The notes beneath the pieces were generated by a model. It saw only the letters and a list, made by a program, of their open reading frames with translations, was not told the origin of the DNA and searched no databases. From Antedon mediterranea (lineage: Eukaryota; Animalia; Echinodermata): a stretch of DNA of 64,000 nucleotides. Below, piece by piece: positions 1 through 64,000 of this stretch (the first letter of the stretch is position 1; each line of letters opens with the position of its first letter). The stretch covers positions 22,427,432 to 22,491,431 of the forward strand of contig NC_092679.1 in assembly GCF_964355755.1 (NCBI RefSeq), in the 5' to 3' direction. Position numbers and translations under genes: made by a program.

Positions 1-104
1 TATATATCCAACCGCAGTGCTTTGAAAAAGAAGTTAAAGAAGGTGAACAAAAAGGTAAATTTGTATCCCTTTCATTTCTCGGTGCCTGGCGATAAGAATT
101 TTAC

Positions 105-1137
105 CTTTTTTCGATAATTTTGCGTAAGTTCACTCTTGGGGGCGGCTTCATGTTCAGTTTTCGATCCTATGCTGCTTACTATACGCCAGGCTGAACGCTT
201 TCCACCAATCACATTCTTATAAGCTACAGACAAAAGGTTTCGTTCTTCTTCAGTAAGTGTTTTCTTTTTCTCAACCAGTTTTTTCATTTGATCAACCATA
301 TCTGTAAATGAAATTAAATTCCTGGACCTGTAAATGTTTATATTATTACTAATTATACTGAAGAAATGATTGCTTAAAAACCTACACAATCACCCTATTC
401 ATTGTGGTGATCATCATTAATTTTTTTTTTTTTTTACCATATTTAATGAGGGTGTTCCATCCAGCAAATGTGCTGATCATTAGGGACCCTCAGAGGTTCA
501 CAAGACAAACATATACACAAGATGCTCTACATAAACAAAGTCTTATTACAAGTCTTTGGGAGTGGTGTTTGTCCTTGACCTTAGACTAATAGAAAAAATC
601 CCGACATGTGACGGGACTTGAACCCAGGACCCTTGGAGTGGTAGCCAAGCATCATAGCCACTACAGTCACAACTAGCTTGCTGCTAAAATATGTTCATAT
701 CGTCGCCCCATCAAAAAAGAATAAAAGTTCCAATTGCAATTCAATGATGGGTGTGTGAATACAGTATTATTAGTAAAATATGCACAATCACACACTCCAA
801 ATAATCAATTTAATTGTTTATAATATGATGTTCCATTATTAAAAACGGCGCCGTCTTTCGTTCCGTGAAACAAAGAAGTGTGAATAAATGTAGCTTAACT
901 CATTGCTATACTAGCTAGGCCTAGTATATAATACACTTATTTAGTAGGCTGGTGTGGCAGGAGGCTTTAACCGCAATAAACCGGGAAGCTAGGCGCGCCG
1001 GTGTCCCGCCTAGCCTAGCTAGCTTATTTGTTATTTTTAACAGATATAAAACGAGAACTAGCCTAGATTTTACCTTCATATCTTTCCGACTGTTCAGAGA
1101 GTTTAGCGTTGTACGTATATTTTTCATTTTCATCCAT
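105..1137 (-). CDS. 14-3-3 protein, first two coding exons (gene continues off the left edge)
   Basis: Exon 1074-1137 (64 nt) reads MDENEKYTYNAKLSEQSERYE. Exon 105-301 reads DMVDQMKK...LTEEERNLLSVAYKNVIGGKRSAWRIVSSI. GT-AG intron with consistent phase. RNLLSVAYKN is the 14-3-3 signature. Confidence 0.95.
420..672 (-). mobile_element. tRNA-derived SINE with LINE-like 3' tail
   Basis: tRNA-like head with B-box (GGTTCAAGTCCC on -) at about 600-670. Tail at 420-495 ends in poly(A) on - and resembles the LINE tail at 47170-47255. Confidence 0.65.
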
Positions 1138-1994
1138 TTTAGTATAACTAAATTCAATTGAACACCTGTAAAAAATGAAATCGAAGATCTGCTTCTCGCA
1201 TAAAAAAATGGCCGACGATTATGCAAATTAGCAAGGTAATGTACGTACGTACGTCCGCCGTATTATACACGGCTGCTGGGTGATTAGTCGGGCAAACAAA
1301 AGAAAAACCGAGTTGATAAGTGTGTGTGTAAAGCCCTCTTTTCTTTGAGGTCATTAAGATCGATAGAGCGCGCGAAAAACACTCGTACGGAAGTTAAGCA
1401 CAATAATAATTATACTAATACAATATACCGTAGGCCTACCACTGAACAATTTCAATTTCAGACGAGTGTAGGCCTATATTGAAAGATATCATTAATTAAT
1501 GTATTAATTGATTATGATAATTATTATATCATTGTCCAAATGAGATGAATACAGCGTCAACCCAGGGAGTTTTACAACTCCCTGGTGAACCATTAGTAAA
1601 TTAAAATTATGTAGGTTAAGAAAATGTTTTCATTAGAAAAACATAACAGACCAACGTGTTTTAAAGCGCGACTCCATATCATCATATGAATTGCCTTATC
1701 CTCATGAAATAACGACACCCAACCCTAACAAAAATAGGCTACACACCAAATGAAAGAAACAACCAGATGGGCCATAAATAATGTGTTTTTATTTTCAAAT
1801 CTGGAAGACATCGTGAGTGGTCGACTTTATGAAAATAAAAAAATAGAACTATAGGCCTACACCTAAAATTTTAAAATAATTCCTACTTCTATGCCTACAT
1901 TAAAACCAACCCTTTAAAAGTGTTTTTTTTTATTTAGGCAAGGGTAGCCGGCCATAAGCGAATTAATCATTTTGTCCGTTAGTCTTGGAATCGA

Positions 1995-2200
1995 GTTTCA
2001 CATTTCACATTTATTTATTTACTCATCGTTTATAAATACAGTTTCATAGCATAAATGATGGCAAGGATCCTGCATAGAGAAGTTTACACTTCTGTTTTCG
2101 CAGGACCAAAGCGGAGTGGAGTTTTCATGAGAAAAAAATCGTGACATCTGACAGGATTCGAACCCATGACAACATGGAAACACGTATTACATTACAATTT
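1995..2200 (-). mobile_element. Probable degenerate tRNA-derived SINE
   Basis: B-box-like GGGTTCGAATCCTGTC on - near 2150-2166, with a simple-repeat tail near 1995-2020. Confidence 0.4.
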
Positions 2201-2497
2201 GGGTACTATCTCTGTTCCGGGTACGGTTATGTTGTAGTTCTTGCTATAGGACCAAATGCGCCTACTAACGCTTTCCAGCCTATGCACGAACGTCCACAAT
2301 ATTCAGGGTTTTTTTTGACAGACCATGTCTACTGAATGGAAAATCGATAAATTGGTGACGTCACAAAGGCTTATCAAAATCATACATTACAATACATTAT
2401 CTGCATTTTTCTTATTCAACCACCCCCAATCGGTATACACCACGTGAACGTGCATATACGCGCGGATACAATGCCCTGACACATGATACACACGCGT

Positions 2498-2662
2498 TAA
2501 GCTGATTTTCCACTAGGCGAATTTTGTTAGCGCGAATCGAAAGCGTTAGCTTATACGCATGCGTATTCATGTTTCCATCTTCCAAATCCCTATCTACGCA
2601 TGCGTATAACCTGACGCATTCGATTCGCTCGAACAAATTCGCCTAGTGGAAAATCGGCTTTA
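2498..2662. mobile_element. MITE
   Basis: Terminal inverted repeats AAGCTGATTTTCCACTAGGCGAATTT / AAATTCGCCTAGTGGAAAATCGGCTT, flanked by TTA/TAA. Confidence 0.7.
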
Positions 2663-3060
2663 ACTGTAATGGTCGTGCGTCACTGACGACTTGAACATGA
2701 AAAAACATTTTTTTAAACCTGATCTCAATCAAAATATTGTATTAATTTATTTAAATGTACAGAAATCGGAGCCTATTATGGTGGTTGTAAGTCTACATCC
2801 ACGGTCGAACAATTAAAACAATTGATTTCGCTTTGTTTGGTCACCTAGGTAGGAGTCCGGGACCGCGACAGAACGAGAACGAATGGGGACCCTCCAAAGA
2901 AATTGCATTTTATTTGTCAGGCATTTGTATGATTTGTTTTTATTTTTTTGAATGCGCCTTGAGCACTCTTGAGTGGTGTGTGCGCTATAAAAATCCTGTT
3001 ATTATTATTATTATTATTTAAATGTAGAAAAAAAACCTTCTCACTTCATTCCTTTCATAA

Positions 3061-3239
3061 AGCGTGGTTCCCACTAGCGACGCAACACAAGGACGTAACG
3101 CAACGCTAGTTAATTGACCAATCACAAGCGATGGCTTATTCGCTTGTGATTGCCAACTGTCTATAACTTCGCTTGTCATTGGTTAAAACGCTTGCGTTGC
3201 GTTTACGTCCTTGCGTTACGTTCTAGTGGGAACCAAGCT
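3061..3239. mobile_element. About 180-bp MITE family A (PIF/Harbinger-like, TWA flanks)
   Basis: TIRs AGCGTGGTTCCCACTAG / CTAGTGGGAACCAAGCT with TAA on both sides. Near-identical copies at 16114-16292, 22040-22200 (partial, inverted) and 58885-59063. Older copies near 3387-3590, 3925-4077, 7852-7993, 8978-9135, 23830-23960 and 58200-58350. Confidence 0.85.
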
Positions 3240-3664
3240 TAATATAATTATTAATACTTAAACTACATACGCCCTATACTAGACTACATAAACCAACATT
3301 GTACGTTAAGTGCAGTAAAACAGAACTCTTCCATACTAACACAATTATTTTTACGTGTTGCGTTACCGTAATCAAAAGACAATAAAGCGTGGTTCCCACT
3401 AGAACGCAACGCAGCGACGTATCGACGCAAAGTGATGTATTGCGTAATCGCAAATAGGAACCGACGACGCAACAGTGCTGCAAAAATCGCAGGTTTGATT
3501 TCACGCAGGCGGGAGCAAACGCAATTATTGGAAGGGCATTCTTACGTTGTATAGATTGCGTTGCATTGCGTCGCTAGTGGGAACCAAGCTTAACACTCGA
3601 CACGTGACCATTCCGTGCGTACTAAGCATAATATATCATAGGGTCGCATTTAGCAACGTTACGA

Positions 3665-6600
3665 TCAAGCAAACCAGCCGTACAGAAACACGCCTATCCC
3701 CAGTATCACCACTAATAACACGTTCAGTATTCGTTTATCGCGTTTCGTTTGGTAGATTTTCTGACGCGTTAGCTGTTCATGCATTTTCTCCATTTCGTCC
3801 GTCAGATGGCGATCATCGTTCGTAGAGAAGCCGCAAAACCAGTCGTAGAATTTGCGCCAATTTCCCGTCTCTTTAAATTCTACATCGTCTGAAAATAATA
3901 TAACAGAAACGTTTATGTAGAGGCTTGTGTTTAACGCAACGTAAGGACGTAGACGCAACGCAAACGAGTTGACCAATGACAAGCGAGAGTCGAATAAATC
4001 CCCCGCTTGTGATTGGTCAAACCCCTTACGTTGCGTTAATACGTCGTTATATTGCGTCTCTAGTGGGAACCAAGCATAACTGAATGTAAATCTTTCAAGT
4101 TTAGGATCTATGACGTCATTCATTTTATTACGAAATACGTACCATTTTCATGTACCATGTTTTTCGCCGGTTCTATTTCCTCTTTGGTCAAAGCAGTTTC
4201 TTCAATGACGTCATCGGATCCGTTGACGCCATTCATTACGTCATCCTTTCCCTTTTTATCGTGTAAATCTACCTGTTCCTCTTCTAAACGATCTTCTGTG
4301 CTAAATCGAGTCCAGAACGTCAGGCGATGAATCTATTAGAACAAATAATAAGACAAAGGGTAAAACTTCGAGTTAGGATAAGATAGGCTTATAAAAACCA
4401 GGGAAGAGTTAACTCTTCCCTGTAAAAACGAAAAATTTATGTCGCAGGTGAAGTTGCGTTTACCTATTTGGGAAATACCCTTTTCATTGTCTATGTTGAC
4501 GATACGAACAGAACGCCTTCACTCACGCACGATTCGTGAGCGTTCGATTTGCGACGACCTGGGTCTGATGTAAATTAAGCATAGGCCTACGTCATTTTGT
4601 CGTCACAGCTCGCGACGACGGTACCGTCACCCAAAAGCAGATTAAATTGTCACTTGGGCCTAGAATCGAACAAATTGAATCCGAAATCAACCAAATCAAA
4701 TGCATGCAAAAATTGCCTCCATATTATGACGTCCTAGATATCGAAAGCTTATGCGCAGATCATCAAAATGACGTCATAGTATAGAAAACCCCATACTATT
4801 ACATAGTGTACATACCCTTTCCTTAGGCATTGGCTCTGTCATCAAACTGACGACCACCGCTACTACTACAGTCAACCAGAAGAGGAATAACGCAAAGTAC
4901 ATGTAGTGGAATAGCATATTCTGGACCCAGACTGGTCTAGGATCATCCTCTCCACATTCGGTACCTTCAAAAATGAAGTCCAAAACCATGCGACACAACC
5001 CGACAAACAAGCCCGCCATTAACGCCCAAAACGCACCCTAAAAAAAACAAAAACGTATATTAAAATATACATTAAAGACGGCTTTACATTCGAGTCGAGT
5101 CTTGGTAAGGCAAACCATCGCCATACCACGGAAGAGTCACTCTTTCTCATACAGTCGGCAAAGATTCACGTCACTCCTCTCCTCGACCATAGTTCTGGTG
5201 GTAGAACAAGAACAAGTCTTCTCTGATTCTTGTGATGTATTTTAATGTAAAGCGCCTTTGAGCATATTTGTTTGTGCATCGACACAAAGGAACTCTAGGG
5301 GAGATGATGAAAGTTGTGCGCTGCGCTTTGAAATGGTTATCCTATCGAATCAATTATCAACAACGGGTTAGAAAACTAAGCGTTGGAAATTAAGTTAGCG
5401 CCAGCCCACCCATTTTGATCATCTGTTTGCAAGTTCAAATTTATTTGAGGTTTCCAAAACGTAAAATTGTCTGGAATCGGATGTCTTTATACTCACTGGT
5501 TCGTTGACGCCGTGCCACAGTATGGCTAATAAGAATATAGCAGCGATAGGTGGTGACAAGTAAGCACTTATTTCTTGAATGTAGATGAAGAGCTGACCTC
5601 CTTGAGAGTTCTGGACAACAGGAATCCAGGCGACACTTATTACGATAAGCACCACCATAAACGCTCTAAGAAAAACAAAAAACATGAACTATATAATGTG
5701 TTTTTCTGTATAATTTTTCGTATTGGCTTATGCCTTTCCTCTGGTCAAGGTGCACGGGGACCGGACGAGAGAAGCTCTTGATCAATGTTAGGACTAATCT
5801 AAGTGCTTTAAACAGACCTGGCCGGCTTTGTTTGCATCAAACCTGTTAGTGGCGGTTATCTCTGTTGGTTTCGATTGAATAATAAACAAAAAATGTCCAA
5901 GGTTTTCCATAGGCCTATTGATGTCAGAGATTTTGTTTCAATCTCTCTCTGCTCTATTTATTTATTATTATTTCTTTATACTGGGTAGCCTTTTCAGTCA
6001 AAGAAGACTGTTCTCCCAGAAGGCTGATCAGTGGCTGTGTGTTTACTAGTAGGGCCTACACCGGGGAACCCATACTCGTCTAAAAAATGTACTATGAGCT
6101 AGATGTGTACACTGGACCTAACCTCGTTCTCTACCACCGGAACCATGGAGCGAGTGTCGGCCACTCGCTGATTTTAATTTCCCCATAGGCCTATTGTCTT
6201 TTACTAAACTTTTTCTCACCTTCCAACAATCATTAACTCTAATTCGTATCTCTTTTTCTCCTTAACGGACAGTCGGCGCATTTCGGAATCGCTCGGGAAC
6301 TTTCGTAAGTTTCTCCAAATATCCATAGTGAAGATGGTACTACCACTGTTGAAAATTGAGGTCAGTGAACTCATGAGTGCAGACAACATTACTGCCAACA
6401 TCAGTCCTCTTAGACCTGTTAAAAACAACGTACTGATGACAATTGTATCTATCTGCCCCAAATCTCTGGCAGAAATCATAAATAATTATAATAATAATAT
6501 TATAAAGCTCTGTCTACACTATTAAAGAGTTTGACAAAAAAGTGTGATGTGCCCAAATATGGTGGCAATATGGCCAAATATGATAGTGATATGACGTCAT

Positions 6601-9600
6601 CATGTCCATGTATGAACATCACATATATTTTGTCAGAAAAGTTTGATAGTGTATAGTAGACAACAGGTTTCTGCAAGCCAGCGCGTGGCTCAATGGTAGA
6701 CTCGCTGTGGACCTGAAGCCATGTTCAGGGAGATTATTTAGAGTATCAGAGGGTTTGGTTCAGTTATACTGTATTTAGAAAATAGTCTGCTACCATATCG
6801 TGTAATTCTTTAACGTAAGTAAATAAAAAAACATGCATTATTCATGACTTCTGCTTTAGACGTCACAGACAGAAAAAAATCATAACTATCGAAATACATT
6901 TTTTGGTGTAATCAATGCGTTTTCATTTTGTTCTTCTAGGCCTACAGCTACAACAACTTCAACGTTCAATCGCATAAAGGCCAATTTACATAGACAAGCG
7001 GTAACGGTAAGAAAAAAAAAACCGCGTAAATTGTCCCACGTAGAATCTGTATCATCCTGACCGAAAACCACCCGTCCGCTCCGCGTTGTGTGTAAATGGT
7101 CATCAGGAATAACATAGATCTTATATTTTTATCACCGTTACCACTCGTCTGTGTAAATTGGCCTTTAGACCTCCTACACACGGGGCGCCGTTCGGGACAT
7201 ATTTTTATTATGTCGAAATGTCCCGAACGGCGCCCCGTACCCACGAGGATTTGGTTTTAACACGTGACTAACCTTTAGGCATGACCTCCATCACGAGCAG
7301 TGGATACGCCAAGTTTGAACAGCCAGATGTACTTCCACATTCTCTTTCGCAAACCTCAGCAGACGTACAAGCTACAATATCTACATTTGAATCACAAAGT
7401 TAAATATTATTAAAGCCACGTTGCGTATCGTTGGGACACGACTATTCAAACACCTCTATTAAGGGGACACCTGTGAAAGGAACGAATATAAGTTTGGTTT
7501 TGAACACATGGCCAACCCCAGTCCAGGTACAACTCTATTAAGAGGACACTTTTTTTGGTCCCAAAAGTTTCTACCTAATATATTGGGCACGTGGCATATA
7601 ATTATAGTTTCTGCGTTTTTAGTCGCGTGGACGCGACTCTATAGTTCACTATGTCGGTCGGTCGGTCTGTCGGTCGGTCCGGTATCACTATGCGTTTTAG
7701 CACGCGACTTATGGCTGTTGGCCTTGTTGATAACAATATGTACTACTACTATTATACAGAAATAACGGGACACCTTCGAGAAAACAATATTAATGGAAGT
7801 GTCCCAGGAATAGAGTTTGGCCGTACGTTAGAACAACAAAAATCAGGCTAAAGCTTGGGTCTCACTAGAATACAAACGCAAGCGAGTTGATCACTCAAAA
7901 GCGACATAAATAAATCGCTTAAAATCACTTACGTTGTGCTTAAATTATTGCGTTGCGCTTCTTACGTGTTGCGTCGAATAGTGGGAACCAAGCAAGTGTA
8001 TTTATCTGTTGCTTTGACGAAGTATGATGACCTCTTGAGTCATGTTTTATTAATGGATTTAGCTTATTTTCGTGCAGAATATTATTTAATGTAAACACAT
8101 TTTGTTACAATAACATATGTCAAGTTAAATCAATCACAATGACATACTAACAGCCTGACAATCTCAGTTCCGCGCGAAAGTTTAACGGAAATTAGAAAAG
8201 CCTCGTGAACTCTCCCGCCAAAAAGCAGACAATCTTGTTCCCAGTCTCCTTCAACAAATTGAAGGCCTACAGTACTAATTAGTAATCTTATCATCGGCCA
8301 TTCATCTAAGGTGAAAAGGCTTACGATGCAAATAATAAAATTAGTCGTCTAGAACACGTCTTTGGGACACCTATATTCAGAGGACGGGACACTTTCTCGT
8401 TAATAGAACGAAGGGGAAATATTGTGTTGTATCACTCTTATTCACCCCTATTCAGGCAACACTCATATTACGGGTAAAATGTGTTGGGTCCCGAATGTGT
8501 CGTCTTAATAGTTATACTGTATGTACATAATGTGCTACTATAAAAAATTGGCCAGCATCAATACATAGTAATAATAAAATATAACAAATTGTCACATTAA
8601 CATCACTGTAGGCCTCTCAAACTGTCACATTAACATCACTGTAGGCCTCTCTCAAACTGTCACATTAACATCACTGTAGGCCTCTCTCAAACTGTCACAT
8701 TAACATCACTGTAGGCCTCTCAAACTGTCACATTAACATCACTGTAGGCCTCTCAAACTGTCACATTAACATCACTATAGGCCTCTCAAACTGTCACATT
8801 AACATCACTGTAGGCCTCTCAAACTACCCTCCGGTCGTGTTCACTAGTACACAACGCATAGACGTAACGCGAAGGCCAACGCAACTAATATTTTTAACCA
8901 ATTCAAATCAATGTATGAGTAAACCATCGCTTATTATGATTGTCATGTACGTGAGAATCTAGTGGCAAACAAGTTTAACGCTTGGTTCCCATTAAAGACG
9001 CAACGCAATGACGTAAGCTTAACGCAAGTGAGTTGACCAATCACATGCGATGGATTATTCGAACTGCCGCTTGTCACTGGTCACCCCGCTTGCGTTGCGT
9101 TACGTCTTTACCTTCTTGTGTCCTAGTGGGAACCGCACAGAAACCTATAAGCGTGCTCAAACTATCATGTTGATAGCATACCTGGAAACAGTATTCGGCT
9201 GATCATGCCAGGCATCACAATGATAAAGACGGGTAGGATCTTCAGAAATCCCGCCAATAGAGTACCTCCCTGTCCGTGTGATAAATTCTTCGATGCCAGA
9301 GCACGTTGAACAATTACCTGTATTAAAAGAAATAAGTTGTTCCCGACTGTTAATAATGTAAATCACTCAAAATCACAGCAGTTGGATATAAATGTCGTTT
9401 TACCTACAACCACCCACTTTAATAATCAATAACCGTAACTAACTGATAGACGGCCGATTCTCGATACTGTATCTATAATTTGTTCAGTATATCATAGGAA
9501 CATTCTGTAATACAGTGACATATTTGTGGCCTGTATCTTAGGCAATAATTTACACAGACGAGCAGTAACGGTAAGCGGAAAACAAAAATATAGAATCTTT

Positions 9601-12600
9601 ATCTTATTTATTATACCATTACACAACCCGCGGGGCGGACGGGCGGGCGAGCGGAACCCGCTCTAACTAAGAATAGATACTAATTGTATGTGCGTGGGGC
9701 AAGCTACGAGGTTTCTGTCGTTTTTTCCGTCTGTGTAAATTGGCTTTAGTCATCTAACGTTAACATAATACAGGCGCCATGAGGCGGGCAGAATCGGGTA
9801 TACCTGATCAGTTGCCCAATACCAAATAGACGCTGCTGATTGGCCAAAAAGAAACCCGGGCCACGGTAAATCGGAACCTTTAGCGGCACGTATCATGTGA
9901 AATGAATCCTCTCTGGGCAATCCACAAGAGTCGTTGTAGTACAGCGTTTCGTTTGGATACGCCTGCATGTACTTCAGTTCCAGATTCTTGTAGCCGCCGA
10001 TTTCACTGAAACCTGTTCATAAAAACCGAATGTTTCAATTATTGTCTGGTTTTAATTACACTTATGTAAATAAAATAACGTCTGTTCACATGGCTACAAT
10101 AAATTTTATTAGTTAGGTAATGAATTCGTTACATTCAGCTAATCTAACTAATTTGCATCATTTGTTTTGTGATCTGTTTATTTGTATGCTGGAAGGAATA
10201 AAAATTAAAATAAAATATGTATTATAGTCTATAGCCTACACGGCACTGTATAAACACATACAGTATACATTGTGGTAACGCCAAGTTTGTATATCCAGAA
10301 AATATTGAACACGTTCATAAAGTAATAACACTGGGACGCAAGTAACCCTTAACAAGGCTATCAAACAGCCTTGCCAATAATAAGGAGGTCCCCTGAATAG
10401 GGATTGGTCGTAGTGTTAAACGTATTTGTCCCTCGTTTGTTTCATGGGAAAGTGTCCCCCTGAATAGGGGTTGGTCGTATTGTTAAACCAACCGCTTATG
10501 GGGATGACCCTAGGCTGGATAAAGTGTCCCCTTAATAGGGATGTCCCCCGTCATATAGTGTTAGAACATATATTTCTACTTTTTCGACTATATGTCCTTT
10601 TAATTGGGATGTCCCCTGAATAGGGGATGGTCGTATTGTTAAAATATTATAAAATAATAATAATCATTGTTTACAAATTATATTCATGTAAACACTCATT
10701 TTATTTTCTCTATGGTACGGTTTCGCAGGGGCGGTCGCGGGACTATTTTAAGAGGGTTGCCCAAAGACTCCAGGGCTGAGACACCGAATATTTGAAAAAA
10801 TGTTAAATGACACCCCTGATGGCCGCAAATGGTACTCTTGCATGTAAAATTCATGATAAATTGCACCTCTAGTTTGCCGGAAATGTCACTCATTCTATTA
10901 ATAGTGCGCTAGCAAACAGAGGATTGTAGCCTATTATTCCGCCGGTAATAAAACATACGCGACTAACAATATAGGATAACATTTTTTTTTCTTTCAATGC
11001 GAACGTCACGGGGAAGTCCCCGATGAAGGTGCTTCTGGTACGATAATACATTCTAATAACTGTACTCAAATAATGTAAATTAATTATCAATTAATAATTT
11101 CAAAAATGTATACAAAAAATATGAAGCTGCTGCTATACATAGGCCTATATTGAACAAAACGTTAAATTGTATTATTTTGAATTAAATCCTACAAAAAATC
11201 AGATGTTAAAACCACAATTTCCAAAATTCATTTTTATTTATCTACTATAAACTTTACAAAAGCGTTGTTTAAAACCACACTCCAAAATAAAACAAGGAAA
11301 ATAATGATAGGACATTTGCAGGGGTTGCGGACACAAATGTGTTATGGCGCTCTGTTGCTGTCGCAACCCCTGGACCGCTTGTTGTCGAATAAAGAAATGA
11401 AAAAATTAAAATGAAAAATGAGAAAGAAGCAAACTTTGCTCTGCTACCGGTATAACACGGTTCAACTTTCGGAAAGTCCACAAATCACTACGGAAATTCG
11501 GCCTAATATTTACACGGACGTACGGGAATGAAGATAAATAGGGTACAACACGCATCGGAAATACAAAACTAGGCCTACTGTATACGCACAATTATGATTT
11601 GGCCGAAAAATTGGCAAATATTATGGAAAACCCCCGGCAAAACACCATAATTATGGACAAATTGATTATTAGCCTTGGCAATATGCCTAACATTTAAACA
11701 AATTCATCGTTTGTCGATGATTTCTTTTTGACGCAAAGTTCATGTGTGAATGCTTGATCCATTAGAGGTAATCTGTGATGGCGCTAGTAACACTGCTATG
11801 CGCGGGTAATGTGTGAATGACGTAGTAGGTTACATACGCGAGCCTAGATATGAAAGATCTGTACTGCCGTTCATTGCGAGAGGAGGGTGAAGTCCGGTAA
11901 TGTGTCATGATAATGTAACAAGCCAGAGATGAAATAAATCACGAATACATTTTAGCTGATTTTCGTTGTTTTAGCCGTCAGCATTTCTTTGATAATTTTG
12001 TTTCTATTTTAACATATTCGTTTATTTTGGATTTTTAGTAATAGTAAGTAAAGTAAACCAATGGTTTATTCAAAGTCAACACTGTAACTAATCCCTCATT
12101 ATTCAATCAAAATTTTATATACTACTATATTGTTTTCTTTGTTATTATGACGAGCAATGAATTTCCTTTTTTGAGGATCAATAAAAGTTATCTTATCTTA
12201 TCTTATCTTGTTGAAAAATAGATTGCGTGATATGAAAATGGATTGATAGTAAACGTAACAAAGATACGTTCTTGTCTGGTTATTAGGTATTCATGCAGTG
12301 ATGAAGCGGAGGATTATTTTTGTAGCGTTCCAATTAAAATAAATTTTATTACCTCCGCCAAGGAGGTTATGTTTTCACCCCTGTATGTTTGTGTGTGTGT
12401 TTGTGTGTTTGTGTGTTTGTGTGTGTGTCTGTGAACAGCCTGGAGGCGACAGTTTTTATCCGATTCTAACCAAATTTGGACACAATGATCTATGCCCAAA
12501 AAGCTCGGACGAGTTCGAATTTGAGGGGGAAAGGTCATAGGTCAAGGTCACAACTAACAAAAAACTATTTTACTGCCTAGAGACCACAGTTTTGATCCGA

Positions 12601-15600
12601 TTCTCACCAAACTTAGCCACAATGATCAATGACACATCATATAATTGTGGTTACATTTTGAAGGGTCAGGGTCAAAGATCAAGGTCCACCAAAAAAAAAA
12701 AAAAATTAAAAAAAAAAAAAAAAAAAAAAACCCTCAGTGGGACTTGAACCAGCGATCTCAACTGTGAGAGGCTGGATACATAACCATTACACCACACTGT
12801 CATCCACAACTTGTAGTGTGCAGTTAACATATTTACACTTAGAACTAATAAAAAAAAATGTAAAAAAAAAAAATATTCAGGGGGAATTTTATGTAGGGGA
12901 ATTTTACAGTAGGCGGAGGTTTGTACTCTCGGAGTACCCTCTAGTTAGAAATATTTTGGTTGTGACGGTCGTTAAATTTGTTGGCGCCAGCATTACTTCT
13001 TTTGTTCTGCCAATTTACAAATAGTCTCTTCCACACTGGACTTCTATAACGTATAAATATGGATATTGTATTGTATTGAAATGGGCCTCAATTTTAATTT
13101 AGTGGCAGAAAAAAACATTTAGTATGAAATTAAGGGTGTTGCCCAGGCCACTAGGGCAACACCCCTAGGGTCCGCCGCTGGGTTTCGCACTTGTACGCAT
13201 AATCACCAAACCGTAATAAACAATGAACCTCATAATATACGTCCATGATTAAACTATGCAGCGTCAACAAAAAAATGAGAACAATATTATTCATTCATAA
13301 CTTGTTTTTACTTACTGAGAACGGACAGTATGCATGCCCCGATTACCATAACAAAAGCCTGTAAGGTATCCGTGTAGATAACGGCAGCCAAACCACCTAT
13401 AGAAAAAAAAGGTTATAATCCATTACTGTATTTTAACACAATGCCTTTGATTGCTAAAGGCAAACTTAGGGCTAAGACATTGATTTACTCAGGCGAGCGT
13501 TATTATTATCGGTTTGTTGTGAATGAAGTGAAGGGTGAATTGGTAGACCGTAACCCTACACAAACTCTCATTAAATAAACCAGAGTCCTGTGACGAAATT
13601 AAACCCTATTCTAATCGAAGGCAAATTTCGAAAATTATAAATGCAAAAGTTGGGACATCAAAGAACAAGTTCAGCACTTCGTTTCACCATGTTTAAGCCC
13701 TTACCCATTCTTCCCCCACCCCCACAACAACCCTACACACACAAGATCAACAACTATGAATTTCATTGGGAATCATGCCAATACACTACTAACAGTTACT
13801 GCAGTAACTACATTATTTACTGCAAAACAGTCCAAACAATATGGTCCCTCAAAACACGAGTTAAATCAATGTATAAAAAGGTTAAATAATTAACAAAATA
13901 TAGTTACAATTCTGCAGCAACTGGATTTTTGAATATTTTTTTGCTTGGTTTATTTGTTACGATTGCCAAGGCTTATGATCATAGAGATATTACATCAATA
14001 TCTCTATGATCATTGTTTTACGTTTGCCAAATAAGTGTCACTATAAATGATTATCTTTAAAACATGAGAACATTTTGTCAATGGGTAAACAATCTGTACA
14101 TTGGTGGAAATTGCCCATATCTCCAAATTAATCGGACTGTGTAACCCATGGAAGGAATGCATTAGTTATGTATTGTAGTATAGGTTGACCCAAATTAATT
14201 AAACACGGTTGTAATACAATAGTTGTGATTGTTCAAGCAGGAAGACGTATGGAACCTCGATTGAACCAATGGAATCTAACAACAGGACACTGAGCTCGCC
14301 TTGCGCCACTGATACAAACTGTAGGCCATCTACGTACACTCCGCGGCGCGTGGAACTGATCGTGTCGCAGCCACAGATAAACCCTTTGATCTTCAAGCTC
14401 AGCTAGCATCCTGTTAGATTGCCTCAACCAACAGGAATCTTACCCGTGACGGTGTACAAGGCCGTTATTCCCAATAAAGTCAAAATGGACGGGTACAGGT
14501 TCCATTGTAAGGCTTGTTGAATGAATATACCGCCTGAGTACAAGTCAACCTGTGGAAATTACAATAGTCGTCAATATTAGTGGGAGTGGGGGAGTGGGGG
14601 AGGGGTTAACATGTGGGAGTGGGGAATATACATATTCTGAGTACTGTATACTGTAATGATACTGAAATATATACGGATTTTTAAATTGTTTATGTATTTG
14701 TGTGACTCTGATTAATAAAGTAAATCAATCAATCAATGGTATCTTACAGAGATTTTGGTGAAGATGTATAGAAGAAGAGAGAGGAAGGCGATGTACATTC
14801 GTAACCTCTGCCTGCCAAATCGCTTCTGTAGGTAATCAGGCATGGTGTAAACGCCGCCTGCCATGTACACAGGAAGAAACACCCAGCCTAGCAATTGGCA
14901 GAAAAACAAGGCCTACAAAATAAAGATTATAAATAAAAGAGTTATTTATTAAATCTAGGTAATCTTTGTCTGTTGTATGATCAGCAGCACTCATTATCGT
15001 TAACACTGTCATAATCAATCAAGTTTTTTATTATCAGGTTTTCGTCATTATTATCACCATCTCATCATCATCAGTATTAATGTCATCACCACCGTATTAG
15101 CATCAATCACCCGAACGTCTGATTACTGTATCACTGTTATCATCATCATCATATCATCTTTTCATCATCGCAGCATCTCTTTCATCACCGTATCATCTCT
15201 TTCATCATCGTATCATCTCTTTCACCATCGTATCATCTGTTCATCATCGTATCATCGTATCCTGTCTTCATCATCATCATCATCTTTTCATCATATCATC
15301 TCTTCATCATCATCATCATATTATCACATTTTCGTCACCGTATACTATCACTTTATCATAACCACCATCATCGTATTAATACTGGTATCATCATCATTAT
15401 CATATCCCCCATGTTATTATTATTATTATTAGGCTATATTATTATTATTATCACCGTGCCATATGGTCGTAATTTTTTTAACTGTGTTTAAATCTTACAT
15501 TTAAAAATTTCTTTTAAACAAATAATACGGTATACATTATTATGAATATATATTATTTCCAAATACAAAAATACGATATGTTTATCTATTTTATTGTAAT

Positions 15601-17632
15601 TTGTGTTTTTATAATATCAATTCATATGATTGTAATAACTGATATTATGGAATTGCAAATTTTGAACTTTTCATTACAATAAATAGTGTAACAAAAGAAA
15701 AAATGTCAACTATACCGTCACACATCACCAACCATAACCTTACGTTTAATTCAAAGGCCCCAACTCCTATTCCAGCAGCGGCTCCTGATCCCGCTAGCCC
15801 AACGAAATGTTCACTTCCAATGTTACTGGCGAACAAAGATGCACCAACCTAAAAAAAAGAATTAAAGACGGTTCAAATGATATTCTTTGTTAACTGGATG
15901 GAGTATCCCCTCGTCGTATGTGGGACGTCGTCGCTTTTATACGCGGACACTTTCACAAGAAACGAAACAAGGGGAAACCGTTTAACACCCCAGTATTAAG
16001 GTGACACTTTGTCGGGTCCTGAATGTAATTACAACAAATAAGTAGGCCTAGTACGGTACTCTTTTTAATGCCCGATTCCCTCACTAGGACGTAACAACGC
16101 AAGACGTACGTGAAGCGTGGTTCCCATTAGCGACGCAACGCAAGGACGTAACGCAACGCAAGTGAATTGACCAATCACAAGCGATGGCTTATTCGATTGT
16201 GATTGCTAACTGTCTATAACTTCGCTTGTCATTGGTTAAAACGCTTGCGTTGCGTTTACGTTCTTGCGTTACGCTCTAGTGGGAACCAAGCTTGACCACA
16301 ACGCAAGTAATTTGACCAATCACGTTGCGCTCACGTCTTTGAGTTGCGTCCTAGGGGAACCACGCTTAAATAATAATAATCTTTATTGTCTTTCTTTCTT
16401 GTTTGTTCTTTTTCACATACATAAAATCAAAACTAAAGACAAAAGACCAAAAAAAAAGCTTTCGCTTATCGAGTTTTGGCCTTTGAAGGGCCACTTAGGG
16501 TTCCTAAACCGGGGGCCTCAGGCCTCTGCGTTACGCCACTGATACCGTACGCTAGTCGATCGTTTATTAAGAACATTTTACAGAAAGAATTAACTATTAA
16601 TACCATGTTCGGTTAGATTCAGTACTCTAGTCGTATCGTAAATGATAACATACGGAACACGTGTATGCTTGCACATATTTTTTTTGTTTGATTGCTTTTA
16701 GAAGATTAAAAAAATGGTTCGTGATGTGGGCTAATTTTCTCGAACATTTTTCTCACCAACAAGACCCTCGGGAATTCACGATGTTAAACTCCGGAAATCC
16801 CTGGTACAAACACGCGCATGTCATATCGTTTGCTATCTCTTCTTCCGCGAAGCACTAACATCAAAATCATTTTTCATACTTACGGGTAGCCATAGCATTG
16901 ATCCTCCAGCTAAAAAATAACCCTCAGCACTGCCGCGGTTTGATCGAAGCATCGACTAATAATGGAGAACATTTATGATAATAATAAATCAAATATTAAA
17001 TACGACTTACAACAAATATTATTATAAGGTTATATGTTTGTGTGTTTATTAGGTATAGGTGGTATGATAATGTTGATACAAAATAAAACAAAAAAGAAGT
17101 AGGCCTTATAGTTTCTGAGACAAAAATTCAAACTTTGTTATGACGAATGATTTTTAATTCCAAAGAAAAGATAGGATAGAAGATATAGAAGTAAATTAGT
17201 AGAAGTAAATTTAAAAAGATAGAAAATTCAGAAATGCAAGCACATCATAACTTCTCTATTATATAGGCCTGTTTCCAATCCCTAGTCTAATATCGAGTAG
17301 TCTAGTAAGTTATTAGTATACGGTTGTAGTATGCCTAGACGGGATGAGTTTTATGAGGCCATAGATAAGCATGATAGATGATCGAAAAGTGGACACTGAC
17401 CCGAGGGCCGAGAGGAATCAAATATTTTTGTGCGTGTACCGTATTGCTTCAAGAAGAATTTCTGTTGTTATTTTATGATGATGATGGACAAATAAAGCAT
17501 TTCAGTATTCAGTATTGAGTATTGAAAACAATACACTATACTTACGCCCAGGCCTACTAATATGACTACCACAAAATACGTGGCTATAACAGCTATATCC
17601 ACTCCTTCCAGTTGCGACGTGGAGGCTCCCAT
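3665..17632 (-). CDS. SLC5 sodium:solute symporter, SLC5A3/SMIT (sodium/myo-inositol cotransporter)-like, about 689 aa, 14 exons
   Basis: Exons 17546-17632, 16884-16955, 15744-15848, 14748-14912, 14444-14549, 13316-13396, 9804-10012, 9182-9317, 7273-7380, 6220-6415, 5497-5665, 4816-5037, 4143-4332, 3665-3888, all GT-AG and in phase. Motifs [68 protein letters not shown] is SMIT-like. Confidence 0.93.
6503..6657. mobile_element. MITE family B
   Basis: TIR TAAAGCTCTGTCTACACTATCAAA...TTTGATAGTGTAG. Related copies at 36953-37118, about 39270-39650 (internal 21-mer amplified), 43540, 43680 and 56204-56338. Confidence 0.75.
6977..7166. mobile_element. MITE family C
   Basis: TIR AAGGCCAATTTACA(C/T)AGAC / GTCTGTGTAAATTGGCCTT. 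Second copy at 9540-9748 and an end fragment near 22215. Confidence 0.7.
8586..8824. repeat. Minisatellite, 30-32-bp unit, about 8 copies
   Basis: (CAAACTGTCACATTAACATCACTGTAGGCCTCT)n. Confidence 0.95.
10726..13180. mobile_element. About 2.45-kb non-autonomous hAT-like DNA transposon in an SLC5 intron
   Basis: Ends CAGGGGCGGTC...GTCCGCCGCTG. Flanking direct repeat GGTTTCG at 10719-10725 and 13181-13187. No transposase ORF recognised. Confidence 0.7.
12347..12945 (+). mobile_element. Helentron-associated non-autonomous element (HINE/DINE-1-like), nested in the hAT-like element
   Basis: Subterminal inverted repeat CCTCCGCC (12352) / GGCGGAGG (12912), (GT)n microsatellite, and 3' hairpin GTACTC-TCG-GAGTAC followed by CTAGTT. 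Contains a tRNA-like segment at about 12735-12800. Confidence 0.7.
14271..14423. repeat. Unclassified hairpin-forming dispersed repeat, copy 1 of 3
   Basis: AATCTAACAACAGGACACTGAGC...GCTCAG...CCTGTTAGATTGCC. Homologous to 25837-26055 and 32138-32310. Confidence 0.75.
15050..15450. repeat. Degenerate (CAT)n / (TAT)n low-complexity tract
   Basis: Runs of catcat and tattat. Confidence 0.9.
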
Positions 17633-18026
17633 CGTTGACCGGTTACGTAAAAATAATAAGGCCTATAGTACGATCGGGAAACAAAACAAGTTGAAGCAAA
17701 CTACACAGCAGCAGGAATGATGTGACTCCTCCCTACTCCGCCTCCTGTTGCGAATGCCTTTCACACAATCAACACTGTGTGCAGGTCACGAACAATGTTC
17801 TTATAGCTGTGTGTTATCTGGGTGGAGCGATTAGAGATTAAAAAGCACCGCTATATATTGAACTTTGTTCATGTGCAAATATTATCAAATTGTTACGTAA
17901 ATCCTTCCGTAGTTACACACAGAGTACAATCAGGGAGTTGTTATTAGAACTCCCTGGTACAATTAAAACAAGGCGAACAAAATGTCAATGTAAATTCTAA
18001 CAAAATGTATCATTACTGTAGTGTAG

Positions 18027-19009
18027 TACGGGGCGCCGTATGGGACAATGCTAATTTTGTCGAAATATTACAATTTTGTCTACACATAATTAATTTTGTC
18101 AATACAAAATTCATTTTGTCAACACAAAATTCATTTTGTCAACACAAAATTCATTTTGTATTGACAAAATTCATTTTGTGTTGACAAAATTTATTCTGTG
18201 TGGACAAAATTAATTTTGTCTTGACAAAGTTCATTTTGTCTCGACAAAATTGATTCTGTGTAAACAAAATTCATTCTGTGTAGACAAAATTAATTCTGTG
18301 TTGACAAAATTAATTCTGTGTAGACAAAATTCATTCTGTAACGACAAAATTCATTTTGTGGCGACAAAATTCATTCTGTAACGACAAAATTCATTTTGTG
18401 TAGACAAAATTAATTCTGTGTGGACAAAATTAATTCTGTGTAGACAAAATTAATTCTGTGTGGACAAAATGAATGTTGTTGCAACAAAATTCATTTTGTC
18501 GAGAGACAAAATAAATTTTGTCGTGACAAAATAAATTTTGTCGCGACAATTCTACACAGAATTAATTTTGTCCACACAGAATTAATTTTGTCCACACAGA
18601 ATTAATTTTGTCGTTACAGAATGAATTTTGTCTACACAGAATGAATTTTGTCCACACAGAATTAATTTTGTCTACACAAAATGAATTTTGTCGTTTACAG
18701 AATGAATTTTGTCGCCACAAAATGAATTTTGTCGTTACAGAATGAATTTTGTCTACACAGAATTAATTTTGTCAACACAGAATTAATTTTGTCTACACAG
18801 AATGAATTTTGTTTACACAGAATTAATTTTGTCGAGACAAAATTAATTTTGTCTACACAGAATAAATTTTGTCAACAAAAAATGAATTTTGTCAATACAA
18901 AATGCATTTTGTGTTGACAAAATGAATTTTGTATTGACAAAATTAATTATGTGTAGACAAAATTGTAATATTTCGACAAAATTAGCAATGTCCCAAACGG
19001 CGCCCCGTA
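18027..19009. mobile_element. Foldback-type element: about 1-kb near-palindrome built of about 21-bp subrepeats
   Basis: Termini TACGGGGCGCCGT(A/T)TGGGACA in inverted orientation. Arms are arrays of GACAAAATT(A/C)ATT(C/T)TGTG. Flanking 6-bp direct repeat GTGTAG at 18021-18026 and 19010-19015. Confidence 0.9.
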
Positions 19010-19852
19010 GTGTAGTGCCTAGATTTGTCAATAGGCGTGCTGTGTGGTGGAAGAATTAGTAGTCCAATAAAGTTAGTGGTGCGTGCAATCACGACAGTTG
19101 ATGCTCTTCAAGTCATATGGTGTAAAAACCGTGACTTGAATTTCTCTCTGTTTGGTGGTTTATTATTTGGAACAAATTGCAAGTGTGGCGTAGATTTTCG
19201 AATGGAATCGTTTTTGTTTTCGAATGTCATGTTTATTTATTTACTCGATTGCTTCATCTACACTACTGAGTAGTAAAAATTTAACTAAAAATAGATAAAT
19301 AAAAGTTAAGTACACGGCTGCCAGATACCAGCATAAAATTTTAAAATATAAAACGTGGCGAACATTGAGCATCGCATGATGTGCCGCTAAAGCATCATTA
19401 GTATAATAAACATGTAGTTTTACAGAGAACTTACAATCAAATAAAAAATCCATTCTGAATAATTGGTGAGGAACCACGCCCCAACTACGCCTCCTCCTCC
19501 TCCTCACTCAGTTCAGCAGTTTTAGCCTGATTTTACCGTAGACTTTTTGTAAAAAAATATATATGAACTGAAAACATGCACATTGGGACGTATTCTATAG
19601 CGAAATTCACGCCATTCTTAATTCTAATTAAGCAATATTACCTAATTATGTTTTTAAAACTCATTTTAATCCTTATTATAATGTTTTGAATAATGTTATA
19701 ATGGCGACCACCTGCAACCGCCTTAATGTTCAAATAGAGAGTGTGCGCACACTCAGTTGGCACATTTCAGGGAAATACAGAATATTAATGTACAACACCA
19801 AGTGACCTACAGCATGCTATACTTCTAACTTAAATGTTTTATTTTTCAGGCC

Positions 19853-22800
19853 TTAATTAAAGAATGTAACGGTAATGTTGGAGCAGGCAATCATCTTTCC
19901 GGCAAGGTCTGCCAATTCGGCATTGACCCGAAAATCCGACTGCAAGAAAAAATGAAATTACATTATTGACGTTTTGGAAACAAAGGGTACATTTTAAGAT
20001 CGCACTTCGGTTAATGCACTATATACTATACAATTATGTTTTTTTTTTCACTAGTAGTAGTAGTGGTGGTAGCGGTAGTGTAGGTGGTAGTGGTAGTAGG
20101 TGGTGGTAGTAGTGGTGGTAGCGGTAGTGGTGGTGGTAGTGGTAGTAGGTGGTGGTAGTGGTGGTGGTAGCGGTAGTGGTAGCGGTGGTGGTAGCGGTAG
20201 TGGTGGTGGTAGTGGTGGTGGTAGTGGTAGTAGGTGGTGGTAGTGGTGGTGGTGGAGGTGGTGGTAGCGGTAGTGGTGGTGGTAGTGGTGGTGGTAGTGG
20301 TAGTGGCGGTGGTAGCGGTAGTGGTGGTGGTAGCGGTGGTGGTAGCAGTAGTGGTGGTGGTGGTAGTGGTAGTAGTAGTGGTGGTAGTAGTGATATAAAT
20401 GGTGGTGGTATAAATGGTGATGGTGTTAGTGGTGGTATAAATGTTGGTGGTGGTAGTGGGGGTATATAGTGGTGGTGGTATAGTGGTGTTGTGGTATGAA
20501 TGGTGATGGTGGTGGTAGTGGTGGTATAGTGGTGGTGGTATAGTGGTGGTGGTATAGTGGTGTGGTGGTATAAGTGATAGTGGTGGTGGTAGTGATAGTG
20601 GTAGTAGTAGTAGTAGCGGATCCAGGATTTTTAAATAGGAGAGGGGAGGGCGGCGGAGTGGGTCTTCAAAATGGTGAAATGAAGTTTAATTTGATGTCTT
20701 ATTTTTTTACAATTTCCGAAAGTTAGGAAAGAGGGGGCAGACCGGCGGAATCCACCCCTGAAGTTGACTTATGGACCAATTATCGGTAACTCTTAGCTCT
20801 GGTGGGTAGGTAACAAATTTACCCAGGTATAAAGCCTGAGAATGGGTCCAACAAAGCGTTTGTTTGCTTGCGATGGATGGTACCGGGTCTATGGGACTAC
20901 TGTATAGGAGGCCTCTCTCACATCATCATCATAATCTATACTGTGCAGAATCTCATTTGAGTATAGTCGCACATGGGTTGGTCACATTTATGCAGCTGGG
21001 CTTCCTAATTTTCCTTACAGTTTGTGTTCGACACGTTTCATATTATTATTACATTACAGTTTTGTTTTCTCTCTTTTTATTTTTTTAAATTTTTTTTCCA
21101 CTCACCGTGATGTATCGGTGCATCGTACAAGTCCACAAGAGTTCAACAGAAGCTACAATATGAATTAAATATCAAATATCAATATCTTTATGTATTTATT
21201 TTATGTTACATTGTAACCCCTCCTTCTGGACACACCCTTATATTATCTTATATGTAAGGAGGACATTTTCCAGCGAAATGGAATAGTTGTTTTAACACTA
21301 TCCGCAACCCATAGGAACCCCAAGGATGTTCAACATATTGATCCAAATTTAAAGAAACTAAAAAAAAACTAATCCGGGACAGAAAATCAGTTTAAAGCAA
21401 ATAAATAAAATCTTTTTGAAGTCAAAATAAAGTCTCGGAATAGTCCAATAGAAAATCCGTTAAAATCATCAAAAGAAAAAAATAAAGCCTAAAAAATTAA
21501 ATCACAAGCACATTAAAATGAGCCAGAGACAGATATTGGTATCAGAATGTTTACATCGACATATTACAATGTAGGCCCAACTCGGTTTATTTTAGGCCTA
21601 CTTAAAGTGACCGTTTTGGGAACTTACAGTTCTTCTTGCCGGGGAAGGGACAGTCGAATTCGAGTGGAATCATACTGCACATTATGGTATCACGTAGTCT
21701 TAAAAGCGGCGTCTGCGACTTTGGCGGCATAAAAACATCGCCGCTAAATTGAACGGCAGTTTCAATATCTTCAACTGAAAAGAAGTAAATAGATAGTACT
21801 GTATGTACAAAACGTGTGAAAGAGACTATGTGCTAGGAGGTTGGCCTAACTATATTTGTGGTTCCTAAATGTGTTATTGTCCCCGGTTGCATGATACAAT
21901 TTTATTTTTTTAGTGAGTGAATGATATGTTGAGAGGTTTAGTTTCAGGTGAAAATAGAAAGAGTTAAATTGTTTAAATCAGTCAAAAATTACGAGGGGAA
22001 TACAACCCGGGGTTAGAAAACAAAACAATCGTGTCGAAAGCTAAGATTACGTTATGTTCTAGTGGGAACCAAGCTTAACCAATGACAAGCGAAGTTATAG
22101 ACAGTTAGCAATCACAAGCGAATAAGCCATCGCTTTTGATTGGTCAATTCACTTGCGTTGCGTTCGTCCTTGCGTTGCGTCGCTAGTGGGAACCACGCTT
22201 TACCGTTACCGATCGTCTGTGTAATTGGCCCTTATCGTTATTCAAATGACAGGATACTCACTCAATGTTATGCCTAGTGTCACGTTAAATTCAAACAGTT
22301 TAAGAGACAGTCGAGCTGGTACAGTTGTTATACGAACGTCGGGCATAGTAGGAGGGCCTAGAAATCGAAGATATAGTAATTAACATGATGGATTTGGGGA
22401 CTCTTAAAATATTACGCTACATAGTACATAATGCTATATAAATTTGTAGGCCCTATGCCTACATGCCTGTACAATTGAGGAAGCGCAGGCCTGCAAATTA
22501 GCTTACATCCTGAACACAGCCTACGTTTAACATGATTGTCAACATACATTTATACAAGCTTGGTTCCTACCGGGGGACGCAACGCTGTAAAAACACAAGT
22601 ATGCCTAATTAATTTGGTCACAAAGTGCTAGATACGCCGTCACTTGTGATTGGTCAGAAGTAGGTACATTACACTACTACTTCACTAGAAGTATGAGTTC
22701 CAACCTCGTATATTACTGACTACTTTATTGCAATGTCTGTTGTATATCACTTTAAAAAACAAACAATATTGTGTACACTTAAAAGTAGCATTAATCTAAA

Positions 22801-23306
22801 TGTCAGCTTTATGTCACTTGCTACCAGATGTCTCTATGTAGACGGTTACCTGAACCAGTAAGCCTACCAATACTAGTTATATCATTGTATCCCCGAAACC
22901 TTGACTAAGAAATACTGGAATGGTGTCCGGCGGGGGATAGTTTATTACCATTAGTTAGGGTCTAATGTAAAGCACCTAGAGGGGTCAGTGATCCATTAGG
23001 CGCTATATAAATATTGTTTATTATTATTATTATTATTATTATTATTGTAGCGTAAACGATAGTTGGTCGTATGAACCAGGCTTAACGAAAGAACGATTAT
23101 ATCAACTTTCAATAGAAAAAAAACAGTCACCTACCGCAATTGTGTGTAACAACAGACGTATCGTCTCCATGGTATATTTTTTTATACGCCGGTTTCGATG
23201 GTGGTGGTTTTATTATAATGTCGGTTAATTCACAAACCTCTCCGTGCACATGAAAGTACGCGATTACGCAACAAAACGCAATGACGATATACCCTTTCAT
23301 ATCCAT
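19853..23306 (-). CDS. Secreted ML (MD-2-related lipid recognition; NPC2/GM2A-like) domain protein, about 182 aa, 5 exons
   Basis: Exons 23135-23306, 22262-22357, 21628-21774, 21106-21152, 19853-19939, all in phase. Signal peptide MDMKGYIVIAFCCVIAYFHVHG. ML-like pattern HNCG...FNVTLGI...IMCSMIPLEFDCPFPG...FRVNAELADLAGKMIACSNITVTF. Confidence 0.75.
20050..20617. repeat. (GGT/AGT)n microsatellite
   Basis: Long GGT/AGT triplet tract in the last intron of the ML gene. Confidence 0.95.
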
Positions 23307-24444
23307 TCGATTTCTACTCCATGTATAACATAACGATAGTTGTTTTAGATAAGGAAGAACGAATATTAAACTGATGTCAAGTGTTATCGAAACCAGTGAC
23401 GTCACAATTTTACAACATAGAATTCGATATCATGACTTTTGTATGTCTTATTTTCTGTGATTTTCAGTTTTGATAGTTTGATCTTTATAAAGACAATCTT
23501 ATCACTAAGTACAGTACACTCTCAATTGGGACATCTTTATTCGAGAGACAACCCTGTTAAGGGGACACGTCTACGTAAAGTGAATGTGGAGGGGCAGGGG
23601 GTGGCAATACGTGTTTTAACACTACGGGCACAACCACTAAGAAAATACTCTGTTGGGTCCCGAAGTTTTCTCTGAATAGGGGTTTTACTTAATTTTTCAT
23701 AATTATTTTAACAGAGTGTTTACTGTCTTTTGCGCACACTCGGAGAAAATGAAACAAATTATTGTCGGACGCTTACATTACAAAGTAGGTCTCGGTTAAC
23801 AGTGCTACGTTGTATAGGAAGGTATCATATACCATATAACGCAACGTAAGTACGTAATTTTACCAATCACGAGCGATGGATTATCCGAACTGTCGATTGT
23901 TATTGGTCAATTTGTTTGCGTTGCGTCTACGTCGTTGCGTCTCTAGTGGGAATCAAGTTTTAGATAGTTGGACAAATATAAATAATAGTATTCTCTTTAC
24001 GTAATCTTAAAGACACTGTTTGTCTGTCATAGAAGGTTTTATTAAACATATAACATTTTTGATATTATTATCTAAATAAATAATGATTAATATTATTTAC
24101 AACTAAAAATCTGTATTGAGAATTAACATGGAGGATTAATCCGTCCAATTGGCAGATAAAATAAATATCATTTCATATCTTATTTCTTAAGTTTTGACAA
24201 ATAGAAAAACATTCTTGTTAGCAGCAATATTAAAATTAATTTCTCGATAGAATGTATAAAAATTTTTTATAAAAAGTGTTACTATTAATATTGCTGGTTG
24301 CTGTTAGACTAATCATTGTCTCTTGTTACGATGTTAGTATTTCTTTACGATTTTTCTAAAAGAACTTTCCATTTATAAACCTTTTATTTGTTAGATCGTA
24401 CCATTGAGGAAATAAATAAGATCCTTCATATTCGTTCCTAGAAA

Positions 24445-24712
24445 ACTGTAGTATAGGTATGACACGCCATACGCGTCAAAGATGAAGTATAGGTATGGCA
24501 CGCCATATGTGAAAGCTAAAGTATAGGTATGACACGCCATGTGCGCTAAAGCTAAAGTATAGGTATGACACGCTATACGCGCCAAAGCTAAAGTAGGTAT
24601 GGCACGCCATATGTGAAAGATGAAGTATAGGTATGACACGCCATGTGCCAAAGCTAAAGTATAGGTATGACACACCATACGCGCCAAAGCCGAAGTATAG
24701 GTATGACATGAC
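24445..24712. repeat. Minisatellite, about 39-bp unit, about 7 copies
   Basis: (AAGTATAGGTATGACACGCCATATGCGCCAAAGCTA)n-type repeat. Confidence 0.9.
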
Positions 24713-24852
24713 ACCGAACCTAGACTAGTAGCTACTGTTAGCTTCTATTATGCTTCTTTAAATTTTAACGGACCAACAGACAAACTAAAGTACAACAAAT
24801 CTCTTGTGGTGTGTAAAAGTATAAAATATTTGAGTGGAACATTTATTTCTTA

Positions 24853-27800
24853 TTACACATGTTTATTTGCTGGTGGTTTGTATTTTTTTATCCTATGTTC
24901 ATCAGACTTGTCATGTCCTTCCCTAAAAAAAAAATAAAAACAAATAAATAAACAATAAAAACATTGAATTACATTCACTAAATGAACAAAAGAGGTTAAT
25001 TAAAATGAAATGAAAAAAAAACAATTTACCTAAAGAAAACCAGTTGAAAGAACAAGTTAAAACCAGTTAGACAAGCTCAAACTAGTTGAACCAAATGAAG
25101 TTCTAAACTGGTCTCAACTGGAATTTTGTTCTAATTGAAACAGTGTGAAATAGTAAAAGAGATAAAGAGTGTATACAACCAGCCCAGACTTACTTGAAAC
25201 ATCTCTTGCAGAACAAGTCTCCTTCACAACTTAAACATCTAAGTATAGCATCTTCATTGCAGATACAGCACCATGGTAACTCATCAGGGTCAGCGGTAAA
25301 TGTCTAATATTTAAAACAAAATTATTTTTCTTATTCAGTCTTCTAACTTTTCTTAACTTTTAAACAGATAAGATGAGGAAATCTGTGAGAATAAAAAAGC
25401 CACCCCAGCTGAGATTCGAACCTTCTGCTACATACCTCCTCTTTTGTTTCCTTGGATTCATCAGGATGCCTTACTATTCCTTCATTTCCTGATTCTCTTA
25501 GTTTCTTATCCAGTTTTTCTTCTTCAGCAAGCTTGAAAAAGAAATCGGTTTAATTTAATTCCATATAATGATTTTCTTGCAAGAAATATAGGAAAATATT
25601 TTTGACAACCGAGCGTGATAACTTCCACATGACACATACGCTACTTACTTGTTGCAACAGCCTCTTTGTTGCCGTTTCATCATCTTCGTCGCTGCTTGCA
25701 TCGTAAGACATCCTCCTATTTTTAAAATTGCCTGAAATGAATAAAAAAATTTCTATAATAATGTGATATTTGTTAACTTATTATAAGTAAAAAATACTTA
25801 ACATAGTATTGAGTTGAATTAATATCAAACCAAGTAGGCAATCTAACAACAGGACACTGAGATCACTTTGCCAAGATAGGAACTCGTAACAGTCATTTGA
25901 TCTTATGTCTGGCTGCAACAAATACCAACAGTACTGCACTATGTACATATTCTCCATGGCACGCTGTGTATATTAAGGAATGTGGAACTGATCATGTTGC
26001 AACCACAGATAAACACTATGATCTCCAGAGCTCAGTATCCTGTTGTTAGATTGCCACAATCAAACTAAATATACTTTTAGCTTTTTCTGGATCTAGGCCC
26101 TGTAAACTTGCTAGTCTGCCAGCCATCTCTGCGTCCGATTCGTCACGTTCTTTTGTTCTTTTTAACTCCTCCTCACTTTCTTTCATCAATCTCTTCACAT
26201 TTTCCTCAAAATGTTTATCATCATCCACAGGATGAGTTTCACTGCGGACATCATTTGGAATACCTTCACAATAAAATAATTTTAAACCCGTTTACAAAGT
26301 ATTTCTAAAGGAATAAGATGTTTAAATATTTAAATCCAGGTTGATCTTAAAGATATATTGTTCAAAAGTATATTTATTTCAAATTGTTTTGAATCATGTT
26401 TTTAGCAACAGTTCACCTGGTTCATCATCTTGTTTTCCTTCCAAGGAAATTTCAGAAGACATTTCATCCATTAAATCATTGAACTGTTCTTGGAAATTGC
26501 GGTTATCTGGTGTAAAGTACGGCTACAAATAAAAGAATAGTGAAAATCATTGATTTAGGGTTAAGGCAATGACCAAGTAGTGGAGATACTTTTTTGGGTT
26601 CTGAAGGTGTCCCTTTAATAGGAGTTCTACTGTTAGATTTTAAGATTTATATATATTTTTATATGGTATAGTTTATTCCATTCTGTAAGGGGCGGGTTTC
26701 CCGCTGTTGAATGAGTTTGAATAAAATAAAAAAAATAAAATAAATAAAATACAAAAATATTTTCCACAGGAACTCTTTTTTGGACACCTCTATTCAGGGG
26801 ACGTTTTTTGGGGTCCTAAAAGTGTTCCCTTAATAATCATAATCATAATAATAATAGAGGATCTACTATAATATAAAAATATTTACCATTGAACACCTTT
26901 TTTTTGGGACAACTCTATTCAGGGGATACCGCTATCAAAGGGACAACCCCTATTTAGGGACATTCAGGGGAAACCACTGTGGTGTCCTCTTAATAAGGTA
27001 TAATGACACTGTTGCTATTATTAATAAGCATAAAGGTGTAGTGATTTGTTTTGACATTAGGTACCTTAGTAGCCTGACTGGTACTAGACTGGTCTGCTGA
27101 TGGTGGTGGGAAGCCTTTTAGAGCTCTTAGGCGTTCTTCCATGTTCTGTGTCGTAGGAATTGTCCCTAAAGTATAAATTAAAATAATAATGCATGCTATA
27201 ATAATGAATGAATATCAGTTTAGTGGCATAACAACTTAGTGGTTATCATCCTTTTTTACATTCCTAGGTCCAAATCCTAACTAAGTCTATTCTTGAAGTT
27301 AAGTATTCAGTCAATCAAAGTCAATAAATAATTCTTACTTTAGACAGGAGATTTTTTTAATAAGGGTGTTTTTCAATCCAAATGTGATATTTATATACTG
27401 TACTTAATATTGATAAAACATTGTTAAAATTTTGTTTGTATTTTGTATGTTCACAGCCCCAGGAGAGAACAAGCATGTATTGACATGGGCCTACATGGTT
27501 AAATAAAGTTGAATTGAATGGTACAGTAGGTAGGGTTATTCCATAGAGATAATATCTCTATAGTTATTCTTGTGGGCAAACCTGCATGGGCAGACCCTCT
27601 ATTGAAAATTAAACAAAGGAAACAGGGCTACATCGCTCCCACCCTCTCATTCTTTGCAAGTATGCTGGATCCACCTAAGGAATGTGTTACCTTGTTGTGC
27701 TACTCTGCCTTCCTTCAGCTTGTTCAACCTATCAACAATAGCTTTATCCTTTGGTTCTAGTCCCTTCAATGCTTCATTTCTTGCAGCTAAAAATATAAAA

Positions 27801-28767
27801 CTATTTTAGAAGACAACTCCTGGTGGTGTTTAACAAATATATCAACCAAACAATTCTCTAAATTTTGCTAATTCAATTTATTAAAAAAAATTGTTATACA
27901 CATGTGTTACCTTGTGGCTGCGATCGGCCTTCCTTAGGGCTATTCATTGGATCAGAATGTTCTTTAGGTGCTTTGGCAGCAAGAACTTCCATTCGCCTAT
28001 CAAAAAAATACCCATCATGTTTAAATATTTAAAATTGTATTATAATACTTTTTATCAATTAATTTTCTTGTATATTTTTATACAATTTTTACAATATGAA
28101 TTATATTAAACTAATGAATGTTTTTAAAATACTTCGCACATGTAGTTTTATTTATTGATGCAGGATCCTCTGGCGGTTAATCCTATCAGAGTTTCAAAAT
28201 AGCTTCTTAAATATTTGTATAATCTTGTGTACAGTATATATAATATAAAAATAAATAAAAAATGTACACTTTGTTGATGGAAAAATAAATTCAAATGAAA
28301 TAAATCGATTATAATATTTATTTATATTATTTACTTTAAATTTGTATTGTTGATGTTATATAATATGTTGTTGAAAACCGTTAAAAAAAAAATTATAAAA
28401 ATAAGTTCTTACCGTTTAAAATTTTCTGGAGGAGAAAGTCTTCTTTGATTCATCTTATTGTCTTTGTCAGGATCTGGAGCGTTTTTTAATATTTTGTAAC
28501 AAGATCTGCACACAGGGTGTGCTTTGGAACCCTTGTTTGGTACAACTGCTTTTTGTGGCAGACATTTTGAACAGAAAGATAGTTGGCATTTCATACATGA
28601 ATGCTGCAAAAAAGAAAAATTATTAATAATTAATATTCATCACTTATTTAAACATAATATTATTAATATTCATAAATTAATATCAGTAACATAACAACTA
28701 GGCCTAGGCCTATATTTACCTCTTTCTTGAAAATACCGAACTTCTCAGTACACGAATAACACGACAT
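24853..28767 (-). CDS. ZFYVE19: Abscission/NoCut checkpoint regulator (FYVE + C-terminal B-box), about 391 aa, 11 exons
   Basis: Exons 28720-28767, 28413-28603, 27911-27996, 27691-27786, 27065-27165, 26417-26522, 26075-26263, 25649-25731, 25436-25531, 25194-25303, 24853-24922. Motifs CYSC...[52 protein letters not shown]. Confidence 0.93.
25837..26055. repeat. Unclassified hairpin-forming dispersed repeat, copy 2 (most intact)
   Basis: 25-bp terminal inverted repeat GGCAATCTAACAACAGGA(C/T)ACTGAG with one mismatch, plus an inner stem TGGCTGCAACA / TGTTGCAACCA. Confidence 0.8.
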
Positions 28768-30268
28768 ACTGTATTGTCTATATACCCGCAAAAATACAAA
28801 ACTGCAGTGAGTGGCCGAGATGGATTCCCGACGACGCAAGGATAGAATGATGAATGAAGGAATACCGGGGTGGGTGTTACTCACTAGCTAGTACAGTAGA
28901 GAGGGCTAGCTAGGCTAGGCCTACAACTTAATGAATTGTCCTTTAAAATGTATTTTACAGATTTCCTGACAAAATTGAACACGTCTAATTGATCTATAAT
29001 GACTTAATTTAACTCTTCTAGAAATGTGTTAGCATGGTATTCATTAAAACGCATAAAAAAGTGTTTTACTTAAGAGATTTCCTTCAAAAAATGCAAAACA
29101 CAACACACATGACCAAAACAAAATATAACCTATGACCGGATAAATTATACAGTAATAACAAAACATGTACACGATATAAAATTGTGTATAACACGTAAAT
29201 GTTACTATTTAGAAGATTTTAAAATATATTATATTTTAAAATTATATTTAATGACTTAAAATAATTTAAATATGATAAATAAAGCTAATCATAGTAAACA
29301 TTAAGAAATACTTTATTTTGAGGTGTCGGCTAAATCAATCAACATTTCCATCATTTCATTGTTGTTTGTAATTGCGCGAAAAAAGGAGACGTGTTAAGTT
29401 AGAACTTTAAATACTATTTACTAAAAAAACCATAATGTAGGTATCAAATTCTAAAACGTTCTCATTGTTATTTATTTTGAAATCCTGTGATCACTGTCGT
29501 GTTATATGTTGATGTTAAATATTTTATTTTTAGCATTAATTACTGATTTAATGTTGACGAGGTCATGAGAGAATTATAGCTAGCCAGGCAGGGACCGGTG
29601 CTAGGCCCGATTTGAATCTCTAGGAGCGAGGAAATGCGCCTCAGTTAGCTTGATGTTGATAAGTGTAGGCCTAGGAAAATGGTTTAGGGCCTTTATTGTT
29701 TTGTGTCATATAGTTTTTTTAATACTACAGTACTATATACTACTACTAGTATAATTTAATGATTATTTTATATAAATAGAAAATTTATCAAATATTTTAA
29801 TTTGTAACTTTTCTTTCCCAGTTGTTAATTTTTTTTTTTTTCTTCTTTATTATTAGTATTACTAATTAGTCATGGATGGAGGTACATTAATTAGTACACA
29901 CCTATTTAATTTTAACAGGTACCAAGCAGTATCTATAGCCTATTGTTACTGTCTTTTAAAGTTTTATAGCTTTTTTGTGTTCAATTGAGTTAGGCTACAC
30001 CCTCTTTTTAGATCATGGGCTTTGGATCCACCCTTCTTTGTCTTTTTTGCATATATAGTTTAGTCTCAATCAGTTTGATACAGTTAGCCACGAGATTTTG
30101 CTTAGTAAACAAGTCCTGTTCATTATTATTATACACGGATTTTTATTTTCTGGTAAGAAATAATTATTAATTTATTTTATATTAATATTTATTTTTATTT
30201 TTTTTCAAATGCAGATATAAAAAGACATTTAATTAATTTGGTTAATTTCTTATTATTTTCAGACTTAG

Positions 30269-30793
<525 letters not shown>

Positions 30794-32137
30794 GGAATAA
30801 CCGCAGTCATTAAACATTTCTTTCTTTCATAATTTTCAATGGTTTTTACATGGTTTTGTATGTAGCATAGGTAGATCAGAATTTGTACATTGTAAGCAGC
30901 GTGGTATATGTAACTTATTGTTTCCAAAAATAAATTTCTTGATTTTAATTGACGTTTGTAATTTGGGAAAGTACTGTTAAAAATGTAATATTGCCTGTAT
31001 CGATACAAGCTTGCGTAATGTTAGCACCTTGTATTACGTGTGTGAAACATCTTTAAATCACACTCATCAATGTTGTATGTTAATTCTGTCAACTGTATGC
31101 ATTTCCAATCCTATAAAAACATATGTCATTTGTAGATTAATGTTATTTTATGTAGTTTTGTACGAAGATTTAAGTTTAGTATTTGGAATATTATATACTG
31201 CATTATTCAGAATTCATACAAAATCTATACCTCAATCTATTTCTAAATAAATACGCAAAAGAACTTTTGTATTAAAATTATTTTGGACCAAATTAAAATT
31301 ATCAGGATGAAAAACATATCTTTAGTACTATCTGATATTTCTAGCCTTAAATCAAAATAATGAACATCTAATGTATACAAATTTAAATCCTATAATGTTT
31401 TACATATTTATAATCTACAATTGTTTGGTAATTCTCATTTTTGTATGGACAAAATAAAGTATTATGAATTGGATTAGATAAAATGTAGTCTTTAGATTCT
31501 TGTAGCCATTTTAAGAGTGGGTTTATTTTCGCCCAATGTGTGATTTTCGTTTGGTTGTTTCAGTTTTTCTATTAAAGTGAAATTTAGTAGCCAAATTCCA
31601 TGTTTTTTTTCCATTAAAAAAAAAATGTTTTGGTACATCAGAATTTCAGCATAATTTTGATAAACAGTCAAACTGATACATGAGCCTACAACAAAATATG
31701 ATCCTATCTAAATCATATATATCAAATAATTTTGACAGCATATCCTACAACAAAGAGACTACATGTTTTTAGCATGGATTTTAGTTTAGTAAGAAGCCAT
31801 GGACAGACAAACTGACCAAACAAACCTTAACAATAGCCGATGATACATCCAACTGATTACATAATATTAAATAACCAATATTTTACAGTAAGGTCAATCA
31901 TGTGGCTTAGTCTATTGACTGTGCCAACAGAAAATATTACATTAGAAGCACAACCATGCGGATAGAAAATACATGCACTGTTGATCTGTGCTGATAGCTA
32001 CTTCCATGGAATAGACCTAACAATCATAGGTGGACCATATAATAGTTAATACTATTTTACTATAGCTTATTAACAAAATCCATAAGATTTAGGAGCAAAA
32101 TGAAAATATATATGATGAATGATGATATGATCAATCA

Positions 32138-32310
32138 GCAATCTCAGGTCACAGAGCTGGCCATACCAAGATGGGAACTTGTAACAGTGCTTCGATCTTA
32201 TGTCTGGCTGCGACAAATAACAGTACTGTACTAGTGTGGTGTGCTGTGTCTGTTAAGGGTGTGGAACTGTCGCACCCACAGATAAACCCTTTGATTTCCA
32301 GAGCTCAGCC
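32138..32310. repeat. Unclassified hairpin-forming dispersed repeat, copy 3
   Basis: Shares CCAAGAT.GGAACT.GTAACAGT, GATCTTATGTCTGGCTGC and GTGGAACTG...CACAGATAAAC...CCAGAGCTCAG with copy 2. Confidence 0.7.
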
Positions 32311-33084
32311 CATTACCGTGCTGTGATGTAATGTGGTATTTGTACTGATGAATAACCAAATGTATCGGAAAAACATTTTTTAAAGACAATTTTGATTTAA
32401 AGATAATACAGAACACATCTCAAATAATATCAATTAAGCATCATTTATTTCAGAAACATAATATTCAAAAACACAACAATTTTCATAAATACAAACAATA
32501 TGATAAGATAAGATAAAAATACCAAGATGTTTACTATAGTTTCTGTTCTTATATCACAATTAAAAACATTTTATACAATTTAATTGTTTTCACATAGAAA
32601 AAGCTGCTTTTTGTCGGTCTAAAAAAGAAAAATATTACTTTTTCAAAATCATTCCGACAAAAAAAAACTACAAAGCAAAATAGAAAAAAAAAAATTACAT
32701 CCATAATTTCCATTTTCCAGATATAAAAATAAACAACATTGAATTAAAACAATAAAAATATTTTATATAAATTCAGTTATTCATACATTATGGTTGGAGT
32801 AATTTTAATTAGTAACAGGATTTAAAAATGGAAACATTATTTGAATTAAAACATTCTTTTAAAAAAAAATCTACTATTTTAAAAATGTTACTTTTTGAAC
32901 ATGCTTTTCCGATAAAAAAACAGATTATTTTAGCTAATACCTCAGTTAAACAACTTAAAGAACAATCAAGCAAAACAATGTGTATAAAATTATAGAAAAA
33001 ATATCAAGATAGTACTAATCTGAAACTAATCATTTTTAGAAGAAAATGATTATACAATACAACCTCTATACAATGTATATGGGT

Positions 33085-33768
33085 GTCTTCTGAACGGGGA
33101 AGGGGAGGCGGGGGTAGCTGTATGTATAGAGTAGGGCTGTCTCCTGAATGGAGGAGGGGGTAGCTGTATGTGTAGTAGGCATGTCTCCTGAATGGAGGAG
33201 GGGGTAGCTGTATGTAAAGAGTAGGGCTGTCTCCTGAATGGAGGAGGGGGTAGCTGTATGTATAGAGTAGGGCTGTCTCCTGAATGGAGGAGGGGGGTAG
33301 CTGTATGTATAGAGTAGGGCTGTCTCCTGAATGGAGGAGGGGGTAGCTGTATGTGTATTAGGCATGTCTCCTGAATGGAGGAGGGGGATAGCTGTATGTA
33401 TAGAGTAGGGCTGTCTCCTGAATGGAGGAGGGGGTGGCTGTATGTGTAGTAGGGCTGTCTCCTGAATGGAGGAGGGGGTAGCTGTATGTATAGAGTAGGG
33501 CTGTCTCCTGAATGGAGGAGGGGGTAGCTGTATGTATAGAGTAGGGCTGTCTCCTGAATGGAGGAGGGGGGGGGGCGGCTGTATGTGTAGAGTAGGGCTG
33601 TCTCCTGAATGGAGGAGGGGGAAGCTGTATGTATAGAGTAGGACTGTCTCCTGAATGGAGGAGGGGGAAGCTGTATGTGTATTAGGCATGTCTCCTGAAT
33701 GGAGGAGGGGGTAGCTGTATGTATAGAGTAGGGCTGTCTCCTGAATGGAGGAGGGGGTAGCTGTATGT
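33085..33768. repeat. G-rich minisatellite, about 43-45-bp unit, about 15 copies
   Basis: (GTAGCTGTATGTATAGAGTAGGGCTGTCTCCTGAATGGAGGAGGGG)n. Confidence 0.95.
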
Positions 33769-34579
33769 AAAGAAATAAATCAATCCTGGTATTTATCAAC
33801 ATTAAAGAATAGGTGACAAGCCAACACAGGTTCAGATAGTTGAAAAAAAAAAAGGAGGGGGTGTGTTAAAGGAAGGTTGAGTGGGGCTAGTTGTTGGAAG
33901 GACGTATGCCATGATATGCTGACTTATGCAATAACATGGATCTACCTTCTATCTACTTCTTCTATTATTAGCAACTCTATGAATGTGTAGAGCTGAAGAA
34001 TACCACAAATACAAGATGGAAGCACAAAAAGAAGTAAAAAAACAACAGCCTTGGGTTAAGAAATAAATGATGAAAAAAAGAAAGGCAACAACCTTTGACC
34101 TGGGGAGAGAAATTGAGAACCAAGATATCAAAGACAGACTGACGGCAAAATACAATTCAGAAATGTGTCAGAATAATATATTTGAAAAGTTTTGTTGACC
34201 AGGTAGAGAAATTTCTAAGTTATTATAACTTTTACATAACTGAGCATGATGTGCATAGGAATTTTGTTTTTAACATAAAAAAGTTAAAATGACTTGTCTC
34301 ATATAGCATGGTGCACCAGTAACATCACAAAATAAGCTATGTATGTGCAGTAATTAGCTCAGCACCAACCATGGTGGCTTGGTTCTGTAGAGTTATATTA
34401 GAAAAGGACAACATGGTCAACATTGAAGAACATTATTTTGACAACATTAATGGAAGTACATTGTGGATTCTGGGAAGCGTTGTACAGGAATTCCACAAAA
34501 TAAAGAGAAAATGTATTGACCATCAGTAAGAATAACATGTTAAATGTTAAATGTATTATTCTGGTTCTTAAGGAAATTT

Positions 34580-34826
34580 ATATTAGGCCCTCTACGGACC
34601 CACGGCAGCCAGCAGTGCAGCGCCTACCAGATCAGCACACCGGGAGACGATCCCCTACTCTTTTCGAATAGTGTACAAAGTTTTTAACGTGCACTGCTAA
34701 GCACACGGGACCAACGGCTTTACATCCCATCCGAAGGATGAGGCAATGAGAGTAAAGCATCTTGCCTAAGGATGCAATTAGTATTGTATAGATAACCTCG
34801 AACCCATGCCTATCACATACTAGTCC
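34580..34826 (-). mobile_element. tRNA-derived SINE with Deu/Nin-type central domain
   Basis: On -: GGCATGGGTTCGAG B-box, then CCTTCGGATGGGATGTAAAGCCGTTGGTCCC...GCACGTTAAAA...CGAAAAGAGTAGGGG...CCCGGTGT. Related copies at about 41005-41230 (+) and 44965-45230 (+), and a remnant near 6020-6130. Confidence 0.75.
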
Positions 34827-34914
34827 AATATTGATATAACAAACATAAGACAAAGAAAGGGAGAAAGGAAGAATTAATTACAGCTTGCGTGTAGTTTTGC
34901 TTTTTTTCACGTTC

Positions 34915-35198
34915 AAGATTGGTAGGTATAATAAATGGACAATGTATGGAGACACCAAAGTGCCATGTAAGATTGGTAGGTATAATAAATGGACAATGTA
35001 TGGAGACACCAAAGTGCCATGTAAGATTGGTAGGTATAATAAATGGACAATGTATGGAGACACCAAAGTGCCATGTAAGATTGGTAGGTACAGTATAATA
35101 AATGGAAAATGTATGGAGACACCAAAGTGCCATGTAAGATTGGTAGGTGTAATAAATGGATAATGAATGGAGACACCAAAGTGCCATGTAAGATTGGG
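34915..35198. repeat. Minisatellite, about 54-bp unit, 5 copies
   Basis: (AAGATTGGTAGGTATAATAAATGGACAATGTATGGAGACACCAAAGTGCCATGT)n. Confidence 0.95.
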
Positions 35199-36330
35199 CA
35201 GATAGACAGTTCAATCAAAAAGGGTGATAGAGAATTATTTGTGGGAAAATAAACAGATTATTAAGGTAACAGAGGAGAAAGAATTTAGTATTAAAATACT
35301 ATGCAAATATATTTTATGTTATTTTGTAGGAATTGTTTTCGATAGAGGGAGATTTTTGTGGATATTACTTTTCTTTCAATAGGTATTTAACTGAGCCTAT
35401 GCTAAAAAAAGCAATTAGACCATTTACAAAAGTATAATTTATTATTTAAATAAGTGATTTTAATTAGATTTGAAATAGAGCCATAAAAACAACACTCACA
35501 AAAACCAATTAAAAATCAATTCATAATAGTATGAATAAAAAATACGAACAATTTGAATAAAAGCATTTTTACATCAATTTAAAATAATTTGTGTACCAAA
35601 ATTTAGATCGTAAAATTTTTATATGCCAATATTGTTTCAAATATATTTTCGAATATTGTCCATAATTGAAATAGTAGCTATTCCAATGTTGGATTCATAG
35701 TATGTACAATGTAAAATGGAATGGTATATACCTAGTACAGTAAAATTCTTGACAATTTAAACAAAACATCACAACCTTTTATATAGATTTCAGATATAAT
35801 CTTGGAAATTTCATACAATTGATAGTTGTAACTGTACAGAAGCCAAATCCTGACTTTGTGCACTTTGTAGGGAGCCATTTGAAAAAAAGATTACTTAAAA
35901 AAAAACATTAATAATCTATCCTGCATTATGTTTTGTTTTTTATTTTGTTTTTATCATTGCTTGTATCCAATAGAAGCCCTATTAACGGGACACCTTAAGG
36001 ACCAAAAGTGTCCCCTTCATAGGAATGTCCTCTACATAGGGGCATTTGTGTAGAATGTATTGTAGAACTGTAGTAGTATATTATAATATTATAATGATGC
36101 TGAGAATAAAAATCCTGAAAAAAACTAATTTGTTTCTTATTCGATAAAATATACTCGGACACTGGTCATTGTGGGCCAGCCCAACATTGCCCGATTTTTC
36201 GGATAGCTGACTGTACCATACACTATGTACATTAATTATCTTCAACTAATAACAGTGAATGAAAAAATAATATATACATTAAAATACCAGGTGGATCTCA
36301 CTATTAATAAACCTTTTTACAATTTCCTTT

Positions 36331-39300
36331 TTACTGCTGGAAGGCTTCCTTTGATATATTCCCTTGAGCCTGAAAAAGCAAAATATAAATATTATTAAGA
36401 AGAATGATCGACATTAGATCACCTATTAAGGGAACACCTAGAGGACCCAACAATGTTTCCCCTTAAGTTCTGTCTACACTATCGGGTACATGCTCGGAAA
36501 GGTCACTTAATGGAGGTATGGTCTATGTGTACATTAGCTTTGAGAGAGACAACGGTAGTTTTGTTTATTCAATTTAAAGAGAAATTGATAGTGATTGTTT
36601 TATGAAACGGTACAGGTGCAGACAGGTCACTTTTAATGGAGGTGCGATCTATGTGTAGTTTGCTGCAATAGCAGAGAGACGGTAGTTAATACAAGATTTT
36701 TTTATGAAAGTTGATCTCAAAGAGAGGTTGCTGTTCAGAAAGATTAATGCATAGTGGTAGTTTACAATGGTTGTTTTGAGAGTGAATAGTTATTGTAAAG
36801 GAAAGGTTACTACTTTACAAGAGGTAAGAGAGGTGCATGGTCTCGAAGACAGGTTTTTGTAAAGAAAGAATAATGGAAAGAGAGGTGAAGGTACTTTGCA
36901 AGAGTTGTTTATGCAGAAAGATTGTTGCACAAAAAGCTTGTTATGAAAACATAAAGCTCTGTCTACACTATCAAACTAGTTCGACAAAAAAAGTGTGATG
37001 AGCCCAAATAATAATGGGTAGTGATATGTCCAAATATGGTAGTAATATGACATCATCATGTCCATATATAGCCAAATTTTTTGTCATATAAAGTTTGATT
37101 GTATAGAAAGAGCTTTAATAGGGGATTCCCCTGGATATGGGTGTCTCATGAACAGTGTTACATCCTATATTCCCCTCAGTATTAAAAACCCGCTTATACC
37201 TTCATTTCCGAAAACAGTTTCCCTGCTCTCTGATAGTCCCACTGGGTCTCTTCCAAACACCTGGTGACAACAACACAATATTTTAATAGTAAGATTGAAA
37301 ATATAAGAATCCGGATACAAATAATGAATGCTTACGAACTAAATTAAGGAGAGTTAAATAGTTTTCAACTCATGAAATATTCTCTCCATTCAACAATACA
37401 AAAAAAATTCATTATGTTCTAAAGTAAAGTTCAATTAATCCTCTGATTCTATCAGTCAAAAGGCAGATTTTAATCGAGGGTGGGTAAACAGTTAGGGCAC
37501 ATTACAGGTTATCTTTATAACTGTATCTGCTGACGATTTTTAACACTTACATTTTCGAATATTGTACATTCATTCCAGAGTCTTTTATGAACTGCGTTAC
37601 CATTATCATCTTCTCATTTTCCGAAGGTCCGGAAGAACTCTGAAGAACAGGACTATGAGAGGGGGTTGGTGCAGCTGATGGAAAAGCAGCCTGGAAAAAA
37701 TAAATAGAGGGGTTATACCAGCTGATGGAAAAGCAGCCTAGAACAATAAAAAGAGGGGGTTAGACAAGCTGATTGGAAAGCAGCCTAAAACAATAAATAG
37801 AGGGGGTTAGACAAGCTGATTGGAAAGCAGCCTAAAACAATAAACATATGGGGTTAGACAAGCTGATGGAAAAGCAGCCTAGAACAATAAATAGAGGGGG
37901 TTAGACAAGCCGATTGGAAAGCAGCCTAAAACAATAACTAGACATGTAACTCGTCACTTTGACGAGTTTGGTTATCCCCCGCGCAAGTGGTGCAACATTA
38001 ACATTAAGGGGATAGGTTGAGGACAAAAGGAAGTGTTCACGTTGGCATTATGACCTGAACTGAAGAATATGATATGTTGTTATTGCTGAATTTTATTATT
38101 TAAATTCATATATAGTATATACACAGTATAATCTGTATCCATATCACATACAGTGTAGAATAGGTGAAATTACGGGACCCGCTATTTATTGCAATTTTAA
38201 ACATGTTGACGGTTTTAAAATGAAACGCGAAGGTAGCAATTCCGAAAGGAAATTATCTCAGCAACAACGTATTAGCGTGTAGAAGAAATTTGAATACGTG
38301 AAATATTGATGCGCGCTCTTTTAAATGTAATGAATTATGACGCAAAAGATGAAAATACGACCTTTTTTATTTTACTGGCCATATGACGACGTCACAACAT
38401 CCGATTGGCAACATTTTTACATAATTTCGTATCTACAATCCAATAGCTTCCAGAAAAAATTTTAATCGTGATTATCACATTTTATTCTTACGAGCTATAA
38501 CAGATTAAAATTTACTGTAAAGATGAAATTAATGCCACACGTGATTTAAATTTTTAGGCATGATGACGTCAAAAAAATTAAAATATTTTTAACTCATGCG
38601 AAAGATACTTGATTGACCTAGACAAAATCAAAATCGGGGTGAAAATGGAAAACGGATAAGTGGAGATGCGCTCTATTCAATGTGATGAGCTATGACGAAA
38701 GAGATAAAAATCCTAAATTAGAAAAACTAGCTGATTACAGAAAGTTGAAAAACATTCATACCTTTATCTGATTTTCTGTTGGACATTTCAAAATTAGCTC
38801 ATCATTCAAGATCACTAATCTAAAAAGAAAATGAATGAAAATTAATTGTTTTTGACAAACAAAATCATAACTATTGAAACTAAAAGATAATGTAGTGTAC
38901 TGCATAGCAATTAAAAAACACATTCAAAATATAACTAACTGTAAACGTACCTGTTATCAAAATGCGTCAGGAATATCCGACTAAACGCAATGATTTGTGG
39001 GTTTGAGTTGCGACTCTCGACCTCTTTGAAGACGCCGTCAACGGTGAAGAGAAGCAGCGTTCCCTGAGCTAGTGACACGTCCACGATGAATGACGCAATG
39101 TCATGTTGCGTACCAGGAAGATCCTTAAGGAAGGCCGTCACCGACAAACGACTCTGCTTTAATAATTTAAACCGTTGACCTACAAAAAAAAAATATAATT
39201 CAGGCTTTTGGATTTTCAGTAAAAAACCCCGCTTTAGGAAACACCTCCAGAACTCAATTAAGTAGTTATAACTGTCTACACAATATATACCATGTACACT

Positions 39301-42300
39301 GTGATGTCTTTTAGGAGTCTAAGCCCTAAAGATTCTTGTTATTATTTGAGTAAGAGGAGGAGACTGTACATTGCTAATTCAATTATATTTTCTTACGCAG
39401 ACATAGTTTATGCAGATTTTTACATAGGGAGGTATGGTGCATTGATGGTTCCAAATATGGTAGGGATATGCCCAAATATGGTAGGGATATGCCCAAATAT
39501 GGTAGGGATATGCCCAAAAATGGTAGGGATATGCCCAAATATGGTAGGGATATGCCCAAATATGGTAGGGATATGCCCAAATATGGTAATGAGATGACAT
39601 CATCATGTCCATATATGGGCACATCACATTTTTTTAGAGAGAGCTTAAGATAAGTTAAAATTTTTACCTGAATCTTTTACTTTAAATAAATTGCGACTAT
39701 ATTTGTTGAAACTCCCGAGATTTGTTCTATTTGTGCGAGAGCTACTGTTTGGAATACTTAGAGAAAAACAAGCCTAGAAAAATTTAAAAAAACGAGTATG
39801 AAATATGAACTATTGTTGCTGAACCTTTCCAAGAATATGATTTGTTCGATTTTCGTATATGAAAAACAACCCTAGAAGAAAACACTGTTATTAAAGGGGT
39901 TAAAGATAAAAGGCCGCATTGTTGCCGACAACTCAACCCCTTGACCAATTGTGTCAAATAAATAAATAAATGAAATTAAAAACAGGTCTAGAAAGAGAAT
40001 AGTCTAGCAAACATTTGAGCTATACCTGTTCATGATATGCATCTAGTAGCAGCTGCCGATCTCCTGAATCAAATACACTGAAAAATCTGTAAAGATAAAA
40101 ATTGTGAGTCATTTTATTGATTGCAATTGGCAATTCTCGCCCATCTTTACACACACACACACGCATAAATGTCACAGAGAGAATGTTATCCCCGATCATG
40201 GTAACATCCGCAAGTGAGGTGGTACCTGTCAGTAGGACAGGTATCAGCCAGTGGCTATAATAACACAATTTTTTACGTTTAGACAGAGTGAACAATAAAA
40301 CGCAAACATACTTCTCTACAAAAGGCACGACAAGTGCTTTAACTTCGTCGCTGACAAAAAAGCTAGCCTTGACGGGTGGCAGCGCCGTAGACTCGTCTAA
40401 TTCAAATGCGATAGGGGGCGGTAGAACAACTCCATCCTAGATAAGTAAAAACCATGGTATACACAACAAATTAAATTAAATTAGAATAATTTGCATAATT
40501 TTGTGATAGGTCAAAGATTATTTCACACACGTAGTCATAGAAACTCGAAACAATGTTTTATAAAACTTACCAGACGTAGCACAGTTGGGAATATCTGGCG
40601 GATGTCACTAGAAACGAGAGGTCAGATTGAGATATTTAATAACTGCAATTTTGTCAATAATATTGATTTATCTTTCCTTGTAAATCATTGTATGAGTTCA
40701 AGCTATACTCCATGGAAAAAAAATTCATTCATCATTCAAGTCAAACATCGATAAATGCAATCCGTGGGAAATTTCATTTCAGAAACACAATAGTGGATTA
40801 GAATTTTTAAATAAAAAGGTATTTTGCTGATTTGCATTATGTTGTTTCCATCTCCTTCATAACTTTATGACCGTACTTACCGATGTATACTTACATCACT
40901 AGAAGATCTTTCAACAATTTAATACTAGCAACATAACAAAGTAAAGTGTTAAATTATAAATACCCTAAATGCACTCTGAAATTAATTCAGTTATAATTTC
41001 AGAGTTATATGGCGGAATGGTAAAGAACTCGGACTAGTGCGTGAGAGGCATGGGTTCAAACCTGTTCCATATTGATTGTACCCTTAAGCATGCTTTACTT
41101 TCATTACTTTTTTTTTCCCTTGGTTGGAATGTAACGCCGTTGGTCCCGTATACATACAGTGCTGTTGAAGAACTAATTGAACTTGGTAGGCTCTGCACTG
41201 CTGCTGTGGGTCTTTAGAAGGCCTAATCAGAATTTCCACTTTAACATTATGACGATTAGAAAAACATTTATTGTTATACTGGAAAATCTTAAATGACATG
41301 ATGTTTATGAAGTATATTTTGTGTTTACCGTTCAAAATACCAACATTCAACCAATATGTTCTCGGTCTAGTTGTAATAAGAAAAATTTTTTCACATGGTT
41401 TTTTTCTGTCTTTTTATTTCTGCAGGGTTTTTCTTTTATCCGTTTATGTGATTCAGAGTTAGTTGGTCCATTCTCACATACGTTTTTTACTTGTTTTAAA
41501 TTCCAACTTCTTGGTTAGTGTTGACAAGCATTTTTACTATGTTGTTCATATGTTCATGTCAAATAGAATGAATATGGTGTGAATCACCAATTGTATAATT
41601 ATTTGTAATCAGCTTCCTTCGTTCCACACATTCATTATAAATGTTTTTTTTCCCATTTTGTTATGACTTGTGCTTTTCAACCTGTGGTTTAGCATCACCA
41701 TAAAGACCATTTGTTAATACTTTTGTAATAGCTGTTTTATTTTTATTTTTTTAAATGTAAGATTTTTCTGTTCGTTTGTTCCACTATGTAATTATAACTT
41801 GTAATTATAACTTGTAATTGTAACTTGCAAATTCGCCATTGGCTATGAACAGTTACAAGTGTGTCGTTGAGTGATAATAAATAAGATTCATTTTCTTTCT
41901 CCTCATGATTTTAACAATTACTTCTTGTTCCATCTTCTGCTGGATCTCGTCTGAAATCTGATCACTTCCTGTGGTCAGACAAATAGTATCCATGGCCTGG
42001 GCCTGCCTTAGGTTTCCTTCCATACTGGAGGTCAAACCCGTCTTTGGCCGATAAGGCTCATGGTCAAATAAAAAGGCACACTTCACCCACCACATGTGAT
42101 CATGGTGTTGCAAACGGTACCTTGGTCAACTGGTGACCATTTCTTGTGATGAGGTGAGTTGCAGATCCTGATACCAGTTGTCTCACATGTAAAAAGTTGT
42201 GCAAAATATTAAATTGTTTTCAAGTTTATAGTGGATATATTTGATTGTATTTTTGTTATTTCAGAGAGATATCTTTCCACGTATGTGAGAGGAAAACATT

Positions 42301-45300
42301 ATTTGTCCTCTGGTGATGATATAAAGATGTTGGTTATATACAGCATTAAATAAATGACAATATATACCACAATACTCTATCAAGTGTTTCCATCCGTGAA
42401 ATATATTATTAGTGTATATATTTCACTATATTCATATGATTTGTTTATCACAAGAATAAAAAAAAACCCTTAAGAATAAAACAAACAGATAAAAATGTGT
42501 GGTCTTTGCTAATTTAAACAGAACGCATATTGGTAAAAAAATGTTGGTATTTCAAAGAATTCAGAAATTAATTTTAAACAAAAACACTCATGCAACCATA
42601 CAAAATTTACTGAATACAAAACTAAACAGAAAATGGTTAGATCTGGTTAGAATGAATGCAAAAATAAAATAGGTAAGAAACACCCTTTCATGAAAATGGT
42701 ACGATCTGGAAAGTGTAGAAAGGTTATATAAACAATTAGACTGTTATCAAATTTGGGCAAGCCCATTCACTAAATGGGTGATACATTTGTTTACCTGACA
42801 TAATCTGTCTTGTCTTTGTAAAAATCACACAGTGGATTTCCTTCCAATTTCAGCTCTTCTAGTTTCAAACCTTTTAAACATTCCAATTCTTTTACTCGTT
42901 TCAACTAAGAAAAAGATAGATATAGATAAAATTGCTATACACAACTCCTACAATCAAATGTTGCATTGCATTATCCCAGTATAGTTAACACATCAGATGA
43001 ATAGCAACTAATACAACAAACAGAACCTCCATTGTAGGCCTAGCCCTATTGATTGAATAGGTGTACAGTACATTACCTTGTTGTGCGTTACATCAATTAT
43101 CTTGAGATTTGGAAGTTTCTCGGCCAGACCTTCCAAGGTCTTAAGAGAGTACATAACACACTTGCTCACAGACAACGACTGAATCTGTAATTTATGCAGA
43201 AACAAGTAAATAAATTAATTCTATTAAATAAACTTTGGAAGTAATATAAAAATGAAATTGCTCCTTCATGCCTATTATATGGGGAGGTTCATCATCATTT
43301 TTGTGACCTGGGAATAGAGTACTATTAGGTGTACCATTTGTTTGATCCTTCACATGGACCCATCTCTGCACCAAATAGGTTACCCCTGGGCATATTCAAA
43401 CAGTAAGTATACACTGTTTCATTACCTCTGGTATATTCTCCACAATAATCTTCAATACTGCATCCATGTATACAGCTTTGTGTAATTCAATGTATAACTT
43501 TTCTTGCTGTAATCCTACAAAAAGAAACATATTTAATCTAAAGCTCTGTCTACACTAATCACACTTTATGTGACAACAAAAATTTGAAAACACTTTGGGG
43601 TCACCGGGTCAGTGACCAATCACACTGATGAGACACTCCGGCGAGGTCCCATTCAAATCAACCATAGCAACCCAGAATTAAGCTCTGTATACACTATCAA
43701 ACTAGTTTGACAAAAAAATGGTGATGGGCCGAAATAAATAAAATAAGTAAAATTGTAAATATCACCCTCATTTTAGTTTCACATTGATCACAACGATCAT
43801 TAGTATCATTTTAATTAATATTTTAATGGTTAAATAACATTACACTACTCATTTTTAGACTTGCTATGTATTTTGTACAAGTCTGATCGTGTGAGGATAA
43901 CCTTTTGACTATAGTAACGATAGAGTTTAAAGTCAGTAATTGTTTCAAAATTATACACAAATAAAATTGATAATGACCGTACCTTTGTCATTGTAAATGT
44001 CACCTAGGTCAAGTGACTTTGTTGACGGGTCATAGCGGTTACTCATTCCCGTCTTGAGGGCTTCCAGTTTTTCCGGAGTCATAGACCAAGAGGGCGGAGC
44101 ACAGAACTTTGTTAGAATTATCACCTATAATACAAAATTAATAATTCAAAATGTATTTTAAAAATACCTCTTAAATATAAGAAGATTTGTTAAAAGCAAT
44201 AAATAAATGACATTAAATATATATGACCAACCTTGTGTCCAGAGGGCGCTGTTATTTGTCGTGTTAGCTCTTTGAGTGCCGCCCCCGCAGCTTGGTCGTC
44301 GACGTAGAAAATCACAAATTCACCCTTGTAGTGATACTACAGTAGATTTTCATAATAAAGAAAATGTTATTATACAATGTAGTACCAAAACAAAAATAAT
44401 AATCATTGTTTATAATTATTAATATACAGCGAAATCTTGGATTATTTGGTGGAGTCATGTTGTCCTCCCATTTGCTGAGGGTTGGAGTCACTAAGACGAA
44501 TCCAGGATTTTTCAAATGGGTGCTAACATAATTATAATATTAATAATCTGTCAAAGTAGATATCAAAAAGTAGCTTCAAAGGGGGGAGGGGGAGAGCACC
44601 AGCAACGATAACATTGTAATTCAAAAGCTCTATGTTTATTTTTTCATTATACAACAAGTAGAAGAAATTATTTAGAGGGTTAAGTGTCTCTTTAGGAATG
44701 GAGATTGATATAATTGCCTTAAAAACATGCTCCGGTTTTTTGTTGGCAGCCAGCAACCAGGTACAGTTAATCATTCATTGCTGTTTGTTAGGTTTCAATT
44801 CAATTAAAAAACTTACATCTAATGGTACAAAAGGTGTTGAGCATTTCTCTTGTAGATTTTGTAACAGCCATTGCTTTTCTACCTTTTTGCCATGAGGAAT
44901 CTAAATAAAGTAAGACAAAAGTTTATATAATGAAAAATGATAATACTGATAAAAGTCAAGCGAGAGATGGGTATGGAGTAATGGTAATAAGGAGTTGGAT
45001 TAGCATGTCAGAGGCATGGGTTCAAGACTTGTCTGTGCCATTACTGCTTGTATTCTTAGAAAAGATACTTATACTTTAATTGACTTGTCCTTCGGATGGG
45101 ATTTAAAACCATTGGTCCTGTGTGTGCATACAATTAATAAAGAACCATATTTGAAAAGAGTAGGAGGTAACTTCCAGTAAAAGACTAAACTGTACTGTAG
45201 TTATTGCTGTGGAGGGGGTCTAAATAATAGTATACAGTATCTTTACAAGAATATCAATAATTATATTACATAGCCAATAATTACCTGTATCTCCACCCAA

Positions 45301-48300
45301 GACATATCATTTCTCTTTGACGAGCTAGGCCCACCTTTGCCCCTTTTTGGTCGGTCGTTACGATGACGTGATGAGCCCCTGTCGTTTCTACCACCATACG
45401 GAGTGCTTAAAAATAGGAGAATTTTTCAATTAATGTTTATAATACTATCTAAAAAGGATCAGTGAGTCAGTGCTTAAATACTATCTAGCATACTTAACAT
45501 TACATTAAATAAAAAATATGGAAGAAAAATAATGTTAAAATTAATGTTTGTAACGTACTATCTACGTTGTTGCTGTTTCTTTCCTTCTTCCTCCATCACA
45601 ACATCCTCATCATCAGTTTTTGACGAGGATGGTGGCGCACTTCCTCTATTACTGTCACGACGGGGATATCTCGGACCACCGCGAGAACGTGAGCCACGTG
45701 AACCGCGCGAGCCTCTCCATTTTCCTCCACTTGAATAATCTCCACGATAGCTTCCTTGTCCCCCTTGGTAATAATTATCACTTCCGTAATAACCCCTTCC
45801 TCTTCCGCCTCGACCTCCGCTGGATTCACCCCTTGGTGCACCTCGTCCTCTTGGAGGACCACCCCTCCAATGTCCTTCTGGAACATGGCTGCTGCCTCCT
45901 TGTCGGTCATCATGTTCTGCAAATAAAAAAATGAATTCATAAATTGTAAACAAGTTCATGACTGCCCTTTTTCCACACATTTAATTATTACTTAAATTGC
46001 TTTATTTAGAAATTATAATCAGTACGCTAGGCGTAGTTATTTATATAACTTTCTGGACAAACTAACTGGTTGAAAAAGTTATTAAACTAAACTACTTTTA
46101 TTACTCATCTCATCGTTATGGCACGCCAGGACGGACAAAACCATTTCAAATGCCAATCCCTAGTAGCTGTTGAGTTTACAAATTCCTACTAGTCGAGATC
46201 GACTAGACACATACCTATCGGTCGAGTTTACCACACAGCACTAGTAGTTAATGACAAAATATACACATCACTAATGGTCGAGATTTACACATCGCGCTAC
46301 CGGTCGAGTTTTAAACACACATCGCTACCGGTCGAGTTGTTTTTATACACACATCGCTAGTTGTTGAGAATTATTTTAGTAGACATGCGCAGTAAGGGTT
46401 TGTAGAACGCCACCAACGTTCAGAAAAGTTAAATATACTTGTTGCGCCCAGACAAAAACCAGAGTAGGATCATTTTTGGTGTTCGCAGCAAAATGACGGA
46501 TCGTAATTTACGGGAAATATTTGACCAATATAAATAAAAAAATATTAGGCCTTTATATAGGCCAGGCCTAGTCTAGGCCTAGTAAAAGTAGGCTAGAGGC
46601 CTCCTTTATTATATAGTTAGGCGTTTTTTTAGTTGGGCCTTAATTATGAATTAGACAATGCCTCAACATAGTTAATACTCTAGGATAGCCCTAATAATAC
46701 ATATATAGATAGATTGAGGTAAAACATTATCGTACCTGAACAACCTTTCAATTTCTTGTTCCCTTAAACTTTCGCGGGCATATTGGTCAAATATTTCACG
46801 TAAATTACGATCCGTCATTTTGCTGCGAACACCAAAAATGATCCTACTCTGGTTTTTGTCTGGGCGCAACAAGTATATTTAACTTTTCTGAACGTTGGTG
46901 GCGTTCTACAAACCCTTACTGCGCATGTCTACTAAAATAATTCTCAACAACTAGCGATGTGTGTATAAAAACAACTCGACCGGTAGCGATGTGTGCTTAA
47001 AACTCGACCGGTAGCGCGATGTGTAAATCTCGATCATTAGTGATGTGTATAGTTTGTCATTAACTACTAGTGCTGTGTGGTAAACTCGACCGATAGGTAT
47101 GTGTCTAGTCGATCTCGACTAGTAGGAATTTGTAAACTCAACAGCTACTAGGGATTGGCATTTGAAATTTATTTATTTATTTATTATTATTACCATATTT
47201 ACTGAGGGTAGCCTATCCAGTTCCTAATAGAACTGATCATTCAGGGCCCTCGATAAAATAAACATACAGTACAGGGCTGCAAATTAAGGGGTATTTGGTC
47301 GCATTTGCGACCTAATTTTTCTGTTTGCGACTAAAGCAACAGAATAGGTCGCGCATAGCGCGACAAGATCGTCTGCTTGTGCGAGTTGTTTCAAATTGAA
47401 GTCAGGTGTGTTTTCCCTATTTAACTGTGTTGTAATTTAATCTCTCTCTACTCTTCGGAAGGCTCAGGAGTTTCCACTAGTCACCGCCGCCGCAAAGGAG
47501 TCGGGTTCATTCAAGCGTACAAAGCCCCTAAACATTTTACACTCGTTGTGATTGGAAGTTCGTCCATTTATTGTATGCTGCCTTACCCAATCACACAAAA
47601 GGACACCAAATACACAGCACAGTGTGACGCGCGGACGACACAAACCTCGTGGAAAATCACCTCCGTTTTAAAGAATGAATATAAAAAAACAATTGTACCG
47701 CCGTACACAGAAGTTAGCCAGGGCGGGCGCGGCAGATACTAAGGATTGTCGCCGCGCAGCCATCAGCATTTTTTAGGCAGTATAATGGTTATATCATGAT
47801 TACTAAATAATGTAATTAATGATATATATAATAATATCTAATCATTATATAGATTAAACAGCAGTATTGTTTATCAGTAGATTTAATACTTTATTCCAGA
47901 TTCTGATTATCGAAAATTATACATCAGAGAAAATACCGCAGCTTTTCCTACGAAGTAGCTTCGTAGATAAAACAGGCTACGTTGTTGGCTTTGTAGGTTT
48001 ACATTGTTTGGCTTCGTTAGTAACCTCAATAAACAACCTCACGATGTTCTATAGTAAGTAACAAGGTGTGAAAATTATTATTTAATGTGTTAATTTTAAC
48101 TGGCGGAGGAGGACCAATTTGTACATTACTAAGAAATATATAATATAATATTTTTTATTCGTAAATGTTTCATTCGTGTGTGTTTTTTTACTCTCAACAA
48201 CGGTGAATATAAATTTCCTACAATGTAAACGTATACGAGACACGATCCAACACAATGAACTATGCCAACTAATACAAATAATATAGCGAACGTCCAGTCG

Positions 48301-50145
48301 ATCCAAAAACATGCAAACAAAAAGATCGTAAACAATTCATTCTAAATATACGTATCAGAACGTTCAATCGGTCGCTCAAAAGACTGCCGACAGAAGCCTG
48401 TGAGGCCGTAATTAATACAGACCTAATTTTTTGGTCACATGTCATGAAACGCGATACTCTGTTTTACCACGTGGCTACAAAACAGAGTACTTGTACCTGA
48501 ATTTTGCGTCACATGAAACGTAATACAGCTCTAAACTGTTCCCATGATTCGCACGTTTTTCCCCTCCAAATTCTGGTCGGGCCTTTTATCGTAATAATAA
48601 TTTACAAAGGCCTATGTTAAATCTTAACATGGAATATATTTATTTTGCATATATTTTGTTTGCGTCCTAGCCAAGGTGTTGTTGTTTTTATAATTCGCTA
48701 AACCAAGGTAGGATTGAATGGCCGGATTGAATCATGTAGGCCGCCGAAACTCTCTCTGCGTGAGTTGAGGGCCTCGGGCCCGATGTCGTCTCGTCGGCGG
48801 ATGTCCTGCCAAATTAGGACAACCGATGTGTAGGGCGGCTACAAAAATTAACGTCTTCTAGGATTTTAATTAGCAAATACATGTTTGTTTCCACTGTTCA
48901 TGCTCCTAAAGGCGATGACATTGGTGTATCGACGCGTAGATATTATCATAAACAATACATCGTATCGTAGGCAACGAACAATACTTTGTAAATTGCAGGA
49001 TACGTTTAGAGAACAATGACCTACGGTCTATTTACGCATAGGCTACGAAAGGTTACGCGTACATATAAAGCAGTAATTTCTTTCCGTACCCTAAAAAGAA
49101 TAAATCTTGCGTGAATATAAGTGGCTCATCAGGACCAGTGCCTAAAATGTGCATAACCCAATTTATGTGCTCAGAAATCGATTGAAACAATCTATAATTA
49201 CTTAAAAATCCCCCCCCCCCCCGCGCGCTGGGGGGGGGGGAGGGATTTTATTTTTATACACCCCCACCCCCCACAACTAAACTAAAAACGGATCTGCGCG
49301 GATGGGGTTTGAGGAAGGGGGTTGTTGTCGATGAAAAGGTGCTACTAAAAAAATTGGTGGTGCTACCAAAAATTATTATGAGCCATCATACAAATTTGAT
49401 AGTGCTACCAAGTAAAAAAGTTAATTTGCAGCCCTGCAGTACAACACATAAAATATTAAATATTCAAATGACATAAAATATATTAAAGGCTTAAAAATTT
49501 ACAATGATTATATAAAATTCATATAAAAGTTAAAATCGTTGACAGATAAAGAAATATATATATATATATATACATAGAACGAACAATATTAACTGGAAAT
49601 AAATTGTTTAAGTTCACGTTTAAAGGAAATAACATTTTCAGATTGTCGAATGATTTTAGGAATCATATTAAAATACATACGCCTAGGCGCTTTATAACTG
49701 AAACATTGTTTAAAAATCTCTAAAGAAGGTCGAGGAATAATATAATTACAATAAGAGATGGATCTGGTAGTAGGTCGACCTCCGGGCCGAGTCCTGGTTA
49801 ACATGCGACTGATGTAATCCGGAACGGTATTGATGGAAGCCCGATAGGATAGGCGAGACAACCAAGTTGAAACTGATAAATGGTTTTGTCCGTCCTGGCG
49901 TGCCATACATCAGGGGCATCATGCCGCGAGCCTACTCTGCATGCCTAGCCTCTACCTAGATTTAGATAGCCTACCTAGCTAGTACTAGGCCTAGCTAGGC
50001 TAGGCCCCTAGATCGAGTAGGCCGCTCGATCTAGTTTACTAGCCGCCAGAAAGACCAACAATTTCTTACGATAAAAACTCCTTCCACCATCCCTAGATGC
50101 AGTTACACTAAATCCTCCTCGTCCCTTGCCATATCCTCGAGACAT
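36331..50145 (-). CDS. NXF1: Nuclear RNA export factor 1 (TAP), about 682 aa, 18 exons
   Basis: Exons 50070-50145, 45559-45916, 45285-45405, 44817-44900, 44232-44336, 43983-44124, 43426-43514, 43077-43184, 42795-42904, 40571-40607, 40312-40436, 40026-40086, 39668-39773, 38951-39179, 38762-38819, 37551-37690, 37200-37260, 36331-36369. RGG-rich N-terminus with HDDR and RYTPY. RRM (IPHGKK), LRR (LEELKLEGNPLC), NTF2-like (DRQLLLDAYHEQACFSLSIP) and UBA (SGMN...CLEETQWDYQRA) domains. Confidence 0.96.
37657..37937. repeat. 47-bp tandem repeat derived from an NXF1 intron-exon boundary
   Basis: GCAGCCT recurs at 37686, 37733, 37780, 37827, 37874 and 37921. Confidence 0.9.
39450..39588. repeat. 21-bp tandem repeat inside a family-B MITE
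   Basis: (CCCAAATATGGTAGGGATATG)n, about 6.5 copies. Confidence 0.9.
41990..42063 (-). promoter_or_regulatory. Constitutive transport element (CTE)-like RNA hairpin in the NXF1 cassette intron
   Basis: Sense RNA CCAUGAGCCUUAUCGGCC-AAAGAC-GGGUUUGACCUCCA-GUA-UGGAAGGAAACCU-AAGGCA-GGCCCAGGCCAUGG. Matches the recalled CTE internal loop CCAAUGACGGGU...AACCUAAGACAGG. Confidence 0.8.
47169..49877 (-). mobile_element. 5'-truncated CR1/L2-clade LINE fragment (47169-47271 plus 49442-49877)
   Basis: ORF 49589-49877 resembles an ORF2 C-terminus (IPRPSLEIFKQCFSYKAP...NMIPKIIRQSENVISFKRELK). Tail is (TAA)n(TAAA)n on -. AAAT is duplicated at 47165-47168 and 49878-49881. Confidence 0.75.
47272..49436. mobile_element. 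2.17-kb non-autonomous hAT-like element with 5-bp target duplication
   Basis: Perfect 16-bp TIR CAGGGCTGCAAATTAA / TTAATTTGCAGCCCTG. CAGTA at 47267-47271 and 49437-49441. Confidence 0.85.
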
Positions 50146-51116
50146 ATTAATCGTGTAAAGCAAGATAAATCAGTCTAAAATTGTTAAATAATATAAGTGT
50201 ATAGGCCTACTAGGGTAGCAGGAAATCTCTCGACGACACGCCAGTTTTTGATGCAGCCAGCAAGCAAAAGGAGGAAGGCGGACCGGCCAAACATCGTAAA
50301 CTAGAGAGGGCGAACTGCCCTTGTGTGCGCGCATGCAGATTCTTCACAAAGAACCCGTATGATGATGCCTCTCATAGGGATTTACTGGTAATAACTGTCC
50401 TAAAAAAGTTCATTGTTTTATTTTTTAAAAGATACTTTGTGTAGCAAAAAAAAAACAGTTATGAAATTATCTGTATGTAGGCCTAGCCTACCGACGACCT
50501 TTATTGAGCCAAAAGATCATCCTAATTTTAACGAAATGATTTTGTTTTTGTCAATTTTCAAACAATGTAAGCAAAATACTATAGTTATTTCATGGAGTAA
50601 ACTTTACTCCATGGTTATTTTCCTCCTTGGAAAACTGGGTGGTTAAAAAGAAAACATACGCTGTTTATATATATAAATAACGTTAACAAAAATGTAATAT
50701 CAGCAGATTTTTTTTCTTCATATTTATGATATTACTAACGTTTTGTAGATCAGCAACATTTATGGCGTAAAAAATACCAAAAAGGTATCCGAACATTGGT
50801 TTGGTGGAGTTATTTATAAATCGTGGATATCAGACAGTAACAGTTTTGTGATGTCATTTTAACCAATCACGTTCACGTATTTACATACTATTATCCTAAT
50901 ATCCTAATGATATTTTAATTTACTAGTTTAGTTTTAGTTTTACTATTTCCAAAAACAACAATACAAAACTATCTCAAAAATTATTATTGTTCGAATAACA
51001 AAAATTATGAAGAAAATTGATAATTAATTATTTAAAACATACTGTAATAGCATAAGAAAATTATATCAATAAGTGTGAGTTAGTTAATGAAAACATTTCT
51101 TCTGGTTTCGATTCGT

Positions 51117-51230
51117 ATATTGATATATGAAGTTCTTTGATAGTAAACCAGTTATGTAAATAAAACTTAGGCCTACGTAAGTTTTATTTACATAACTGGT
51201 TTACTATCAAAGAACTACAAATATCAATAT
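51117..51230. repeat. Long inverted repeat (about 53-bp arms) between the divergent NXF1 and ZFYVE1 starts
   Basis: ATATTGATAT...GTTCTTTGATAGTAAACCAGTTATGTAAATAAAACTTA, loop GGCCTACG, then the reverse complement. Confidence 0.9.
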
Positions 51231-51981
51231 GTGAGTTAGTTAAACAATCTTATTTTATGTTATGTATGAAGTATTATTATTTTCAAAAACAATATATTTT
51301 TTTAACAATGAATTTAAATTTACAGTGGGTCTTCTGAAATGTTACATTTGGATTTATTGCTGTAAGTATTCATTAATATTCCAGATCTTGCAGTATCAAA
51401 CAAAACATAATTTATACAGAATATCCCACTTTCCTATTAATATTTTTGCTATTTTATCGATTGTTCTTGTAAAATGATTTAATATTATCTGAGAACTGAG
51501 AAAACTCAGCCATATAATGATACAATTAAAAACTCAGAGCCACGGCTCTGTAATTATTAATATATATATATATATATATATATGGCTCTGTAAAAACTTA
51601 TAGTACAGCGCCATCTATTTTCAACTGTCAATCTTTTCGGTTTTGTTTACATAATACACCTCGTTCAATAAAACTTAAATATATTTTTTTATTATGCCAT
51701 ATTTACTTTATTAAACTGTCCAATTAATTCTATCAAATTTTCAAAATAATTATTTTCTCAGTGTTTATGTAAATAAGTTCTAACAAAATAAAGCTTACTA
51801 TTTGATAATATTCTATTCGATGAATAATTTCTAAGTTGTTGAAAAGACAAAAACAATTTATTTTAAAGGGCAGAGTTTATCATCAATTTAATTTTTAGCT
51901 CTGGGAAAATTATATTAGTTGCGTCATAATTATTTTTAATCAAAGTCTTTTAAAGTGTTTTTCAACGAGTTATTGATTACG

Positions 51982-54900
51982 ATGGCAGGAAAGTTCAAAG
52001 TAACAGAAACGAAACCGACATCGAAACGAATTTGTGAGGAGAAATTTAGCTGCTCTGGTGGTGAGGCAAAGTTTTGGTGTGAAAACTGTGGAAGTCGACA
52101 GTGCAGCCTGTGTGAAAGTCAGCTGCACGAATCACGGCCTAAATTTATGTTTCATGAACGGGAGGAAATAATACAGAACCAGTATCCAAAAGGGTTCCAT
52201 GTATGTGAAAAATGGTGTAACCCATATAATGCAGCGTCAGTGAGGTGTGAAGAATGCAGGGCTTTGTTTTGCGAAGAATGCAATAAACATTTTCATACTG
52301 GTAAACTGTCGAAACACCATCGTAAATTAATTCCAAAACCTGTACAAGCAGAAGAAGAGAATTTATTACTATTGTCGGACCCAGATGATGACGACATTCA
52401 AAAGATTCCGGAAGAAAACAGTTCCGATGATTTCCAAACTGGTATAGATTTTGACGATCAACTGCATTCGTTGACATCGTTACCGAATATAGAACAACCG
52501 TCAGATATTTTTACATTGTGTCCGCCACCAGGTCCATTTTTACAAACAACAAAGGGTGCAGCCATTCTTCGTCCAAGTGCAGCAACGTCAACATTTCTTG
52601 ATTGTGATTCGTCTGTAAAATCTTTAAAAAAAACGACCGAAGAACAAGATTTTGAAATGAATCAAAATCGTCAAGCGGCGGTCATCCAACCAAACAGTCA
52701 TTTATCATCGATGGATGAATTAGAAGCGGCGCTTCTTGACCTTGACTCTGGAAACATGGTTGACCATTTTTCAGAGTCTGAGAAAAAGAGCAGTCGACCA
52801 GTTCCGCGACCACGAACGAAGTCTACAAGTGAAAAAGACAAGGAGGACGCTTCTGATGAAATGACTGATCATCAGAATTTGAATCCCGGTTTTCTTCTGG
52901 TTAATGGCGATGAAAAACTTCAGGTGATTGGCAGTTTTCGTCAATTAACAAGCTAAATTTTTAAAATATAGGTCCGAGTTGCAAAAAGACATTGCAATAT
53001 TAGCAAGCTTTTGTTTCGGGACTGTAGACGAAGGACGAATGTTAAATTGAACAAATATAATCCTGATAATTAACGTAAAAGTGTATACTGGGATTATAAG
53101 CATGCGATTATAATCAATCTTTTTTCATCTCCCTTGTCTACCGTCCCAAAATAAAAGGTTGCCAAAAGTACAACTGCTGTACAAATTATTATAAAATTGA
53201 AATGAAAAAAGTTTTACAGGAAAAAATTGTATTCATTGGAATTCATTAAACTGCTTTAACTATATATATTATTGTAGAAGGTATGAAAGGCCCTTAATAA
53301 TGACTGTATTAATTTTGTTTAAATAGGTAAAGTCTGAATTGGACTTACTAGAAAAACTAGGATGCGAAGACCAAGATGTAAAGATTGTGTCAATATTCGG
53401 AAATACTGGCGATGGAAAATCCCACACTTTGAATCATACATTCTTTTCTGGTCAAGAAGTCTTTAAAACGTCCCATCTTCAAGAATCGTGCACAGTTGGT
53501 GTATGGGCAGCCTACGACAACAATCTCAAGGTCGTCACAATCGACACAGAAGGCCTGCTTGGTGTATCGCCCAATGAGAATCAACGTACTAGACTACTAT
53601 TAAAGGTACTTGCGATATCCGATATTGTTATCTATCGTACAAGAGCTGATCGGCTACACAGTGACCTGTTTCGCTTCATCGGAGACGCATCTTTAGCTTA
53701 TCAGAAACATTTCGATAAGGAGTTGAAAATAACAGTGAATCGGATTGGTGAGGATATATCGCTGTCTACCATTGGTCCAGCTGTTTTGGTCTTCCACGAA
53801 ACACAGCATACGGATGTGTTAGGTAAGCACTTGAATTAGGAACTTGTGACAGGAAGGCAAGGATGTTTACCACACCACCACAGTGCCATTACTATCCACA
53901 CTAAACCTATATAGTTTTAATAAGTTCAAATATCAACGGCACATCCTGGGGGAGTGCAAACATATATAATATTAATAGTCTGTCATATCAAAGTAGTTCA
54001 TAACTTTAGCGCCATTCCCACTCCCATTCTCTCACCAAATCGATCCACCCTGAATATTTTTTTTTTTTTTTAGTAGCACACATTTTTCTTTTCCCAGGAT
54101 TTGGTTCAGAAAAGTCAGCCGATATCCTCCTTCGTGAACGTTTTGAAAAAATGCATCTGGATGTCCGAGCGTTTAGTAGCCTCCATTACGTTGGAACGCG
54201 TACCAATAACTTGCCTACAAACTTCAACATACTCCGCGAAAAGTTGGAGGACCAGATCAAAGACAATACTGTGAGGTCGCCAAGACCAGTAGCTATTGTG
54301 TTCAAAGCACTGAGGGTAAATATTTCACTCCGGAGGTCAAAGGTTTTACCTCTTGCTGCCGACACAATCAGTTCCACGCCCCTTAACAGAAATTTAATCT
54401 TTCATACCATATTCAAAGAGGTCACACCACTAATTGTCAATTAAAACTCATGCATACCCGTAAAATCATTTGGCAATCAAACAACACCATTTTCTAAATT
54501 TCAGGTTTTAAATGAAAAGTTCAGTGGAGATATTGAAACTACGCAGCCAAAGACGTTTCCCGACGAATACTTCACGTGTACGAGTCGATGCTTAGCGTGC
54601 CAGAAGCGGTGCGTCAGGTCCATGAACCACAAAGACGAACTGGGACACGATACAGATGGGCGATGCAAGTATCTTCATCAGCATGACAATCGTGTATATA
54701 TTTGCAAGGTATTTCTATTTTTATAATGAGCTATAATTAAGTCGTTTGTGGCTGATCGGTTAAGGCATGGGCGCCGTTTACCGTACCTAAAAAGCTAACA
54801 ATATAGGTAAATACTTGTTTCTTCTTTAGGCCTGTCTAGAAAAGTGTGGTGAAGAAGTTGTAGTCGTGCCCAAGACCTCATCTTGTAATGACTCCGGCTG

Positions 54901-57159
54901 GGTCGGCCTAGCTAAGTACGCTTGGTCAGGGTATGTTCACATATTTCCTCATCTTTATCATTTCTAAAGTTAGTTTATGTTTAGTATAGCACTGTGCAGT
55001 TTAGAATTTATTCTATGCTAAAATAGAACCAAACATGAATGCTCAAAGCCCCTCCCCTTCCTTCCTCTCCCATTCTTCACCTCCCCCTCCCCCTTCTAAA
55101 TGTAAACTGCTATTAAAATCCATCTTATTCTTATGTTTCAGCTATTGGTAAAACACAGTTATTTTTTACCGATTCTGTCTTTTAGATATGTTTTGGAGTG
55201 TCCTAACTGCGGCATCATCTTCCGTAGTCGGCAGTACTGGTATGGCAATCAAGACCCAGTAGATGCCGCTGTCAGGACAGAGATTCGCCATGTGTGGCCT
55301 GGAGTAAGTCATTCAATTCGTCGCAAATCAAAAGTTATAAATACCATTAAAAGGCAATCTGAGAAGTAATCTCTTTGGCATCAGAGCAATGCATATTTTG
55401 GAGGATAGAGACACACAGTAAAGATGATACACAATATAAAATATTTTGTTATTTTTTAGGGTCACATGGTGCTGCAAGGTACGACTGATAATACGAGCAG
55501 AAAGGTGATTGATGGATTGTCATACTTGATCGACTCGGTCAGCTCTGTCAGTAAGAAACCGACCACTATGATAAGCGATTGGATATCAGACCAGATTGCA
55601 CCTACGTATTGGATTCCAAATTCACAGATTGTGGTAAGCTGAAGTTGGTACTGATCTCCAGTTTTCCCACAAAACATAATAACAATAATATAAAAATAAT
55701 AATACGTCGATATATATTATATAGCGCTTAATGCACAACGCCTCTAGGCGTTTCACATTATTATATTACCCTGGTTATGTTTTTGGATCAAGCACGTCTC
55801 GAAACATACTCCCATAATGTTGCAGTCGTAATCAGCGCAATTTTTTATTTGACCTATACCAAATATTGATGAACATACAACCATGCAAATACTGTACTAA
55901 CAAACAAAATAAATTACTAGACTACAAAACTTTCGATATGAATTTCCAAATTAGAAATGTCACAGACCACTTATTTCGTTTCATAGAATTGTCAAAAGTG
56001 TGAATTAAGTTTTGAAACCGACGAGAAAAAGCATCACTGTCGCGTTTGTGGTAATGGGTTCTGTGACGAATGTTCAAGTAAGAAACTACCGGTACCAGAG
56101 AAAGGATGGGGTGAAGCCCCGGTCAGGGTGTGTGATGACTGCTATGAGATACGATCAAAACAAGGTATACAACATTACAATACGATTCCCAAAGCCCTCG
56201 GTTTAAAGCTCTGTCTACACTATCAAATTTTATGTGACAAAAATATGTGATGTGCCGATATGGACATGTATCACTACCATATTTGGGCACGTCACACTTT
56301 TTTTGTCAAACTAATTTGATAGTGTAGCGAGAGCTTAATACCAACTGTAATAGCTGAAGTAACTCAAGCATGAGCAAGAGTCGCGTCAAAGAGATACTAC
56401 TGAACAATCTTCTATCCAACAAGTTACCATTTTATCTTCTTCAGTGTTAGAGGTCCAGGAAGATGGAACAGAACAGCCTCCAGTAATGGCAAGAAAAGTG
56501 GGTGAAGCATTTCAAAATACTTTAGGAATGGTGGCCAATGTGATGGTGTACCCAAAAGGTAAAATATTTACTTCAAACTGTCCAAACTTGGAATAATGAA
56601 ATATCTGGAGACTTTTAAATGCCTGGCCAAATCATAGAGTGCTATACATGCAAACATAGATTTGAAATCTTTGCCAATAGATAATGTATTTTCTGGCCTT
56701 TAGAAATACTGTACTGTAATCTATGGTAAATGTATGGGATGTTTTTGTATCCAGACGTATCGGGAGAAATTGTACCTTTAGGAGATGGGAGATGATTCAA
56801 AATATCTGATAATTGGGAGATTTTGAAATTCCATGTAATAGGTTGAAAACAACCAATAAACATATTAACCTGGCCCACGATTTTCTCTTCCGACAATAAA
56901 AATAATCTGGGTTTTCTCCAACAATTTAGATTATCTACTCGATGCAGCCAGGCCAGTTTACTGGGTACCCAATGAAGAGATAACCAATTGTATATGCTGT
57001 CAGAATGAGTTTACCCCCAAGATACGCATACACCACTGCAGGGCTTGCGGCCAAGGAGTGTGCGGAGACTGCTCTAAGAATACCAAGCCAGTGCCATCAA
57101 GAGGATGGGACCAGCCAGTAAGAGTCTGTAATAAATGCAATGAAAAAGAGAGTCTATGA
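51982..57159 (+). CDS. ZFYVE1: Double FYVE-containing protein 1 (DFCP1), about 924 aa, 10 exons
   Basis: Exons 51982-52923, 53327-53822, 54098-54315, 54505-54708, 54830-54930, 55186-55303, 55460-55633, 55987-56164, 56445-56558, 56930-57159. N-terminal B-box-like fingers, P-loop SIFGNTGDGKSHTLN, DTEGLLG, FPDEYFTC, and two C-terminal FYVE domains (KHHCRVCG, IHHCRACG). Confidence 0.96.
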
Positions 57160-58884
57160 TGAAGATGTATTTAAAAGCAATGTAAAGGGATTATTAAGTT
57201 TTCATTAAGGGCATGTTCAGACTGTTAAATGCAATAAATGGAGATTTATTATTAATGCCTTGTTCAGATGGCAGTTTCCATGAAATTGCTGGTCTGTCTC
57301 CGCTTCAACTTAACTATGTGGTCCGATACAGTAATTAATAATGACAATATTTGGTGTGGAAGCTATTGGCATGGTCGACTGTGCTTCAAATTTGCTTTTT
57401 CTTGTTGACATGGTCAACAATGCATCTAATTCAGTTTCTTTTGCCAACCCTGCCAATAGAAATCCATAAATTACACACACATGGATGACTGAACCACATG
57501 GATTATTACATTGTGTTTTCAATCCAATTTGCCATGAAGAAGTGTGCTTGGAAATAATGCAATTTTTCGTCAACGGTGTGTGTGTGATTTGATTGGTTTA
57601 ATGTTACGCATGTTTATTAGTACAGTATGATCATGTAACGAATGTTTTAAAGAAATTAAGTGAAGTTATTATTTGCCGATATTTTTTTTAGGATTGGGGG
57701 TGGGGAGGTTGGGTTCTCTGTAAAACACAAACATTTTATTTAACATAGTGTTATCTACGGTTTGTACTCTTCAAATAATTTTAAGGAAATAGACATAAAT
57801 GTAAGTCTATAAGTTACGGTAAAGTAACTAATATAATTCATTGGATAAAATATGCAATATATATGTAAATAATAATAATTTACATACAGTTAGAAGAATA
57901 TAATGAATTGATTTTATGTATAATTATCAACATTAATTTGTATCTTTCAAAATATTTTTTGTTTTATAAATTATGTACTGAAACAATATTAAGTGTATTT
58001 CAGATTTTAAAGTATTTAATCCAGTAATATTTATTACTTACTAAAACCACTTAAGTTCAGTTAGTACTTTCATTTTTACTATAAAATACATTTACACATT
58101 TAACTATATGTTATTGTGATCTTCACCTTAATCAGATTAAAAATCACAAAAAATTTTTAGTGGTATTGCATACATGCACACGTTTCATATAAAAGCTTGT
58201 CTCATACTTGATGCAAAGGAACGACGTACAGTAGGCACAATGCAAGTGAGCTGACCAATCACAAGTGGAAACTTTGGATGATCCATCATGTTGTGATTGG
58301 TCAAATTACTTGTAACACTTTTACGTCCTTGCGTTGCGTGGAAGTAGGATCCAACAAGCATTAATGGCCCTGACAAGCACTCCAAATCTGAAAATCCCTT
58401 CTCCATCAATGGGACAATCTTATCAGGTGAAAGATTAAAACAAATCTAACATGATTTTACAGTGCTGGCAATACTGCCAGAAATATATGTGTGTAATACT
58501 ATTTAACCAAATAGCTGTATGGCATTTTTCAGACATCTTTTTGGATATAACAATAAATATATACAACAATTATCAAGGTTTTCTTTTGTTTATTTATTCA
58601 TTCTTGAAAAAGGTGTACAATTTATCTATATATAATATAAATAAATTTTTTTTTAAATGATGCATTTAAAAAAGTTATTACATAAATAAAAGATATGGTG
58701 TGAATAATCATGATTAAAATGATAATAAAATATAAAATTTAAAAATTAACAAAGTAATAAAAGTTTTTTTTTAAAGACTAGGGCTACTATTCCTATTTAT
58801 GAGTACATAAAGTTAATGTCCATGTGTTGATGTTGAGGCAAGACAAGAGACGTATGGTATACCTGTCCAGTTACTTTTATATTA

Positions 58885-59063
58885 AGCGTGGTTCCCACTA
58901 GCGACGCAACACAAGGACGTAACGCAACGCAAGTGAATTGACCAATCACAAGCGATGGCTTATTCGCTTGTGATTGCTAACTGTCTATAACTTTGCTTGT
59001 CATTGGTTAAAACGCTTGCGTTGCGTTTACGTCCTTGCGTTACGTTCTAGTGGGAACCAAGCT
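58885..59063. mobile_element. MITE family A copy
   Basis: Near-identical to 3061-3239. Confidence 0.9.
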
Positions 59064-59285
59064 TAATACTAAAGATACAGTACTACAGCTAGTCTCTCAT
59101 AGGCTAGAACCCATTGGATTAATTTTGACTATTATTTTTTTCATGTTTTTAGTTCATAACAAAATAAAGTGAAAACATTATGCACATAGCAGTATAAACA
59201 TTTTCTCATTTGAATCACCCTTTGGTTCTGGTCGTTTAAAAAAATTGAAAGCTAACTATTATGAGGATAACCACAGTAACGAGGG

Positions 59286-62200
59286 TCATAACGAATACCA
59301 GTCCAGTTGCTTCTGTGTTGCCAGCAGAAGGCCAGGGCTTGCAGCCCAGTCAGTGGAGTAGATGATAGATGGTAAGGTCTGCTTGGAGGCTGGCAGAGGT
59401 GGTGGGATTGTGTTCAGTAGGTTGCCGGTATTCAGGCTCCACATTCTGGTGAAGCAATCCTGACCAACTATAGAAAAAAGAAACGCATATCAAGGCCACA
59501 GCAAGAGGTTAAAAACAGACAAGGCAAAAATGCTTTAAATATACAGTAATTATTGATATAAAATGACGATCTGTGCTGGGGAATAGTGAGTAGTGAAATT
59601 GAAAATTTCAGACGAGGCGAAAGATTATGGTAATTTTCCTTCCAGTGTAAATTTTGTCAGATTACATAAGAAAGTACAAAATATATGTTGTGTTGTTAAG
59701 TGTCCTGAAAGGTTTGTCTTTATTTAGAGGGGTCTTTAAAGGTAAACCAAATTTAAAAGCTTACCAGTGTAGAGAATATTTTCTGTTGAATCTATCTGGA
59801 AAGGTAAATGTCTAAGCTGATTGTTATTGCCATGGTATTCTCTAACAACGGCACACATTCTTATATCCCACATTTTTATCTGAAAAAATACAAAACATTC
59901 TACAGTATAATAAACAAAAAAATGGATTATGTAACCTACAAGTTAAGTGGGAAAAAAGAAAATACATTTTTTTATATTCAAGAAATTTCTTTAAAAAAAA
60001 ATGTACTACCTTTCCAGACATATCACTTGCAACGATATAATTTTCATCATTCAGAAGTTTCAGACAGCACACAGAGGTTTTGTGAAGGAGTGTTGATGCA
60101 ACATTTCTTCTGTGATTGGACGGAGTTCGAAAGTCAAAACTAAATATTTCACCACGTTTTGTTCCATTGTAGAGAAGTGGTGCCTGTGGAAAGTAAAATG
60201 GGTAAATTTAATTCTAATAATACTAATAAAATAAAGGATAACTCATAACAGCGACGAGTCATCTTTTCGAGAGAACATTATACATATTTAATTAGGACCT
60301 AAAAACTACGCCCGATGCTATTTCAAGACGATTCATCTGATCTTTACAAAGGTTTTCAGAAAGACATTTTTAAATAGTAAAAGCAAATTAGAAAGTCCTA
60401 GGCTACCAGTTTTCTGATAATCTAACACACTTACAGATTTAGCGAAGGCTTGACAGAAAACTTCAGTTCCATTAGTGTTTATTTTGGTCTTCACTGAGGT
60501 CATGATATCAACAACATAAGACTTTCTACCACCTTGGTTTTTTACAATGAAAAAAAAAAAAGAAATAAACAAATATGTTGCTATTCATTTTAATTCATTA
60601 TATGATGTGACATGATGTTTCCTTGTTAAATTGAATTTAATACTTTTTAAATTTAAGTGGTACCCACTTTTTTGTTGGCCCATGATTTTTCTCTTGGGGT
60701 ATTTGCTAAATTTTTAATAAATAAATAAATCTAACAGACTGCATTACAATAAATTATTTATTCAGTTAATCTATTTACTAGGTGGTGATTTTGTAGGAGC
60801 GGATCCCGGTGCTTGCATTAAGGGCGCGCACTTCCCACTTTTGACAGCGAAAGTGAAATTATGAACAACAAATTACCAACACAAAGGTGATTAGGAAACA
60901 TTTTGTTATAACTCCATGACGACGTCCAAACCATGCCGTATGCGGATTGGTTGTACAGAATAACATGAAGCGAGTTAGGACTTCGCTCAAACAGTTGTAT
61001 TTGACTTGTGTGACCACCAGATATTGTGTATCTATTTTTAGATTTAGGAATATAATATCATTCATATTACACTATACTATGTATACAGTCAATTCTTTGC
61101 TGTAACCTTTGACCTGATAGAGATACAGGATAGTAGAAAGGGACATTTTTAGTTTAGTAATATTTCATAGCAATATAATACCTACTGTACCATTCATAAT
61201 ATTTAATTGTACAGTATAAGTAAATGAATTGTTGTAACCTTTGACATTTTAAGGTCATTGATAATAGTTTATTTTACAATTGGTGAGTCCTGTCTTCATT
61301 CTGAACGTAGGGGAATAAGCTGTTAGGAGCTCATTGTACTAAGCCTCGGCATTATATGGTAGGGTGGCCAGTTCCTTTCCACGCTGCCTTTTTTCTCCCT
61401 AGTATTTTCAACTAGGTACTCATTTACTGGGGGTTGTCGGGAATTGAACCCGGGTCTATCTGTATGTCAAGTGTCCTAACCACTCGGCTATCCAACTCCA
61501 CAGTACAATAAAAGGATACAAAATATGATTGTCCTGATTCTCATCCACAGACACCCAGCTTGCACTTGTAACCTTTAATGCAAAAAACCTAATAATAACT
61601 TCTAACTGTACATGAACAACAGTATATTAAGAGAAGGTAGCAGGTCAAGTTGGCCTCACATCAAGACGGCCTCACATCAAGTCGGCCCCAAGTCAAGTTG
61701 GCCCTCACATCAAGATGGCTTCACATCAAGTAAGCCCCAAGTCAAGTCGGCCCCAAGTCAAGTCGGCCCTCACATCAAGTCAGCCCCAAGTCAAGACGGC
61801 TCTAAGTCAAGACGGCTCTAAGTCAAGCCGGCCCCACATCAAGTCGTCCAAAATTCAAGTCATCCTCAATTTTTTGGATAGTTATATAAAATACCTACCT
61901 TTGAACATTTTGTTCCAACACAGTTTATTTTTTTCCAGTTTATAAGATCGATTTGCGACGCATTGTGTTTGTTTGTAGTAACAGTAGCCTGCCAAAACCT
62001 AAGTGATATGGCAAGTGATAATGCAATTAAATTATATTTAAATCAGGTGGCATAAATATTTATAAAACCTAATTCAAAATGAGTCTATAGAAAGTTTGAT
62101 AAATGATAGATGTATATATTATTTATATATAAATAGATAGAGCAATATACCTATGGAAGCGACTATCAGATATTATTGTTAGGATTTTCTCTTGGTGTTT

Positions 62201-63823
62201 ATCCGTCTGAAATAATAAACAATAAATGAACTTAAAAGAAAATTTTGACAAGAACAGAAAATTATGAATGGACTTGTGAATTGCAAGTACAGGTATTGAA
62301 ACCGAGGTACGGCTACAATTAAACTTGACCAGAACACTTTCCCAAAGAAGCACTGGTTTACTGAACGTCCTTAGTCGAGAAAACTTTTCAAACCGCCAGA
62401 ACTTGAAAATGTTCCGATATAAACTTGACACAACTAAAATTTAAAGTTAACACCAACCTGTAGTACATTCATGTATCCAGGCTCTCCATAGCGAACTGTG
62501 TCAGGACATGTTAATATTTGGTGGGATGATTGTGTGGACATCCTGGCAACACATGCTTCATGGCACTGCCTAAAAAAACAAACCATTATAAACGATGCTC
62601 TACATATAGTTAGTGTAAAAAACAGCTACTAAAAATTGACATTACCTTTCATATGATAAAGATGACAATTTTCCTTGTTGTCTTTGGTTGAAAATTAGAT
62701 TTATGGACGGAATTGTAGATGTCTTCATAAAATCATTCTAAAATGAAGAACGTATTCTTATCTAAATTGGTATTGATCAAAAATAAAAAGTAATGCATGC
62801 TCTTATAGTAACGACAACCCAATACATTTTAATAGTTTAAAATGAATGATAAATTGAATAATGATAAATAAATTGTGTAAAGCAATTATTTTTACAAGTC
62901 ATATTTTTGCAATTACTTGTAAAAGGAGTAGTTCTACTGTATAGCTTCCTAAACTCAAAACTCACTGGGGAACTTTGGTCATGTATGCTGTTTGAGTGTA
63001 ACAGTTCTAGCCGTCTTTTTTCTGCCTCTTTCTTTCGTATGTTCTCTTCACTGTAAGGATTGTTGGTGTTATGGCCTTGAAAAACTCGGAAATATCGATT
63101 TTTAACAGGATCGTAATAAAAACCTGGAATATGTAAGATTTAGTTAAGAAAAACTAAACTTTTAGTATGATGTTTTATTTTAAATAACTTTGAAAGGTTT
63201 GTGAACAATTTTATTGTTAGAGCATACCAAAAAGGGTTTATGGGGGCGTGTGTGCCAATTACAATATTAACCAAAACCCTCTTTTATGCTACTGTACTTC
63301 AAAGGATATGTCTTCCAATATTTGATGAATTTGACGATGTTATTGCTGATGACGCACCATTTCTTTCATTGCACTGCCCTCTACTAATTGCCTGCTGATG
63401 GTCTTGACTACCACTGTTCTTGGAACTAGACCTTGGCTGGTGTTTTATGCTATCAGACGTCAGCCTCTCGTTACTACCATGGTGATAATCTTGCCTAGGA
63501 CTAGGCCCTAGCTGTTGATGTACGTCCTCCTGCATCAGCCTCTCCCTACCACCCTGATTCTCTTGCCTAGGACCTCTCTGTTGATAATCCAAGTTTTCAC
63601 TCTGCATCGGCCTTTCCCTGCCACCATGAACGAGATGCCCTGAGCTAGGACCTGCCTGCCCCTCCCCATTGTGTGTTGCATTCCTCCAGTGCATTCTTCG
63701 TTTCCTTCCCTCGGTTCTTGACTGTTCATTAATGTTAGGCCTTTTACTATCGACATCATCATTATTTCTTGTGTAGTTATCTTCTCTCTTATTTCGCCAT
63801 GTCCACCACTGCTTCTTTGGCAT
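59286..63823 (-). CDS. DCAF4: DDB1- and CUL4-associated factor 4 (WDR21)-like WD40 protein, about 605 aa, 12 coding exons
   Basis: Exons 63310-63823, 62966-63132, 62646-62737, 62458-62569, 62151-62206, 61899-61998, 61520-61572, 60877-61031, 60435-60532, 60010-60183, 59765-59879, 59286-59467. Motifs IPGFYYDPVKNRYFR, APLLYNGTKRGEIF, ASDMSGKIKMWDIR (WDxR) and VGQDCFTRMWSL. Confidence 0.93.
61032..61519 (-). other. U12-type GT-AG intron in DCAF4
   Basis: Donor GTATCCTTTT. Branch-like TTCCTAAAT about 10 nt before AG, with no polypyrimidine tract. Phase restores ...NHIL-YTISGG. Confidence 0.8.
61300..61497 (-). mobile_element. tRNA-derived SINE (CORE-like remnant)
   Basis: On -: A-box ATAGCCGAGTGG and B-box GGTTCAATTCCC, then GTAAATGAGTACCTAG. 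Confidence 0.6.
61642..61862. repeat. Short-unit (about 15-16 bp) tandem repeat
   Basis: Repeated TCAAGTCGGCCCCAAG / CCTCACATCAAG motifs. Confidence 0.85.
63133..63309 (-). other. U12-type AT-AC intron in DCAF4
   Basis: Donor ATATCCTTT, branch site TTTCTTAAC 10 nt before the end, acceptor TAC. Splicing gives in-frame NIGRH-IPGFYYDP. Confidence 0.9.
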
Positions 63824-64000
63824 TTTCAAAAAAAAATCTAATCTATGAATCTAAGTTTTTCTCAAAATCTGTAAGAGAATGTTGAAAAATGGAAAAATCA
63901 TAAGAAAAAAGAAATATTGTACTTTTACTCATTGAAACATTAATAAAATATTTTATTAGTTTAAGGTACTAACTGGACAAGAATATGAGTACAGTAGGCC

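Follow-up and report, generated by a model that had tools for sequence, protein, structure and literature searches.

Does an invertebrate NXF1 gene carry, within one of its own introns, an RNA export element (CTE) of the kind through which NXF1 could export the intron-retaining transcript of its own gene? This question is raised by a locus of the comatulid crinoid Antedon mediterranea, and it was followed in a window of 64,000 nucleotides, i.e., the whole stretch of DNA that was analysed. A cellular CTE has been described in vertebrate NXF1, where it lies in the retained intron 10 (Wang, Rekosh, Hammarskjold 2015, PMC4338338); here and below, cited statements refer to the available parts of the papers named. 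In that paper, the CTE is reported from mammals, zebrafish and coelacanth and as not found in birds, reptiles, fly and worm, the absence from fly and worm being a BLAST result, which agrees with the statement in an earlier, sequence-only reading of the window that the cellular CTE is published for vertebrates and not for fly or worm. The NXF1-intron CTE is also called a vertebrate mechanism in PMC5170612, and the terms "invertebrate", "urchin", "amphioxus" and "lamprey" are absent from the available text of PMC4338338. A literature search weighted away from subscription journals returned no report of an invertebrate NXF1-intron CTE. Mamon and colleagues have reportedly published comparative papers on the nxf1 cassette intron, which could mention invertebrate cases.

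The gene and the intron in question were delimited as follows:

37201..45917, minus strand: mapped exons of the NXF1 gene, from tblastn with Anneissia NXF1 (terminal exons lie beyond the mapping and some boundaries hold within 1-2 nt)
42795..42904, minus strand: 110-nt exon encoding the end of the LRR domain, from exon mapping and protein alignment
42791..42793, minus strand: in-frame TAA straight after the 5' splice site; read-through ends ...DYVR-stop
40608..42794, minus strand: NXF1 intron with the CTE, GT-AG; its 2187 nt make it the longest among 15 mapped ones (107-1071 nt for the rest)
40571..40607, minus strand: 37-nt exon 3' of the intron, from mapping and a spliced junction in sequencing run X5
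42456..42626, minus strand: 5' arm of an intron-internal inverted repeat, long-range and gapped, from alignment
41267..41439, minus strand: 3' arm of this repeat, pairing of which would loop out about 1 kb with the CTE

The NTF2-like exon of this gene matches solved NXF1 chains (E 1e-18), and the crinoid NXF1 groups with that of Anneissia at 100/100, in line with the invertebrate deuterostome host that had been proposed. The boundary ...DYVS/DIRQIFP aligns with mammalian ...TYIS/AVRERFP, placing the exon junction after the LRR at the site of human intron 10, so that the claim of a homologous intron was upheld. We take the human exons flanking intron 10 to be 110 and 37 nt long. The CTE core, with a single loop, is separated from the 5' splice site by 748 nt and from the 3' splice site by 1394 nt. 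The inverted repeat, with arms of about 170 nt, has an alignment score of 79, while 200 shuffles reached at most 56; higher scores were, however, seen in 3 of 89 window stretches of equal size. Neither arm has a further copy in the window.

Several other features of the window were recorded in passing. Tandem repeats lie near 33000-33860, 34850-35250 and 39400-39600, the last of these inside an NXF1 intron. Positions 43983-44124 form a single 142-nt exon where the metagenome locus L022, described below, has two (78 and 70 nt), which is likely to reflect an intron loss in the crinoid. The neighbouring ZFYVE1 (51940-57160) has an exon 98% identical to Antedon mediterranea and 88% identical to Anneissia japonica, and open reading frames suggest a 14-3-3-like gene (near 70-1260, minus strand), a histone H3.3-like gene (about 30270) and a WD40/DCAF4-like gene (about 59800-63850, minus strand) as further neighbours.

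Within the intron, the candidate element is made up of the following parts:

41990..42063, minus strand: CTE-like hairpin with a 6x6 internal loop between its lower stems and its upper stem, a predicted fold with a 23/25 match to a viral CTE unit
42040..42045, minus strand: internal loop, 5' strand: AAAGAC, shared with the SRV-1 half-CTE primer, whereas L002 and L022 have AAUGAC
42004..42009, minus strand: internal loop, 3' strand: AAGGCA, where described CTEs have AAGACA
42010..42039, minus strand: upper stem-loop, the 30 nt between the loop strands, starting GGGUUUG and not GGGUAAG
42073..42123, minus strand: second hairpin directly 5' of the CTE, possibly belonging to the element but weak (z -1.81, 11/200 shuffles equally stable)

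The structure drawn in the sequence-only reading could be retraced in full on the minus strand, the sense strand of NXF1: the helices CCAUG/CAUGG, GCCU/AGGC and GGCC/GGCC, the internal loop of AAAGAC (42045-42040) opposite AAGGCA (42009-42004), and the upper stem GGGUUU/AAACCU with CC-UCCA/UGGA-GG are all present, and the GC-richer island was found as well (GC 0.47 in 42000-42199 as compared to 0.23-0.36 in the adjacent 200-nt bins). The fold of 41985-42068 is predicted at -29.7 kcal/mol (z -2.67, 1/200 shuffles equally stable), and the exact 74-nt hairpin gave z -2.33 (7/200), while the folding energy of wider windows was not significant (106 nt, z -0.77; 271 nt, z -1.42). Since z falls to -0.77 in the 106-nt window, folding energy by itself is modest evidence for the hairpin. 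Both loop-closing pairs have a predicted pair probability of 0.99-1.00, and when the core was kept fixed and the 20-nt flanks were shuffled, none of 300 sequences folded as stably; the spacer stem alone was not significant, 20 of 300 spacer shuffles being equally stable. The predicted 6x6 loop is closed by CC/GG and GGGU/ACCU with 30 nt between its strands, which is the arrangement expected of an NXF1-intron CTE; in the human CTE, positions 32-37 and 68-73 within the conserved block make up the loop, likewise 30 nt apart (PMC4338338). A search of Rfam gave 12 matches at E up to 1, none overlapping the hairpin. The element is present as one copy in the 64-kb window, with no second unit.

A pattern scan of viral contigs returned two records (L001 and L002) with two units each, about 70 nt apart, which we read as type-D betaretroviruses because L002 carries the quoted CTE motif together with the motif of the SRV-1 half-CTE forward primer (PMC4330393). 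Compared to the viral unit L002:296-341, the crinoid core is identical at 11/12 and 12/13, i.e., 23/25, loop and flank positions, and the length of the spacer (21 nt) is identical to that of the first L002 unit, the spacer letters being unrelated (4/21 identical). A match of this quality is expected by chance about 2e-8 times in the intron and 1e-6 times in the window. Leaving the shifted self-match aside, no further site within the 64 kb scored above 17/25, and the best score in 500 simulated introns was 19/25. That about two loop positions differ, as had been estimated, is right for the comparison with L002, and there is 1 difference from the SRV-1 half-CTE primers (PMC4330393). Moreover, the 12-mer of the crinoid 5' loop strand, where AAAGAC fits the AA(U/A)GAC type, occurs as an exact match inside the SRV-1 half-CTE reverse primer, and the SRV-1 half-CTE probe was bound by Tap in gel shifts (PMC4330393). 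The 23/25 match, the spacer and the 30-nt strand distance argue for homology and against a chance likeness, and the crinoid hairpin is in our view almost certainly a CTE homolog. Retroviral similarity around the crinoid element was not found.

The element nevertheless departs from described CTEs. Its 3' strand, AAGGCA, has 5/6 letters of the conserved AAGACA, which is the NXF1-binding motif in published accounts (PMC4330393). Beside the loop, where a conserved 5' splice site has been remarked on (PMC4338338), the 5'-splice-site-like GUAAG is absent: the crinoid GGGUUUG scores 5/9 against the consensus, and GUUUG in place of GUAAG after GGGU lengthens the stem. GGGUAAG is present in the metagenome loci L022, L014 and L012 and in 2/4 viral units, and GUAAG is kept in 18/21 metagenome matches. 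This absence and the poorly kept protein contact residues described below are the two departures that the sequence-only reading had left unmentioned. As a separate observation, the canonical unit (L002:296-341, L022:4359-4405) resembles a tiny intron, G/GUAAG ... CUAAG ... CAG/G, of which the crinoid element is without the donor part.

A pattern scan of metagenomes gave 21 loci, and 18 of them we hold to be true homologs, since they carry GUAAG, which was outside the scan pattern. Fifteen loci (L003, L004, L006, L007, L009-L011, L015-L021 and L023) are retrovirus-like and fall into at least three sequence groups, one of which has TAGGAC as the 5' loop strand; pol domains were confirmed in 2/2 of these loci tested, and a second, degenerate unit lies 70-72 nt away in 11/15. 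NXF1 was not found in viral contigs. L005, L008 and L013 were rejected as chance matches (loop pair probability at most 0.03, GUAAG absent); L005 and L008 may be real short introns, which would fit the CTE pattern because the canonical unit itself resembles a tiny intron. L012:655-750 and L014:545-640 are CTE-like and lie on contigs without an NXF1 exon, and hence they were dropped as support for intron place or host. L012 forms the loop only weakly (pair probability 0.19-0.25); it shares AAGGCA with the crinoid element and has kept GUAAG.

The metagenome locus L022 (L022:3346-4430) is an NXF1 gene, of which seven GT-AG exons were mapped, among them the same 110-nt exon. A canonical AAUGAC/AAGACA loop lies 904 nt into the same intron as that of the crinoid, on long stems that are unrelated in sequence to those of the crinoid (z -3.3; 2/300 flank shuffles equally stable), and read-through again meets an immediate stop, ...AYVR-stop. 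The four cellular-looking CTE sequences share the core only, and their stems do not align. Among 40 references, none is more than 45% identical to the L022 protein, which fell in a lophotrochozoan group with 90/92 support in a tree of 42 rows and with an SH-aLRT of 98 in one of 23 rows, the latter built after omission of 13 redundant named and 6 unnamed rows. A deuterostome placement was not rejected (p-AU 0.12) with named references that do not include a tunicate. Taken together, the host of L022 is quite likely a protostome, and probably a lophotrochozoan.

Thirteen sequencing runs contained part of the crinoid gene, none of them recorded as RNA, and four were aligned over 41850-43520, where X10 and X11 gave only short low-complexity matches that count neither way and where gaps in the coverage by X5 and X6 carry no weight. 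X5, a single run of a single study with the same organism label, was read as RNA from its spliced joints: in one of its contigs, the two upstream introns (241 and 172 nt) are missing, with joints at GT-AG, and the contig continues into the 37-nt exon. Other X5 contigs are intronic, covering 42709-42824 (the start of the long intron) and 41850-42379, the latter as part of a 1500-nt contig over the hairpin. At the 5' splice site, the spanning contig reaches 32 letters to one side and 30 to the other, one short of the bridging rule. There were no X5 contigs within the two short upstream introns, and the X5 word share of 0.36 fits exons plus the CTE intron (0.39), not exons alone (0.15). The skipped short introns, the intron contigs and the word share thus indicate selective retention of the CTE intron in this one run, whose contigs speak for presence and not for level, strand or compartment; the intron contigs may also stem from slow splicing of the long intron in nuclear pre-mRNA.

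By analogy with vertebrate and viral CTEs, NXF1-NXT1 would bind the intronic CTE loop through the RRM-LRR part of NXF1, and the bound NXF1 would export the intron-retaining NXF1 mRNA. The exported mRNA might then be translated into a short, RRM-LRR-only NXF1, tying isoform output to the NXF1 level in a feedback; the short protein encoded by the vertebrate intron-retaining mRNA keeps the RNA-binding part (PMC4338338). We consider it probable that NXF1-NXT1 binds the crinoid loop directly and exports its own intron-retaining mRNA, and an export function of the hairpin as such would be likely to a similar degree.

The homologous hairpin might instead control splicing or decay in invertebrates and not export, with a bound factor (NXF1 or a better-conserved RNA-binding or splicing factor) holding the intron in and the stop-carrying transcript being detained or degraded, giving feedback without the short protein. 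This would suit the stop that, in the crinoid and in L022 alike, stands directly at the 5' splice site and leaves no intron-encoded tail, whereas about 18 intron-encoded residues are added in the mammalian retained-intron product (PMC5170612), and it would suit the 5'-splice-site-like GUAAG of most homologs (cf. PMC4338338). However, the crinoid element keeps its loop and stems without GUAAG, and hence U1 pairing cannot be the common function. The main reason for giving splicing or decay any weight is that the RNA loop is much better conserved than the listed protein contacts. Twenty human NXF1 residues are listed as CTE contacts, and the RRM contacts are mostly to the RNA backbone (PMC4330390). 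The crinoid protein keeps 5 of 19 alignable contact residues and L022 6/19, as compared to 15 in gecko and 9/20 in catfish. In this alignment reindeer NXF1 stands in for human, its contact numbering being anchored on what is presumably the right residue number. Such poor conservation does not, in our view, refute binding, since zebrafish NXF1 works with CTEs (PMC4338338) despite the diverged contact residues of fish, and since the RRM contacts are mostly to the backbone. As viruses moreover export via the same loop, we regard control of splicing or decay in place of export as unlikely.

Another possibility is that the hairpin is a decaying relic of an ancestral CTE, inactive in the crinoid lineage, as its departures from the consensus in AAGGCA and the missing GUAAG could suggest. 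For run X6, from a second organism (organism B), 34 substitutions are listed over 945 letters of the intron, and the conservation of the hairpin (1 change vs. 2.8 expected, p 0.23) and of the island (p 0.34) was not significant, which would also agree with a loss of constraint. Its sole change in the hairpin, A42015 to G, turns a U-A into a U-G and keeps the pair. Within 41963-42153, a stretch of 191 nt that includes the second hairpin (42073-42123) and was picked after seeing the data, there was 1 change vs. 8.4 expected (p 0.002), organism B having one substitution and one 3-nt deletion there; this post hoc result speaks against a relic. So do the intact stems, which have a sequence of their own and were matched in stability by none of the 300 flank shuffles, and the occurrence of AAGGCA in L012, where GUAAG is kept. 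An identity of 23/25 to a primate-virus element would, moreover, hardly last without selection, and a relic therefore appears quite improbable to us. Finally, the resemblance could be due to chance, or the hairpin could derive from a retroelement or dispersed repeat that inserted into the intron, as CTE motifs do occur in retroviruses and in the 15 retrovirus-like metagenome loci. Against this, blastn and tblastx found no similarity between the intron and the fetched loci outside the core, and the element lies in the same intron of NXF1 in L022 and, according to the literature, in vertebrates, with a chance expectation of 2e-8. Within the 64-kb window the element is single copy. An origin by chance or insertion is thus the least credible explanation, with very little left to recommend it.

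How old, then, is the NXF1-CTE circuit? Judged by the crinoid and L022 copies, the NXF1-intron CTE is much older than published, and the self-regulating device is likely to predate vertebrates. An origin in at least the deuterostome ancestor had been proposed; the echinoderm copy agrees with this, and the proposed age was probably too low, as L022 points beyond deuterostomes. We lean, by a narrow preference, towards a self-export circuit that stems from the last common bilaterian ancestor and persists in echinoderms, lophotrochozoans and vertebrates, fly and worm having lost it. The loop would have stayed nearly unchanged while the protein contacts drifted, so that either NXF1 would read the loop in a way not expected from the human structure, or there would be a second reader that is conserved. 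If so, the crinoid variant would be a natural test of which loop letters matter. With one AAGACA letter changed, the crinoid loop forms a natural mutant pair with its own NXF1, and it separates the NXF1 loop from GUAAG, the two being always together in vertebrates and most viral units. The depth of CTE conservation, down to fish, has been used to argue that retroviruses took the element from their host (PMC4338338). With copies in this same intron in an echinoderm and probably in a lophotrochozoan, the origin would shift to early deuterostomes or bilaterians, and a host origin of the viral CTE would become very hard to doubt. The purpose of the retained intron and of the short NXF1, which is open in mammals, would become testable in echinoderm embryos.

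Among known systems, the gamma-CTE in murine leukemia virus pol (PMC4174252) is likewise an NXF1-dependent stem-loop with a described AAGACA loop, but, compared by description only, it differs in lying in a viral coding region and in needing several copies. Drosophila sbr/Dm-nxf1 also has an intron-keeping nxf1 transcript, and whether SBR targets this transcript is stated as unknown (PMC8151460); in contrast to the crinoid, no CTE was found in the fly by BLAST (PMC4338338). The type-D betaretroviral CTE (MPMV, SRV-1) shares 23/25 loop and flank letters and the 21-nt spacer length with the crinoid element, whereas the viral element consists of two units in direct repeat and the crinoid element of one, with spacer and lower stems unrelated in sequence. 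Closest is the CTE of vertebrate NXF1 intron 10 (PMC4338338), with which the crinoid element shares the place in NXF1's own intron after the LRR, a single 6x6 loop with 30 nt between the strands, a position nearer the 5' splice site (as in human, zebrafish and coelacanth) and, on retention of the intron, an early stop with which the NXT1- and pore-binding domains would be lost. Compared by description and not letter by letter, the crinoid element differs in its invertebrate host, AAGGCA, the absence of a splice-site-like sequence and the immediate stop. Since two described features are missing and binding is argued from related elements, we file the crinoid element as a putative variant that would work like the NXF1-intron CTE, set off by AAGGCA and the absence of GUAAG.
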